From Nemertoderma westbladi (taxonomy: Eukaryota > Animalia > Xenacoelomorpha), in contig JAUCBJ010001945.1 in NCBI GenBank assembly GCA_032718475.1, positions 1-64,000 of the forward strand: a stretch of DNA of 64,000 nt. Direction: 5' to 3'. Shown piece after piece: positions 1 through 64,000 of the stretch; the stretch's first letter is position 1; each line of letters starts with the position of its first letter. A program made the translations under genes and the position numbers. The notes below the pieces were generated by a model that made no database searches, was not told the origin of the DNA, and saw only the letters and a program-made list of their open reading frames with translations.

Positions 1-1000
1 TCTGGATGTAAAGATGTAATCTTTGTTGACTTCTAGAAGGCCTTTGATTCAATCTCTCGCTCACGTATGTTCAGCATACTTTCATTATATGGGATTTCTG
101 ATGAAATTATTGCAGCAATCAGATCATTATACGATGGTTCGACAACATTTGTGTCTACTGTTGGCGGTGACAGTTATGTGGAGTCCTCCAGCGAGACATA
201 CACTTTATACCATTCTTATTCATAATTGTGGATGATTTATGTTCTACGCATTAACTGATCTAGAATTTGCTGGTGACTTAGGAGTACTCTCAGAATCACG
301 AGTCTTTGGAGTCCAACGGCTCCAAAGCTCAGTAGAACAGGCTGCTTCTAGTGTTGGACTTTTTGTTAACTCCACGAAGACCAAAATTTCGACAGTTAAC
401 TTTGAAGTTCTCGGCAGATCTCTGATCGGACGAGCATAAGCTCACAGAATTGTATGCTTGAGCATGTGGAAGACTTCTGTTACCTGGGATCATGGATCCG
501 GACGTCAAGTGAGGAATTTGAATAGTCCTTTGGATACGTTCCGTAAAAGTCGTGGGACGATGGAGCCCATTTTGGCACTTAGAAGGATAATTGAAGATCT
601 GTTACCTGGGATCATGGATCCGGAAGTCAGGTGAGGACCTTCGAATACGTAAGGGAAAGGCATGGGCAGCCTTGAATAGGCTTTCCATGATTTGGAAGTC
701 ACCGAGAATTAATCGGAAACTTAAGGTCCGATTATTTAGAGCAGCAGTAGTTCCAGTACTCCTCTATGGGAGTCCATGCTGGGCTCTAACTGCTGAGGAC
801 ACCAAATCTCTGGATGGCACATTCACAAGAATGTTCATTGTGTCAAGTACAATGTACACATATCCAACCAGACACTATATAACATTGGAGGTGTCTCATT
901 GGTTCCCCCAAGCTTGACACTAGAACAAAATCGCCTCCGCTTTGCAGGACATTGTTTTCGCCGTGAGGACCAGCATGTGTACAATCTTGTGCACATGCTG
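1..1000 (+). mobile_element. Degenerate RTE-clade LINE fragment (reverse transcriptase and C-terminal region), frameshifted
   Basis: Broken frames give LEFAGDL (ADD-motif remnant), CYLGSWI, KLKVRLFRAAVVPVLLYGSPCWALT..LDGTFTRM and RLRFAGHCFRR, typical of RTE ORF2. The segment tgttacctgggatcatggatccgga is duplicated at ~478 and ~600. Confidence 0.8.
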
Positions 1001-2094
1001 GTACGAGTGCCTAGATACCGCGTTCAATCCCTCTTTCCGGTTAATTTTTTTGGTGGTAAGATTGGTAGTAAGCCATTCAAGCGCTATTTTTTGAGAACGG
1101 AATTGGAACCAAACTTATTTATGGTGTATCGTACACTTGTTACACACCAAGAAGTGCAAAACGGAGAGAACATTGAATGAAATACAGTGAATAATGATAG
1201 ATGATGATATGTTTATTGTTCCACTGCAGCCAAATTACATTTCCCAATTGCTTTGTATAAACAATAAGCAAGACATTGCAAGACGTTGGTAGATACAAAA
1301 TCTACCCTACTGCATCGATAAGGAAAGCTCTCCACAGGGGTCTATTTCCGCAGATCAATATACATCGCGTTGTACTGTAGCATTCATCATTACCATGTTG
1401 AGCAATATATGGTCAAATACAATATATATATTCTCTATTATATCTTACCGCGTTTCACTCCACGTTTAGTGAAATACATAATCGTAATTATACAGTAATT
1501 AAAGTCTTCGAGTGTTACTCCAAAATTTAATGTTACAACCTTAAGGCCCGTTCATATCCAACGGAACGGTACACCGCACGGTGTACCACAGGGCCTGCGG
1601 TACACCGCTGACTATGTTCTCTACTGCTGCTCTACTTCTAGAGCAGCGGTTTTCAGTTTACGTACATTAGTACCGTTTAACACGCCGATGGATGGACTGT
1701 TATCGTAAAGTATTTTATTGCTATAATTATTTCCTTTCTAGTCCTTTTCTTGGGGAAAGTTTGGATTCAGGGTCATTTGGACTAATTGTGCAAGCAGAAT
1801 AAAAAGTTTCCCATATAAGTACAATATAGATACTGTATATATTTATATATAATTTTGTTTTGGTATTCAGAGTGTATGGTATTCAGATAGGGGGAGGGGG
1901 TACTGGATGCAATACAAATTCATCCCTCTCCAGGGGAAGTTTGACGCAAATAATAGCTGATTACTCTCAAAAATAAAACTGTAACATGATCTATTGTGTT
2001 TAGTTTATTGTTTTGGTTACAATAACGTGCCACTGTAACCTGCTTCCGCACAGTAATTATTAACATTTGCAGTGAAGTTCTACTCTACATTATA

Positions 2095-2446
2095 CAGTAC
2101 TGTAGTTGTAGTGTTAGGGTTATACTGAACATTATTATACATTACTGTAGTGTCGTAGTGTTAGGGTTATACTGAACATTATTATACATTACTGTAGTTG
2201 TAGTGTTAGGGTTATACTGAACATTATTATACATTACTGTAGTGTCGTAGTGTTAGGGTTATACTGAACATTATTATACATTACTGTAGTGTCGTAGTGT
2301 TAGGGTTATACTGAACATTATTATACATTACTGTAGTGTCGTAGTGTTAGGGTTATACTGAACATTATTATACATTACTGTAGTGTCGTAGTGTTAGGGT
2401 TATACTGAACATTATTATACATTACTGTAGTGTCGTAGTGTTAGGG
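2095..2446. repeat. 47-bp minisatellite, ~7.5 copies, directly upstream of aldolase 1
   Basis: Unit cattattatacattactgtagtgtcgtagtgttagggttatactgaa; ttaggg recurs at 2114 and 2161. Confidence 0.95.
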
Positions 2447-2544
2447 AGTTTTAGTGTTAATTAGGTAGGTCTACAATAGTTATAGTAAATATATTATATA
2501 TGTGAAATACATAAACCAGATTGATAAATAACACACATAGCATC

Positions 2545-3621
2545 ATGAGCACTTTAAGTGAAGAAACACGTTCTTTCTTGCATTCGACAGCTAAGGATAT
2601 CGCAAACCCGGGTAAAGGAATTCTTGCTGCCGATGAATCACCAGGGACAATGGGGAAGAGGCTGGACCCCATCGGGGCATCAAACGATGCACCAACTCGA
2701 AGATTCTACAGACAACTCCTCTTCAAGGCGCCTAATTTGGACAAGTTTATCTCTGGGGTCATCTTGCATGATGAAACTTTCTACCAGAGCACGGATGACG
2801 GGGTCTCTTTTGTAAAACTACTCAAAGATATGGGAATCAAGATAGGCATCAAAGTGGACAAGGGATTAGTGGACATCCCAGGGGCAGAGGGAGAACAGAC
2901 GACAAAAGGTCTGGACGATTTGCGCGCTGGTTGCAAGATCTATAAAGCTGGAGGAGCTGATTTTGCCAAGTGGCGATGCGTTCTTAAGATTTCCGATAGT
3001 TTTCCTAGTGATTTGGCTATCGATAGAGTTACTGACGCGCTGGCTGAGTATGCGAGGATCTGTCAAGAGGAAGGGATAGTCCCCATTGTGGAGCCGGAGA
3101 TCCTATCGGATGGTTCTCACGATTTGGAAAAATGCACCGAGATCACTAAGAAAGTCATCAAGTGTCAATACAAGAAGCTGAATGACCGAGGTGTCTACTT
3201 GGAAGGCACACTGCTGAAGCCCAACATGGTCACTGCTGGCTACGATTGTCCAAACAATTATTCGGTTAAAGAGGTTGCTAAGGCAACTGTAGAGGCTCTG
3301 AAGTATTCTGTACCGGCTGCTGTCCCCGGGATCACCTTTCTGTCGGGTGGACAGTCGGAAGTGAAGAGTTCGGCTCATTTGAACGCGATGAACCGTCTGG
3401 GTCACCTGCCATGGTGTCTCAGTTTCAGTTATGGTCGAGCTCTTCAGGCGAGCGCGTTGAAAGCGTGGGGTGGAAGACCGGAAAACGTTAAGGCCGCCCA
3501 GAATGAGCTGATTAAACGCGCGAAAATGAACTCGAACGCGACTCTCGGGAAATATCGCTCTAGAGACGAGACCAACAAGGATGCTGGTGTCTCCCAGTTT
3601 GTTGCAAACTATAGCTATTAA
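2545..3621 (+). CDS. ALDO: Fructose-bisphosphate aldolase, class I, paralog 1 (358 aa, intronless CDS)
   Basis: Motifs GKGILAADES, GIKVDKG, FAKWR, PIVEPE, LLKPNMV (Schiff-base Lys), FLSGGQS, SYGRALQ and C-terminal Tyr. ATG at 2545 is preferred over the TTG at 2521 because it aligns with paralog 2. Confidence 0.97.
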   Translation: MSTLSEETRSFLHSTAKDIANPGKGILAADESPGTMGKRLDPIGASNDAPTRRFYRQLLFKAPNLDKFISGVILHDETFYQSTDDGVSFVKLLKDMGIKIGIKVDKGLVDIPGAEGEQTTKGLDDLRAGCKIYKAGGADFAKWRCVLKISDSFPSDLAIDRVTDALAEYARICQEEGIVPIVEPEILSDGSHDLEKCTEITKKVIKCQYKKLNDRGVYLEGTLLKPNMVTAGYDCPNNYSVKEVAKATVEALKYSVPAAVPGITFLSGGQSEVKSSAHLNAMNRLGHLPWCLSFSYGRALQASALKAWGGRPENVKAAQNELIKRAKMNSNATLGKYRSRDETNKDAGVSQFVANYSY

Positions 3622-4478
3622 TACTCCATCTGTAACGTCTTTAATCTATTTACTATTTAAAGAAATATTAATTTGTTAATTTATTAATAAGACTATTTAT
3701 TTAAATTTATTCTATATAATATCTAATAAACTGTATAATATATAATAAAATTCTGATATCCCATTGCTCGTCCGTCACACCACAGAACACCACATTAGTT
3801 AGAAACTCTAAAAATGTATCCTGATTTACTTTTAACTCAAATAATTAACGAGATTATGTTCAACTTCGATGAAAACTATGCATTTCTGACGAGCCTTACT
3901 AATATAACAAATAAATAGAGCACTAATCAATCACAATAAATATCTTTTATATATAATAATAAACATTCAGAGTTATAAATTCAATTAGTAAATGAAACCC
4001 ATACAAATTAGACAGGACTACATTAAACAGTAGACCTACACTTTACAACGACGCAGTATGCTATCCATGGATGGATTAACCTATAATACTGTATCATAGT
4101 TTATGTTATTACTCAACGCGAAACTTAAAATATTATAGAGCAGGCTATTATTATTATGGTGATTGATTTCGGTGTGGGTTATTGTATGAAACTATACATT
4201 TAATAATACTTATTTATCGTTGATGTAAAATATTAAATATATTTTATTTTATTACCCAGATCTTAGCTCGCTCTCAATACGTTATCATAAATGAGGACCA
4301 AAGGATTAATATCATTTCAATAACATATATACGCTCGGTGGGCTTCCACTAGAGGCTTCCTTGAGTTTTGAAATGCAGCGTGGTTAAGTTACTGAAGACC
4401 GTCACTATTGGCACATTGGCTGCATCACTCGCACCATTAACATAATCTATGGGTAGGTATTCCAGTAATGGGAAAGAT

Positions 4479-6468
4479 AGTTGGTTGGGGTCTATCTCCT
4501 TAAGGTATAAGGTAAGGAGTTGGTTGGGGTCTATCTCCTTAAGGTATAAGGTAAGGAGTTGGTTGGGGTCTATCTCCTTAAGGTATAAGGTTAGGAGTTG
4601 GTTGGGGTCTATCTCCTTGAGGTATAAGGTAAAGAGTTGGTTGGGGTCTATCTCCTTAAGGTATAAGGTAAGGAGTTGGTTGGGGTCTATCTCCTTAAGG
4701 TATAAGGTAAGGAGTTGGTTGGAGTCTATCTCCTTGAGGTATAAGGTAAGGAGTTGGTTGGGGTCTATCTCGTTAAGGTATAAGGTAAGGAGTTGGTTGG
4801 GGTCTATCTCCTTGAGGTATAAGGTAAGGAGTTGGTTGGGGTCTATCTCCTTAAGGTATAAGGTAAGGAGTTGGTTGGGGTCTATCTCCTTGAGGTATAA
4901 GGTAAGGAGTTGGTTGGGGTCTATCTCCTTAAGGTATAAGGTAAGGAGTTGGTTGGGGTCTATCTCGTTAAGGTATAAGGTAAGGAGTTGGTTGGGGTCT
5001 ATCTCCTTGAGGTATAAGGTAAGGAGTTGGTTGGGGTCTATCTCCTTAAGGTATAAGGTAAGGAGTTGGTTGGGGTCTATCTCCTTAAGGTATAAGGTAA
5101 GGAGTTGGTTGGAGTCTATCTCCTTGAGGTATATAAGGTAAGGAGTTGGTTGAGGTCTATCTCCTTGAGGTATAAGGTAAGGAGTTGGTTGGGGTCTATC
5201 TCCTTAAGGTATAAGGTAAGGAGTTGGTTGGGGTCTATCTCCTTGAGGTATATAAGGTAAGGAGTTGGTTGGGGTCTATCTCCTTAAGGTATAAGGTTAG
5301 GAGTTGGTTGGGGTCTATCTCCTTAAGGTATAAGGTAAGGAGTTGGTTGGGGTCTATCTCCTTAAGGTATAAAGTAAGGAGTTGGTTGGGGTCTATCTCC
5401 TTAAGGTATAAGGTAAGGAGTTGGTTGGGGTCTATCTCGTTAAGGTATAAGGTAAGGAGTTGGTTGGGGTCTATCTCCTTAAGGTATAAGGTAAGGAGTT
5501 GGTTGGGGTCTATCTCCTTAAGGTATAAGGTAAGGAGTTGGTTGGAGTCTATCTCCTTAAGGTATAAGGTAAGGAGTTGGTTGGGGTCTATCTCCTTAAG
5601 GTATAAGGTAAGGAGTTGGTTGGGGTCTATCTCCTTAAGGTATAAGGTAAGGAGTTGGTTGGGGTCTATCTCGTTAAGGTATAAGGTAAGGAGTTGGTTG
5701 GGGTCTATCTCCTTAAGGTATAAGGTAAGGAGTTGGTTGGGGTCTATCTCCTTAAGGTATAAGGTGAGGAGTTGGTTGGGGTCTATCTCCTTAAGGTATA
5801 AGGTAAGGAGATGGTTGGGGTCTATCTCCTTAAGGTATAAGGTAAGGAGTTGGTTGGGGTCTATCTCCTTGAGGTATAAGGTAAGGAGTTGGTTGGGGTC
5901 TATCTCCTTGAGGTATAAGGTAAGGAGTTGGTTGGGGTCTATCTCCTTAAGGTATAAGGTAAGGTGTTGGTTGGGGTCTATCTCCTTAAGGTATAAGGTA
6001 AGGAGTTGGTTGGGGTCTATCTCCTTAAGTTATAAGGTAAGGAGTTGGTTGGGGTCTATCTCCTTAAGGTATAAGGTAAGGAGTTGGTTGGGGTCTATCT
6101 CGTTAAGGTATAAGGTAAGGAGTTGGTTGGGGTCTATCTCCTTAAGGTATAAGGTAAGGAGTTGGTTGGGGTCTATCTCCTTAAGGTATAAGGTAAGGAG
6201 TTGGTTGGGGTCTATCTCCTTAAGGTATAAGGTAAGGAGTTGGTTGGGGTCTATCTCCTTAAGGTATAAGGTAAGGAGATGGTTGGGGTCTATCTCCTTA
6301 AGGTATATAAGGTAAGGAGTTGGTTGGGGTCTATCTCCTTAAGGTATAAGGTAAGGAGTTGGTTGGGGTCTATCTCCTTAAGGTATAAGGTAAGGAGTTG
6401 GTTGGGGTCTATCTCCTTAAGGTATAAGGTAAGGAGTTGGTTGGGGTCTATCTCCTTAAGGTTATAAG
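4479..6468. repeat. 39-bp minisatellite, ~51 copies
   Basis: Unit agttggttggggtctatctccttaaggtataaggtaagg; it generates the spurious (RSWLGSISLRYKV)n ORFs. Confidence 0.98.
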
Positions 6469-6795
6469 ATAAGGACCAGGGTTACCGGGTGTATCGGTGC
6501 TGCATTAATCTACGCATATCGCAATTCAAACAATTTACAGAGCGGATTTAAACTTTTTAAATTTCCCTCTTTTAGAAACAGTGAGCTGGTGGTGGGTATA
6601 GGGTATATTATGAAAATTAGGTCGTTTTTTGTAGGTAAACCTATAAACTTATCAGTTCTTCTTTATAAATAAATAAACCATTGCCATGCCATATTCAGTA
6701 TCTGTGACCTATTACAATGGAAAAGTTCGAGTTTACATGGCAAAATAATACCTAGGGAGTTAGAACCCAACAAACTATCTCCCATTACTGGAATA

Positions 6796-7309
6796 CGGTT
6801 GGGTGCAACCTTAGCCCGCGTCCAACCTTCGCCCGCGTACAACCTTCGCCCGTGTACAACCTTCGCCCGCGTACAACCTTCGCCCGCGTCCAACCTTCGC
6901 CCGCGTACAACCTTCGCCCGCCTACAACCTTCGCCCGCGTCCAATCTTCGCCCGCGTACAACCTTCGCCCGCGTCCAATCTTCGCCCGCGGGCAACCTTC
7001 GCCCAATAAGATTTGTGTTAGCAACCATTTTAGTTACCAATTGAGGGAAAGGAGCAGGTTACAGAGACGATTTTTTCTAACCAAAACAATAAACGATGTT
7101 GTTACCAATTGACGGAAAGGGGCAGGTTACAGAGACGGTTTTTTCTAACCAAAACAATATTTGTTTAGTGGGCGAAGGTTGCTCACGGGCGAAGTTTGCC
7201 AGCGGGTGAAGGTTTCAGGCGGGCGATAGTTGCTCATTTTGAGGGCGAAGATTGCTCCGGGCGAAGATTGGACGCGGGCGAAGCTTTCTCGCGGGCGAAG
7301 TTTGCTGCG
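6796..7309. mobile_element. Palindromic MITE with 18-bp subterminal repeats and a TA target-site duplication
   Basis: (caaccttcgcccgcgtac)n on the left and inverted gcgggcgaag units on the right. Flanked by TA at 6794-95 and 7310-11; it splits the host TIR tggaata|cctacccat. Confidence 0.7.
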
Positions 7310-8854
7310 TACCTACCCATAAATTCTGCTAAATACCTCCCTTAAGACGGCCTGTCGGAAAATTAATAATTAACAGACTGTGTGTTGTGAAACACAGTCG
7401 TCCATTTCTGCAATGGGTTGAAAAGACAATTCGATTTAACAATTTACTACAAAAATTGACCTGGACCCCCCTGACTACTTGGAGCTAGTTATTCTTTTTA
7501 TCCCATGTAATACGCCCATGTGAAACAGATGCTATAACAGCTGAAAGTCTGCTATATTTCACATGGGGGCGACAATGTAATAAATTACGGTGGCTGATCT
7601 TTGCCAATTAATTAATTTTTTTTTCAGAAGTTCTCCATAAATTATGGTCAACTATAAATCTAATTTAGTTGCAGTCATAAAGAGTTGAACATTCAATTGC
7701 ATGTATTACCATCATTACCCTCAGTCAAGCAGTTGCCTATGATTTAATTAACAAGTTAAGAGTAATTCATTTTACAAGCAATAATGTTGGCCAATCATAT
7801 TCAAGCTTACTCCACTACTCCAGATAACCAATATCGTATTTATCATCATGGTGGAGATTACCTCTGACCTCCAATCATTTATTGGTGAATTGTGATTATT
7901 CAGTATTGACTGGACTGCCCAATACAGTGCTCTATGCCGCGGTAGCTAATGCCCATCTGTACGTCATTAGTTTTATACCATATTAGCCGGACGCCTACCG
8001 ATATTTCATAAGGTTGAGTTGAGTAGTTTGTGGAGTTGGAACCTTTGTGGAGGCGAACTGTTGCAAATTCGATAATGTTCATATTCTGACAAATAATTAT
8101 TTATACAAAATCCTTTTAGTTTTACTTAATGTTAATTTTGCTTGTCTCGTGTCACTCATACTCATACATCCTTAATACGTCAAGTGCATTCCAGACTCAA
8201 CAACTCAACTCCAGTAACTTCAAACTTAGAACGACATAGGCCTAAACTTACTCTATTTCGCGTTAACTCGCGTTTTTGTAAAGCTGTGCTAATTCTACCG
8301 TCCGCCTATTACCGGCCTTCGTTAGTTTTATCCAAATAAGTAGGCCTAGTCCTATATTTACCCCTCCTAGTTCGATACGGCGTATTACTGTATTAGGCCT
8401 ATTACCGGGGCCTGGCCTCGACAAGCTCTTTTCCCCCATTATTAGTACTTGTTTCCCAATCAAATATAGCTAAGCAGCTAAGTCAAGAGCTTAAAAGTAC
8501 ATTGTACTTTAACCTATACACACTGCAAACGGGAAGTGCAATTATTACACTGGACTGGACTATACAATACTTGTGTTCTTTCATATACTAAATCAATGAC
8601 ACTGAGTGACAGTTCTTAGTCTTGACTGTCATATTCTCTCATATTGATCAAGATATATAATCAAGAAGTTCAGACCTTTATTTTCTGCCTTTAATTAACT
8701 AGGTAGTTTTTTTGTAAACAGCTACACCACAGAGAACAGTGCACATAACACGCTGTATATTTCATTACAGCGTTTATGTTAGGTATTAATTCAGGATATT
8801 AATTTCCAGTAATTTTCTTCTAACATCATTCAAGTAAAAAACACAAAGGACACA

Positions 8855-9934
8855 ATGAGTCAGTTAAGCGACAGTAATCGTGCGTTTCTTGAGTCCACGG
8901 CTAAGGCGATCGTGACCCCTGGTAAAGGAATTCTGGCGGCGGACGAGTCGACAGGAACAATGGGGAAGCGACTTGCGCCCACCGGCGCGGAGAACAACGA
9001 AGAGAACCGACGATTCTACCGACAACTACTTTTCACGACGCCCAATATGGAGAAGTTTATATCTGGGGTGATTCTCTTCGATGAGACCTTCTACCAGAGC
9101 ACCGATGATGGAGTTCGATTCATTCAGCTGCTGAAAAACAAGGGAGTTAAAATCGGCATAAAGGTGGATAAGGGATTAATCGATATCCCAGGAACGGACG
9201 GAGAACAGACGACTAAAGGACTGGACGATCTGGCTGTCCGATGCGCCAAGTACAAAGCGGAGGGAGCCGACTTCGCAAAGTGGCGATGCATCCTAAAGAT
9301 ATCGGATAAGTTGCCTAGCGACACGGCTATCGAGTCTATAACGGACGTGCTGGCGGAGTACGCGTCGATCTGCCAGGCGGAAGGTCTCGTCCCGATCGTC
9401 GAACCCGAGATCATGACGGACGGGGATCACGACCTCGCCAAGTGCGCCGACGTGACGCGGCGAGTTCTCTGTAAGCAGTACGCGCAGCTCGCCGCTCGGG
9501 GGGTCCTTCTCGAGGGTTCGTTGCTAAAACCCAACATGGTAACCCCGGGGAACGCGTGCGCCGATAAGTTCAGCGCCGACGCTGTTGCCAAGGAGACGGT
9601 GGACGCGTTGCTCGCCTCGGTTCCGGCCGCCGTTCCCGGAATCTGTTTCCTTTCCGGCGGCCAATCGGAAACCGACAGTTCGGTTCATCTGAACGCGATG
9701 AATTCCTCCGGGGTTCAGTTGCCGTGGCGACTGAGTTTCAGTTACGGACGAGCGTTGCAGGCGAGCGCGTTGCGTGCGTGGGCGGGCGTCGCAGCGAACA
9801 AGCAGCTGGCGCAGGACGAGTTCGTGAAGCGGGCCAAGATGAACGGGGACGCGACCCGAGGTAAGTACGACTCCAAGGAGGAGACCAACCCCGCCGCCCA
9901 GGTCTCCCAATTCGTGGTGAACTACACCTACTGA
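8855..9934 (+). CDS. ALDO: Fructose-bisphosphate aldolase, class I, paralog 2 (359 aa, intronless CDS)
   Basis: Motifs GKGILAADESTGT, KVDKG, FAKWR, PIVEPE, LLKPNMV, FLSGGQS, FSYGRALQ and C-terminal Tyr; colinear with paralog 1. Confidence 0.97.
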   Translation: MSQLSDSNRAFLESTAKAIVTPGKGILAADESTGTMGKRLAPTGAENNEENRRFYRQLLFTTPNMEKFISGVILFDETFYQSTDDGVRFIQLLKNKGVKIGIKVDKGLIDIPGTDGEQTTKGLDDLAVRCAKYKAEGADFAKWRCILKISDKLPSDTAIESITDVLAEYASICQAEGLVPIVEPEIMTDGDHDLAKCADVTRRVLCKQYAQLAARGVLLEGSLLKPNMVTPGNACADKFSADAVAKETVDALLASVPAAVPGICFLSGGQSETDSSVHLNAMNSSGVQLPWRLSFSYGRALQASALRAWAGVAANKQLAQDEFVKRAKMNGDATRGKYDSKEETNPAAQVSQFVVNYTY

Positions 9935-11888
9935 GTAACTAACGGGTCAACTGAGTAACTTACTGCCACAGAATTGTTAGTTATACTCTAGTAATTAATC
10001 CGACGCAGTAATTGTGCTTTGTATGTGCAACAGGGACCAACTTTCCGAGCTGGGCAGTGTAATGGAACTCGTTTTTAGAGCTCTGCTGTTATGGCTGATC
10101 TTATGTGACCGAAATTATAAATATCTTCCTTCTTTTTTTAATGAGCTGCGAATCAGCATAAAATTAATAATACTGAATAAACACATAATTTTTCACTCTT
10201 CGCTACGATTAGAACAATCACGATAACTGTAGTGAAAATTTTACACGAAATTAAAATTTTCTATTTTTTATTTATTATATAAATGAGCCTTTGGCATCTA
10301 ATCAAACCACCGATATGTGTGAAGTAATTAAATGTATCTTATAAACATATCAGATACGGCGGTAAATACATATCACCATTTAATAATATTTATCGTGTAT
10401 TAAATAAAATTGTAAAATCGTTTCAAATAGGACGTCAATTTATTTAGGAATATATATGAATTTGTAGCTCTAGGATTTAATGATTTTGTTTTAACTAATT
10501 GGAGGTGTATAGCCTGAAATTAATGTCCAATGTAACAAACAGTACTTAATGTGCTAATGGTGGAGGTTTATCAACTTTGGTGGTGGGTGGGTTGGGTTAT
10601 GAGACTATGTAACACTCTTTGCTCTGTTTAATTATACTCCCTTATATTATGTTAACTTTATTTTAACTTGAACAGCTCTAATAGTCCCGAGTCAAAACAG
10701 TAAGAACTTTAGTCACCCAGAGTTTGAAATTGTAACTTGAGAACTTAACAAAAACATGCAGCGGTTATCAAATATATTTTCTTACATTAACTCGTTTTAA
10801 TTAACCACCAACTTCTTAGTCGGTAAAAGTTCCCATTCTCTAATCGGTTTAATGAATAACTCGTTAAGAAGCTGCTACTCACTGAAGTGAGTTAAGTCGC
10901 GCATCTACTTACTAAGTTGCAAGAGTGTAAATTTGTTTTGTATCTGTAGAACTTGGATTCGAATACATTACGTTGTTATGTTCAATACATCTAAGATTTC
11001 AACTTTATTTTAATTTTTAATTATATTGGGTCGCAGCTTGTCTGTCGAAATGACATTGCAGAGAGGGGGGGGGGGGGGGGGGGGGGGGGGATAATAGCTC
11101 AGGTATAGGTGTTATTCAGGACTTCTATAAATCGATTGGACAAGAAAATACTACAAAAATGCGAACAATATTATTTTCAGGGAGTTAACTTAAACATCCA
11201 TTATTTAATAATATAGCTCTTCTTTCCTCAAATATGTTTTCAGGAATGGCCAATGTTAATCCATTGTTTATCAATGCTATCGCAAGTGAAATCTACACAC
11301 AACAATTAAGATCAATCGTTTAATTGATTTTTTGTTTGTGACGTGAGGGGTTGGGTGTGGGGCCGCAGGCAACCAATAGTACGTCGGGAAGTAAGATAAA
11401 GTGGCGAAAAGGTATTCTGGAACCTTGCAATATTTACAAACAAACTCTAGGCGAGGACGACACTGGAGATTGGTGCCTGACAGCACATGGAACTTTGTAC
11501 TTGTGATATTGGATATTCGTACAGATCCAGGCGAAGTTAACCCCTATATTAGGAATCAAAATCTATCTGATACTATGATTACACCATGTCCTGGAATATA
11601 GTGTCATTATTTAGGTTCATGCCCCCCCGCCCCTCCCACCCCCCCCCCCAAAAAAAAAATTTTTTTACAAATCTTAATGAGATGGCATGAAATTTGAAAC
11701 AGAGATAGTTTCACCTCCCTTCTCCTTGCTGGGTGAGCCAGAATTTACATTTTCGTTTAATCATTAGCTATACTGTACAAGCGTTTGAAAAATGTGTCTC
11801 CGACGATATTTAACCGATTATTCTTCAACCGCATAGTGATTTGTTGGTACCAATAGAAAGCTGGTCATGCAAGGATTCCAAATATGCA

Positions 11889-12045
11889 ACTACTACTACT
11901 AGTAGGTCGAACGAACTCGGACAGTGGAAATGAGACCCTTCCAGGCTTCCCGATTCTCCATAGTTGTCGCAATTTCGTATAGCCGGTCGACCACGGGTAC
12001 GCTTTCCATGTGTTAGTTGCGAGAAAAATAGATCTGGTATGACCT
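11889..12045 (-). mobile_element. 3' tail remnant of an RTE LINE with a (TAG)n tail
   Basis: Its reverse complement matches 42899-42937 joined to 57734-57900 and ends in tagtagtagtag. Confidence 0.75.
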
Positions 12046-12989
12046 AAACAAAATGTTCTCGAATATGCTGTTTTTATTTAATAGAATAAAATTGCAGATG
12101 CAAAACCATGTAACATTTAAACGCTCATATCTCAGCTATTTTTCAACGAAATTTAGATTATTAGATGACCGTTAATGACTTCTTACTGTACAAGCATTAG
12201 GGTAGGGGTGTATATGTATGTATATCATGTGAACTCCTCCGAAGCTATAGCTCGTCCGTCAATGAAAGTTATATCAATCGACGCAGCTCAACCCCAGGAT
12301 GTGGAAAAATTTTTGAAAAGTTATTAGTGTCTTTTTCAAACCGACTTTTTATTTTTTTATTACATACAGTAGACTAGTGATTCCTATGGGTATATAAGGT
12401 TACTCATTGCTATGTTAGTTGGATGGCCAACTAATTGAATTTAAAGCACTCGGCCGTTCAAATGTTTTATAGGTTAATGACATTTAGGGGCTGGGAATAC
12501 TCTCTCTCAGACTGTAAGCAAAGCTGTTCGTTCAATGGGGAGGGACCAAACTACAGTACAGTACATTGCTTGGCAAACATTCAATATTTGATACTCTTAA
12601 TTGACTGGTTGTCCCTGGTTACAGTTTGTATCATAATTATCACGCGAATTCCTGAAGACCAGTTGTGGTAACCATTAGAAAAATAAGCGCAAATGACCAA
12701 ATGTTGTGCAAGAATTGAATTTGTTAATAATCGATATTTCGAGTTTTAAACATGGTAGAATGTAATTTTGTATACTTTATTCCTTAGAGTGATTTAAAAT
12801 TGTAACTTTAAATTTTAACATTTGTTAAACATTTTATGCCTAGAAAGTGGGTTAAACGGCCCATTAATGTGGTCTAAAAGTGCAAAAATCGTAAGTTTAT
12901 GTATTTCAGTTTTGACTCTTTTAATAACTTGTATTCAACTTCTGATCTTAATGCATTAAATCCGCGAGCCGGGGGGGGGGGGGGGGGGG

Positions 12990-13210
12990 GGGGGGGAGGA
13001 CTGGACGCAAATCCGCCTTGGCGAATTAATATCCCGCCTCAATGTTAAATTCTCAATTTAGGGAAAGGAGCAGGTTACAGTGGCACGTTATTCCAACCAA
13101 AACAATAAACTAAGCACAATAGAACAGGTTACAGTTTTATTTTTGAGAATAATCAGCTGTTATTTGCGTCGAATTTCCCCTGGAGAGAGATTAATTTTTA
13201 TTGCGTCCAT
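12990..13210 (+). mobile_element. ~220-bp MITE-like dispersed repeat; relatives at ~1885-2050(-), ~15865-16072, ~16392-16530, ~53035-53110(-)
   Basis: Shared ggcgaattaatatcccgcctcaatgttaaattctcaatttagggaaaggagcaggttacagtggcacgttattc.aaccaaaacaataaac, with inverted ends gacgcaaa / tttgcgtc. Confidence 0.7.
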
Positions 13211-15037
13211 ATTATGCGGATCACTTTCAATTTCCTGTTTCTTTCCTTGGCAACATGGATTTACATACTAACAAGGCAATTATTGGTGGAGTTTTCTCCA
13301 AACTTGGCGTAGACAAACTTTAGTCCAATGGCTATCGATTGACTGAACTGCACTACTACATACAGTACAGTAGGTACCAATTTAGTTTCCGGAGCAACGC
13401 AAATTTGTATAATAATTTCCTCATTTTTACCACCATTTTGGCTGGAACCAAAAGGAAAGCTTATTAACACTACTTCTCTACAAAACGGGTGTATGTAACC
13501 CAGTCCATCAGATTTGTCGACCCCAAAAACATTTATTCCCAAAAAAATACCCAGCCATATGATAAACTATTGTGAAACCTACGGATACGCAAACATCTAC
13601 CGCACATACCATGTGCACTGTACAGCCATACATCGAATATTATACTGGACACTTTTGTGCCTGCCTCACACTACGAAACCATAGCGATAGCCATCTGTCG
13701 CTAGGCAACAAACTGTCAACTCATTCACTCTCCTCTGTACTCTGCTGGATGGTGCTGACAGGCTGTGTGTTGTACCATGGCCTAGCTAGGTCTGTAGGTT
13801 GTACCATACAGGTTATCAGTACAGCGCTGTAGTACATAGTAATTTACTTACCTACCGGTACTGTGGGCTGTACTGCAGTTTTCTGCATGAACCGTTGTGC
13901 GTCGATGAGGTAAATGAATTAAACTCCAGGGGCTGTTCAGGGTTTGATAATTTGATTAAAATATAAATAGCCTTTCAAAGGCAATGTTGAGAGTGAAGGC
14001 AGAGGGAAAATATAGGAATACCGGTATTGTACCGTAATGTAATAATTCATGAGAAAGTATCGAAAGTTATCCTACCGGTATTACTTCTCTATTTTTTCAT
14101 AGGCAGATAGGTAACAGGGCTATAGGCAGATGTAATGAGTGGTACTGTACTACTCTACTAGAACTAGAGGGAGGTTGAGGTAAAACTATAGTTGTGGTTG
14201 TTTTTATTGCGTATGTCAGTACGAGTACCACGATCTGAAGGTACGTACTGGCATGTGCCGATGGTAAGATGGGGTCATATTACTTTGGGGACTGTCTTAT
14301 TCAACCGTTTCTAATTGTCATTCTACAGCTGCATACCCAGATACCTGTACCTATTGCATGTATTGCTTGACTGCCTGATTTTTTTGGTTATAGATTGTAG
14401 ATTGACTACTGACTGTCTGACCATATTACTGTATTATGGTTTCCCTCAATTGGTAAATTGATCGTTTATTGTTTTGGTTAGAAAAGCCTGCCTCTGTAAC
14501 CTGCTCCTTCCCCTCAATTTGCATATATTACTGTATTATATATATATATAATATATATATATATGCCAGTATATAGTATATATATACCGGCACTAGTTTA
14601 TATATCTACTAGTATCTACTTATACTATATATCTACTTATATATCTAGTATACTATACTGTAGTATACCGGTATGTAAAACGTCGGTCCCCAAAGTAATT
14701 TATACCCGGTAAGATTATCTGGTTAGTTGTCTGATATTTAGATTCTTTACGTTTACAGTTCTTTAGTCGGTTCATAACATCTAATCATAAATTCAAAATT
14801 CCAGACGCCTAGGCCTACCCTCCTACATGCCTAGTCTACCTAACCTAAATGTTGACGGTTCCCTACCGCGTCGGTAGTTGATAGGTGGAGTTTTAGATGA
14901 AGTTTACAAAGATTACAATAAAGTTTATTTGAACTACTGTACCATGGCCAAGATTATACCTTATATACGTTGGGTGGATAAAACGAAACTATACTTGTCA
15001 GGAGTCCTGTCCAGTTACTGCTAAAATAAACTCACGA

Positions 15038-15139
15038 ATGGGTCTGGGTACGTCGAAAGATAAACGGCTCGATATCATAGCCAGCAGCCCCATTCCGGCT
15101 CGTTTCAACGGGTTCACGTGGCCTTTTCATATTGCCCAG
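15038..15139 (+). CDS. ZDHHC11: ZDHHC coding exon 1 (MGLGTSK...RFNGFTWPFHIAQ)
   Basis: Resembles the RxNGWSWPxHxxQ N-terminal motif of ZDHHC1/11; donor CAG|gtaagc. Confidence 0.9.
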
Positions 15140-18100
15140 GTAAGCGTGTGTTGTTTCTGCTATTTTCTGATGTTATTTCAATTTAGATTATGCCATAACT
15201 ATACAAGTTTCAATTACTTTGGTCGCGATGGCAACACTACACGGTGGGCGACACATTGCGGCCAATTTAATTTGTTTACTTTAAAAAATAATGAAACAAG
15301 ATATATTAGAAAGATTCGTATGAAACAAAAGTTTGAAATAAATTAATATCAAACAAAAGCCTTTATGTTAACTTTCAACTACAGACTGACGATAACCGAT
15401 AACGATAACTACAGACTGATATACGATAAGTGCCGTGCAGCGAGTGTAAACGCTATGCCGACAACCAAAGCCGTCAACCATTATAAGCGCTAATTAATGT
15501 TCATTACCAATTGAGGCAAAGTAACAGGTTATTTTGGTAGGCTATTCTAACCAAAACAATAAACGATAGTCAATTAATAGCAAAAGTTACATATCATGTT
15601 TGTTGTCATATCGAGCCCATGTGAAGGAGACCAGGTATTCACTTTTCGGTCGACTTTTAAGAATTTATATTTTTTAATTTCTCAATTTTAAGTGTCTTAA
15701 GGCGCCTACTTATGTCTTATAACCTGTACATATACTAATTCGTTTATAGTTTTGGTTTAATTCGGTTCTTCTGTATCCTGGGTTTTTAGAAAATACCTGG
15801 TATTCTTCACATGGGGGTAACTGCCAAGTGAAATACAACAGAAAGTCTGGTATACTTCACAAGGCAAACCCATCTTGGCGAATAAATATTTCGCCTCAAT
15901 GCTAAATTATCAATTTAGATAAATAAGCAGGTTACAATGGAGTGACACGTTATTCTAACCAAAACAATAAACGAATGTCAATAGAACAGGCTGATTATAT
16001 TTGGAAGTAATCACCTGTAATTTGCGTAGGTTTTCCCCTAAAGTGAATGATTTGCGTCGAAAGTCCCCTCCTATCTGGATGTTTTGAAGATTTACAATAT
16101 AGCTTAATTCGTTCCTCTGTTAATTTCAGATAATAATAAATAGTTATTTTTTGTTTTTATTTCAGCTTTATTATATTAAATCATGCTGTGTTGTATTGTT
16201 GTTGGCTGTTTTATGCTAATATTTTATTATTATTATAGATAACATGTTGGGTTGCTTGCTCGCTATTGGCTATATCTTACTTTGGGTTTATCGTTCCATG
16301 CGTTCCTTTACACTGGCGACCAGCCGGTTACACTGTATCCTTTGCTGTGTTGAGGTGACCCTGAAAGGCACAAAAGGGATTAGTATTAGTAGGGAGGGGC
16401 GAAAATCCCATCTCGGCGAATTAATACTTCGCCTCTATGCTAAATAATTATAAATTCAGGGAAGGAAGCAGGTTACAGTGGCACGTTATACTAACCAAAA
16501 CAATAAACTAAAAAAAATAGAACATCCCTCTCGCTCACATTCTGACCTCCCTGGTCTATTTGGTATGAGTGTAATAATAGTTCGACGCTCTTTCTTACTG
16601 CTGCGCTGGTCAGATCAGATTTTTCAATTTTCTATTTATTTAGCCGCAACAACCCATTAAAAAAAGGTATTATTCCGGTATTCATGTTTGATACCTTGTA
16701 CTTATCCTCATTTTTGATATTAGATTATAATTCAGATATCATTCCCTTTTTATCTGTAGATTCCGAGTACGAAAACCATTCCACAATAAAAAATTCCGGT
16801 TGCGGTTATACTGTAGTATAAATGTAATTAGGTTTATTGCGAGAATATTCAGATGTAATAATAATAATAATATATTTTGTACCGACTGGCGGTGCTTCAT
16901 CAGCTACAGTTATAAAGTTATCTAATTCCGTTATACTGTATTGGCAAAATTCAAAGGAATACAGTTTGGGACGTAAATAGATGTAATTCTAAGGGTTTTG
17001 TCTGTAATTCTATCTACATATATTCTAGAATATAATATCATTGCAACCATGGTGATAGGATTGTCAACAGATTCAAGTTTCTAATATTTTAATCGACTTT
17101 TATTTTCTTTTACTCACATACCAAATGATAATGTCATTGACTTTCGTCGACCTGACTTCTCGTCCGCCAAGCTGCTGCAAAGCCCCTAAATTTAGTGGGC
17201 CAGTTATTTCTCTTAGATAGAACCCCTGAAACAATACGTCTAGCGCATCGAAAGTACTTGTCCCTAACTAAAATTATATCCTCTTTCAGATGAGGCAAAT
17301 AAAAAGTTAATAGCTCCAGTAATTTTCGAGATATGAGGAGTTCCTGGCACGCCATACCATATCAAATCGGAATTGATAAAATTACACAAAATACATCACC
17401 CTTCAAATACTTAGGTATAACCATGAACGCATATAGTCTTACTTGAAATCCTCCGAAAGGGCCGATATGTCTTCGGGGATTCAGTCTTATGTCTCCGTGC
17501 CCGTGGCTGCCAGCCCGTGTAGAGAGAGGTGATAATAAATAGTCAAATAAACACAGCTAATCAGGCTGTCAGGTACCGTAATGTAATAATGATAATGCAT
17601 TGATGCCTATCACAGTTACAGCATAATGCAGTCAGCACTATCAGCAGTAATGTGATGCCTAACGCAGTAGTAGGCCTAGTGCAGTTGCAATGCAAATACC
17701 ACATACTGAATAATTCACTACATTACCATTACCAGAGTACTGCACTACTGAAATAGAAGTGCACTGGTTGGCCCTTAGAATTTTCGCCTGAAACATTGGC
17801 CATTTTTGAAAATATCACAATTTTATAAACCTTGTGCAGTGCAATGAAATCAGCACATTATAAAACCTCAGTAGCCAAACTATATGACGTCACCTGGTGG
17901 CCTGTAAGACGAAAATGACAAATGACACTTCCAGTATCCATCAGATAACAGACAGCAGAAGTGACACGACTGCACTACTCCTGCAACACAGAGAGTAGCC
18001 TACCGATGTAGGCATACTGGCAGTACGGTAACTACTGACTGGGAAAATTCATAAAGTTCTTAAGGGATTTGTTCCCAATCCTACAATAACAGACGACATT

Positions 18101-21100
18101 ACTCACCAGCGCCTACAACAATCCACCAGGTCACCGGGTCCGTCGTCCGTTCTCTATTATTCGTGGGTTACAACTCATATTTCCGTCACTCTATTCCGCC
18201 GTGGGGAGGGGCTTCAGTCGCAGTCAAGCGAGCAAGTCAAACGGCCAAATTATCACTTTTGGGTATTTGAAAATTTCGAGCTACTTGTAATTTTGGTGCT
18301 CTTTTAGTGTCTATTATAAAATAAACAATGAAGATTTTATTCTAATTTTGTAATATAACAACATGCCTATATTGTTATATTACACAACTCTTCGATATGT
18401 TTGATGTAGGTCGAGGAATAAACCTTCCCAATGAAATCAGCACATTCTAAAACCTCAGTAGCCAAACTGTACGGCCAATTTACCACGTTTGAAAAAAGTG
18501 CTACTTGCACTTTGGTGCTCTTTTACTATAAAAAAATGAAAATTTTGCTTCTAATCTTACTTTCGATTACTAATAATGAATTCAACAAGACAAAAAAGCA
18601 TAGTATGGTTTCATGGTTATACCAAAGTCTTGATGGGTGACGTATTTTGTGTAATTTTATCAATTCCGAAAGGTGTTGATATGGTATGGGTGCCAGGAAC
18701 TCCTCATATCTCGAAAACTAATGGAGTTATTAACTTTTTATTTGCCTCATCTGAAAGAGGATATAATTTTAGTTAGGAACAAGTACTTTCGACGCGCTAG
18801 ACCTATTGTTTCAGGGGTTCTATCTAAGAGAAATAACTGGCCAACTAAATTTAGGGGCTTTGCAGCAGCTTGGCGGGTCGTATCTATCGTAGGTCATGCG
18901 TTAATTTTCGTTTATTGTTTTGGTTCCCCCAACACTCCTCTGTATCCTGCTCCTTTACTAACCTGCTCCTTTAAATGGCAATGTCAGTTGCCTTTGTCAT
19001 TTATATATGAACATGAACAATACACATCCAAATTTGTATGTAAGAAATTTGTAAGGAAATATTGTTGAAATAGTTCTGAAATTAAGCTAGAGTGTGCCTC
19101 ATAAATTTGGCAGAATGCCGCCAGTAGAATGCTTTTATGTTGTTCGTATTTGTCACGCCTGAATGTTGAAACAATGTAACGAAGTTTCGTAGGCCTGCAT
19201 TTTCCCATTTTGAAGATTGAATACTAATTTACTAAGTATTACATGTTCCTTATATGTGCCTTGTATGTTTAGTAAAATTAAAAATGTACCAAAAGTAATC
19301 CAGTTATCTCCGAGATTTATTGCCTAAATTAAAATACTAAGTTATACTATTAAATGATGAGCACGGAAAAATATATCAAAGCAATATTCCTTAGTATAGT
19401 GTTTACGTACTTCGTTTACTCCAATAATATAATGCTCCCATCTCAGTCCGATGTGGTCTAGTGGTTAGGATTTCTGGCTTTCACCCAGACGGCCCGGGTT
19501 CAATTCCCGGCATCGGAAACTACTTTTTGCAATTCCCCAAACTTTTTAATTTTACCATTGTTTTTTTGTTAGTCACTTTTTTCTACTGTATAAATGTTTC
19601 TGATAATATTTCGAGTTTATATATTATTCGTCCCGTATTTAATTTATTATATAGGATATCTACATAATATATATTGATCACATTTTGTATGATCGTAACT
19701 AAGAAAGTGTATTTTTTAACATATGTTTTTGTTAAAGATGTGTTAATGTTAATGTTGACATTCTTATATTTCCTTAAGCCATACAATAACAATATAGGTG
19801 CCGGGCGTGCTTTTATTTTTTCATCTGATTGTTCATCTGGATGCCATGGCAACGGACCCCGCCAATAAGAATTTACGGAATCGTAACAGATCTATAAGTA
19901 GTTCCGTGTTCGACCGAAACAAACACCGACACGTTATAGAAGACAACTACTGCCATTTGTGCAAGATATTAGTGTAGGTGGTTTCCTAAACTTTACCGGA
20001 TATCAGTGTAGGTGGTTTCCTAAACTTTACCGGATATCAGTGTAGGTGGTTTCCTAAACTTTACCGGATATCAGTGTAGGTGGTTTCCTAAACTTTACTA
20101 TATCAGTGTAGGTGGTTTCCTAAACTTTACCGGATATCAGTGTAGGTGGTTTCCTAAACTTTACCGGATATCAGTGTAGGTGGTTTCCTAAACTTTACTG
20201 TATATCAGTGTAGGTGGTTTCCTAAACTTTACCGGATATCAGCGTAGGTGGTTTCCTAAACTTTACCGGATACCAGTGTAGGTGGTTTCCTAAACTTTAC
20301 CGGTTATCAGTGTAGGTGGTTTCCTAAACTTTACTGGATATCAGTGTAGGTGGTTTCCTAAACTTTACCGGTTATCAGTGTAGGTGGTTTCCTAAACTTT
20401 ACCGGATATCAGTGTAGGTGGTTTCCTAAACTTTACCGGATACCAGTGTAGGTGGTTTCCTAAACTTTACTGTATATCAGTGTAGGTGGTTTCCTAAACT
20501 TTACCGGATATCAGTGTAGGTGGTTTCCTAAACTTTACCGGATATCAGTGTAGGTGGTTTCCTAAACTTTACCGGAAATCAGTGCAGGTGGTTTCCTAAA
20601 CTTTACCGGATATCAGTGTAGGTGGTTTCCTAAACTTTACCGGTTATCAGTGTAGGTGGTTTCCTAAACTTTACCGGTTATCAGTGTAGGTGGTTTCCTA
20701 AACTTTACCGGATATCAGTGTAGGTGGTTTCCTAAACTTTACCGGATACCAGTGTAGGTGGTTTCCTAAACTTTACTGTATATCAGTGTAGGTGGTTTCC
20801 TAAACTTTACCGGATACCAGTGTAGGTGGTTTCCTAAACTTTACCGGTTATCAGTGTAGGTGGTTTCCTAAACTTTACCGGTTATCAGTGTAGGTGGTTT
20901 CCTAAAATTTACCGGATATCAGTGTAGGTGGTTTCCTAAACTTTACTGTATATCAGTGTAGGTGGTTTCCTAAACTTTACCGGATATCAGTGTAGGTGGT
21001 TTCCTAAACTTTACCGGATACCAGTGTAGGTGGTTTCCTAAACTTTACCGGATATCAGTGTAGGTGGTTTCCTAAACTTTACTGTATATCAGTGTAGGTG

Positions 21101-24100
21101 GTTTCCTAAACTTTACCGGATATCAGTGTAGGTGGTTTCCTAAACTTTACCGGATACCAGTGTAGGTGGTTTCCTAAACTTTACCGGTTATCAGTGTAGG
21201 TGGTTTCCTAAACTTTACCGGATATCAGTGTAGGTGGTTTCCTAAACTTTACTGGATATCAGTGCAGGTGGTTTCCTAAACTTTACCGGATATCAGTGTA
21301 GGTGGTTTCCTAAACTTTACCGGAAATCAGTGCAGGTGGTTTCCTAAACTTTACCGGATATCAGTGTAGGTGGTTTCCTAAACTTTACCGGATATCAGTG
21401 TAGGTGGTTTCCTAAACTTTACCGGATATCAGTGTAGGTGGTTTCCTAAACCTTACCGGATATCAGTGTAGGTGGTTTCCTAAACTTTACCGGTTATCAG
21501 TGTAGGTGGTTTCCTAAACTTTACCGGTTATCAGTGTAGGTGGTTTCCTAAACTTTACCGGATATCAGTGTAGGTGGTTTCCTAAACTTTACCGGATATC
21601 AGTGTAGGTGGTTTCCTAAACTTTACCGGTTATCAGTGTAGGTGGTTTCCTAAACTTTACCGGTTATCAGTGTAGGTGGTTTCCTAAACTTTACCGGATA
21701 TCAGTGTAGGTGGTTTCCTAAACTTTACCGGATATCAGTGTAGGTGGTTTCCTAAACTTTACCGGATACCAGTGTAGGTGGTTTCCTAAACTTTACCGGT
21801 TATCAGTGTAGGTGGTTTCCTAAACTTTACCGGATATCAGTGTAGGTGGTTTCCTAAACTTTACTGTATATCAGTGTAGGTGGTTTCCTAAACTTTACCG
21901 GATATCAGTGTAGGTGGTTTCCTAAACTTTACCGGATACCAGTGTAGGTGGTTTCCTAAACTTTACCGGTTATCAGTGTAGGTGGTTTCCTAAACTTTAC
22001 CGGTTATCAGTGTAGGTGGTTTCCTAAAATTTACCGGATATCAGTGTAGGTGGTTTCCTAAACTTTACCGGATACCAGTGTAGGTGGTTTCCTAAACCTT
22101 ACCGGATATCAGTGTAGGTGGTTTCCTAAACTTTACCGGATATCAGTGTAGGTGGTTTCCTAAACTTTACCGGATATCAGTGTAGGTGGTTTCCTAAACT
22201 TAACCGGATACCAGTGTAGGTGGTTTCCTAAACCTTACCGGATGATATCAGTGTAGGTTGTTTGAGGCAGTAGGTAGGTAGATTGTAGGCAGTTTGACGT
22301 ATATAACAAGAATTACTAAACTAAATCAAACAATCCCTTTACCAGTAAATTGTGTTTTATGGATTGTCTTCTGAATGGCGAATAATAATTGCAGTAACAA
22401 ATAATCGCACCTAAGTTAATAGGTCTGTCATTCGCCCCTCGCGACTTGCGGAGTAATAATATACGAATATTTATAAAAACAATGTTTTTGATACTTTGTT
22501 ATCCAATTAATGACCTGATTAATTTAATTTGTTTGCAGGGGACCTAAGACCAAACACTGTAGTCGGTGCAATAAGTGCATCGAAGTATTTGATCACCATT
22601 GCTACTGGCTTAACAACTGCATCGGAGTTCGGAATTACAACTCATTCCTTTGGTCTATTACTTCTGGGTTATACCTTGTTCTCCACATAGTTACCGTCGG
22701 AATGATTACCGTTGTCATGTACTTCGCAGACACATCCGCTCTGTACGGATGGAATACCGGCAGCCTTAACTATACTGTGGACATAGTCAGTACCACAGCT
22801 ATACCACCCGGTAATGGTAAGTCCGTAAGTTAGTACCACAGCTATACCACCCGGTAATGGTAAGTCCGTAAGTTAGTACCACAGCTATACCAGCCGGTAA
22901 TGGTAAGTCCGTAAGTTAGTACCGCAGCTATACCACCCGGTAATGGTAGTCGGTCACCCAACCTGTCAGTGACACAACTTTTATCTTCCCTTAGGTTACT
23001 GGCTACATCTATTCCAACCTGTCAGTGACACAACTTTTATCTTCCCTTAGGTTACTGGCTACATCTATTCCAACCTGGCAGTGACACAACTTTTATCTTC
23101 CCTTAGGTTACTGGCTACATCTATTCCAACCTGTCAATGACACAACTTTTATCTTCCCTTAGGTTACTGGTTACATCAATTCCAACATGTCAGTGACACA
23201 ACTTTTATCTTCCCTTAGGTTACTGGCTACATCTATTCCAACCTGTCAGTGACACAACTTTTATCTTCCCTTAGGTTACTGGCTACATCTATTCCAACCT
23301 GGCAGTGACACAACTTTTATCTTCCCTTAGGTTACTGGCTACATCTATTCCAACCTGGCAGTGACACAACTTTTATCTTCCCTTAGGTTACTGGCTACAT
23401 CTATTCCAACCTGTCAGTGACACAACTTTTATCTTCCCTTAGGTTACTGGCTACATCTATTCCAACCTGTCAGTGACACAACTTTTATCTTCCCTTAGGT
23501 TACTGGCTACATCTATTCCAACCTGGCAGTGACACAACTTTTATCTTCCCTTAGGTTACTGGCTACATCTATTCCAACCTGGCAGTGACACAACTTTTAT
23601 CTTCCCTTAGGTTACTGGCTACATCTATTCCAACCTGGCAGTGACACAACTTTTATCTTCCTTAGGTTACTGGCTACATCTATTCCAACCTGTCAGTGAC
23701 ACAACTTTTATCTTCCCTTAGGTTACTGGCTACATCTATTCCAACCAGTCAGTGACACAACTTTTATCTTCCCTTAGGTTACTGGCTACATCTATTCCAA
23801 CCTGTCAGTGACACAACTTTTATCTTCCCTTAGGTTACTGGCTACATCTATTCCAACCTGTCAGTGACACAGCTTTTATCTTCCCTTAGGTTACTGGCTA
23901 CATCTATTCCAACCTGTCAGTGACACAGCTTTTATCTTCCCCTAGGTTACTGGCTACATCTATTCCAACCTGTCAGTGACACAACTTTTATCTTCCCTTA
24001 GGTTACTGGCTACATCTATTCCAACCTGTCAGTGACACAGCTTTTATCTTCCCTTAGGTTACTGGCTACATCTATTCCAACCTGTCAGTGACACAGCTTT

Positions 24101-27100
24101 TATCTTCCCTTAGGTTACTGGCTACATCTATTCCAACCTGTCAGTGACACAGCTTTTATCTTCCCCTAGGTTACTGGCTACATCTATTCCAACCTGTCAG
24201 TGACACAACTTTTATCTTCCCTTAGATTACTGGCTACATCTATTCCAACCTGTCAGTGACACAGCTTTTATCTTCCCTTAGGTTACTGGCTACATCTATT
24301 CCAACCTGTCAGTGACACAACTTTTATCTTCTCTTAGGTTACTGGCTACATCTATTCCAACCTGTCAGTGACACAGCTTTTATCTTCCCTTAGGTTACTG
24401 GCTACATCTATTCCAACCTGTCAGTGACACAACTTTTATCTTCCCTTAGGTTACTGGCTACATCTATTCCAACCTGTCAGTGACACAGCTTTTATCTTCC
24501 CTTAGGTTATTGGCTACATCTATTCCAACCTGTCAGTGACACAACTTTTATCTTCCCTTAGGTTTCTGGCTACATGTCAGTGACACAACTTTTATCTTCC
24601 CTTAGGTTACTGCGGCTACATCTATTCCAACCTGTCAGTGACACAACTTTTATCTTCCCTTTGGTTACGGGCTACATCTATTCCAAACTGTCAGTGACAC
24701 AACTTTTATCTTCCCTTAGGTTACTGGCTACATCTATTCCAACATGTCAGTGACACAACTTTTATCTTCCCTTAGGTTACTGGCTACATCTATTCCAACC
24801 TGTCAGTGACACAACTTTTATCTTCCCTTAGGTTACTGGTTACATCGATTCCAACATGTCAGTGACACATCTTTTATCTTCCCTTAGGTTACTGGCTACA
24901 TCTATTCCAACCTGTCAGTGACACAACTTTTATCTTCCCTTAGGTTACTGGCTACATCTATTCCAACCTGTCAGTGACACAGCTTTTATCTTCCCTTAGG
25001 TTACTGGCTACATCTATTCCAACCTGTCAGTGACACAGATTTTATCTTCCCTTAGGTTACTGGCTACATCTATTCCAACCTGTCAGTCACACAGTCAACT
25101 TTTATCTTCCCTTAGGTTTCTGGCTACATCTATTCCAACATGTCAGTGACACAACTTTTATCTTCCCTTAGGTTATTGGCTACATCTATTCCAACCTGTC
25201 AGTGACACAACTTTTATCTTCCCTTAGGTTACTGGCTACATCTATTCCAACCTGTCAGTGACACAACTTTTATCTTCCCTTAGGTTACTGGCTACATCTA
25301 TTCCAACCTGTCAATGACACAACTTTTATCTTCCCTTAGGTTACTGGCTACATCTATTCCAACATGTCAGTGACACAACTTTTATCTTCCCTTAGGTTAC
25401 TGGCTACATCTATTCCAACCTGTCAGTGACACAACTTTTATCTTCCCTTAGGTTACTGGCTACATCTATTCCAACCTGTCAATGACACAACTTTTATCTT
25501 CCCTTAGGTTACTGGTTACATCGATTCCAACATGTCAGTGACACAACTTTTATCTTCCCTTAGGTTACTGGCTACATCTATTCCAACCTGTCAGTGACAC
25601 AACTTTTATCTTCCCTTAGGTTACTGGCTACATCTATTCCAACCTGTCAGTGACACAACTTTTATCTTCCCTTAGGTTACTGGCTACATCTATTCCAACC
25701 TGTCAGTGACACAACTTTTATCTTCCCTTAGGTTACTGGCTACATCTATTCCAACCTGTCAATGACACAACTTTTATCTTCCCCTAGGTTACTGGCTACA
25801 TCTATTCCAACCTGTCAGTGACACAACTTTTATCTTCCCCTAGGTTACTGGCTACATCTATTCCAACCTGTCAGTGACACAACTTTTATCTTCCCTTAGT
25901 TTACTGGCTACATCTATTCCAACCTGTCAGTGACACAACTTTTATCTTCCCTTAGATTACTGGCTACATCTATTCCAACCTGTCAATGACACAACTTTTA
26001 TCTTCCCCTAGGTTACTGGCTACATCTATTCCAACCTGTCAGTGACACAACTTTTATCTTCCCTTAGGTTACTGGCTACATCTATTCCAACCTGTCAGTG
26101 ACACAGCTTTTATCTTCCCCTAGGTTACTGGCTACATCTATTCCAACCTGTCAGTGACACAACTTTTATCTTCCCTTAGGTTACAGGCTACATCTATTCC
26201 AACCTGTCAGTGACACAACTTTTATCTTCCCTTAGGTTACTGGCTACATCTATTCCAACCTGTCAGTGACACAGCTTTTATCTTCCCCTAGGTTACTGGC
26301 TACATCTATTCCAACCTGTCAGTGACACAACTTTTATCTTCCCTTAGATTACTGGCTACATCTATTCCAACCTGTCAATGACACAACTTTTATCTTCCCT
26401 TAGGTTACTGGTTACATCAATTCCAACATGTCAGTGACACAACTTTTATCTTCCCTTAGGTTACTGGCTACATCTATTCCAACCTGTCAGTGACACAACT
26501 TTTATCTTCCCTTAGGTTACTGGCTACATCTATTCCAACCTGTCAATGACACAACTTTTATCTTCCCTTAGGTTACTGGTTACATCGATTCCAACATGTC
26601 AGTGACACAACTTTTATCTTCCCTTAGGTTACTGGTTACATCGATTCCAACATGTCAGTGACACAACTTTTATCTTCCCTTAGGTTACTGGCTACATCTA
26701 TTCCAACCTGTCAGTGACACAACTTTTATCTTCCCTTAGGTTACTGGCTACATCTATTCCAACCTGTCAGTGACACAACTTTTATCTTCCCTTAGGTTAC
26801 TGGTTACATCGATTCCAACATGTCAGTGACACAACTTTTATCTTCCCTTAGGTTACTGGTTACATCGATTCCAACATGTCAGTGACACAACTTTTATCTT
26901 CCCTTAGGTTACTGGCTACATCTATTCCAACCTGTCAGTGACACAACTTTTATCTTCCCTTAGGTTACTGGCTACATCTATTCCAACCTGTCAGTGACAC
27001 AACTTTTATCTTCCCTTAGGTTACTGGCTACATCTATTCCAACCTGTCAATGACACAACTTTTATCTTCCCTTAGGTTACTGGCTACATCGATTCCAACA

Positions 27101-30100
27101 TGTCAGTGACACAACTTTTATCTTCCCTTAGGTTACTGGCTACATCTATTCCAACCTGGCAGTGACACAACTTTTATCTTCCTTAGGTTACTGGCTACAT
27201 CTATTCCAACCTGTCAATGACACAACTTTTATCTTCCCTTAGGTTACTGGTTACATCGATTCCAACATGTCAGTGACACAACTTTTATCTTCCCTTAGGT
27301 TACTGGCTACATCTATTCCAACCTGTCAGTGACACAACTTTTATCTTCCCTTAGGTTACTGGCTACATCTATTCCAACCTGTCAATGACACAACTTTTAT
27401 CTTCCCTTAGGTTACTGGCTACATCTATTCCAACCTGTCAGTGACACAACTTTTATCTTCCCTTAGGTTACTGGCTACATCTATTCCAACCTGTCAGTGA
27501 CACAACTTTTATCTTCCCTTAGGTTACTGGCTACATCTATTCCAACCTGTCAATGACACAACTTTTATCTTCCCTTAGGTTACTGGTTACATCTATTCCA
27601 ACCTATCTGTGACACAACTTTTATCTTCCCTTAGGTTACTGGCTACATCTATTCCAACCTGTCAGTGACACAGCTTTTATCTTCCCTTAGGTTACTGGCT
27701 ACATCTATTCCAACCTGTCAATGACACAACTTTTATCTTCCCTTAGGTTACTGGCTACATTTATTCCAACCTGTCAGTGACACAACTTTTATCTTCCCTT
27801 AGGTTACTGGCTACATCGATTCCAACATGTCAGTGACACAACTTTTATCTTCCCTTAGGTTACTGGCTACATCTATTCCAACCTGGCAGTGACACAACTT
27901 TTATCTTCCCTTAGGTTACTGGCTACATCTATTCCAACCTGGCAGTGACACAACTTTTATCTTCCTTAGGTTACTGGCTACATCTATTCCAACCTGTCAG
28001 TGACACAACTTTTATCTTCCCTTAGGTTACTGGCTACATCTATTCCAACCTGTCAATGACACAACTTTTATCTTCCCTTAGGTTACTGGTTACATCGATT
28101 CCAACATGTCAGTGACACAACTTTTATCTTCCCTTAGGTTACTGGCTACATCTATTCCAACATGTCAGTGACACAACTTTTATCTTCCCTTAGGTTACTG
28201 GCTACATCTATTCCAACCTGGCAGTGACACAACTTTTATATTCCTTAGGTTACTGGCTACATCTATTCCAACCTGTCAGTGACACAACTTTTATCTTCCC
28301 TTAGGTTACTGGCTACATCTATTCCAACCTGTCAGTGACACAACTTTTATCTTCCCTTAGGTTACTGGCTACATCTATTCCAACCTGTCAGTGACACAAC
28401 TTTTATCTTCCCTTAGGTTACAGGCTACATCTATTCCAACCTGTCAGTGACACAGCTTTTATCTTCCCTTAGGTTACTGGCTACATCTATTCCAACCTGT
28501 CAGTGACACAGCTTTTATCTTCCCTTAGGTTACTGGCTACATCTATTCCAACCTGGCAGTGACACAACTTTTATCTTCCTTAGGTTACTGGCTACATCTA
28601 TTCCAACCTGTCAGTGACACAACTTTTATCTTCCCTTAGGTTACTGGCTACATCTATTCCAACCTGTCAGTGACACAACTTTTATCTTCCCTTAGGTTAC
28701 TGGCTACATCTATTCCAACCTGTCAGTGACACAACTTTTATCTTCCCTTAGGTTACTGGCTACATCTATTCCAACCTGTCAGTGACACAACTTTTATCTT
28801 CCCTTAGGTTACTGGCTACATCTATTCCAACCTGTCAGTGACACAACTTTTATCTTCCCTTAGGTTACTGGCTACATCTATTCCAACCTGTCAGTGACAC
28901 AACTTTTATCTTCCCTTGGGTTACTGGCTACATCTATTCCAACCTGTCAGTGACACAGCTTTTATCTTCCCTTAAGTTACTGGCTACATCTATTCCAACC
29001 TGTCAGTGACACAGCTTTTATCTCCCCTTAGGTTACTGGCTACATCTATTCCAACCTGTCAGTGACACAGCTTTTATCTTCCCTTAGGTTACTGGCTACA
29101 TCTATTCCAACCTGTCAGTGACACAGCTTTTATATCCCCTTAGGTTACTGGCTACATCTATTCCAACCTGTCAGTGACACAACTTTTATCTTCCCTTAGG
29201 TTACTGGCTACATCTATTCCAACCTGTCAGTGACACAGCTTTTATCTTCCCTTAGGTTACTGGCTACATCTATTCCAACCTGTCAGTGACACAACTTTTA
29301 TCTTCCCTTAGGTTACTGGCTACATCTATTCCAACCTGTCAGTGACACAACTTTTATCTTCCCTTAGGTTACTGGCTACATCTATTCCAACCTGTCAGTG
29401 ACACAGCTTTTATTGTTGTTATATTTCTAACGATTTTGGTATCTTTTATATCGGCTGCGGCTCTTTCCCATCTGATTATCTTCCACATGTACCTCAGTAA
29501 GTATTTAGTCTATGTAATAAGTTGTACTCATTGAATTTACATTATCGACTCATTGAGTTTACATTATCGACTCATTTAGTTTACATTATTGACTCATTTA
29601 TAGTATTTTCATTCACAGCTCTATATTATTATTGCACTTTCAGTGTATTACCAGATGACAACTTACGAGTTCTTCACCAGTCGACAGGCGTCACTGAAAC
29701 CTGCTACAGGCGCAGCTGGTAGTAGCCAATCACAGGGGTCTCTCCAAGATCAGCAGCGACCGCAAGTAAAGGATTACTCAGCGCGGTCCGAGGTAAGATA
29801 GTGCCCAGCTGCATCACGGCCCAAGGTCAGTTAGTTTCCAGCTGCATCGCAGTAAGTTAATGCCCAGCTGCACAGAGGTTCGAGGTCAGTTAGTGCCCAG
29901 CTGCATCGCGGTTCGAGTTACGTTAGGGCCCAGCTGCATCGCGGTTCGAGTAAAGTTATTGCCCAGCTGCATCGCGGTATGTTAGTACCCAGCTGCATCG
30001 CTGCCCGATGTAAGATAGTGACCAGCTACATCGGGTTCGAGTTAAGTTAGGGCCCAGCTGCATCGCGGTTCGAGTTACGTTAGTGCCCAGCTGCATCGCG

Positions 30101-33100
30101 GTCCGAGGTAAGTTATTGCCCAGCTGCATCGCGGTATGTTAATGTCCAGCTGCATCGCGGTTCGAGTTACGTTAGTGCCCAGCTGCATCGCGGTTCGATG
30201 TAAGTTAGTGCCAGCTGCATCACGCCAGCTGCACTGAGGTTCGAGGTAAGTTAGTACCCAGCTGCATCGCGGTTCGAGTTACGTTAGTGCCCAGCTGCAT
30301 CGCGGTTCGAGTTACGTTAGTGCCCAGCTCCATCGCGGCCCGAGGTTAGGTAGTTCCCAGCTGCATCGCAGTCATCTCTGCAAGCAGTCGTCTCACCTTA
30401 CCATGTGGGACGTGAAGCCCTCGAATAAACAATCAGTGGATTGGTTTACATACTGGTGAGCATCGGAAGTAACTACTTACCCATCCGTAATCGCATTGAT
30501 TGAGTCACAATGTTGTCTGTTTCTGAGTTTCCCTTTAATGGTGTTGAATGGGTGGACGTTTGCTTGTTTAAATATTTTAAAATTTAATTTTTATCTCCAC
30601 AGGACATGACAACGAATGCCCGAGACGGGAAACAATTTCACGACGAAGTTGACCAACCTCCGAAGGTAGAAGAACTAGACAGTGGTAGATTAGATTTGGA
30701 GTCTGTGACCTCCAGCATGAGGAGTCGTGTTGTAGGTGAGTGTCTGTTCTGTCGCAGCTGATGGATCCGGTAATCTACCTGCTTCTATCTACAGTGTAGT
30801 TCTGGATATATAAAGTATCCTGGGTCACGCTGAGATGACATAAACTGCACGCCGTGTGACCAGCCTTCACGTAGTTAAACTGCACGCCGTATGTGTCCAG
30901 CCTTGACGTAGTTAAACTGCACGCCGTATGTGTCCACCCTTGGTGTAGTTAAACTGCTCGCCGTATGTGTCCAGCCTTGGTGTAGTTAAACTGTACGCCG
31001 TATGTGTCCAGCCTTGGTGTAGTTAAACTGCACGCCGTGTGACCAGCCTTGACGTAGTTAAACTGCACGCCGAATGTGTCCACCCTTGGCGTAGTTAAAC
31101 TGCACACCGTCTGTGTCCGGCCTTGGTGTAGTGAAACTGCACGCCGTATGTGTCCAGCCTTGGCGTAGTTAAACTGCACGCCGTATGTGTCCAACCTTGG
31201 CGTAGTTAAACTGCACGCCGTATGTGTCCAGCCTTGACGTAGTTAAACTTCACGCCGTATGTGTCCAACCTTGGCGTAGTTAAACTGCACGCCGTATGTG
31301 TCCAGCCTTGGCGTAGTTAAACTGCACGCCGTATCTGCTATCCCCAACATTATTCAATTTGTATACCGGAAGCATTCACTCAGGACTTGAATCCACTGAA
31401 CACGGATGTTATGTGCACAATACATGGCTTGGGGTGATATGTTATGCCGACGACATCTTGGTCATTGGCACAGCCGCCTCGGAGGTAGAGTTTCTTGTCG
31501 GGCGGGTCGTATCGGGCCTAAACGAGATCACCCTTGACATTGAACAGACAAAAACTAAGTGGATCATCTGCCGAGGGAAAAAGTGTACGGACACTGCGAC
31601 ACCAACATTCCTTAACATAAATGGGACCCTAGTACCCGCAAAGCCATCATTAACATTCTTGGGTTTCAAATTCACATCTGCATCGAATAGACTGGCCGAC
31701 TGCATTCGAATAATCGCTTCAGCCGCCGACACATTTCATAGAAACAGTTGGACCGTTCGTTGGCTGCATACCGACATCCTTAGTCACTTATGGAAGGTAA
31801 TCGGCATCCCCAACATTTTATATAGCTTAAAGTTCCTTATTGGTTAGTTATCATCCAGCGACATAGCGCCTTAGATGTCTACTACAGAAAAATCCTTCGT
31901 GGCCTACTGTGTCTTGGGACGTACGTCAATAATCACACCATTCTCAGTATACTGCATTGCAAACCGATATCTACGGAAGCGTTCTTCTGCCTCAATTGGT
32001 ACAATAACCCGATGTACACGATGTCCAAATCCAACACTGCAATCCATCCTATGAATATCTTTGCAAACCCACTCTGATCCTCACTCCAGCTATGTTGGTC
32101 TCGGCAGCTCTTACAGTAAATGCAACAATTTGTATCCGATGCCGCACATCTCTTCTCTCCTCACCTTCCAGTATAATAAGGAAGCATTGTTGTCAAGGAT
32201 GAATTGTGGTTCGATGTCAACAAGCGATCGTATAAAAATGGATCTCATCACGAATTATTACAACCTCCAGAATAAATCATTCTCATCTAGGCACTCTCGC
32301 ATCCTTGAGTTCTTCAACGCGATATAGACACCGACCCTACTAAGCACTATCATATATAAGTATCATTATGTTCCTTGTGGTGCTGGGCACGCTGGTATTA
32401 CGGGATGTTTGTTTCCAACAACCCCCCCCCCCCCCCCCCCCCCCCCCCAACCCCACTCGTTAACATAATATAACTAGTACTGATACGATTGACTGACGTA
32501 TTGGATAATGTGCAATAGGATTATCGTGCGTATGTTAATCATATATTTCATGTGTGCTGCCCAACGTGTATATAGAATTCGGTTCCGCCTGATTTTATTT
32601 CTGCCTTATTTCACATTTTATTTCTATGTTGTTTTGTTGTTTATAATCATGACAAATAAATAATTTTAATATATGGCGCCACCGTGCGGCCGCAATACGT
32701 ATGAATGAATGAATGTATTTTTTTTTATTGACGTTTTTCTATGTTGTTTCACAGCTGTCCCATCTCCAGCCCCTGTTGCTCAATATGAATTATTTCACCA
32801 GAAAGAAGCCGCTGTAAATCAACCATCGCGAATAATATCGCATCCAATGAAGGCCAAATCAGAAACCTTCCCACCCACGCATACGGAAATGGATTACAGG
32901 TTTGGAGTTTTAAATTATTTTGTTAAAAAATCTGCGCAAAATATATTCAGGAGCTTCGTACCAATAATTATTAACGTGACGTAACACACCACATATTGTT
33001 TTCAGTATCACTGTAATAAAATGTTCCTCAACAATATAAATACGGCCGGAGGCGACCCGAAGGCTCCTCTTTCGATAGCTGCTACCCGAGCGTACCGTAG

Positions 33101-36100
33101 GGGTGGGCGCTACTCCTATCTGCTACCCGAGGGTGGGTAGGGGTGGGCGCTACTCCTATCTGCTACCCGAGGGTGGGTAGGGGTGGGCGCTACTCCTATC
33201 TTCTACCCGAGGGTGGGTAGGGGTGGGCGCTACTCCTATCTGCTACCCGAGGGTGGGTAGGGGTGGGCGCTACTCCTATCTGCTACCCGAGGGTGGGTAG
33301 GGGTGGGCGCTACTCCTATCTGCTACCCGAGGGTAGGGGTGGGCGTTACTCCTAGCTGCTACCCGAGGGTAAGGGTGGGCGCTACTCCTATCTGCTTACC
33401 GAAGGTAGGGGTGGGCGCTTCACCTATCTGCTACCCAGGGATAGGGGTGGGCGCTACTCCTATCTGCTACCCGAAGGTAGGGGTGGGCGCTACTCCTATC
33501 TGCTACCCGAGGGTAGGGGTGGGCGCTACTCCTAGCTGCTACCCGAGGGTAAGGGTGGGCGCTACTCCTATCTGCTAACCGAAGGTAGGGGTGGGCGCTT
33601 CACCTATCTGCTACCCAGGGATAGGGGTGGGCGCTACTCCTATCTGCTAACCGAGGGTATGGGTGTGCGGTACTCCTATCTGCTACCCAATGGTAGGGGT
33701 GGGCGCTACTCCTATCTGCTATGCTAACCAAAGGTTGGGGTGGGCGCTACTCCTATCTGCTAACCGAAGGTAGGGGTGGGCGCTACTCCTATATGCTACC
33801 CGAAGGTAGGGGTGGGCGCTACTCCTATCTGCTAACCGAGGGTAGGGGTTGGCGCTTCACCTATCTGCTACCCAAGGGTAGGGGTGGGCGCTACTCCTAT
33901 CTGCTACCCAAGGGTAGGGGTGGGCGCTACTCCTATCTGCTACCCGAGGGTAGGGGTGGGCGCTACTCCTATCTGCTACCCAAGGGTTGAGGTGGGCGCT
34001 ACTCCTATCTGCTACCCGAGGGTAGGGGTGGGCGCTACTCCTATCTGCTACCCGAGGGTAGGGGTGGGCGCTACTCCTATCTGCTAACCGAGGGTAGGGG
34101 TGGGCGCTTCACCTATCTACTACCCAAGGGTAGGGGTGGGCGCTACTCCTATCTGCTAACCGAGGGTATGGGTGTGCGCTACTCCTATCTGCTAGCCAAG
34201 GGTAGGGGTGGGCGCTACTCCTATCTGCTATGCTAACCAAAGGTTGGGGTGGGCGCTACTCCTATCTGCTACCCGAGGGTAGGGGTGGGCGCTACTCCTA
34301 TCTGCTAACCGAGGGTATGGGTGTGCGCTACTCCTATCTGCTACCCAAGGGTAGGGGTGGGCGCTACTCCTATCTGCTATGCTAACCAAAGGTTGGGGTG
34401 TGCGCTACTCCTATCTGCTAACCGAAGGTAGGGGTGGGCGCTACTCCTATATGCTACCCGAAGGTAGGTGTGGGCGCTACTCCTAGCTGCTAACCGAAGG
34501 TAGGGGTGGGCGCTACTCCTATATGCTACCCGAGGGTAGGGGTGGGCGCTACTCCTATATGCTACCCGAGGGTAGGGGTGGGCGCTACTCCTATCTGCTA
34601 CCCGAGGGTAGGGGTGGGCGCTACTCCTATATGCTACCCGAGGGTAGGGGTGGGCGCTACTCCTATATGCTTCCCGAGGGTAGGGGTGGGCGCTTCACCT
34701 ATCTGCTACCCAAGGATAGGGGTGGGCGCTAATCCTATCTGCTAACCGAAGGTAGGGGTGGGCGCTACTCCTATATGCTACCCGAAGGTAGGGGTGGGCG
34801 CTACTCCTATCTGCTAACCGATGGTAGGGGTGGGCTGGGCGCTTCACCTATCTGCTACCCAAGGGTAGGGGTGGGCGCTACTCCTATCTGCTACCCAAGG
34901 GTAGGGGTGGGCGCTACTCCTATCTGCTACCCAAGGGTAGGGGTGGGCGCTACTCCTATCTGCTACCCAAGGGTTGGGGTGGGCGCTACTCCTATATGTT
35001 ACCCGAAGGTAGGGGTGGGCGCTACTCCTATCTGCTAACCGAGGGTAGGGGTGGGCGCTTCACCTATCTGCTACCCAAGGGTAGGGGTGGGCGCTACACC
35101 TATCTGCTAACCGAGGGTATGGGTGTGCGCTACTCCTATCTGCTAGCCAAGGGTAGGGGTTGGCGCTACTCCTATCTGCTATGCTAACCAAAGGTTGGGG
35201 TGGGCGCTACTCCTATCTGCTACCCGATGGTAGGGATGGGCGCTACTCCTATCTGCTAACCGAGGGTATGGGTGTGCGCTACTCCTATCTGCTACCCGAA
35301 GGGTAGGGGTGGGCGCTACTCCTATCTGCTACTCCGAAGGTAGGGGTGGGCGCTACTCCTATCTGCTACCCGAAGGTAGGGGTGGGCGCTACTCCTATAT
35401 GCTACCCGAAGGTAGGGGTGGGCGCTACTCCTATCTGCTACCCGAAGGTAGGGGTGGGCGCTACTCCTATATGCTACCCGAGGGTAGGGGTGGGCGCTAC
35501 TCCTATATGCTACCCGAGGGTAGGGGTGGGCGCTACTCCTATCTGCTACCCGAGGGTAGGGGTGGGCGCTACTCCTATATGCTACCCGAGGGTAGGGGTG
35601 GGCGCTACTCCTATATGCTACCCGAGGGTAGGGGTGGGCGCTTCACCTATCTGCTACCCAAGGATAGGGGTGGGCGCTACTCCTATATGCTACCCGAGGG
35701 TAGGGGTGGGCGCTACTCCTATCTGCTACCCGAGGGTAGGGGTGGGCGCTACTCCTATATGCTACCCGAGGGTAGGGGTGGGCGCTACTCCTATATGCTA
35801 CCCGAGGGTAGGGGTGGGCGCTACTCCTATCTGCTACCCGAGGGTAGGGGTGGGCGCTACTCCTATATGCTACCCGAGGGTAGGGGTGGGCGCTACTCCT
35901 ATATGCTACCCGAGGGTAGGGGTGGGCGCTACTCCTATCTGCTACCCGAGGGTAGGGGTGGGCGCTACTCCTATATGCTACCCGAGGGTAGGGGTGGGCG
36001 CTACTCCTATCTGCTACCCGAGGGTAGGGGTGGGCGCTACTCCTATCTGCTACCCGAGGGTAGGGGTGGGCGCTACTCCTATATGCTACCCGAGGGTAGG

Positions 36101-39100
36101 GGTGGGCGCTACTCCTATATGCTTCCCGAGGGTAGGGGTGGGCGCTACTCCTATCTGCTACCCAAGGATAGGGGTGGGCGCTACTCCTATCTGCTAACCG
36201 AAGGTAGGGGTGGGCGCTACTCCTATATGCTACCCGAAGGTAGGGGTGGGCGCTACTCCTATCTGCTAACCGAGGGTAGGGGTGGGCTGGGCGCTACTCC
36301 TATCTGCTACCCAAGGGTAGGGGTGGGCGCTACTCCTATCTGCTACCCAAGGGTAGGGGTGGGCGCTACTCCTATCTGCTACCCAAGGGTAGGGGTGGGC
36401 GCTACTCCTATCTGCTACCCAAGGGTATGGGGTGGGCGCTACTCCTATATGCTACCCGAAGGTAGGGGTGGGCGCTACTCCTATCTGCTAACCGAGGGTA
36501 GGGGTGGGCGCTTCACCTATCTGCTACCCAAGGGTAGGGGTGGGCGCTACACCTATCTGCTAACCGAGGGTATGGGTGTGCGCTACTCCTATCTGCTAGC
36601 CAAGGGTAGGGGTTGGCGCTACTCCTATCTGCTATGCTAACCAAAGGTTGGGGTGGGCGCTACTCCTATCTGCTACCCGATGGTAGGGATGGGCGCTACT
36701 CCTATCTGCTAACCGAGGGTATGGGTGTGCGCTACTCCTATCTGCTAGCCAAGGGTAGGGGTGGGCGCTACTCCTATCTGCTATGCTAACCAAAGGTTGG
36801 GGTGGGCGCTACTCCTATCTGCTACCCGAGGGTAGGGGTGGGCGCTACTCCTATCTGCTAACCGAGGGTATGGGTGTGCGCTACTCCTATCTGCTACCCA
36901 AGGGTAGGGGTGGGCGCTACTCCTATCTGCTATGCTAACCAAAGGTTGGGGTGTGCGCTACTCCTATCTGCTAACCGAAGGTAGGGGTGGGCGCTACTCC
37001 TATATGCTACCCGAAGGTAGGGGTGGGCGCTACTCCTAGCTGCTAACCGAAGGTAGGGGTGGGCGCTACTCCTATATGCTACCCGAGGGTAGGGGTGGGC
37101 GCTACTCCTATATGCTACCCGAGGGTAGGGGTGGGCGCTACTCCTATCTGCTACCCGAGGGTAGGGGTGGGCGCTACTCCTATATGCTACCCGAGGGTAG
37201 GGGTGGGCGCTACTCCTATATGCTTCCCGAGGGTAGGGGTGGGCGCTTCACCTATCTGCTACCCAAGGATAGGGGTGGGCGCTAATCCTATCTGCTAACC
37301 GAAGGTAGGGGTGGGCGCTACTCCTATATGCTACCCGAAGGTAGGGGTGGGCGCTACTCCTATCTGCTAACCGAGGGTAGGGGTGGGCTGGGCGCTTCAC
37401 CTATCTGCTACCCAAGGGTAGGGGTGGGCGCTACTCCTATCTGCTACCCAAGGGTAGGGGTGGGCGCTACTCCTATCTGCTACCCAAGGGTAGGGGTGGG
37501 CGCTACTCCTATCTGCTACCCAAGGGTTGGGGTGGGCGCTACTCCTATATGTTACCCGAAGGTAGGGGTGGGCGCTACTCCTATCTGCTAACCGAGGGTA
37601 GGGGTGGGCGCTTCACCTATCTGCTACCCAAGGGTAGGGGTGGGCGCTACACCTATCTGCTAACCGAGGGTATGGGTGTGCGCTACTCCTATCTGCTAGC
37701 CAAGGGTAGGGGTTGGCGCTACTCCTATCTGCTATGCTAACCAAAGGTTGGGGTGGGCGCTACTCCTATCTGCTACCCGATGGTAGGGATGGGCGCTACT
37801 CCTATCTGCTAACCGAGGGTATGGGTGTGCGCTACTCCTATCTGCTACCCAAGGGTAGGGGTGTGCGCTACTCCTATCTGCTATGCTAACCAAAGGTTGG
37901 GGTGGGCGCTACTCCTATCTGCTAACCGAAGGTAGGGGTGGGCGCTACTCCTATATGCTACCCGAAGGTAGGGGTGGGCGCTACTCCTAGCTGCTAACCG
38001 AAGGTAGGGGTGGGCGCTACTCCTATATGCTACCCGAGGGTAGGGGTGGGCGCTACTCCTATATGCTACCCGAGGGTAGGGGTGGGCGCTACTCCTATCT
38101 GCTACCCGAGGGTAGGGGTGGGCGCTGCTCCTATATGCTACCCGAGGGTAGGGGTGGGCGCTACTCCTATATGCTACCCGAGGGTAGGGGTGGGCGCTAC
38201 TCCTATATGCTACCCGGAGGTAGGGGTGGGCGCTACTCCTATCTGCTAACCGAGGGTAGGGGTGGGCGCTTCACCTATCTGCTACCCAAGGGTAGGGGTG
38301 GGCGCTACTCCTATCTGCTACCCGAGGGTAGGGGTGGGCGTTACTCCTATCTGCTACACAAGGGTAGGGGTGGGCGCTACTCCTATCTGCTACCCGAGGG
38401 TAGGGGTGGGCGTTACTCCTATCTGCTACACAAGGGTAGGGGTGGGCGCTACTCCTATCTGCTACCCGAGGGTAGGGGTGGGCGCTACTCCTATCTGCTA
38501 CCCGAGGGTAGGGGTGGGCGCTACTCCTATATGCTACCCGGAGGTAGGGGTGGGCGCTACTCCTATATGCTACCCGGAGGTAGGGGTGGGCGCTACTCCT
38601 ATATGCTACCCGGAGGTAGGGGTGGGCGCTACTCCTATCTGCTAACCGAGGGTAGGGGTGGGCGCTTCACCTATCTGCTACCCAAGGGTAGGGGTGGGCG
38701 CTACTCCAATCTGCTACCCGGAGGTAGGGGTGGGCGCTACTCCTATCTGCTAACCGAGGGTAGGGGTGGGCGCTACTCCTATCTGCTACCCGAGGGTAGG
38801 GGTGGGCGCTACTCCTATATGCTATCCGGAGGTAGGGGTGGGCGCTACTCCTATCTGCTAACCGAGGGTAGGGGTGGGCGCTTCACCTATCTGCTACCCA
38901 AGGGTAGGGGTGGGCGCTACTCCTATCTGCTACCCGGAGGTAGGGGTGGGCGCTACTCCTATCTGCTAACCGAGGGTAGGGGTGGGCGCTTCACCTATCT
39001 GCTACCCAAGGGTATGGGTGGGCGCTACTCCTATCTGCTACCCGAAGGTAGGGGTGGGCGCTACTCCTATCTGCTACCCAAGGGTAGGGGTGGGCGCTAC

Positions 39101-39944
39101 TCCTATCTGCTACCCGAGAGTAGGGGTGGGCGCTATTCCTACCCATGGTTTAGCTCCCAGTAATTATTTAACTGGTCCTCATTTTATTGACCCCAGTGAA
39201 TGAAAGTCTGAGAGAACCCTGGCGGGGCTGAACCTACAGCCAATCTATATCACGGCGCTCCACAAACTGATCTAGCTTAATTCATAATCTTCTACACTCT
39301 ACTAACACCTGTTCAACTACTCGTATTATTGCCTTTTGTTTTTTTCAGGTCGTCCTCAGCTGAATCTGCTCGCGAGATCCCCCTATCGGACACAGCGCGT
39401 GGCTCCCTCAGCCAATCAGTTTACTCCGTCGGTCACATTCCTTCCTGGAATCGGTCCATTCAGCTGAGTAACAGCTGTTCGTCCTTATCTCAACCCCCGT
39501 CATCGATACGCTCGTATGTAAGTATATCAGTTCTAATTGTAATGACGCTGAATTAGTCGTTTATTATAAGATTCGAGTAGTAATGACACTGAATCAGTTA
39601 TTTTGTAAATAAAAGTAATTGCGTAATTATGTGACCTCTAATACTTTATATGACTGCTAATACTTTATGTGACTGCTAATACTTTATGTGACTGCTATAC
39701 TGATAATACTTTATGTGACTGCTAATACTTTATGTGATTGCTAATACGTCCATGGGTTTATTTCTGTCTCCAGGGTGATTTATCCTTCAATCGCAGTGGC
39801 AACCCTCAACTCCCACCGCTGGAATTACCAGGAACAGAAGATGACAGTACCACCTACCGGTCTGTAGGCGAACTCCACACTGCTAGTGTGCGCAGCTACA
39901 ATTCGGTAGAAGGCGTTCGTCTTGGATATCCAAAACGTTTATAA
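15038..39944 (+). CDS. ZDHHC11: DHHC palmitoyltransferase, ZDHHC1/ZDHHC11 subfamily; join(15038-15139,16239-16334,19798-19973,22539-22816,29368-29496,29644-29792,30603-30735,32755-32899,39349-39517,39774-39944), 515 aa
   Basis: All introns are GT-AG with matching phases (0,0,2,1,1,0,1,2,0); total CDS 1548 nt. Motifs [65 protein letters not shown] and TTYE. ZDHHC1 versus ZDHHC11 cannot be resolved by eye. Confidence 0.9.
16239..16334 (+). CDS. ZDHHC11: ZDHHC exon 2 ([32 protein letters not shown]; TM1)
   Basis: Acceptor tattatag|; donor |gtatccttt (U12 type). Confidence 0.9.
17164..18873. mobile_element. Non-autonomous foldback/MITE-type DNA element with ~260-bp terminal inverted repeats
   Basis: 17164-17425 is the reverse complement of ~18610-18873 (ccgccaagctgctgcaaagcccctaaatttag...); mirrored ORFs 17134(-) and 18673(+). 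Confidence 0.85.
19447..19518 (+). tRNA. trnE-UUC: tRNA-Glu, anticodon TTC
   Basis: Acceptor stem TCCGATG/CATCGGA, anticodon arm TCTGG-CTTTCAC-CCAGA, T-loop GGTTCAATTCC, A-box TGGTCTAGTGG, and a TTTTT terminator ~6 nt downstream. Confidence 0.97.
19798..19973 (+). CDS. ZDHHC11: ZDHHC exon 3 (VPGVLLFFHLIVHLDAMATDPA...HVIEDNYCHLCKILV)
   Basis: TM2, DP motif and start of the cysteine-rich domain; donor AGT|gtaggt. Confidence 0.92.
19965..22260. repeat. 34-bp minisatellite (~67 copies) made of the exon 3/intron 3 donor junction
   Basis: Unit gatatcagt|gtaggtggtttcctaaactttaccg; the first copy overlaps the exon end gatattagt. Confidence 0.97.
22539..22816 (+). CDS. ZDHHC11: ZDHHC exon 4 with catalytic DHHC motif and TM3
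   Basis: [37 protein letters not shown]; acceptor tttgcag|, donor G|gtaagt. Confidence 0.96.
22789..22949. repeat. 43-bp tandem repeat (~3.7 copies) of the exon 4 donor junction
   Basis: Unit agtaccacagctataccacccggtaatg|gtaagtccgtaagtt. Confidence 0.95.
22958..29413. repeat. 56-bp minisatellite (~115 copies) of the intron 4/exon 5 acceptor junction
   Basis: Unit cttttatcttcccttag|gttactggctacatctattccaacctgtcagtgacacaa; the last copy runs into exon 5. Confidence 0.98.
29368..29496 (+). CDS. ZDHHC11: ZDHHC exon 5 ([43 protein letters not shown]; TM4)
   Basis: HLxxFHxYL motif of ZDHHC1/11; phase 1 at both ends; donor A|gtaagt. Confidence 0.9.
29644..29792 (+). CDS. ZDHHC11: ZDHHC exon 6 (MYYQMTTYEFF...; TTxE motif)
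   Basis: Acceptor ctttcag|, donor GAG|gtaaga, conserved TTYE. Confidence 0.9.
29783..30370. repeat. Degenerate ~33-bp array (~18 copies) of the exon 6 donor junction
   Basis: Unit gcggt(c/t)cgag|gtaagttagtgcccagctgcatc; many copies have a mutated donor (gagttacg). Confidence 0.9.
30603..30735 (+). CDS. ZDHHC11: ZDHHC exon 7 (low-complexity C-terminal tail)
   Basis: Acceptor ttttatctccacag|, donor G|gtgagt, open in phase. Confidence 0.8.
30841..31335. repeat. 37-bp minisatellite (~13 copies) abutting a LINE fragment
   Basis: Unit gtagttaaactgcacgccgtatgtgtccagccttggc. Confidence 0.95.
31336..32330 (+). mobile_element. 5'-truncated non-LTR retrotransposon RT fragment in ZDHHC intron 7
   Basis: LSPTLFNLY..., ICYADDILV (YADD), KTKWII, TFLGFKF, IPNILYS; stops and frameshifts downstream. 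Confidence 0.85.
32755..32899 (+). CDS. ZDHHC11: ZDHHC exon 8
   Basis: Acceptor tgtttcacag|, phase 1 in and phase 2 out; donor AG|gtttgg is weak but fits the phase of exon 9. Confidence 0.7.
33041..39280 (-). mobile_element. tRNA-derived SINE-like element, split by a 6-kb internal satellite expansion
   Basis: On the minus strand: A-box-like tagatcagtttgtggagcg, B-box-like ggttcagccc, then cagggttctctcagactttcattcactggggtcaataaaatgaggaccag, the satellite unit, and ctatcgaaagaggagccttcgggtcgcc. This resembles invertebrate SINE bodies from recall, not from a search. Confidence 0.6.
33078..39140. repeat. 36-bp G-rich minisatellite (~165 copies) with higher-order block duplication
   Basis: Unit gggtaggggtgggcgctactcctatctgctacccga; near-identical variant blocks recur at a 2553-bp offset (34506/37059, 34775/37328, 34996/37549). 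Confidence 0.98.
39349..39517 (+). CDS. ZDHHC11: ZDHHC exon 9 (Ser-rich)
   Basis: Acceptor ttttttcag|, donor TAT|gtaagt, phase consistent. Confidence 0.78.
39630..39747. repeat. 19-bp tandem repeat (~6 copies) over the likely branch point of intron 9
   Basis: Unit tgtgactgctaatacttta; the last CTAAT lies ~30 nt upstream of the acceptor AG. Confidence 0.85.
39774..39944 (+). CDS. ZDHHC11: ZDHHC terminal coding exon 10
   Basis: Acceptor tttctgtctccag|GGT, open to TAA at 39942-39944. Confidence 0.75.
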   Translation, partial: GDLSFNRSGNPQLPPLELPGTEDDSTTYRSVGELHTASVRSYNSVEGVRLGYPKRL

Positions 39945-40625
39945 TCCCGCAAACGTATGAAGTTACAACAGTTAACGTACCAAACTTTTTTATGTATATT
40001 CAGAACCCTCGCTGTTATCTCCACATCAGAACTTTGTTCATATCCCCTTCGGTCTCAAGTAAATTATCTCACTAATTCCAGAATTTAATTAAATTTCCAT
40101 AACATTAGAAATTAATAACATAAACATATATTGGATCAGATATTTACTGGAATAGGTAGGCCTCCGAAGCGAGCTGACGTTGTGTTATTCATGAATCTGA
40201 TTAGTTTTAATTCAGGTCGATTAAAGTATTATACAGTGTCATATATTATTAGTTCAGTGTTACATAATACGTGGCTTTAGTGCATTAAGTAAGTTGGTAC
40301 TATTTCATCTATATTTCGGGCACTCTTATTATATGAAGTTAATTTGAATGGATAATTAAATGTACTTAAGACATAAACGATTGTGATAATGTTGAAAATG
40401 GTATAAAGTAATTTTCAGCAGGTCAACACGTACCAAACATTAGGCCCACTGTCATGGCGACCTTACTCAAGCCCATGACAACACTAGGGTCTCTAACTGA
40501 GTGAGGTCGCCATGCCTAAACTGTTGTGCATACATAATATGCCTATAATTATTAAGTATACTTCTACCATATTATTCTTCTACTATATTACTATTATGAA
40601 ATATATTTATTATGTTATAAATATA

Positions 40626-42506
40626 GGACAAGTGGAATTTGTGACAACACCTAAAAACGGCGATAACACTCAGTCTCATTAAAAAACTGTGGACCAAGTG
40701 AAACGGTGGACCAAGTGAAACGGTGGACCAAGTGAAACGGTGGACCAAGTGAAACGGTGGACCAAGAGAAACGGTGGACCAAGTGAAACGGTAGTCACAC
40801 AATGTGAATAACAGTTTAGATCGCAGTCCTAAAATAAATTCTGCCAAGTTTCGGCGCCGAGCAAACAAACGTCTTGGGATAACACTCAAAATGTCAAGAC
40901 AACACTCAAATCATATGATTTAGTATTCTGCAATACTGTTCACCACTTATCTTCCTGTAGGCCTACACTGTGTTGTATGTAGTTCTGTTCCTACTGTGTA
41001 AGTGCTGCAGTGTCAGCAGAGTGAATAGTTTGTGAGCTTATCATAGGGCCCTACTGTTACCGCTGTCTGTCTGTTCGTCGGTCTGTCTGCGAATGTTTGA
41101 AGGCTAATAAAAATCTTCGATGGAATTAACTATAGGCAATGGTTGGAAATTAAATAGTGACACCCGTACGGTACACTATTCACTCTTCTGACACGACACT
41201 ACAGCACTACATAACAGAACTTCATACAACACTGTAGGCCTACAGGTTAGCAACTACAGTAGTGATAGTTAGGAGCCCGCTCGACAGCGGGATACTTACT
41301 GTAAAAATCTCAGGTTATATAACACTGACTGACTGACTGACTGATAATTACTAGGTTCAGGCACTTCCTGCCTGGTGATTTTGATGAAATTTTGCAAGTA
41401 CATTGCTTTGGTGGCTCATAATCGCGTTACAAAATTCCAGATCAATTCTATGTGTGGTATTCGATATACTTTGTTTTTTGACATTATTTTGTCGCGAAAT
41501 TAATAGCAATGGTATAATAACAGCTGGTGTTCATGATGAAATATGGCTTAATATGTTATACACAATCATAGTAAAACGTGTTGGTGGCCAAGTTGTTAAG
41601 GGGTGGATCAGGCGAATGAATTTTAGTTACACAAAGCAGTGTGTTGTGTCCTATTGCAGTTGTTACTCACTGTGGATTGCAAAATGTTTTATAGTTGACC
41701 TACACTATAATACAGTAGTTGCATGTATTTAAGGAGCCCGCTCTGGCCTACCGCCTAAGGAGTACCTATATTACATATTCACATAGAATTCACTGGGAAG
41801 AGATATTCCGCTTGACGACGGGGTAATACCTATAGAAGGAAACTAAATTTGTTATTTGGCTCTATTCGTTGTTATTTATCTGGTTGTGCATCATAGGCAT
41901 TTTTTATAAATATTCGGTAATCGTATCTTATATCTTGTAAACGTGCTTGATAATGAAATTATTTGCTTCATATTATATTTTTGTTAGTGGTAGCTAAGTT
42001 GCATTTTTTATTATGTGGGGCGAGCCACAAAGTCAGCTAGCCTCACGCCTTGCAGTTTAGACAATTTTAGTTTACTTACTGCTGACTGACATAGTTCTTT
42101 GTAATAGTCTTGGCTAGGATTTTCCCCCCGGGCTCCTTCCAGCCAGCTTGCTGGCTTTCTAGTATTGCATAATACTGAATTATATGATTTGGGTGTTGCC
42201 CTGACTTTTTTGAGTGTTATCCCCAGACGTTTGGATGTTTACGACTTGCCATCGCTGTGCGGAGCCGAAACCTAGCAAAATTACTTTTAGGATTGCTATC
42301 TACTGGTATTCACAATGTTTGCGAAGTAGAAAAAAGTGGCCCCCCAGAACTATACTCCCCAGCAGTACTCATTTGGCTAGCATTTAAAGGATGCAAGGCA
42401 GAGATGCGCCCTGGCTAGTCCCTTTAAAGTTTGACTGTTGTCTAATAATTTGATTGTGACTGATTATTATCATCGTTTTAGTGTTGTCACAAATTCAACC
42501 TATCCA
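40626..42506. mobile_element. Old foldback-type element with long diverged inverted arms; contains a 17-bp repeat (40690-40791) and a nested Helentron-like insert
   Basis: gaatttgtgacaacac..taaaaacg pairs with cgttttagtgttgtcacaaattc; gggataacactcaaaa..caacactcaaatcatat pairs with atatgatttgggtgttg..ttttgagtgttatcccc. Confidence 0.7.
41269..42163 (+). mobile_element. Non-autonomous Helentron-associated (HINE/DINE-1-like) element
   Basis: Subterminal inverted repeat aggagcccg / cgggctcct, (gact)n microsatellite, 3' hairpin agccagc-tt-gctggct followed by ctagt. Confidence 0.65.
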
Positions 42507-42814
42507 TAAATATACGATGTTTTTCTTACAAATCTCTGTTAAGATGTGTATTTATAGTTGTTTCCATTTATTCGTTTTGTGCAAAATGTTAATATTTTTA
42601 TTATTTTTGTATGATATACTATATTTCGACGTGGACCCTTGTGTATAATGTGCTATAAAGCATTAATGATTTCTTATGACCGTTTAAATAGAGATTACAT
42701 AATAATAATATGTCGTTTTTTTCATTATTATCTATACAACACTTACTATCCCTTATTTTGATTTATTACGTTATGACTCACGTTGAATTGTTCTAACGTA
42801 TTTAGCCGAGCTTT

Positions 42815-42937
42815 AAGGTACAATACACATCGCTGTGGCAACCACCCTCCGTGAACACAGATTAAGATTCAGTGGGCACTGCTGGAGAAGTAAAGACGAG
42901 GTCATACCAGATCTACTTTTCTGGCAACCAACCCATG
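42815..42937 (+). mobile_element. RTE LINE 3' remnant, left part, interrupted by the LTR element
   Basis: Translates RLRFSGHCWRSKDEVIPDLLFWQPTH|G and continues at 57734 as KRSRGRPAI. Confidence 0.85.
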
Positions 42938-44193
42938 TGTAAAAGCTTCTGTGGGATATAACTGGCCCCTTTTGCTTCGCAATCCAGTTTCCCCCCAGGC
43001 GCTGGAATACTCTAAAAAGGTTCTCTAACTGTACATATATTCCCCTCGCCCGCAAGGTACCGTTACAGGTGTTTTAACGGACATAAAAGTCATTCTGCTA
43101 TATACGTGTTTTGGCGGACATGGTAAGGCAAAAATCCTGCAATGCACCAACTACCTTTCACAGCTTAGCCGTGATGATTCATATTACGACATCTAACAGC
43201 TGGTTGCTGACATGGAAACAGCCATTGGACGCATGGTTCTTTGTTTGGCTTGAGCCAATCAGAGCGATTTTTCCTGTCGACGTGTAGCTTTTCGGCCGAT
43301 CATAAGGAGAGTGTTCAGTCTTACTGTTTTCACTTGATACTTTGTTGTTATTGCTGTCTAAGCCAGAAACACCGGCTCTAGAGTTAATTCTTTTCATACT
43401 TTAAGAAGAAACATTAGTAGGCTTAAATTATAGAGCGTATGACTGTTATCAGTCAAATCCATTCACAATTCAATACTTTGTTGTTATTACTGTTCAACAT
43501 ACATTATTATACTGCTATTTACTGTTGTGTTTGGTTGAATATTATTTGGAGAACATATATAAAGAACCCAAATTTCCCAATTTTCTTGATACACTACAGG
43601 TTAGAGAGACGGGTTATATATAGCGATTGCGACTTATATTGTTGTGGTTTGTAGTGAATTTAATGCTATTTGATAAGCACTACATTGGTCCGTTGCTATT
43701 CCCTTTATATATGATAAAATACATTGACGGGCGGCAAATTAGTGAGCAGTATTGTGTGTTACCGGTAGTGTGCATGATTGTGACCGATAACTAAGCATTT
43801 CCTAAAGAATGCGCCTCATACGTGAATCTTAAGCCTTACCGACTTACCGTTGTGATTAGTATAAGTCATATCTCTGTTTACTTAGATAGAGCGCCACGTC
43901 CTAAAAGGAACTGTTAATATTTCCCGAAAGTGAATAATATTAGTCAGAAATTAATTATTAATGATCAATCGAATAATACAATACCGTAAGCTTCACTGCA
44001 ATAATAATCTAAGCCGACAGAATCCAGTCTCCCGGGATTATCCAGCGGGTGAATGGACGCGCACTAGGCTGGCTTCTGCTAATGTTGTGTTTATTGGTAT
44101 TAAATATTGTCATCTTCTAGAGTCGATTTATAAACCAAAAGACATATAAATTTTGGCAGGTTAAACTGCTAAAGGTCTTCAAAAGCGCGTACA
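42938..44193 (+). repeat. 5' LTR (1256 bp)
   Basis: tgtaaaagct...gcgcgtaca; near-identical to 56473-57728. Confidence 0.97.
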
Positions 44194-46459
44194 ATAACAG
44201 TCATTGACTTTATTGCAGTAAGCAATAAAGTTGAAAGTACCGATCGACTGGTAAACCTGAACCGGTACTTCTGTAGGTCAGTAGGCCCAACTGCCAGAAC
44301 CGGTACTGCTGTAGGTCAGTAGGTCCAACTGCCAGAACCGGCACTTCTGTAGGTCCGTAGGCCCAACTGCCCTAACCGGTACTTCCAGTATAAGTACATT
44401 AGTATTATTCGATTTTGATTATAGTATACCGGTAGGTCTTAGTATTTAATCAGGGAACGGCCGCCCTGATTTTTATTTGAGATTCTACTTATTTCTGTCG
44501 GTTTTATTTACTAGTAGGCTAATATTGAGCAGAAGGCGTGTGACCCTGCTCAGATTGTTCAGATAATTGTAGGCTGAGCTGCTGTCTGACTGTTGTTGGG
44601 TTTGGAGAGATTACGGCGTGTGTGGAGTTTGTCTGATAAAGTGCTGTTAGTAAGTTGGGGCAGCCATATGCTGCAAGGTCAATCCCCTCTTAAAGAATAA
44701 GTCGTACTACCGTGTTAGAACGCATACTAACTAACTATTTCAGAATCTGCATATACTGTAGTTTATTTAGGCTTGATCGTAGTCTGCCAGCGTTTTGGCC
44801 TGTGTTTGTTTGTGTGGTCTGTTCAGGTACCGTAATAGTTATTACTCAGATATTTTGTAGGCTGGATTGTTGTCTAGCTATTATTAGGTCTGAAGAGATT
44901 GCTGCGTGTGTAGAGTTTGTCTGATAAAGCTCCGTTAGTAAGTTGGGCAGCCATAGCGGTAAGGTCAATCCCCTCTTAAAGAATAAGTCGTACTACCGTG
45001 TTAGAACGCATACTAACTAACTATTTCAGAATCTACACGTACGGTAGTTTATTTAGGCTTGGTGGTAGTCTGCCAGCGTTTTGGTTTGTATTTGTTTGAG
45101 TATTCTGTACGGGTAGCGTAATATTTATTATTCAGAGTTTATGCGATTATTCGCAACATTCATGTCCCCAAGTTTATTCCTACAGTAATTGTGTTTGTTA
45201 TACATACCGTTATAGTTAAATTAACCCCGGTACTACACGGGCTGCTTGGCGTAGGTAAAGACTGGTGACTTTGTGCTTCGGTCACTCCAGCAGATGCCGT
45301 GGTTCTTTTAACTGTTCAAGTATATCTAACTACTGATTATTTGTTGTACCGGTACTTGTACCTAATTTAGGGTTTAGTGTACAGTGCTTTCCGAAGTAAT
45401 TAGTGTGTAGGCAGTATATTTGTGTTGTAAAGTGGTTAATAGGCACGCTGGATCTGGTAGTCCGCGGTAATTAACTTCTAGGTAGGAACAATCCGTGATA
45501 CATAACGTAGTACCTATAGCGATACGGTTATAGGTCGTCAGGCGGTGGTATTTTCCTATCTGGACAACGCAGTGTATTTACTACTACTTATTATTTTCAA
45601 ATACCGTAGTACCCTGTCCGTTGTAATAACCAGGATTCTAACCCTTTGTTAGGCTGGTTTGTAGACTTCCTGTAAAATTACCCTAAAAATCTCGTACGTA
45701 ATATTTTTGTTGTGTTTAACTAGAGATTTAATCTCACCCGTATCGTAAGTAATTTGTAGTATTAAGTAACTTAGGTAAATTAGAATTATCAGTTTTAGTG
45801 TCAAATAAATAGCACTTCACTGAGAGCGCACAGCTTCTGTGTAGTGACTCCCCCAGAAATAATAACATTTATTTCAAATATTGACAAAACCCTTTTAAAC
45901 GGGTATATAAATATTATAAATCAACTCAAACGATTTATAAATAGTAGGCCTGCCATACAACAACTAGGTCTCAATATCAGTTGGACTGCTGCTTAAATAA
46001 CGGTAATAAAGTATGTTTAAGTAACCAAGTAACCCTAAAATATTCAGAAATTCAATTATTCTAAAATAATTGACATACCGGTATTTACCATAGGCTTATT
46101 ATATTTATTTCTATAAATTTGAGCTGAAATCATACCGGTATTCTGTAATTAATTCTAGTAATAATTATACTTATATATACTATAAGTGTCAGCTGTATAC
46201 CGGTATTCACGATAGGCCTATTATATATTTATATATATTTGTGCTAAAATTATATACCGGTACTCTGTGACAAATCTAGTCTGTAATAATACTTATATAT
46301 ATATATTATAAGCATACCGGTATTCTAATATATTATATATATATCACGCTACACTGAGAAGCAGTATCGGTAATTAATTATTAGGCTAACAGTGATACTG
46401 AATTACTAGACTTGCTTTAACTGTAATATAGCAGTAGGCATTCGACTGTACAATCAAAC

Positions 46460-47671
46460 ATGGCTGACACAAGGCAAACTCTGTCAGATAGTCTCCTAGA
46501 AACAACAGCCTGTTTCTCGGATCAAAGTGTAGAGAATCCCAGACCGAGGTCTGAAACCCCTCATACTGTAAGAAGGGCAACCCCTGCAGTGGTTGTGACA
46601 GAACCTAGGTTGGTAGAAAAGATTTCGCAATTTGCGAAGTTAGTGAAGCGCCGTTGGTCTGCCATAGGCACTCGGGCCCAAGTCAAGCGGGATCAAGAAG
46701 AAGCTATAAAACAGCAGCAACCTCCTAGCCAAGAACCTGGTTCACAGCGGTCCGATAGCTCCAGTAGTTCGGATACTGTTGAGCGGACGCCAGAACGCGG
46801 AGCGAAGATGGCGGATACGGTTTATGATGGGCGGCCAGCCTGTGGGGAATCAACCGACGCCACTTCTTCTCAAGTGGAAAGTGAGGTGGAAAGCGAAGTG
46901 GAAAGTGAGGTGGAAAGCGAAGTGGAAAGCGAGGTGGAAAGCGAAGTGGAAAGCGAATTAACATCAGCAGAGAAGCCGCGAACTAGAGACGCTATCGACA
47001 TTTATTTGTCCGACTATCAGCGATTCCTAGGAGACGAAGAGTTGAGGAGACGGCTGTCTGGACTTTCCCCTAATAGTGAAGGAACCAAGCTTGTGTTGGA
47101 CGCAATCGATGCCGAAATGTTAGCTGCAAACCAAGCTGAATGTGATGAAAAACTCCGCCTCATTAGAGTCCGAGAAGAACAAATAAAGAAAAGAAAGATA
47201 GAGGAACAAAGGGCGGCGGCTATGGCAGAAGCAGAAGTAGAAAGAAAGGCAGCGGCGGCAGATGCAAAGGCAGCGGCGGCAGATGCAAAAGCAGCAAAGG
47301 CAGTGGCAGAAGCAGAACGGAGAGCCGCTGAGCAGACTACCCAACTGGAGTTGGAAAATCTGCAAGAGACACAAGACAGTATAAATAAACAGTTTACTGC
47401 TAATCAAATGCAGATGATGAGAAAATCTACTCCCAAGCGCCAGGGATACACATCCTCGGAGGAAGGCGAGACCACCGATCCTGAAGGCGGAGGAAATAGA
47501 TCTCATCTAAGTAGGCGTAGAAAAACATCTTACCGTCGCAAATTGCCTGATTTGCCCCCAGCTGTTAAAAGACAGCTAACTAGCACAGACTTAGGTAGTG
47601 CAGAACCCATAGAACAATTTATCCAGGTCAAAAGGCTCCCTACAGATGCAGGAGACTGTCCACCAACTTAA
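46460..47671 (+). CDS. LTR element ORF1: N-terminal Gag-like, low-complexity/coiled-coil protein (403 aa)
   Basis: Long ORF with (ESEV)n and Ala/Lys/Glu-rich coiled coil, overlapping the next ORF in the +1 frame. Confidence 0.7.
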   Translation: MADTRQTLSDSLLETTACFSDQSVENPRPRSETPHTVRRATPAVVVTEPRLVEKISQFAKLVKRRWSAIGTRAQVKRDQEEAIKQQQPPSQEPGSQRSDSSSSSDTVERTPERGAKMADTVYDGRPACGESTDATSSQVESEVESEVESEVESEVESEVESEVESELTSAEKPRTRDAIDIYLSDYQRFLGDEELRRRLSGLSPNSEGTKLVLDAIDAEMLAANQAECDEKLRLIRVREEQIKKRKIEEQRAAAMAEAEVERKAAAADAKAAAADAKAAKAVAEAERRAAEQTTQLELENLQETQDSINKQFTANQMQMMRKSTPKRQGYTSSEEGETTDPEGGGNRSHLSRRRKTSYRRKLPDLPPAVKRQLTSTDLGSAEPIEQFIQVKRLPTDAGDCPPT

Positions 47672-50321
47672 GGGAACAGTGAGGGAAGGTAGAGCAGAGT
47701 TGCAAGAAGTGCAGCAAAGTATCGCACTAGAACGCGATAAATTAGTCAATATACAAAAGGGCATACCAATACCCCCTGTAACATTGTGTCAACCTGTTAG
47801 GTCTGAAGTATTACATGCGCAAGGTGTGGAGCCTACACGCATCTATACTGCTAGTGAAGTTGAAACTCCTATAGCAAACCCTATTAAGGGTGATTATAGA
47901 CCTGTTATTAATGATATTCCCTATAGACCTGATAATGATCCGAGAACTTTATATACCGATAATTCGATATTAAATAACACGATGGCCCAAGAAAGCTTTA
48001 CGCGTCAGATGGCTAGAACAGAAGCCCGCCAAGCGGTCAAAGTGGGAGAGATCGTCAAATTCAATGGAGATGAGATGAAATGGTTACCTTTCAACGAATA
48101 TTACAAAGATAGCATACAGAACTCTGTACTATCTAACGGAGAGAAACTTAGATTCCTCATCAAGTGCTTGGAAGGACCTCCCAAGTTAATGGCGTTAAAG
48201 TTTATTGGACATCCAGATGGATTAAGACAAGTTTGGGATACATTAAACATCAGGTATGGTAACAAGGATAACATAGCTAAGTATTTGTATGCAAAATTAG
48301 TAGCCCCCCGACACTTCCTTAGTAGCGGGATTATAGAGTTTTCCGATGAAATTCAAGAGATCTGTAGACAACTGGACTGGTTAGGTAAGTCGCATGAATA
48401 TCAGAGTTCCATGGTCATTGGAGCCGTAGTCTCTACTTTACCAAAGGGTGGAGTATGTACGCGCTGGGACAAGAAAGTGTTGTACATGAATGAACAACAA
48501 CGACGAAGTCCTACCATGGCTGATCTCATGTCTTTCTTAGATAGTGAAGTAAAATTACAACTCATAAGGCAGTCCCGAGAGAAAACATCGGAAAATAAGG
48601 TAAGTGAGAAACCCGTTTCTAGGAGAAGGATAATACCAGTGTGTTATACTGACGACGGCGAAAGCCAAGCTTCTCAAGAAGAGGACAGCGGGAAAGACAC
48701 AGCAAAATCTTACTATGACAACAAGACCTATAAAGACGTAAGTAACTACAAGTCTCGAACCAGTGACAGGAGAGAACAGGTAACAACAACTCCTCCTACG
48801 TCTCCTAAGATAATTCACGGAAGAAAGCCCGAAGAAAGAACGAGAGTGCAGAACGTTAACCAAGTTAAGGTGAGTAACATCAAACCAAAATGTGCGCTGT
48901 GCGACGGGCCCCACCGTTTGAGTGCGTGTGCAGAATTCCTAAAGAAATCCCTGGCAGATAGACGTGGAGTCCTGTGGGATAAGCGGTTATGTTATAACTG
49001 TCTCAGACGCGGACACCAGCGGCGAACCTGTTACTCTGACGCAAGGTGTGCTAAGTGCGGCGCGAAACATCATAGCTTGTTGCACACGGAATTCGAACGA
49101 AACAGCCCGAGTCAGGTAAGTGAGCCCAAATCACATGTCCAATTCAGTGATGTGAACGACACTGACCAAAGTTCTGAGTGGGAAGGATTCTATACGGACG
49201 AATTCTCCGATGCCAACGAATCCTGTTATCTAATAAATACCGCAGTGTATCGAGCACTTACGTACGAAAAAGACACCGACACGGAGTTCCCCCCAACCAC
49301 CTTTGACAAACAACCATCTTGGAAAGCTCCAGCTTCCAACGTAGGAATCAGAGAATTTCCTGTAGTTCAAGTAAGAGTTCACGGTCTTAACAAAAGCTAC
49401 ATAGTGAACGCCCTCCTTGACTCCGGCAGCACAGGAACATTCATCGATCAAGAACTGGCCGAAGATATCTTTGCTGGACAACCCAAGTTCCGGACTAAAT
49501 TGAATATGTCAGGAATTATGCAGGTTTGGAAATCTACCCTAACGGCAGATTACTATGTAGGTGTGTTGTCCACCACCCAGGATAAGTTAGGAACACAAGG
49601 TATAAGGTCAGTAAAAATGGTGGCTATAAAGAACTTTGCTACTACTCAAGCAGAACCTTATAACTGGGACGAGGACGAGTGCATCCAACATCTTGAGATA
49701 CCTCGATTCCAGACAGATTATCCTGGAGTGCAAATACTCATCGGCCAAAACGCGCATGAGGCGCTCGAGACATTGGAGAAACGGCCTGCTCAACCGCAGC
49801 CATTACAAACCTATGCGGTAAGAACTAGAGTAGGTTGGTACTTCACTGGCCCTTCCCGTAGAACGCTCAAAGAGAGATTACCTCAACAACAGGTATACAA
49901 AGTAAAGGAATGGGAAGTGGAGAGCAGTGATGTGGACGATCCAACTGAGGGAACACCATACTCCTCAGATAATGACGATATTAACTCCAATGTAGATCTA
50001 TGGAGACATTGCCTTGGGACGATTAATCCAGCCGACATTGCTTCCAGAGGAGCAACTCCTCAAGAAATGATAGATACTCCAGGCTGGTTAGGTGGATCCG
50101 ACTTCTTAAGTAAAGAAGAAGAATGGCCTCCTCATCTTACCACGGCTGAGATTAGACAGGCCAAGGGAGCGGAGAAAGTAACACAACAACTCAATCGCCC
50201 AGCTAGTCGTTTATGTTTACTGGAAAGAGACCGAAAACTGTCCGGAAACTATGGAAGGCAAGATACTCTTCCTACGACTACTTCCCTAATCCGACAAATA
50301 TCTAGGGACTCCATAACGTGA
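47646..50321 (+). CDS. BEL/Pao Gag-protease polyprotein with RT/RNase H largely deleted and no integrase (891 aa)
   Basis: KFNGDEMKWLPF..LSNGEKLRFL..L.G (DUF1759-like), triple zinc knuckles CALCDGPHRLSAC / CYNCLRRGHQRRTC / CAKCGAKHHSLLH, protease LLDSGS, AVRTRVGW, then directly WRHCLGTINPADIASRG (BEL RNase H C-terminus). Confidence 0.92.
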   Translation: MQETVHQLKGTVREGRAELQEVQQSIALERDKLVNIQKGIPIPPVTLCQPVRSEVLHAQGVEPTRIYTASEVETPIANPIKGDYRPVINDIPYRPDNDPRTLYTDNSILNNTMAQESFTRQMARTEARQAVKVGEIVKFNGDEMKWLPFNEYYKDSIQNSVLSNGEKLRFLIKCLEGPPKLMALKFIGHPDGLRQVWDTLNIRYGNKDNIAKYLYAKLVAPRHFLSSGIIEFSDEIQEICRQLDWLGKSHEYQSSMVIGAVVSTLPKGGVCTRWDKKVLYMNEQQRRSPTMADLMSFLDSEVKLQLIRQSREKTSENKVSEKPVSRRRIIPVCYTDDGESQASQEEDSGKDTAKSYYDNKTYKDVSNYKSRTSDRREQVTTTPPTSPKIIHGRKPEERTRVQNVNQVKVSNIKPKCALCDGPHRLSACAEFLKKSLADRRGVLWDKRLCYNCLRRGHQRRTCYSDARCAKCGAKHHSLLHTEFERNSPSQVSEPKSHVQFSDVNDTDQSSEWEGFYTDEFSDANESCYLINTAVYRALTYEKDTDTEFPPTTFDKQPSWKAPASNVGIREFPVVQVRVHGLNKSYIVNALLDSGSTGTFIDQELAEDIFAGQPKFRTKLNMSGIMQVWKSTLTADYYVGVLSTTQDKLGTQGIRSVKMVAIKNFATTQAEPYNWDEDECIQHLEIPRFQTDYPGVQILIGQNAHEALETLEKRPAQPQPLQTYAVRTRVGWYFTGPSRRTLKERLPQQQVYKVKEWEVESSDVDDPTEGTPYSSDNDDINSNVDLWRHCLGTINPADIASRGATPQEMIDTPGWLGGSDFLSKEEEWPPHLTTAEIRQAKGAEKVTQQLNRPASRLCLLERDRKLSGNYGRQDTLPTTTSLIRQISRDSIT

Positions 50322-50394
50322 TAGCATGTGGAGTGGGCGTGTGACTACATTATTTTATATTTGTTTTTATTTTATATTTATGTATGTATTATTA

Positions 50395-51876
50395 TCAGGA
50401 ACCGAGAGGTTCATTACTGTAAGAATTGTTGGCTGATTGACTGGCTGACTGGCTAATCTATAGTCAAAACTACTCTAACGATTTTGATGAAATTTTCACA
50501 GCGGCTGGATACCGCGATTCTAAGGTCCCTGGTATGTTCCGCTATTTCGTCCATGAGCCGTGGGCTCGAAAAATAGACATAAACGAAAAAACGCCATAGG
50601 CGCAATGGTAAAATAACACCAATAACAGCTGGTGTCGTGATGAAAAATGGCTTATGTAATGGATTTCTACACAAGGCTTAGTATAAATCGATGAGGTTGC
50701 CAAGATTATTGTACTCAGTACACCCATACTGTTTGTTTAGGCCCTAGGACACTCTGTCAAAGCAAATATTAACTGGTTGGTTTAGTTTGAAATCTATTAT
50801 CGCCTCAGCTGAATTACTCTTCCCAATGCATTCTATGCGAATATCTCACTCTGCTAATGTAAGCTGAATGACGGTTTAGTACACAGTGTGTTGGCTACAT
50901 TAATGCCAACATTATTGCAAAATGTTTTATTGTTGGATTACTCTCTGTCAGTCTCCCCTTCAGAACATTGTATAGGGAATTTACTTTAGTTTACTCTACT
51001 GTGCATTCAGCTGAATGGATTTGAGCGATTGCCAAGTACAGAGTTGGATCATTCTCTGACCATAGGCAAAGACAAATCTTTTTAAAAATATACTTTTTAA
51101 TGTTTTTTTTTCTGACCAAAAATTTCAAAAAAATTTTTTCGTAGTCATTACTGCCAATCGATTCGCCATCAAAAATAACGTAAAAAATTTTTTTTGCAAA
51201 ATTTTAAATTACTGTAAATTTTTGGCGACTGGGGGGGGTCAATTTTTTTTGATCCGCTATAACTCCGGAACGCTTTGTCCAAATTCGATGGGGTTTTCAT
51301 TTTTCAACTTAATTCGATGTCCTCTTTCAGCCTATCCATGTTTCGAAACCCCAAACAGCGCCGTTCAAAAATTAATTTTTTCTAGTTCTAGAATTTTACA
51401 AATTTCAAAAAAGTTGCAGTATTTTATTAACGCCTTTACGGAATTCGATAGCGTTTTCGATTTTTATATTAAACGCAATATCCTGAATCTCACTAGCCTA
51501 GTTTCGCGTCACCAATGCCAAGATTTCATACTTTTTGAGGAAAATTTTTCTAGAATAATTTTTATTTAATTACATTTATCGCGATTTCTTATTACTGATT
51601 GCACATGAATTGATGGAGTTTTCAATTTATTAACTAAACACGATATTGCGCATCGCACCAGCGTGGTTTCGAAATTCCAAAACGAGGTCTTCACTAGTTG
51701 CAGGTCGATTTTGTTCTAGAATTGAGCAACTAATAATGGATCGAATTTATTAATAATTATTGTATGAAATATGATTGTATTTTTAGATAATTATTAGTTC
51801 TATACTAATTATCGTTGTCTCTTTTATTTAAAATAAAAAGTCGGTTCCTTATCGGGCCGCTAGGCCCGTCACTAGT
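50395..51876 (+). mobile_element. Helentron-associated (HINE-like) element 1 inside the LTR element
   Basis: aggaaccga ... tcggttcct subterminal inverted repeat, (gactggct)n microsatellite, 3' hairpin gggcc-gcta-ggccc followed by cactagt. Confidence 0.6.
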
Positions 51877-53462
51877 TAGGAACCGAAGGTTACTTTCTGT
51901 AAGAATTTGATGTAATAGTAATAGTAATAGTAATAATAGTAATATTTTGAAGCGAAATAACATAAAAACGGCTCTAACGATTTTGTTAAAATTTTGCATA
52001 ACGCAATGTTTTGATGACCACTATCGTTTCCCGCTGGTCCCATGTCTGTCCATAGAATGTGGGCTCGAAAAATAGTCATAAACGAAAAAACGCCATAGGC
52101 GCAATGATAAAACACCAGCTGGAGCGCATGAAAAATGTATAGAGGGCCTAGTGATTCTATTCAATAGAGAAAGGGCCAACTAACAAGGATGTACTTTCTG
52201 TGCCAAGTTTTTAGTTAATCACTCACTCTTTCAACCCAGACTATAAGCAAACATTAACTTGGTTAGTAATGTACTATTATCCCATCAGCTGAATAACTCT
52301 TCCCCGTGCTTCCTAAGGGAATATCTACAAGGTGGTGGTGGGTTGTGGGTCAGCGGAATGAATTTTAGTTACACACATAGTGCTGGTTACCGTTAATGGT
52401 ACTATACTCAGCTAATAATAAAATAATAATTGATGTATTTAATAATCCGAGAGGGAGGTGAGTTAATGACTTGCTTGGCAAACATTAATTATATTAATCT
52501 GTCAAACCAGAGGGAATACAGAGTGGGATCTACAGTACCTGTCTCTGTATAACTTTTTACCCAGCTGATAGCTCCTTTAATCCAACACAAACTGTTGCCC
52601 TGGATTCAATGAATGCGAATGTCTATTACAGTAGGTTCCTGGGAAAAGCTGGCCACCTGAATGACTTTTTAGTTATAGAGTAGTGTACATGAGTGAGGCC
52701 TAACTCTTTCAGCGAACAATTATAATTATACTATGGCTAGTTATATATTCTGACTTTGGCTTCCGACACACACATACACTGAAACCTACACCTAAGTTCG
52801 CTGGTTATTCGCAGTTCTGACTCGCCATATATGAACCTAACTGTAGGGTACTATTGATAAACTATACTAGTTGCAATGTTCAATTAAAATCAGAGTTTGG
52901 AGGTCTAATTATGTTTTGGCAACATTAATACTATGAGTGGTGTTTGGTATTATATATAATTTTGATGTAGACAGGATATGTTGCCCTAACTGCTTTAATA
53001 ATTACTAGGAACAGATTTTGAGATATATGAGTTTCTTTTCCCTAAATTGAGAATTTAACATTGAGGCGGGATATTAATTTGCCAAGGTGGGTTTTGCGTC
53101 CACTTCCCACCCTGTCTCCTTTGTTCACTACCTTGGTGCAATTTTTTATTATAAATGCTGAACATACGTGCAAATTACAGTATTAGTATAGGTAGTGCTG
53201 GCTGATACTGGGTGCTCATATTTGCAACCATTTGTAACAAATTGTAACCAGGGACATCAATTCGTGACAAGGTGCTCATATTTTTAACCAAACACAATGA
53301 TTCGTAATGCGGAAATACAGATTTGTAACCAGGCGCTCAGATTCGAAACTGGTTTAGAGATGATATCCTGAAAAAAATAGTTAGCGGCTTATGGCTGGTA
53401 AAAATATTAGTTTCGGTTTGGTTTAACTTCGGTTCCTTCACGGCGTCTCGACGCCGTCTTTA
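51876..53462 (+). mobile_element. Helentron-associated (HINE-like) element 2, head-to-tail with element 1
   Basis: ttaggaaccgaagg start, (taatag)n, body homologous to 50460-50830, 3' tcggttcctt plus hairpin acggcgtc-tc-gacgccgt. Confidence 0.6.
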
Positions 53463-54945
53463 ATGTAATGTTATTATAATCATTTTTATTCAATTTTATT
53501 TAGTAGAATGTTATTTTAGTGATTATTTAGTAGATTAGTGCAATATATTAGTGTTTATTACGTACGTAATTACTTATAATATACATTTAGTGCGACGGCG
53601 AGAAAATAATTATTTTTCTCTTTCCTTACTGTCCGTATCATATTATAAATACGTGACTACAGTAAGATGAAATGTCCGTACTTATGTCCGATTTTTATGA
53701 AATAATAAATAAAATAAAATTAAAGTACAATAAGGCCACTACTATATTCAAGTATTATTGGTAGGCAGAGTGTTGGGAATGCAAAGTTCAGATCCTCGTG
53801 TCTCGGCTAAACCAAGCTCTGGGTAGACCTTGGAAACGACTTGCCTCTTCACACTGACATTGCTTCGTGCGATATTGCTCTTCTACCTTATATTAAATAA
53901 TACATATAGTAGCGTGATGTCCCTATAACAGTAGCGTAAAACGCAAATAAATTTGTTAAACTTTTGACCATCTGTAATTCTAGTCGATTAAGATATCGCG
54001 GCACCCACCGATATACTTGAAAGACAAATTCTAGAATCAGTGGTTAACGTCCCCAGACAAGATCTGGAATAAATCGGTGCCCATCTTAAATATTAATTTA
54101 ATATTTATTAAAATCTGTAAAATTCAGATCCGTTAACAATTCTAGTCGATTAAGATATCGTAGCACTTACCGATACTCTTAAAAGACAAATTTCATAGAA
54201 TTAAGGATCCTATGTCCCCAGACCTGCTCTGGAATCAAATTGTGTCAATTTTAACATCAAATAATAAAATTCACGGGAATAAATTTAAATTCATATTTTA
54301 AATAAATTTCATAAATTGTCATTTTGTACAATTTATAACATTCCCAAAATTCCATTAATTAATAGATCATGGGAGCGGAGATTCATCCTATTGAGTGTAT
54401 TAGAGTGCGAGAATCTCCAACATATAGTCAATAGCCGATAAAATTAATAAAATCATGCATAAAGAGGATATTGACAATTAAAGAATTATTATTAAATAGC
54501 ATCCCAGATCTGTATGCATGAGAATTACCCTAATTCTACCGCTAGCATTCCATAATGTCACCATAGCAACACCCACGCTAGAATTAGAGGCAAGTTAAAA
54601 GAGTTAAAAGTAAAAAGTACAATTGGTGACAGTTGTGTGGAATTTGTGCGTTTGTAGGTGAATGTTACTGCTAAGGTGTGTTTACAGTAGCTAGTCGCAA
54701 TTGTGAAAGTAACCCAACTCTCCTATAGAAAGAACCTAAAGTGGATTCAAGCCTTTGGGACGGACAGTGGAGTGACTTGTGCCGGTTGTCGTTGTCGTAC
54801 TGTTGCTACATGTTGGCGTAAACACCGCGACAACGGTACATCGGCGCTGAGGATCCCACTGTCCGGGGGCAAAGAGAGGTAGGCAGCGACGTCCGCTCGC
54901 CTAAACATAAACTCATTTCGATATTAACAAACTCAGATAGCAGAT

Positions 54946-56394
54946 ATGACGGAGTTGATAGAAGATGATCTTGGTATCAAGGAGCGATATACTCTACCTT
55001 TGCAAGCATTTGTGGATAGCTTAATACGCGGTGAAGCCGATCCAACCATTACGGAGGACGATGGTCGTTATATCGAACCGCCGATGTCCCAAGAGCAACT
55101 TGCGCGTGAATTGGACTATCGAAAATCCACCGCGCGCTATACGCATCGTAATAGTACGTATATGGACTTCCTAACTACCGGCCATCCTATCGATTTACCT
55201 GATACGGACGATGTAGACACCGAAAGGGAAATGGTTCTATTTAAATATCATACCCAGCGGAGTCGTAACGATAAACCGAGAATAGATCACGAAAATTCTA
55301 TTCGTAACAGACTGGGAAGACGAACCAATATGCCTAGAATCTGAGGAGATTCAGCCTAGCGCGCCCGGAACAGCGACAACGATTACATCCTAGAATGGTA
55401 TCAAGGTCCACAGTGTCTCACTGCGTACGATTATCGCCATGCCAACTATGTTTCTCGGCAACGTTGTCGGTTATGCGCATCGAGAGACCATGTTACGCCC
55501 ATGGACACAAACGTCCGCTGTTCCTATTTCCACGAACAACCGGCGATGGAAATTTATTGCGCGTATTGCAGATTTAATAATTTGCATATTTTTGCGGTTT
55601 GCCCTCAATTTATGACTCAATGTCACCATTGTCAACTAAAGGGACACGCCAGTTTCGATTGCCCTTTTAATCACGATTTGAAAAGCGTAGATGAAATGAT
55701 CACACTACGTTACATCAGAGCTTGGGAAGCGAACGCTAATTTACATTGTGATTCGCGCCATCGTTATTATCCTGGACGCGCTTACGAAGGAATTTATGCG
55801 TTCCATCCTTATCTATTCGCTTCTGTCGAACAGAAATCACGCATATCGAGTTACGAACTACTGAAGCGCGTCGGAGAATGTATTTCAACTAAATTCGTAC
55901 GCAAATTTCTCAGGAGTGTTAATCCTAGCGACCTTCATTCCTATAACTTAATCAATTATATCCGTCAGGATCCGGACTATGGAGACTTGTTTGTTAACTC
56001 ACACCCCGAGTTACAGGAAGTACATCGACGGCCTTACGAATACCGAGCCCGCGAACGCGAGTTGGAAAGGACCATTAAACCCCGGAGGTTTCTAACTGCC
56101 TATGGTCCATCCACGGCCCTCGTTCAGACCACTCGTAAAGGACCCGTAAGAGCGGCTGTCTTGAAACGAGCTCTCAAAGCCGTTAGACCCCTCTCCCCGG
56201 ACGTTGATGTCAATCAACCCGGTACTTCGACTGGCGGATACACCGACCATAATCCTACACCCTCTGATGCAATCATATTGCACCCTTCACCCGGGGGTTA
56301 TAGCCCTCCTTGTAAAGTGGCTCGCCCCAAAGAGAAAAGGACTCTGGCTAGCTTTAAAAAACTGCGTAAACGCCGTCCGCGCAAGAAAGACTAA
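54946..56394 (+). CDS. Accessory zinc-knuckle ORF(s) before the 3' LTR; 54946-55344 and 55501-56394 are in the same frame, separated by two stops
   Basis: CRLCASRDH, CAYCRFNNLHIFAVC, CHHCQLKGHASFDC (CX2CX4HX4C) and basic C-terminus KKLRKRRPRKKD; stops at 55342 (TGA) and 55357 (TAG). Confidence 0.6.
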
Positions 56395-56472
56395 CTGTTT
56401 AGAGTATTTACGTATATTAGAAACTGTGATTTTGTATATTTTATAGACTCAAATCCCATTTTCTGGGAGCGG

Positions 56473-57728
56473 TGTAAAAGCTTCTGTGGGATATAACTGG
56501 CCCCTTTTGCTTCGCAATCCAGTTTCCCCCCAGGCGCTGGAATACTCTAAAAAGGTTCTCTAACTGTACATATATTCCCCTCGCCTGCAAGGTACCGTTA
56601 CAGGTGTTTTAACGGACATAAAAGTCATTCTGCTATATACGTGTTTTGGCGGACATGGTAAGGCAAAAATCCTGCAATGCACCAACTACCTTTCACAGCT
56701 TAGCCGTGATGATTCATATTACGACATCTAACAGCTGGTTGCTGACATGGAAACAGCCATTGGACGCATGGTTCTTTGTTTGGCTTGAGCCAATCAGAGC
56801 GATTTTTCCTGTCGACGTGTAGCTTTTCGGCCGATCATAAGGAGAGTGTTCAGTCTTACTGTTTTCACTTGATACTTTGTTGTTATTGCTGTCTAAGCCA
56901 GAAACACCGGCTCTAGAGTTAATTCTTTTCATACTTTAAGAAGAAACATTAGTAGGCTTAAATTATAGAGCGTATGACTGTTATCAGTCAAATCCATTCA
57001 CAATTCAATACTTTGTTGTTATTACTGTTCAACATACATTATTATACTGCTATTTACTGTTGTGTTTGGTTGAATATTATTTGGAGAACATATATAAAGA
57101 ACCCAAATTTCCCAATTTTCTTGATACACTACAGGTTAGAGAGACGGGTTATATATAGCGATTGCGACTTATATTGTTGTGGTTTGTAGTGAATTTAATG
57201 CTATTTGATAAGCACTACATTGGTCCGTTGCTATTCCCTTTATATATGATAAAATACATTGACGGGCGGCAAATTAGTGAGCAGTATTGTGTGTTACCGG
57301 TAGTGTGCATGATTGTGACCGATAACTAAGCATTTCCTAAAGAATGCGCCTCATACGTGAATCTTAAGCCTTACCGACTTACCGTTGTGATTAGTATAAG
57401 TCATATCTCTGTTTACTTAGATAGAGCGCCACGTCCTAAAAGGAACTGTTAATATTTCCCGAAAGTGAATAATATTAGTCAGAAATTAATTATTAATGAT
57501 CAATCGAATAATACAATACCGTAAGCTTCACTGCAATAATAATCTAAGCCGACAGAATCCAGTCTCCCGGGATTATCCAGCGGGTGAATGGACGCGCACT
57601 AGGCTGGCTTCTGCTAATGTTGTGTTTATTGGTATTAAATATTGTCATCTTCTAGAGTCGATTTATAAACCAAAAGACATATAAATTTTGGCAGGTTAAA
57701 CTGCTAAAGGTCTTCAAAAGCGCGTACA
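56473..57728 (+). repeat. 3' LTR (1256 bp)
   Basis: Direct repeat of 42938-44193, preceded by purine-rich gggagcgg and followed by TSD ccatg. Confidence 0.97.
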
Positions 57729-57733
57729 CCATG

Positions 57734-57901
57734 GAAAGCGTAGTCGTGGACGACCGGCTATACAGTAACATATATCGACCAGCTTGAAAGGGATATTGAA
57801 CTTGGGAGAAACGAAATTGCGACAACTATGGAGAATCGGAAAGCCTGGAAGGATCTCATTTCCACTATCCGAGTTCGCTCACCTATAAATTAGTAGTAGT
57901 A
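57734..57901 (+). mobile_element. RTE LINE 3' remnant, right part, with (TAG)n tail
   Basis: KRSRGRPAI..TYIDQLERDIE..TTMENRKAWKDLISTIRVRS followed by tagtagtagta. Confidence 0.85.
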
Positions 57902-57962
57902 CATGTAAAGTTACAACGACGCGGAGCGCACACTGCGTAAGCGGTGATAGGCTTACACCGCG

Positions 57963-60141
57963 CTAACTAACCATTGGGATGCAGCATCGTGTACTCTAGT
58001 AACTAACCATTAGGGTGCAGCTCATCATGTACACTAGTAACATACCAGTGGGATGTATCATCGTGTACACTAGTAATTAACGAGTGGGATGCAGTATCGT
58101 GTACACTAGTAACTAACCATTGGGGTGTAGCTCATCATGTACACTGGTAACTAACCATTGGGGTGCATCTCATCATGTACACTAGTAACTAACCATTGGG
58201 GTGCAGCTCATCATGTACACTAGTAACTAACCGGTGGGATGCAGCATCGTGTAAACTAGTAACTAACCATTGGGTGCAACTCATCATGTACACTAGTAAC
58301 TATCCATTGGGATGTTGCACCGTGTACACTAGTAACTAACCAGTGGGATGCAGCATCGTGTACACTAGTAACTAACCATTGGGGTGCAGCTCATCCTGTA
58401 CACTAGTAACTAACCGGTGGGATGCAGCATCGTGTACACTAGTAACTAACCAGTGGGATGCAGCATCGTGTACACTAGTAACTAACCATTGGGTGCAGCT
58501 CATCATGTACACTAGTAACTAACCATTGGGATGCAGCACCATGTACACTAGTAACTAACCAGTGGGATGCAGCATCATGTACACTAGTAACTGACCATTG
58601 GGGTGCAGCTCATAATGTACACTAGTAACTAACCGGTGGGATGCAGCATCGTGTACACTAGAAACTAACCAGTGGGATGCAGCATCGTGTAAACTAGTAA
58701 CTAACCATTGGGGTGCAGCTCATAATGTACACTAGTAACTAACCATTGGGATGCAGCACCGTGTACACTAGTAACTAATCAGTGGAATGCAGCATCGTGT
58801 ACACTAGTAACTAACCATTGGGGTGCAGCTCATCATGTACACTAGTAACTAACCGGTGGGATGCAGCATCGTGTACACTAGTAACTAACCAGTGGGATGC
58901 AGCATCGTGTACACTAGTAACTAACCATTGGGGTGCAGCATCATGTACACTAGTAACTAACCATTGGGGTGCAGCTCATCATGTACACTAGTAACTGACC
59001 ATTGGGGTGCAGCTCATAATGTACACTAGTAACTAACCGGTGGGATGCAGCATCGTGTACACTAGAAACTAACCAGTGGGATGCAGCATCGTGTAAACTA
59101 GTAACTAACCATTGGGGTGCAGCTCATCATGTACACTAGTAACTAACCATTGGGATGCAGCACCGTGTAAACTAGTAACTAATCAGTGGAATGCAGCATC
59201 GTGTACACTAGTAACTAACCATTGGGGTGCAGCTCATCATGTACACTAGTAACTAACCGGTGGGATGCAGCATCGTGTACACTAGTAACTAACCAGTGGG
59301 ATGCAGCATCGTGTACACTAGTAACTAACCATTGGGGTGCAGCTCATCATGTACACTAGTAACTAACCAGTGGGATGCAATATCGTGTACACTAGTAACT
59401 AACCATTGGGATGCAGCATCGTGTAAATTAATAACTAACCAGTGGGTTGCAGCATCGTGTACACTAGTAACTAACCGGTGGGATGCAGCATCGTGTACAC
59501 TAGTAACAAACCAGTGGGATGGAGCATCATGAACACTAGTAACTAACCAGTGGGATGCAGCATCGTGTACACTAGTAACTAACCGGTGGGATGCAGCATC
59601 GTGTACAATATTAACTAACTAGTGAGATGCAGCATCGTGTACACTATTAACTAACCAGTGGGATGCAGCATCGTGTACACTATTAACTAACTGGTGGGAT
59701 GCAGCATGGTGTACACTAGTAACTAACCGGTGGGATGCAGCATCATATACACTAGTAACTAACCTTTGGGATGCAGCATCGTGCACACTAGTAACTAACC
59801 CGTGGGATGCAACATCGTGTACACTAGAAACTAACCAGTGGGATGCAATATCGTGTACACTAGAAACTAACCAGTGGGATATTGCAACATGTACACTAGT
59901 AACTAACCGGTGGGATGCAGCATCGTGTACACTAGTAACTAACCAGTGGATGCAGCATTATTTACACTAGTAACTAACCAGTGGGATACAGCAACATGTA
60001 CACTAGTAACTAACCGGTGGGATGCAGCAGCGTGTACACTAGTGATTAACTGGTGGGATGCAGCATCGTGTACACTAGTAACTAACCAGTGGGATGCAGC
60101 ATCGTGTACACTAGTAACTAACCGATGGGATGCAGCATCGT
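57963..60141. repeat. 36-37-bp minisatellite (~60 copies)
   Basis: Unit gtacactagtaactaaccagtgggatgcagcatcgt, alternating with a ...cattggggtgcagctcatcat variant. Confidence 0.97.
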
Positions 60142-61307
60142 AAGTTACAGTGCCATTAGTGATTGTTTTTCTTGCGAAATCTCTAATTTGTCACAAAATG
60201 TGCCCGAAAAGTTATAGAAAAAACACCAATCCCCCCATATTTATCAATACCGCTTTGATAAATTGGATAAAACCATGCTGCGCACATGCTCGAAATGAAA
60301 CTAAATTTGGAAAAAGTGTTGTTGCTGATTTGGAATCGGCATGTATTTCTGTTTCATTTTCAGATAAGGAATATTACTAAATTATATTACTATTCATTCA
60401 AACTATCTTCAATAAAGAATACGGTATTCAGGTGACAGTCGAAATTTATTGGAAATTTTATATTTTGTATTTTTAATTTTTTAGTGTATTATTGTGCTTA
60501 ATTCGTTCTCCTAACCTCCACAGATACTAATTCGTTTATTTAGATTCTCAGCCCGTCTGTAACCTGGCTAATTGCTTTTAACAAGCATCTGGTATTCTCC
60601 ATCAAGGGGAAACTCCAGTATACTTTGGTATACTGGTATACTTTTTATGGGCCCTTATTGTTTGTGGGTTTATGCGTTAATGGCATATTATTTATTACAA
60701 GTATGTGAGGGCAGTAAGTCCACTAAATTCAGATGAGCTTTTTCTGCGAGGAGTATAATTAATTAGTGGACTAAGTCAAGTCATTCGCCCCCTAGCGGTC
60801 GACATAATAACTAGAGAGGTTTGTCTGTGTGTATAATTTCTAAACTTGTGATAGACACAAGTCTACATATTACATTTCAACAAAGATAAACGATTTATTA
60901 GCCTTCATACATTTCCAACGACGACAACGACAATGCGTCCACTACGGTAAGGCTCACCAGGACTTACGTGGCTCGCCCCACAGCTGATCTTGTCTCACTT
61001 ATTTCAGAATTTCATCAAAATGTCCCATTTAAAATTCAGGAAAAGTTAAAGGGACTTGGTACACGAATACAATATAATTTGTTTCATGTTTTTGTGGAAA
61101 TAAAATATGTTTCGTTACAGTTGGAGGTGTCGTTGAGATTACAAATAACGTTCTTAAATTATACAAACGAAAGATCAACTGTTACTATTCACTTAATCAA
61201 TTAATTGATAAACTAAAAGCACAACGTGGCTAATCTACAACGAATTACGTTGGCTGGCGAAGTTATTGCGACGCTATAAATATTATATCTAGAAAAAATG
61301 GGAGCCG

Positions 61308-62678
61308 CTAGAGAAAGTTGAGCCCGATGCCAAATTGAGGCCCTTTACGCTGATTGTCCTGAGCCTGGTACTTAATGGGAAAGGCGAAATTAAATTCGGC
61401 GCGAGCGGGGAACGGGAATCCTTTAGTGGCGAGGGAAACTCCGAAACCGAGAGAAAGTCGGGTTGCCTTGGTGTCCAACAGTTCGGAGAGGGTGCGGGTC
61501 ATACCGAGTCGGTTGTCGACGTTAACTAGGTTCCCGAGGGTGGAGAAGAGATGGAAGGAGGCACACATAGTCTCATCCGTCTGCTCCTCTCGTCGCCATG
61601 GGTAGAGTCGGTACCGCGCGTGGACCCCCATCCCGTAGTACAGGTTGCCGCCCAGCATGACCTCGCGTCTCCCGGGACCGAGACCGTTGAGATCGAATCC
61701 GCGCACGGTGGTGGGGCCCCCATAGAAGAATCGGTCGGCTATCGAGCTGCGCGTCCCCACCGAGTTGAGATGCCCCGTCTGGAGACCCGCAGTCACCACC
61801 AGGTCATTCAGCAAGGAGTAGTTGAACTCCAAATCGAGTTGATTCTTAATCCCCAAGGTGTCCCCACCTAGTAGGCCCATCACCTCGGTAACAAACCGAA
61901 CCAAGGAGCCGCGCTTCGGTTCCAACACGTTGTCCCGGGAGTCATTGGTTACCGAGTGCCGGAGGGATTGCTTTACTGTGTTCCCAGCCTCGTTTCGTAT
62001 CTCCATCAGATCGACCGCTTTGTACGGCTCGATCTCCCGCCACACGGCTTCGTACGCCGCAGTGTGGCGCCCCAACGAGGAGGTGAAGTTGATCGCGGTC
62101 GACATGCCGCGTTGCGTCTCGACGTATCGCGACCAGAAGCAGTCGTTCTCTCGTTGGAACACCGAGGCCTCGCCGTCGATGTGTCGGTAGTTATGCAACG
62201 TCGGTTTGTGGAAGGTGGCGGAGAACGCGTTTCCGCGCGTCTGTAGGAACTCTCGTTCTGCGTTTAGCGACAATCTTTCCCCCCTCCCCAGCGGGTTGAG
62301 ACATTGCAACCGAAGATCGACGTCCCACGCACTGCTTCCAACGTGCGACGCCAACCTTCCATCCCATAACTTTTCAACCGCTGTGAAATTAATCTGAACA
62401 TCTGAACTTCCCTTATCGCATTGTTCAACCCTCCACTCAACCGGCCCTTTATAGATTCCTAAAGCTTCCAGCTCATTCTTCACTTTCTCCGATAATTCGA
62501 TGACATCTGCCAGAGGAGAATCCACAACATCCAGAAGAGGTCCTAGGAATAGGGCTAGAAAATCGCCCTTAGTTCGTCCTGAGTTTATTCGAACACGCTT
62601 TACGTTGACGCGTTTATCTTCGGAAATATTAAGCTCACCACTCCGTTGAGGATTCGAACCAAATAATTTACTCTTCAT
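61308..62678 (-). CDS. SAMM50: Sorting and assembly machinery component 50 (Omp85/BamA family), 456 aa, intronless CDS
   Basis: POTRA-like N-terminus (GRTKGDFL..LEALGIYK..F.AVE), NPLGRGERL, DRFFYGGPTTVRGF, LGGNLYY, RAEFNFAFP and C-terminal beta-signal QFGIGLNFL. Confidence 0.95.
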   Translation of the reverse strand: MKSKLFGSNPQRSGELNISEDKRVNVKRVRINSGRTKGDFLALFLGPLLDVVDSPLADVIELSEKVKNELEALGIYKGPVEWRVEQCDKGSSDVQINFTAVEKLWDGRLASHVGSSAWDVDLRLQCLNPLGRGERLSLNAEREFLQTRGNAFSATFHKPTLHNYRHIDGEASVFQRENDCFWSRYVETQRGMSTAINFTSSLGRHTAAYEAVWREIEPYKAVDLMEIRNEAGNTVKQSLRHSVTNDSRDNVLEPKRGSLVRFVTEVMGLLGGDTLGIKNQLDLEFNYSLLNDLVVTAGLQTGHLNSVGTRSSIADRFFYGGPTTVRGFDLNGLGPGRREVMLGGNLYYGMGVHARYRLYPWRREEQTDETMCASFHLFSTLGNLVNVDNRLGMTRTLSELLDTKATRLSLGFGVSLATKGFPFPARAEFNFAFPIKYQAQDNQRKGPQFGIGLNFL

Positions 62679-63160
62679 AACTCTCTAACTTTAAACTAAG
62701 ACATTAACATAACATTAATTATTATTATATTAACATTAACACTTTTTTGCGGTCACAATAATTCATAGTAGGGTAATTAATACCGGTAGTAATTATTACA
62801 CACGCTTCGAACTACAGTACTGGTACCGGTACGGTATATTACCTGTAACTTTTGAACATTTTTCAGAAAGAGTCACCCAACTACAGCTAATACAGTTTGC
62901 CAACACATTGTTACTACCCTACTACAGAACTAATCATCATTGTTAATAAGAAAGCAACAACCCTTGGACTCTATTCACTACTTCACGTTTGCAGCGCAAA
63001 GCATAACGTCGGTACTAATTATAATTAATTATAATGTACCATCTGTACGTATAAAGTTGTTCATACTAGTTTTTGTTTTTACAATCTAGTTAATAAAAAA
63101 TTGTTCTTAGGGATATGTTAGGTAGTTAGTTATTTAAAATGTTAATATTCTAGAACACTA

Positions 63161-63898
63161 CACCTTGCGTAGGCCCTACCCATCGACCAGATTTTCTATA
63201 CTACCTAGTTTTTCTACGTTTTTTTATGTTCCAGAACGTGTTCGCTATCAATTTATTAAGAAAAATATTAATGTTCTAGAACACATTTTTTTTTGTTCTG
63301 ACAATTTTATTTAAAAAAACATATTTTTTAAACTAGCTAGTTTTTGAGACTTTTTTTAAATGTTCTAGAACATGTTGTTTGTTATGTTAGCTATCCATTA
63401 CGAAAAATAGTAATGTTCTAGAACACATAATTTTGGTTCTAGAATATTTCTTCGAAAGAAAATTTAATAGTACAGGGATCGTTATAGAACCTGTATTAAA
63501 AACAAATTGTCATTTCAAATGATTGGCCCTCTTATAGTAACTTACAGTATTTTGAATCTAGAACGTAGGCCTATAACACACAAACACTCGATTTATATTG
63601 TTATAGGAGGATTTGTTTGGTAGTTAATGTTATAAATATGAGAGGTGGAGGTGGTGATGAGGGTCGTCACTCCTATATTACACTTACAAAAGATTGTATA
63701 TAATATAAAATAATTCACCGCAAATTTGAGTAGTGAAAATGAAGTTATTTTTTAAAATAAAATGTTATAGAACAAAAAATATTTATTCCTGAACACAATT
63801 TGTTTTAAAAATAAATATAAAAAGTGTTCTAGAACCCTTAAAAAAAGGTAACAAAAATTAGCTCGTGTAAATAATCTCGTCTATGGGTACCCAAGGTG
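63161..63898. mobile_element. MITE with TA TSD upstream of SAM50, rich in TTCTAGAA motifs
   Basis: TA|caccttg..tacccatcgaccagatt pairs with aatctcgtctatgggta.ccaaggtg|TA. Confidence 0.65.
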
Positions 63899-64000
63899 TA
63901 GTTAAGCGAAATATTAGCTGGGAGTAGTGGGGGGTTATTGTTTCACTGAGGTACCAATTATAGGCCTACGCATTGCAATTGGATATTCACACTGACTACA

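Follow-up and report, generated by a model that had tools for sequence, protein, structure and literature searches.

Mirage-type minisatellites at four splice junctions of a ZDHHC1/11-like gene of Nemertoderma westbladi

Boundary-spanning minisatellites in other animals and in the ZDHHC gene

In lancelets, minisatellites made of tandem copies of an intron-exon boundary, named 'mirages', have been described in Adh3, the globin genes BflGb6 and BflGb9, troponin C and PGBD5 (PMC3087553, PMC3902484; all papers are cited here for the excerpts available). The units of these mirages measure 10-160 bp, both donors and acceptors are concerned, normal splicing is kept and the edge units stay outside homogenisation (PMC3087553). 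In human F7, the first unit of the 37-bp VNTR of intron 7 spans the exon-intron boundary and is followed by identical pseudo-donors. The most upstream donor alone is used in F7, LMNB2 and PDGF intron 4, in which stronger pseudo-sites lose, and IFI6 (6-16) and CBS intron 13 leak to nearby pseudo-sites (PMC1557585). In human UBC and VCX3A, tandem repeats were reported to contain dual-specific AG|GT sites (PMC10809524).

The four junction arrays of the N. westbladi ZDHHC gene are mirage or F7-type repeats, a kind already known in lancelets and in a few human genes. Like the lancelet mirages, they consist of boundary-spanning units (33-56 bp), involve donors and an acceptor, leave regular splicing in place and have an edge unit that is not homogenised. 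They differ in that four unrelated mirages lie in introns 3-6, two of them with 68 and 115 copies versus 3-6 in the described BflGb6. The gene is thus an unusually dense example of these repeats, although its density may not truly differ from that of Adh3. Intron 4 consists wholly of two converging mirages, unlike the lancelet cases described in the excerpts. As in F7, the most upstream donor is used at exons 3, 4 and 6, and the exon 6 decoys that match the U1 consensus better than the real donor do not displace it in the RNA contig. The F7-type genes have one donor array each (5-25 copies) with no acceptor array described in the excerpt, against four arrays including an acceptor here. The 56-bp unit contains a tandem AG|GT as in UBC and VCX3A; in those genes a single repeat holds both ends of the intron, which measures a whole number of units, whereas the ZDHHC donor comes from a different array.

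A reading made from the sequence alone had inferred for this gene a distinct mode of intron expansion. This view is not supported: the class already has a name and, of 16.2 kb of array DNA in the gene, 6.7 kb are situated away from junctions. Since the class is known, the main value of the locus is that of a natural experiment. We consider, with a probability of about 0.6, that the four minisatellites, derived from the gene's own exon-intron edges, are neutral by-products of a repeat-prone genome, kept by exon-side splicing and by the early stops that follow slips. The coordinates of all features in the window, the whole 64-kb stretch analysed, are collected in Table 1.

Table 1. Features of the ZDHHC locus, in positions of the window
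Feature	Position	Strand	Basis or composition
ZDHHC1/11-like palmitoyltransferase gene	15038..39866	+	10 coding exons, 488 aa, stop near 39866
Exons 1-5	15038-15139, 16239-16334, 19798-19973, 22539-22816, 29368-29496	+	Exon model
Exons 6-10	29644-29792, 30603-30735, 32755-32899, 39349-39513, 39774-stop near 39866	+	Exon model
34-bp array, 67.6 copies	19965..22263	+	Unit: 9 nt of exon 3 upstream of the donor, 25 nt of intron 3 downstream; 68 donor-equivalent sites
43-bp array, 3.8 copies	22785..22948	+	Unit: 32 nt of exon 4 upstream of the donor, 11 nt of intron 4 downstream
Join of the 43- and 56-bp arrays	22946..22957	+	22949-22957 = only 9 nt outside both arrays
56-bp array, 115.5 copies	22958..29413	+	Unit: 10 nt of intron 4 upstream of the acceptor, 46 nt of exon 5 downstream; 115 acceptor-equivalent sites
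Putative intron 4 branch point, GTGAC with A 29345 at -23	29342..29346	+	NTRAY motif scan, prediction only
22-bp array, intron 5, off junction	29526..29598	+	TRF
Degenerate ~33-bp array, about 17-18 units	29784..30370	+	Unit: ~9-12 nt of exon 6 upstream of the donor, start of intron 6 downstream
37-bp array, intron 7, off junction	30841..31334	+	TRF
36-bp array x 166, intron 8, about 200 bp from either junction	33097..39141	+	TRF
19-bp array, intron 9, off junction	39627..39747	+	TRF

The host gene, its junction arrays and their decoy sites

The reading frame is uninterrupted through all modelled exons and exon 4 matches the Pfam DHHC domain (PF01529) with an E value of 1.7e-20. In the model, introns 3-6 are RNA-supported and introns 1, 2, 7, 8 and 9 are deduced from frame and homology. 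Among the seven top BLAST matches looked up, five are ZDHHC1 or ZDHHC11, one is annotated 'palmitoyltransferase' and the last is unnamed, its cluster including a palmitoyltransferase member; no longer protein was matched in a word search with exon 4. Judged by its DHHC cysteine-rich domain and its closest named relatives, the predicted product is a putative DHHC palmitoyltransferase of the ZDHHC1/11 group. In an aldolase search, the near-full-length matches came from many animals, at 54-62% identity.

Arrays were called with Tandem Repeats Finder (TRF) and compared with the exon model. Both bear out the presence of four unrelated arrays across splice junctions, namely three donors (exons 3, 4 and 6) and one acceptor (exon 5), the 34-, 43-, 56- and ~33-bp arrays overlapping 9, 32, 46 and 9 exon bases, respectively. 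No 16-mer of any of the four units was found elsewhere in the 64-kb window. TRF matches amount to 95-96% in some arrays versus 74-86% in others, and this difference in homogeneity suggests that the arrays probably differ in age. The edge unit of the 34-bp array is outside homogenisation, the base at -4 being C in 67/67 decoys versus T in exon 3. The 56-bp units diverge by 1.8% from the commonest unit and here the exclusion of the edge unit is partial: the exon's G at unit position 39 recurs in a minority of decoys, including 5 of the last 8.

About 185 decoys with an intact GT or AG were counted over the four arrays, so that the figure of roughly 200 given by the sequence-only reading was fair. 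At the exon 3 donor, GT is kept in 64 of the 67 decoys, and in 63 the stretch -3..+6 does not differ from that of the real site. The three exon 4 decoys all have GT and two are identical to the real site. At the exon 5 acceptor, AG is kept in 111 of 114 decoys, 78 being identical at -20..+3 and 20 at -56..+38, and the decoy nearest to the exon 4 donor is 178 nt away from it. At exon 6, GT is present in 6-10 decoys depending on the threshold and has been lost from many units of this older array; two GT decoys (30108 and 30246) agree with the U1 consensus in 8/9 positions versus 7/9 for the real donor. Each 56-bp unit reads AG|GT and the donor that would be regenerated there scores 5/9, being mismatched at +3 and +5. 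A score of 5/9 is also that of the real exon 3 donor. In silico, the use of a decoy led to a premature stop in 12/12 choices tested, with proteins of 125, 222, 235 or 312 aa versus 488 aa.

Splicing across the arrays and support in reads

Contigs of runs X1-X4 were compared with positions 29256-29860 and 22160-23070 only. Run X5 gave no match to 29256-29860, a negative that carries no weight. X4 was taken as RNA because its single contig skips GT..AG introns and gives no other intron or array cover; no run with a match is recorded as RNA. The joints 19973^22539, 22816^29368 and 29792^30603, proposed by the sequence-only reading, were all recovered in this one contig of 1,342 nt (depth 110), together with 29496^29644. 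The exon-side copy, that is the first donor copy or the last acceptor copy, is used at 4/4 array junctions. Exon 4 is joined to the last 56-bp copy and the contig continues into unique exon 5, and a loose end at exon 3 carries the exon's T at -4. No branching at the four array junctions was detected in the single X4 contig, contigs being prone to drop rare forms. At contig level, normal splicing is therefore kept despite the arrays. These observations, together with the early stops of all decoy choices, are in agreement with the earlier idea that the duplications are tolerated because the exon-proximal site is picked. This exon-side choice is not peculiar to N. westbladi, the same outcome being reported for human F7, LMNB2 and PDGF and in lancelet Adh3 and globins.

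The retention of AG and GT in nearly all exon 5 and exon 3 decoys, the AG|GT of each 56-bp unit and the use of nearby pseudo-donors in human IFI6 (6-16) and CBS (excerpt of PMC1557585) could be taken as signs that the arrays are functional, the decoys tuning ZDHHC output via nonsense-mediated decay or intron 4 being removed stepwise at AG|GT. Such a role appears very improbable: drift alone would leave AG and GT intact in units that differ by only about 2%, GT has gone from many units of the older 33-mer, the donor regenerated at the 56-mer is no better than 5/9 (a score shared with the real exon 3 donor) and the single RNA contig is without a branch at the four junctions. No joint using the 56-mer AG|GT as both acceptor and donor was seen in this contig, which cannot show intermediates.

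The X4 contig comes from sample S3 and the arrays were seen in the DNA of other samples; S3 and S2 share the exon 4 variant at 22586 and S2 DNA carries arrays. The repeats are present in the DNA runs X1, X2 and X3, which represent two samples and two studies: the 34-bp repeat was found in all three, the 56-bp repeat is deep in all three, the start of the ~33-bp array is present in X1 and X2 and X1 record 3 crosses from copy 1 into copy 2 of the 43-bp array. That long-read errors or mis-joins created the arrays or the all-repeat intron 4 is the least probable explanation of those considered. Among the contigs listed, none spans a whole array, the copy numbers are those of the assembly, and the 43/56 join is bridged with less than 31 nt on one side: X3 record 21 (22871-22975) crosses it and extends only 18-30 nt rightward, against a threshold of 31 nt, and the join is barely covered in X1 (depth 1.6). 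Against an artefact, the depth of the repeats in X1, X2 and X3, which is not a measure of copy number, is tens to hundreds of times that of the unique flanks, the units carry shared and patterned variants, and joins between array and flank are found in single contigs (X1 records 2, 5 and 8; X2 records 10 and 15; X3 record 17). Junction arrays of this kind mislead gene prediction and short-read mapping.

Junction association, array origin and intron 4

The sequence-only reading had counted 4 hits among the 8 junctions of introns 3-6. The four junctions are indeed hit, but the count omitted the four off-junction arrays of the gene (Table 1); with 9 introns, the fractions become 4/18 for junctions and 4/8 for arrays. 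The window contains 15 arrays with a unit of at least 17 bp, covering 21.3 kb of 64 kb; 11 of the 15 are off junctions and 7 lie outside the gene. Introns 3-9 hold 8 of the 15, a clustering that counts against the main explanation. The 36-bp array of intron 8 was considered as a fifth junction array, being preceded by an acceptor-like site; it was not counted because joining exon 8 to exon 9 in frame restores a motif that P0142 has as well.

Chance was tested on this one gene, picked after the fact because of its pattern. With random placement of each array inside the collapsed intron that holds it, the expectation is 0.8-2.7 straddlers versus 4 seen (P 0.005-0.17); a gene-wide uniform null gives 0.3-0.5 (P 0.0001-0.0007) and a null restricted to introns 3-9 gives 0.7-1.4 (P 0.002-0.03). 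G+C-weighted nulls give P values of 0.001 and 0.006. The 11 non-junction arrays have a G+C of 0.476 versus 0.364 for the background (P 0.0007); G+C bias was nevertheless rejected as the cause of the junction excess since the weighting barely shifts the junction expectation. With P ranging from 0.0001 to 0.17 according to the null and a gene chosen for its pattern, targeting of junctions, one of the two options put forward by the sequence-only reading, is not established. Chance and survival alone are nonetheless strained for this gene, and there may be a modest excess of arrays at exon edges.

It is accordingly possible, though clearly less probable than the neutral reading, that exon edges are favoured places for the first duplications, for example through polymerase pausing, R-loops or nucleosome edges at splice sites, and that selection decides only on which side the copies lie. 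The excess under the gene-wide and intron 3-9 nulls, its persistence after G+C weighting and the involvement of three donors and one acceptor with four unrelated units speak for such seeding. On the other side, the excess concerns a single gene selected afterwards and fades under the per-intron null, the 6-kb 36-mer, three other arrays of the gene and the 7 further arrays of the window do not depend on a junction, and the mechanism of mirages is called unclear in the excerpt of PMC3087553. A genome-wide junction excess, if true, would settle the mirage origin left unclear there; no genome-wide test of arrays at junctions was found in the literature searched, in which few subscription journals are covered.

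Under the neutral explanation, which we prefer, a short slippage-type duplication would have happened to cover an exon edge; the CTTTTAT (7 nt) at the edge of the 56-bp unit, common to the pyrimidine tract and exon 5, is proposed to mark such a slippage-type unit edge. The duplicated pair would then expand and homogenise like any minisatellite, the exon copy being held by selection. At contig level (X4), the mRNA takes the first donor or the last acceptor. The site should be chosen across the exon, by exon definition or proximity, as suggested by the 20 decoy acceptors identical over -56..+38 and by the short distance between the exon 4 donor and the first decoy. Decoy use would produce an early stop, as in silico, and nonsense-mediated decay may hide any leak. 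The arrays would survive because the exon-adjacent copy is the one spliced and a slip to any other would end in an early stop. Finally, a deletion may have fused the 43- and 56-bp arrays and removed the old interior of intron 4, so that the working branch point would now be a copy of exon sequence.

Intron 4 measures 6,551 bp, all of which except 9 bp consists of junction copies. GTGAC is the sole NTRAY match within 45 nt of its acceptor and falls within duplicated exon 5 coding sequence; the same scan gave no match in introns 5 and 8. With its near-total composition of junction copies and a predicted branch point from an exon 5 coding copy, intron 4 is the distinctive part of the locus. The literature searched, in which few subscription journals are covered, yielded no description of an intron built entirely from junction copies. 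We regard as doubtful the broader proposal that exon edges are hot spots of minisatellite seeding in this animal and that an intron can be replaced outright where a donor array and an acceptor array converge, intron 4 having then no ancestral interior, a branch point taken over from copied coding sequence and an acceptor picked by position alone among 115 near-identical ones. If true, introns could by such a replacement be turned over in a way that retains the position of the intron and erases its sequence.

The natural experiment lies in intron 4, where 111 acceptor decoys have AG, 20 of them identical to the real site over 94 bases, and the first is only 178 nt from the donor, yet the last acceptor is the one used; the amount of leak there would gauge how far position across the exon alone fixes the choice of a 3' splice site. 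The 9 nt separating its two arrays resemble a decayed donor copy.

Gene model and splicing at the array junctions

The ZDHHC1/11-like gene was modelled from the window as 10 coding exons with an open frame of 488 aa and the DHHC domain in exon 4, in agreement with the sequence-only reading that frame and DHHC motifs look intact. Exon 4 retrieved 150 relatives, and five of the seven looked up among the best by whole-protein BLAST are named ZDHHC1 or ZDHHC11. Intron 2 is a putative minor (U12)-type intron, with GTATCCTTT at the donor and TTTCCTTAAG ~20-30 nt upstream of the acceptor; a literature search returned nothing of this kind for ZDHHC1. A tRNA gene lies within the same intron, on the strand of its host.

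Six runs of one organism, none recorded as RNA, were available and five were compared with two stretches. In X4, a single contig of 1,342 nt (depth 110) skips intron 5 at GT..AG and no other cover of introns or arrays was found in these two stretches, so this run was taken as RNA; its sample is represented here by the RNA contig. At the loose ends, the exon 3 terminus, with a T present only in the exon copy, is joined to 22539, the exon 4 end to a 56-mer continuing into unique exon 5, and 29792 to exon 7. The junctions 19973^22539, 22816^29368 and 29792^30603, whose verification had been proposed, are thus all joined in the X4 contig. The exon-side copy is used at 4/4 array junctions, as one of the two readings offered earlier supposes, at the level of one contig, from which rare forms drop out.

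DNA of sample S1 is covered by run X1, and DNA of sample S2, from a different study, by X2 and X3; in these runs, repeat units are far deeper than unique flanks and contigs cross the array-flank edges. The arrays are real and, by the X4 contig, correctly spliced; an assembly artefact is very improbable, even though contigs carry no copy number, no piece spans a whole array and the 43/56 join is thinly covered (a single X3 contig crosses it, reaching less than 31 nt past the join at one end, and X1 barely covers it). The window may itself derive from X1. S2 has the same repeat units, although 9-13 of ~520-550 bases of unique flank (~2%) depart from the window.

Arrays with and without a splice junction

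Tandem Repeats Finder recovered the four arrays at the exon 3 donor (34-mer), exon 4 donor (43-mer), exon 5 acceptor (56-mer) and exon 6 donor (~33-mer) where the sequence-only reading had placed them, overlapping the exons by 9, 32, 46 and 9 bases. That reading had missed four arrays in introns 5, 7, 8 and 9 which touch no junction, one being 6 kb of a 36-bp unit. Within the coding span (24,829 bp), arrays occupy 16,239 bp, of which 9,506 bp belong to the junction arrays, and seven others, with units of at least 17 bp, lie elsewhere in the window. Repeat-driven intron growth in this gene needs no junction. The four arrays also show every tested feature of mirages, minisatellites with a unit spanning an exon-intron boundary, named from lancelets (PMC3087553). 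The gene is a dense addition to a known class, and the distinct mode of intron expansion proposed earlier is not supported. PMC3902484 gives troponin C and PGBD5 as further mirages; PMC1557585 describes an F7 VNTR using its most upstream donor only and lists IFI6, CBS, LMNB2 and PDGF. Dual-specific sites (PMC10809524) have an unlike layout. The literature search returned no genome-wide test of arrays at junctions and no report of an intron wholly built of junction copies.

Eight of the 15 scored window arrays crowd in introns 3-9, and none is in introns 1 and 2 (4.6 kb). The window shows 3.3 copies of the 22-bp unit in intron 5, and this array reaches a maximum summed contig depth of 3,690 in X2 versus 368 in X1 (flanks, 13-25), compatible either with a much longer allele or with the unit being present elsewhere in the genome. 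The 36-bp array begins ~90 nt downstream of an acceptor-like site (near 33006), and its translation is a long open run of GGRYSY-type repeats; a putative cassette exon there, in the exon 8 frame, would lead to an early stop.

Decoy sites and origin of the arrays

A sliding scan gave 67 exon 3 donor, 3 exon 4 donor and 114 exon 5 acceptor decoys (array copies other than the exon-side site), with GT or AG intact in 64, 3 and 111. With 6-10 more from the degenerate array at exon 6, the total comes to ~185, near the roughly 200 announced. Since 63 exon 3 donor decoys equal the real site at -3..+6, 20 acceptor decoys equal the real one from -56 to +38, two exon 6 decoys surpass the real donor in U1 fit and a distance of 178 nt separates the exon 4 donor from the first decoy acceptor, local sequence cannot decide the site, and choice across the exon is the likely rule. 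The sole branch-point-like word predicted within 45 nt of the intron 4 acceptor is at -23, in copied coding sequence. Stepwise recursive removal via AG|GT is conceivable, the donor match (5 of 9) lending it slight support.

All 12 decoy choices tested shorten the protein, to 125, 222, 235 or 312 aa, so that an array survives selection only if its exon-side copy wins; leaks would be masked by the decay of transcripts with a premature stop. Our preferred reading (probability about 0.6) is that the arrays are of neutral origin and that the exon-side copy survives; a function of the arrays is improbable.

Junction-biased seeding was weighed by collapsing each array to one unit and computing which share of the surviving duplications of unit length, taken as either intronic or straddling, would lie across a junction. 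Of the 8 arrays, placement anywhere in the nine introns predicts 0.3-0.5 straddlers (P of at least four, 0.0001-0.0007) and placement in introns 3-9 predicts 0.7-1.4 (P 0.002-0.03). When each array is kept to its host intron the expectation is 0.8-2.7 (P 0.005-0.17), varying with the overlap required and with the ancestral length taken for intron 4; G+C weighting changes little. These values, all expecting fewer than the four seen, point to a junction excess without establishing one, because the gene was picked for the pattern itself. With the host-intron P reaching 0.17 and arrays away from junctions both in the gene and elsewhere in the window, biased seeding is rather unlikely.

Only 9 of the 6,551 bp of intron 4 lie outside its two arrays, and they look like a decayed donor copy. 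The leftmost 56-mer opens with exon 5 sequence where simple duplication would leave old intron interior, suggesting that a deletion would have fused the two arrays.

Neighbouring elements

The second of two intronless tandem aldolase paralogues is at most ~60% identical to near-full-length database matches. Direct repeats of ~1,257 bp (1 mismatch, TG...CA ends, 5-bp flanking duplication) enclose gag/protease-like ORFs, labelled by eye, and probably delimit a young LTR retroelement. An intronless 456-aa ORF is a candidate Sam50/Omp85-like gene.

Coordinates of features in the window
Feature	Position	Strand
LINE-like decayed reverse-transcriptase fragment (by eye)	1-1000	
Aldolase paralogue, first	2545-3621	+
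Aldolase paralogue, second	8855-9934	+
Intron 2	16335-19797	
tRNA-Glu(TTC)	19447-19518	+
Eight arrays of introns 3-9	19965-39747	
Unique flank compared with S2	22208-22727	
22-bp array, intron 5	29526-29598	
LINE-like decayed reverse-transcriptase fragment, intron 7 (by eye)	31390-32300	
36-bp array and acceptor-like site upstream of it	33000-39141	
Candidate LTR retroelement	42938-57728	
gag/protease-like ORFs	46460-50321	
456-aa ORF	61308-62678	-
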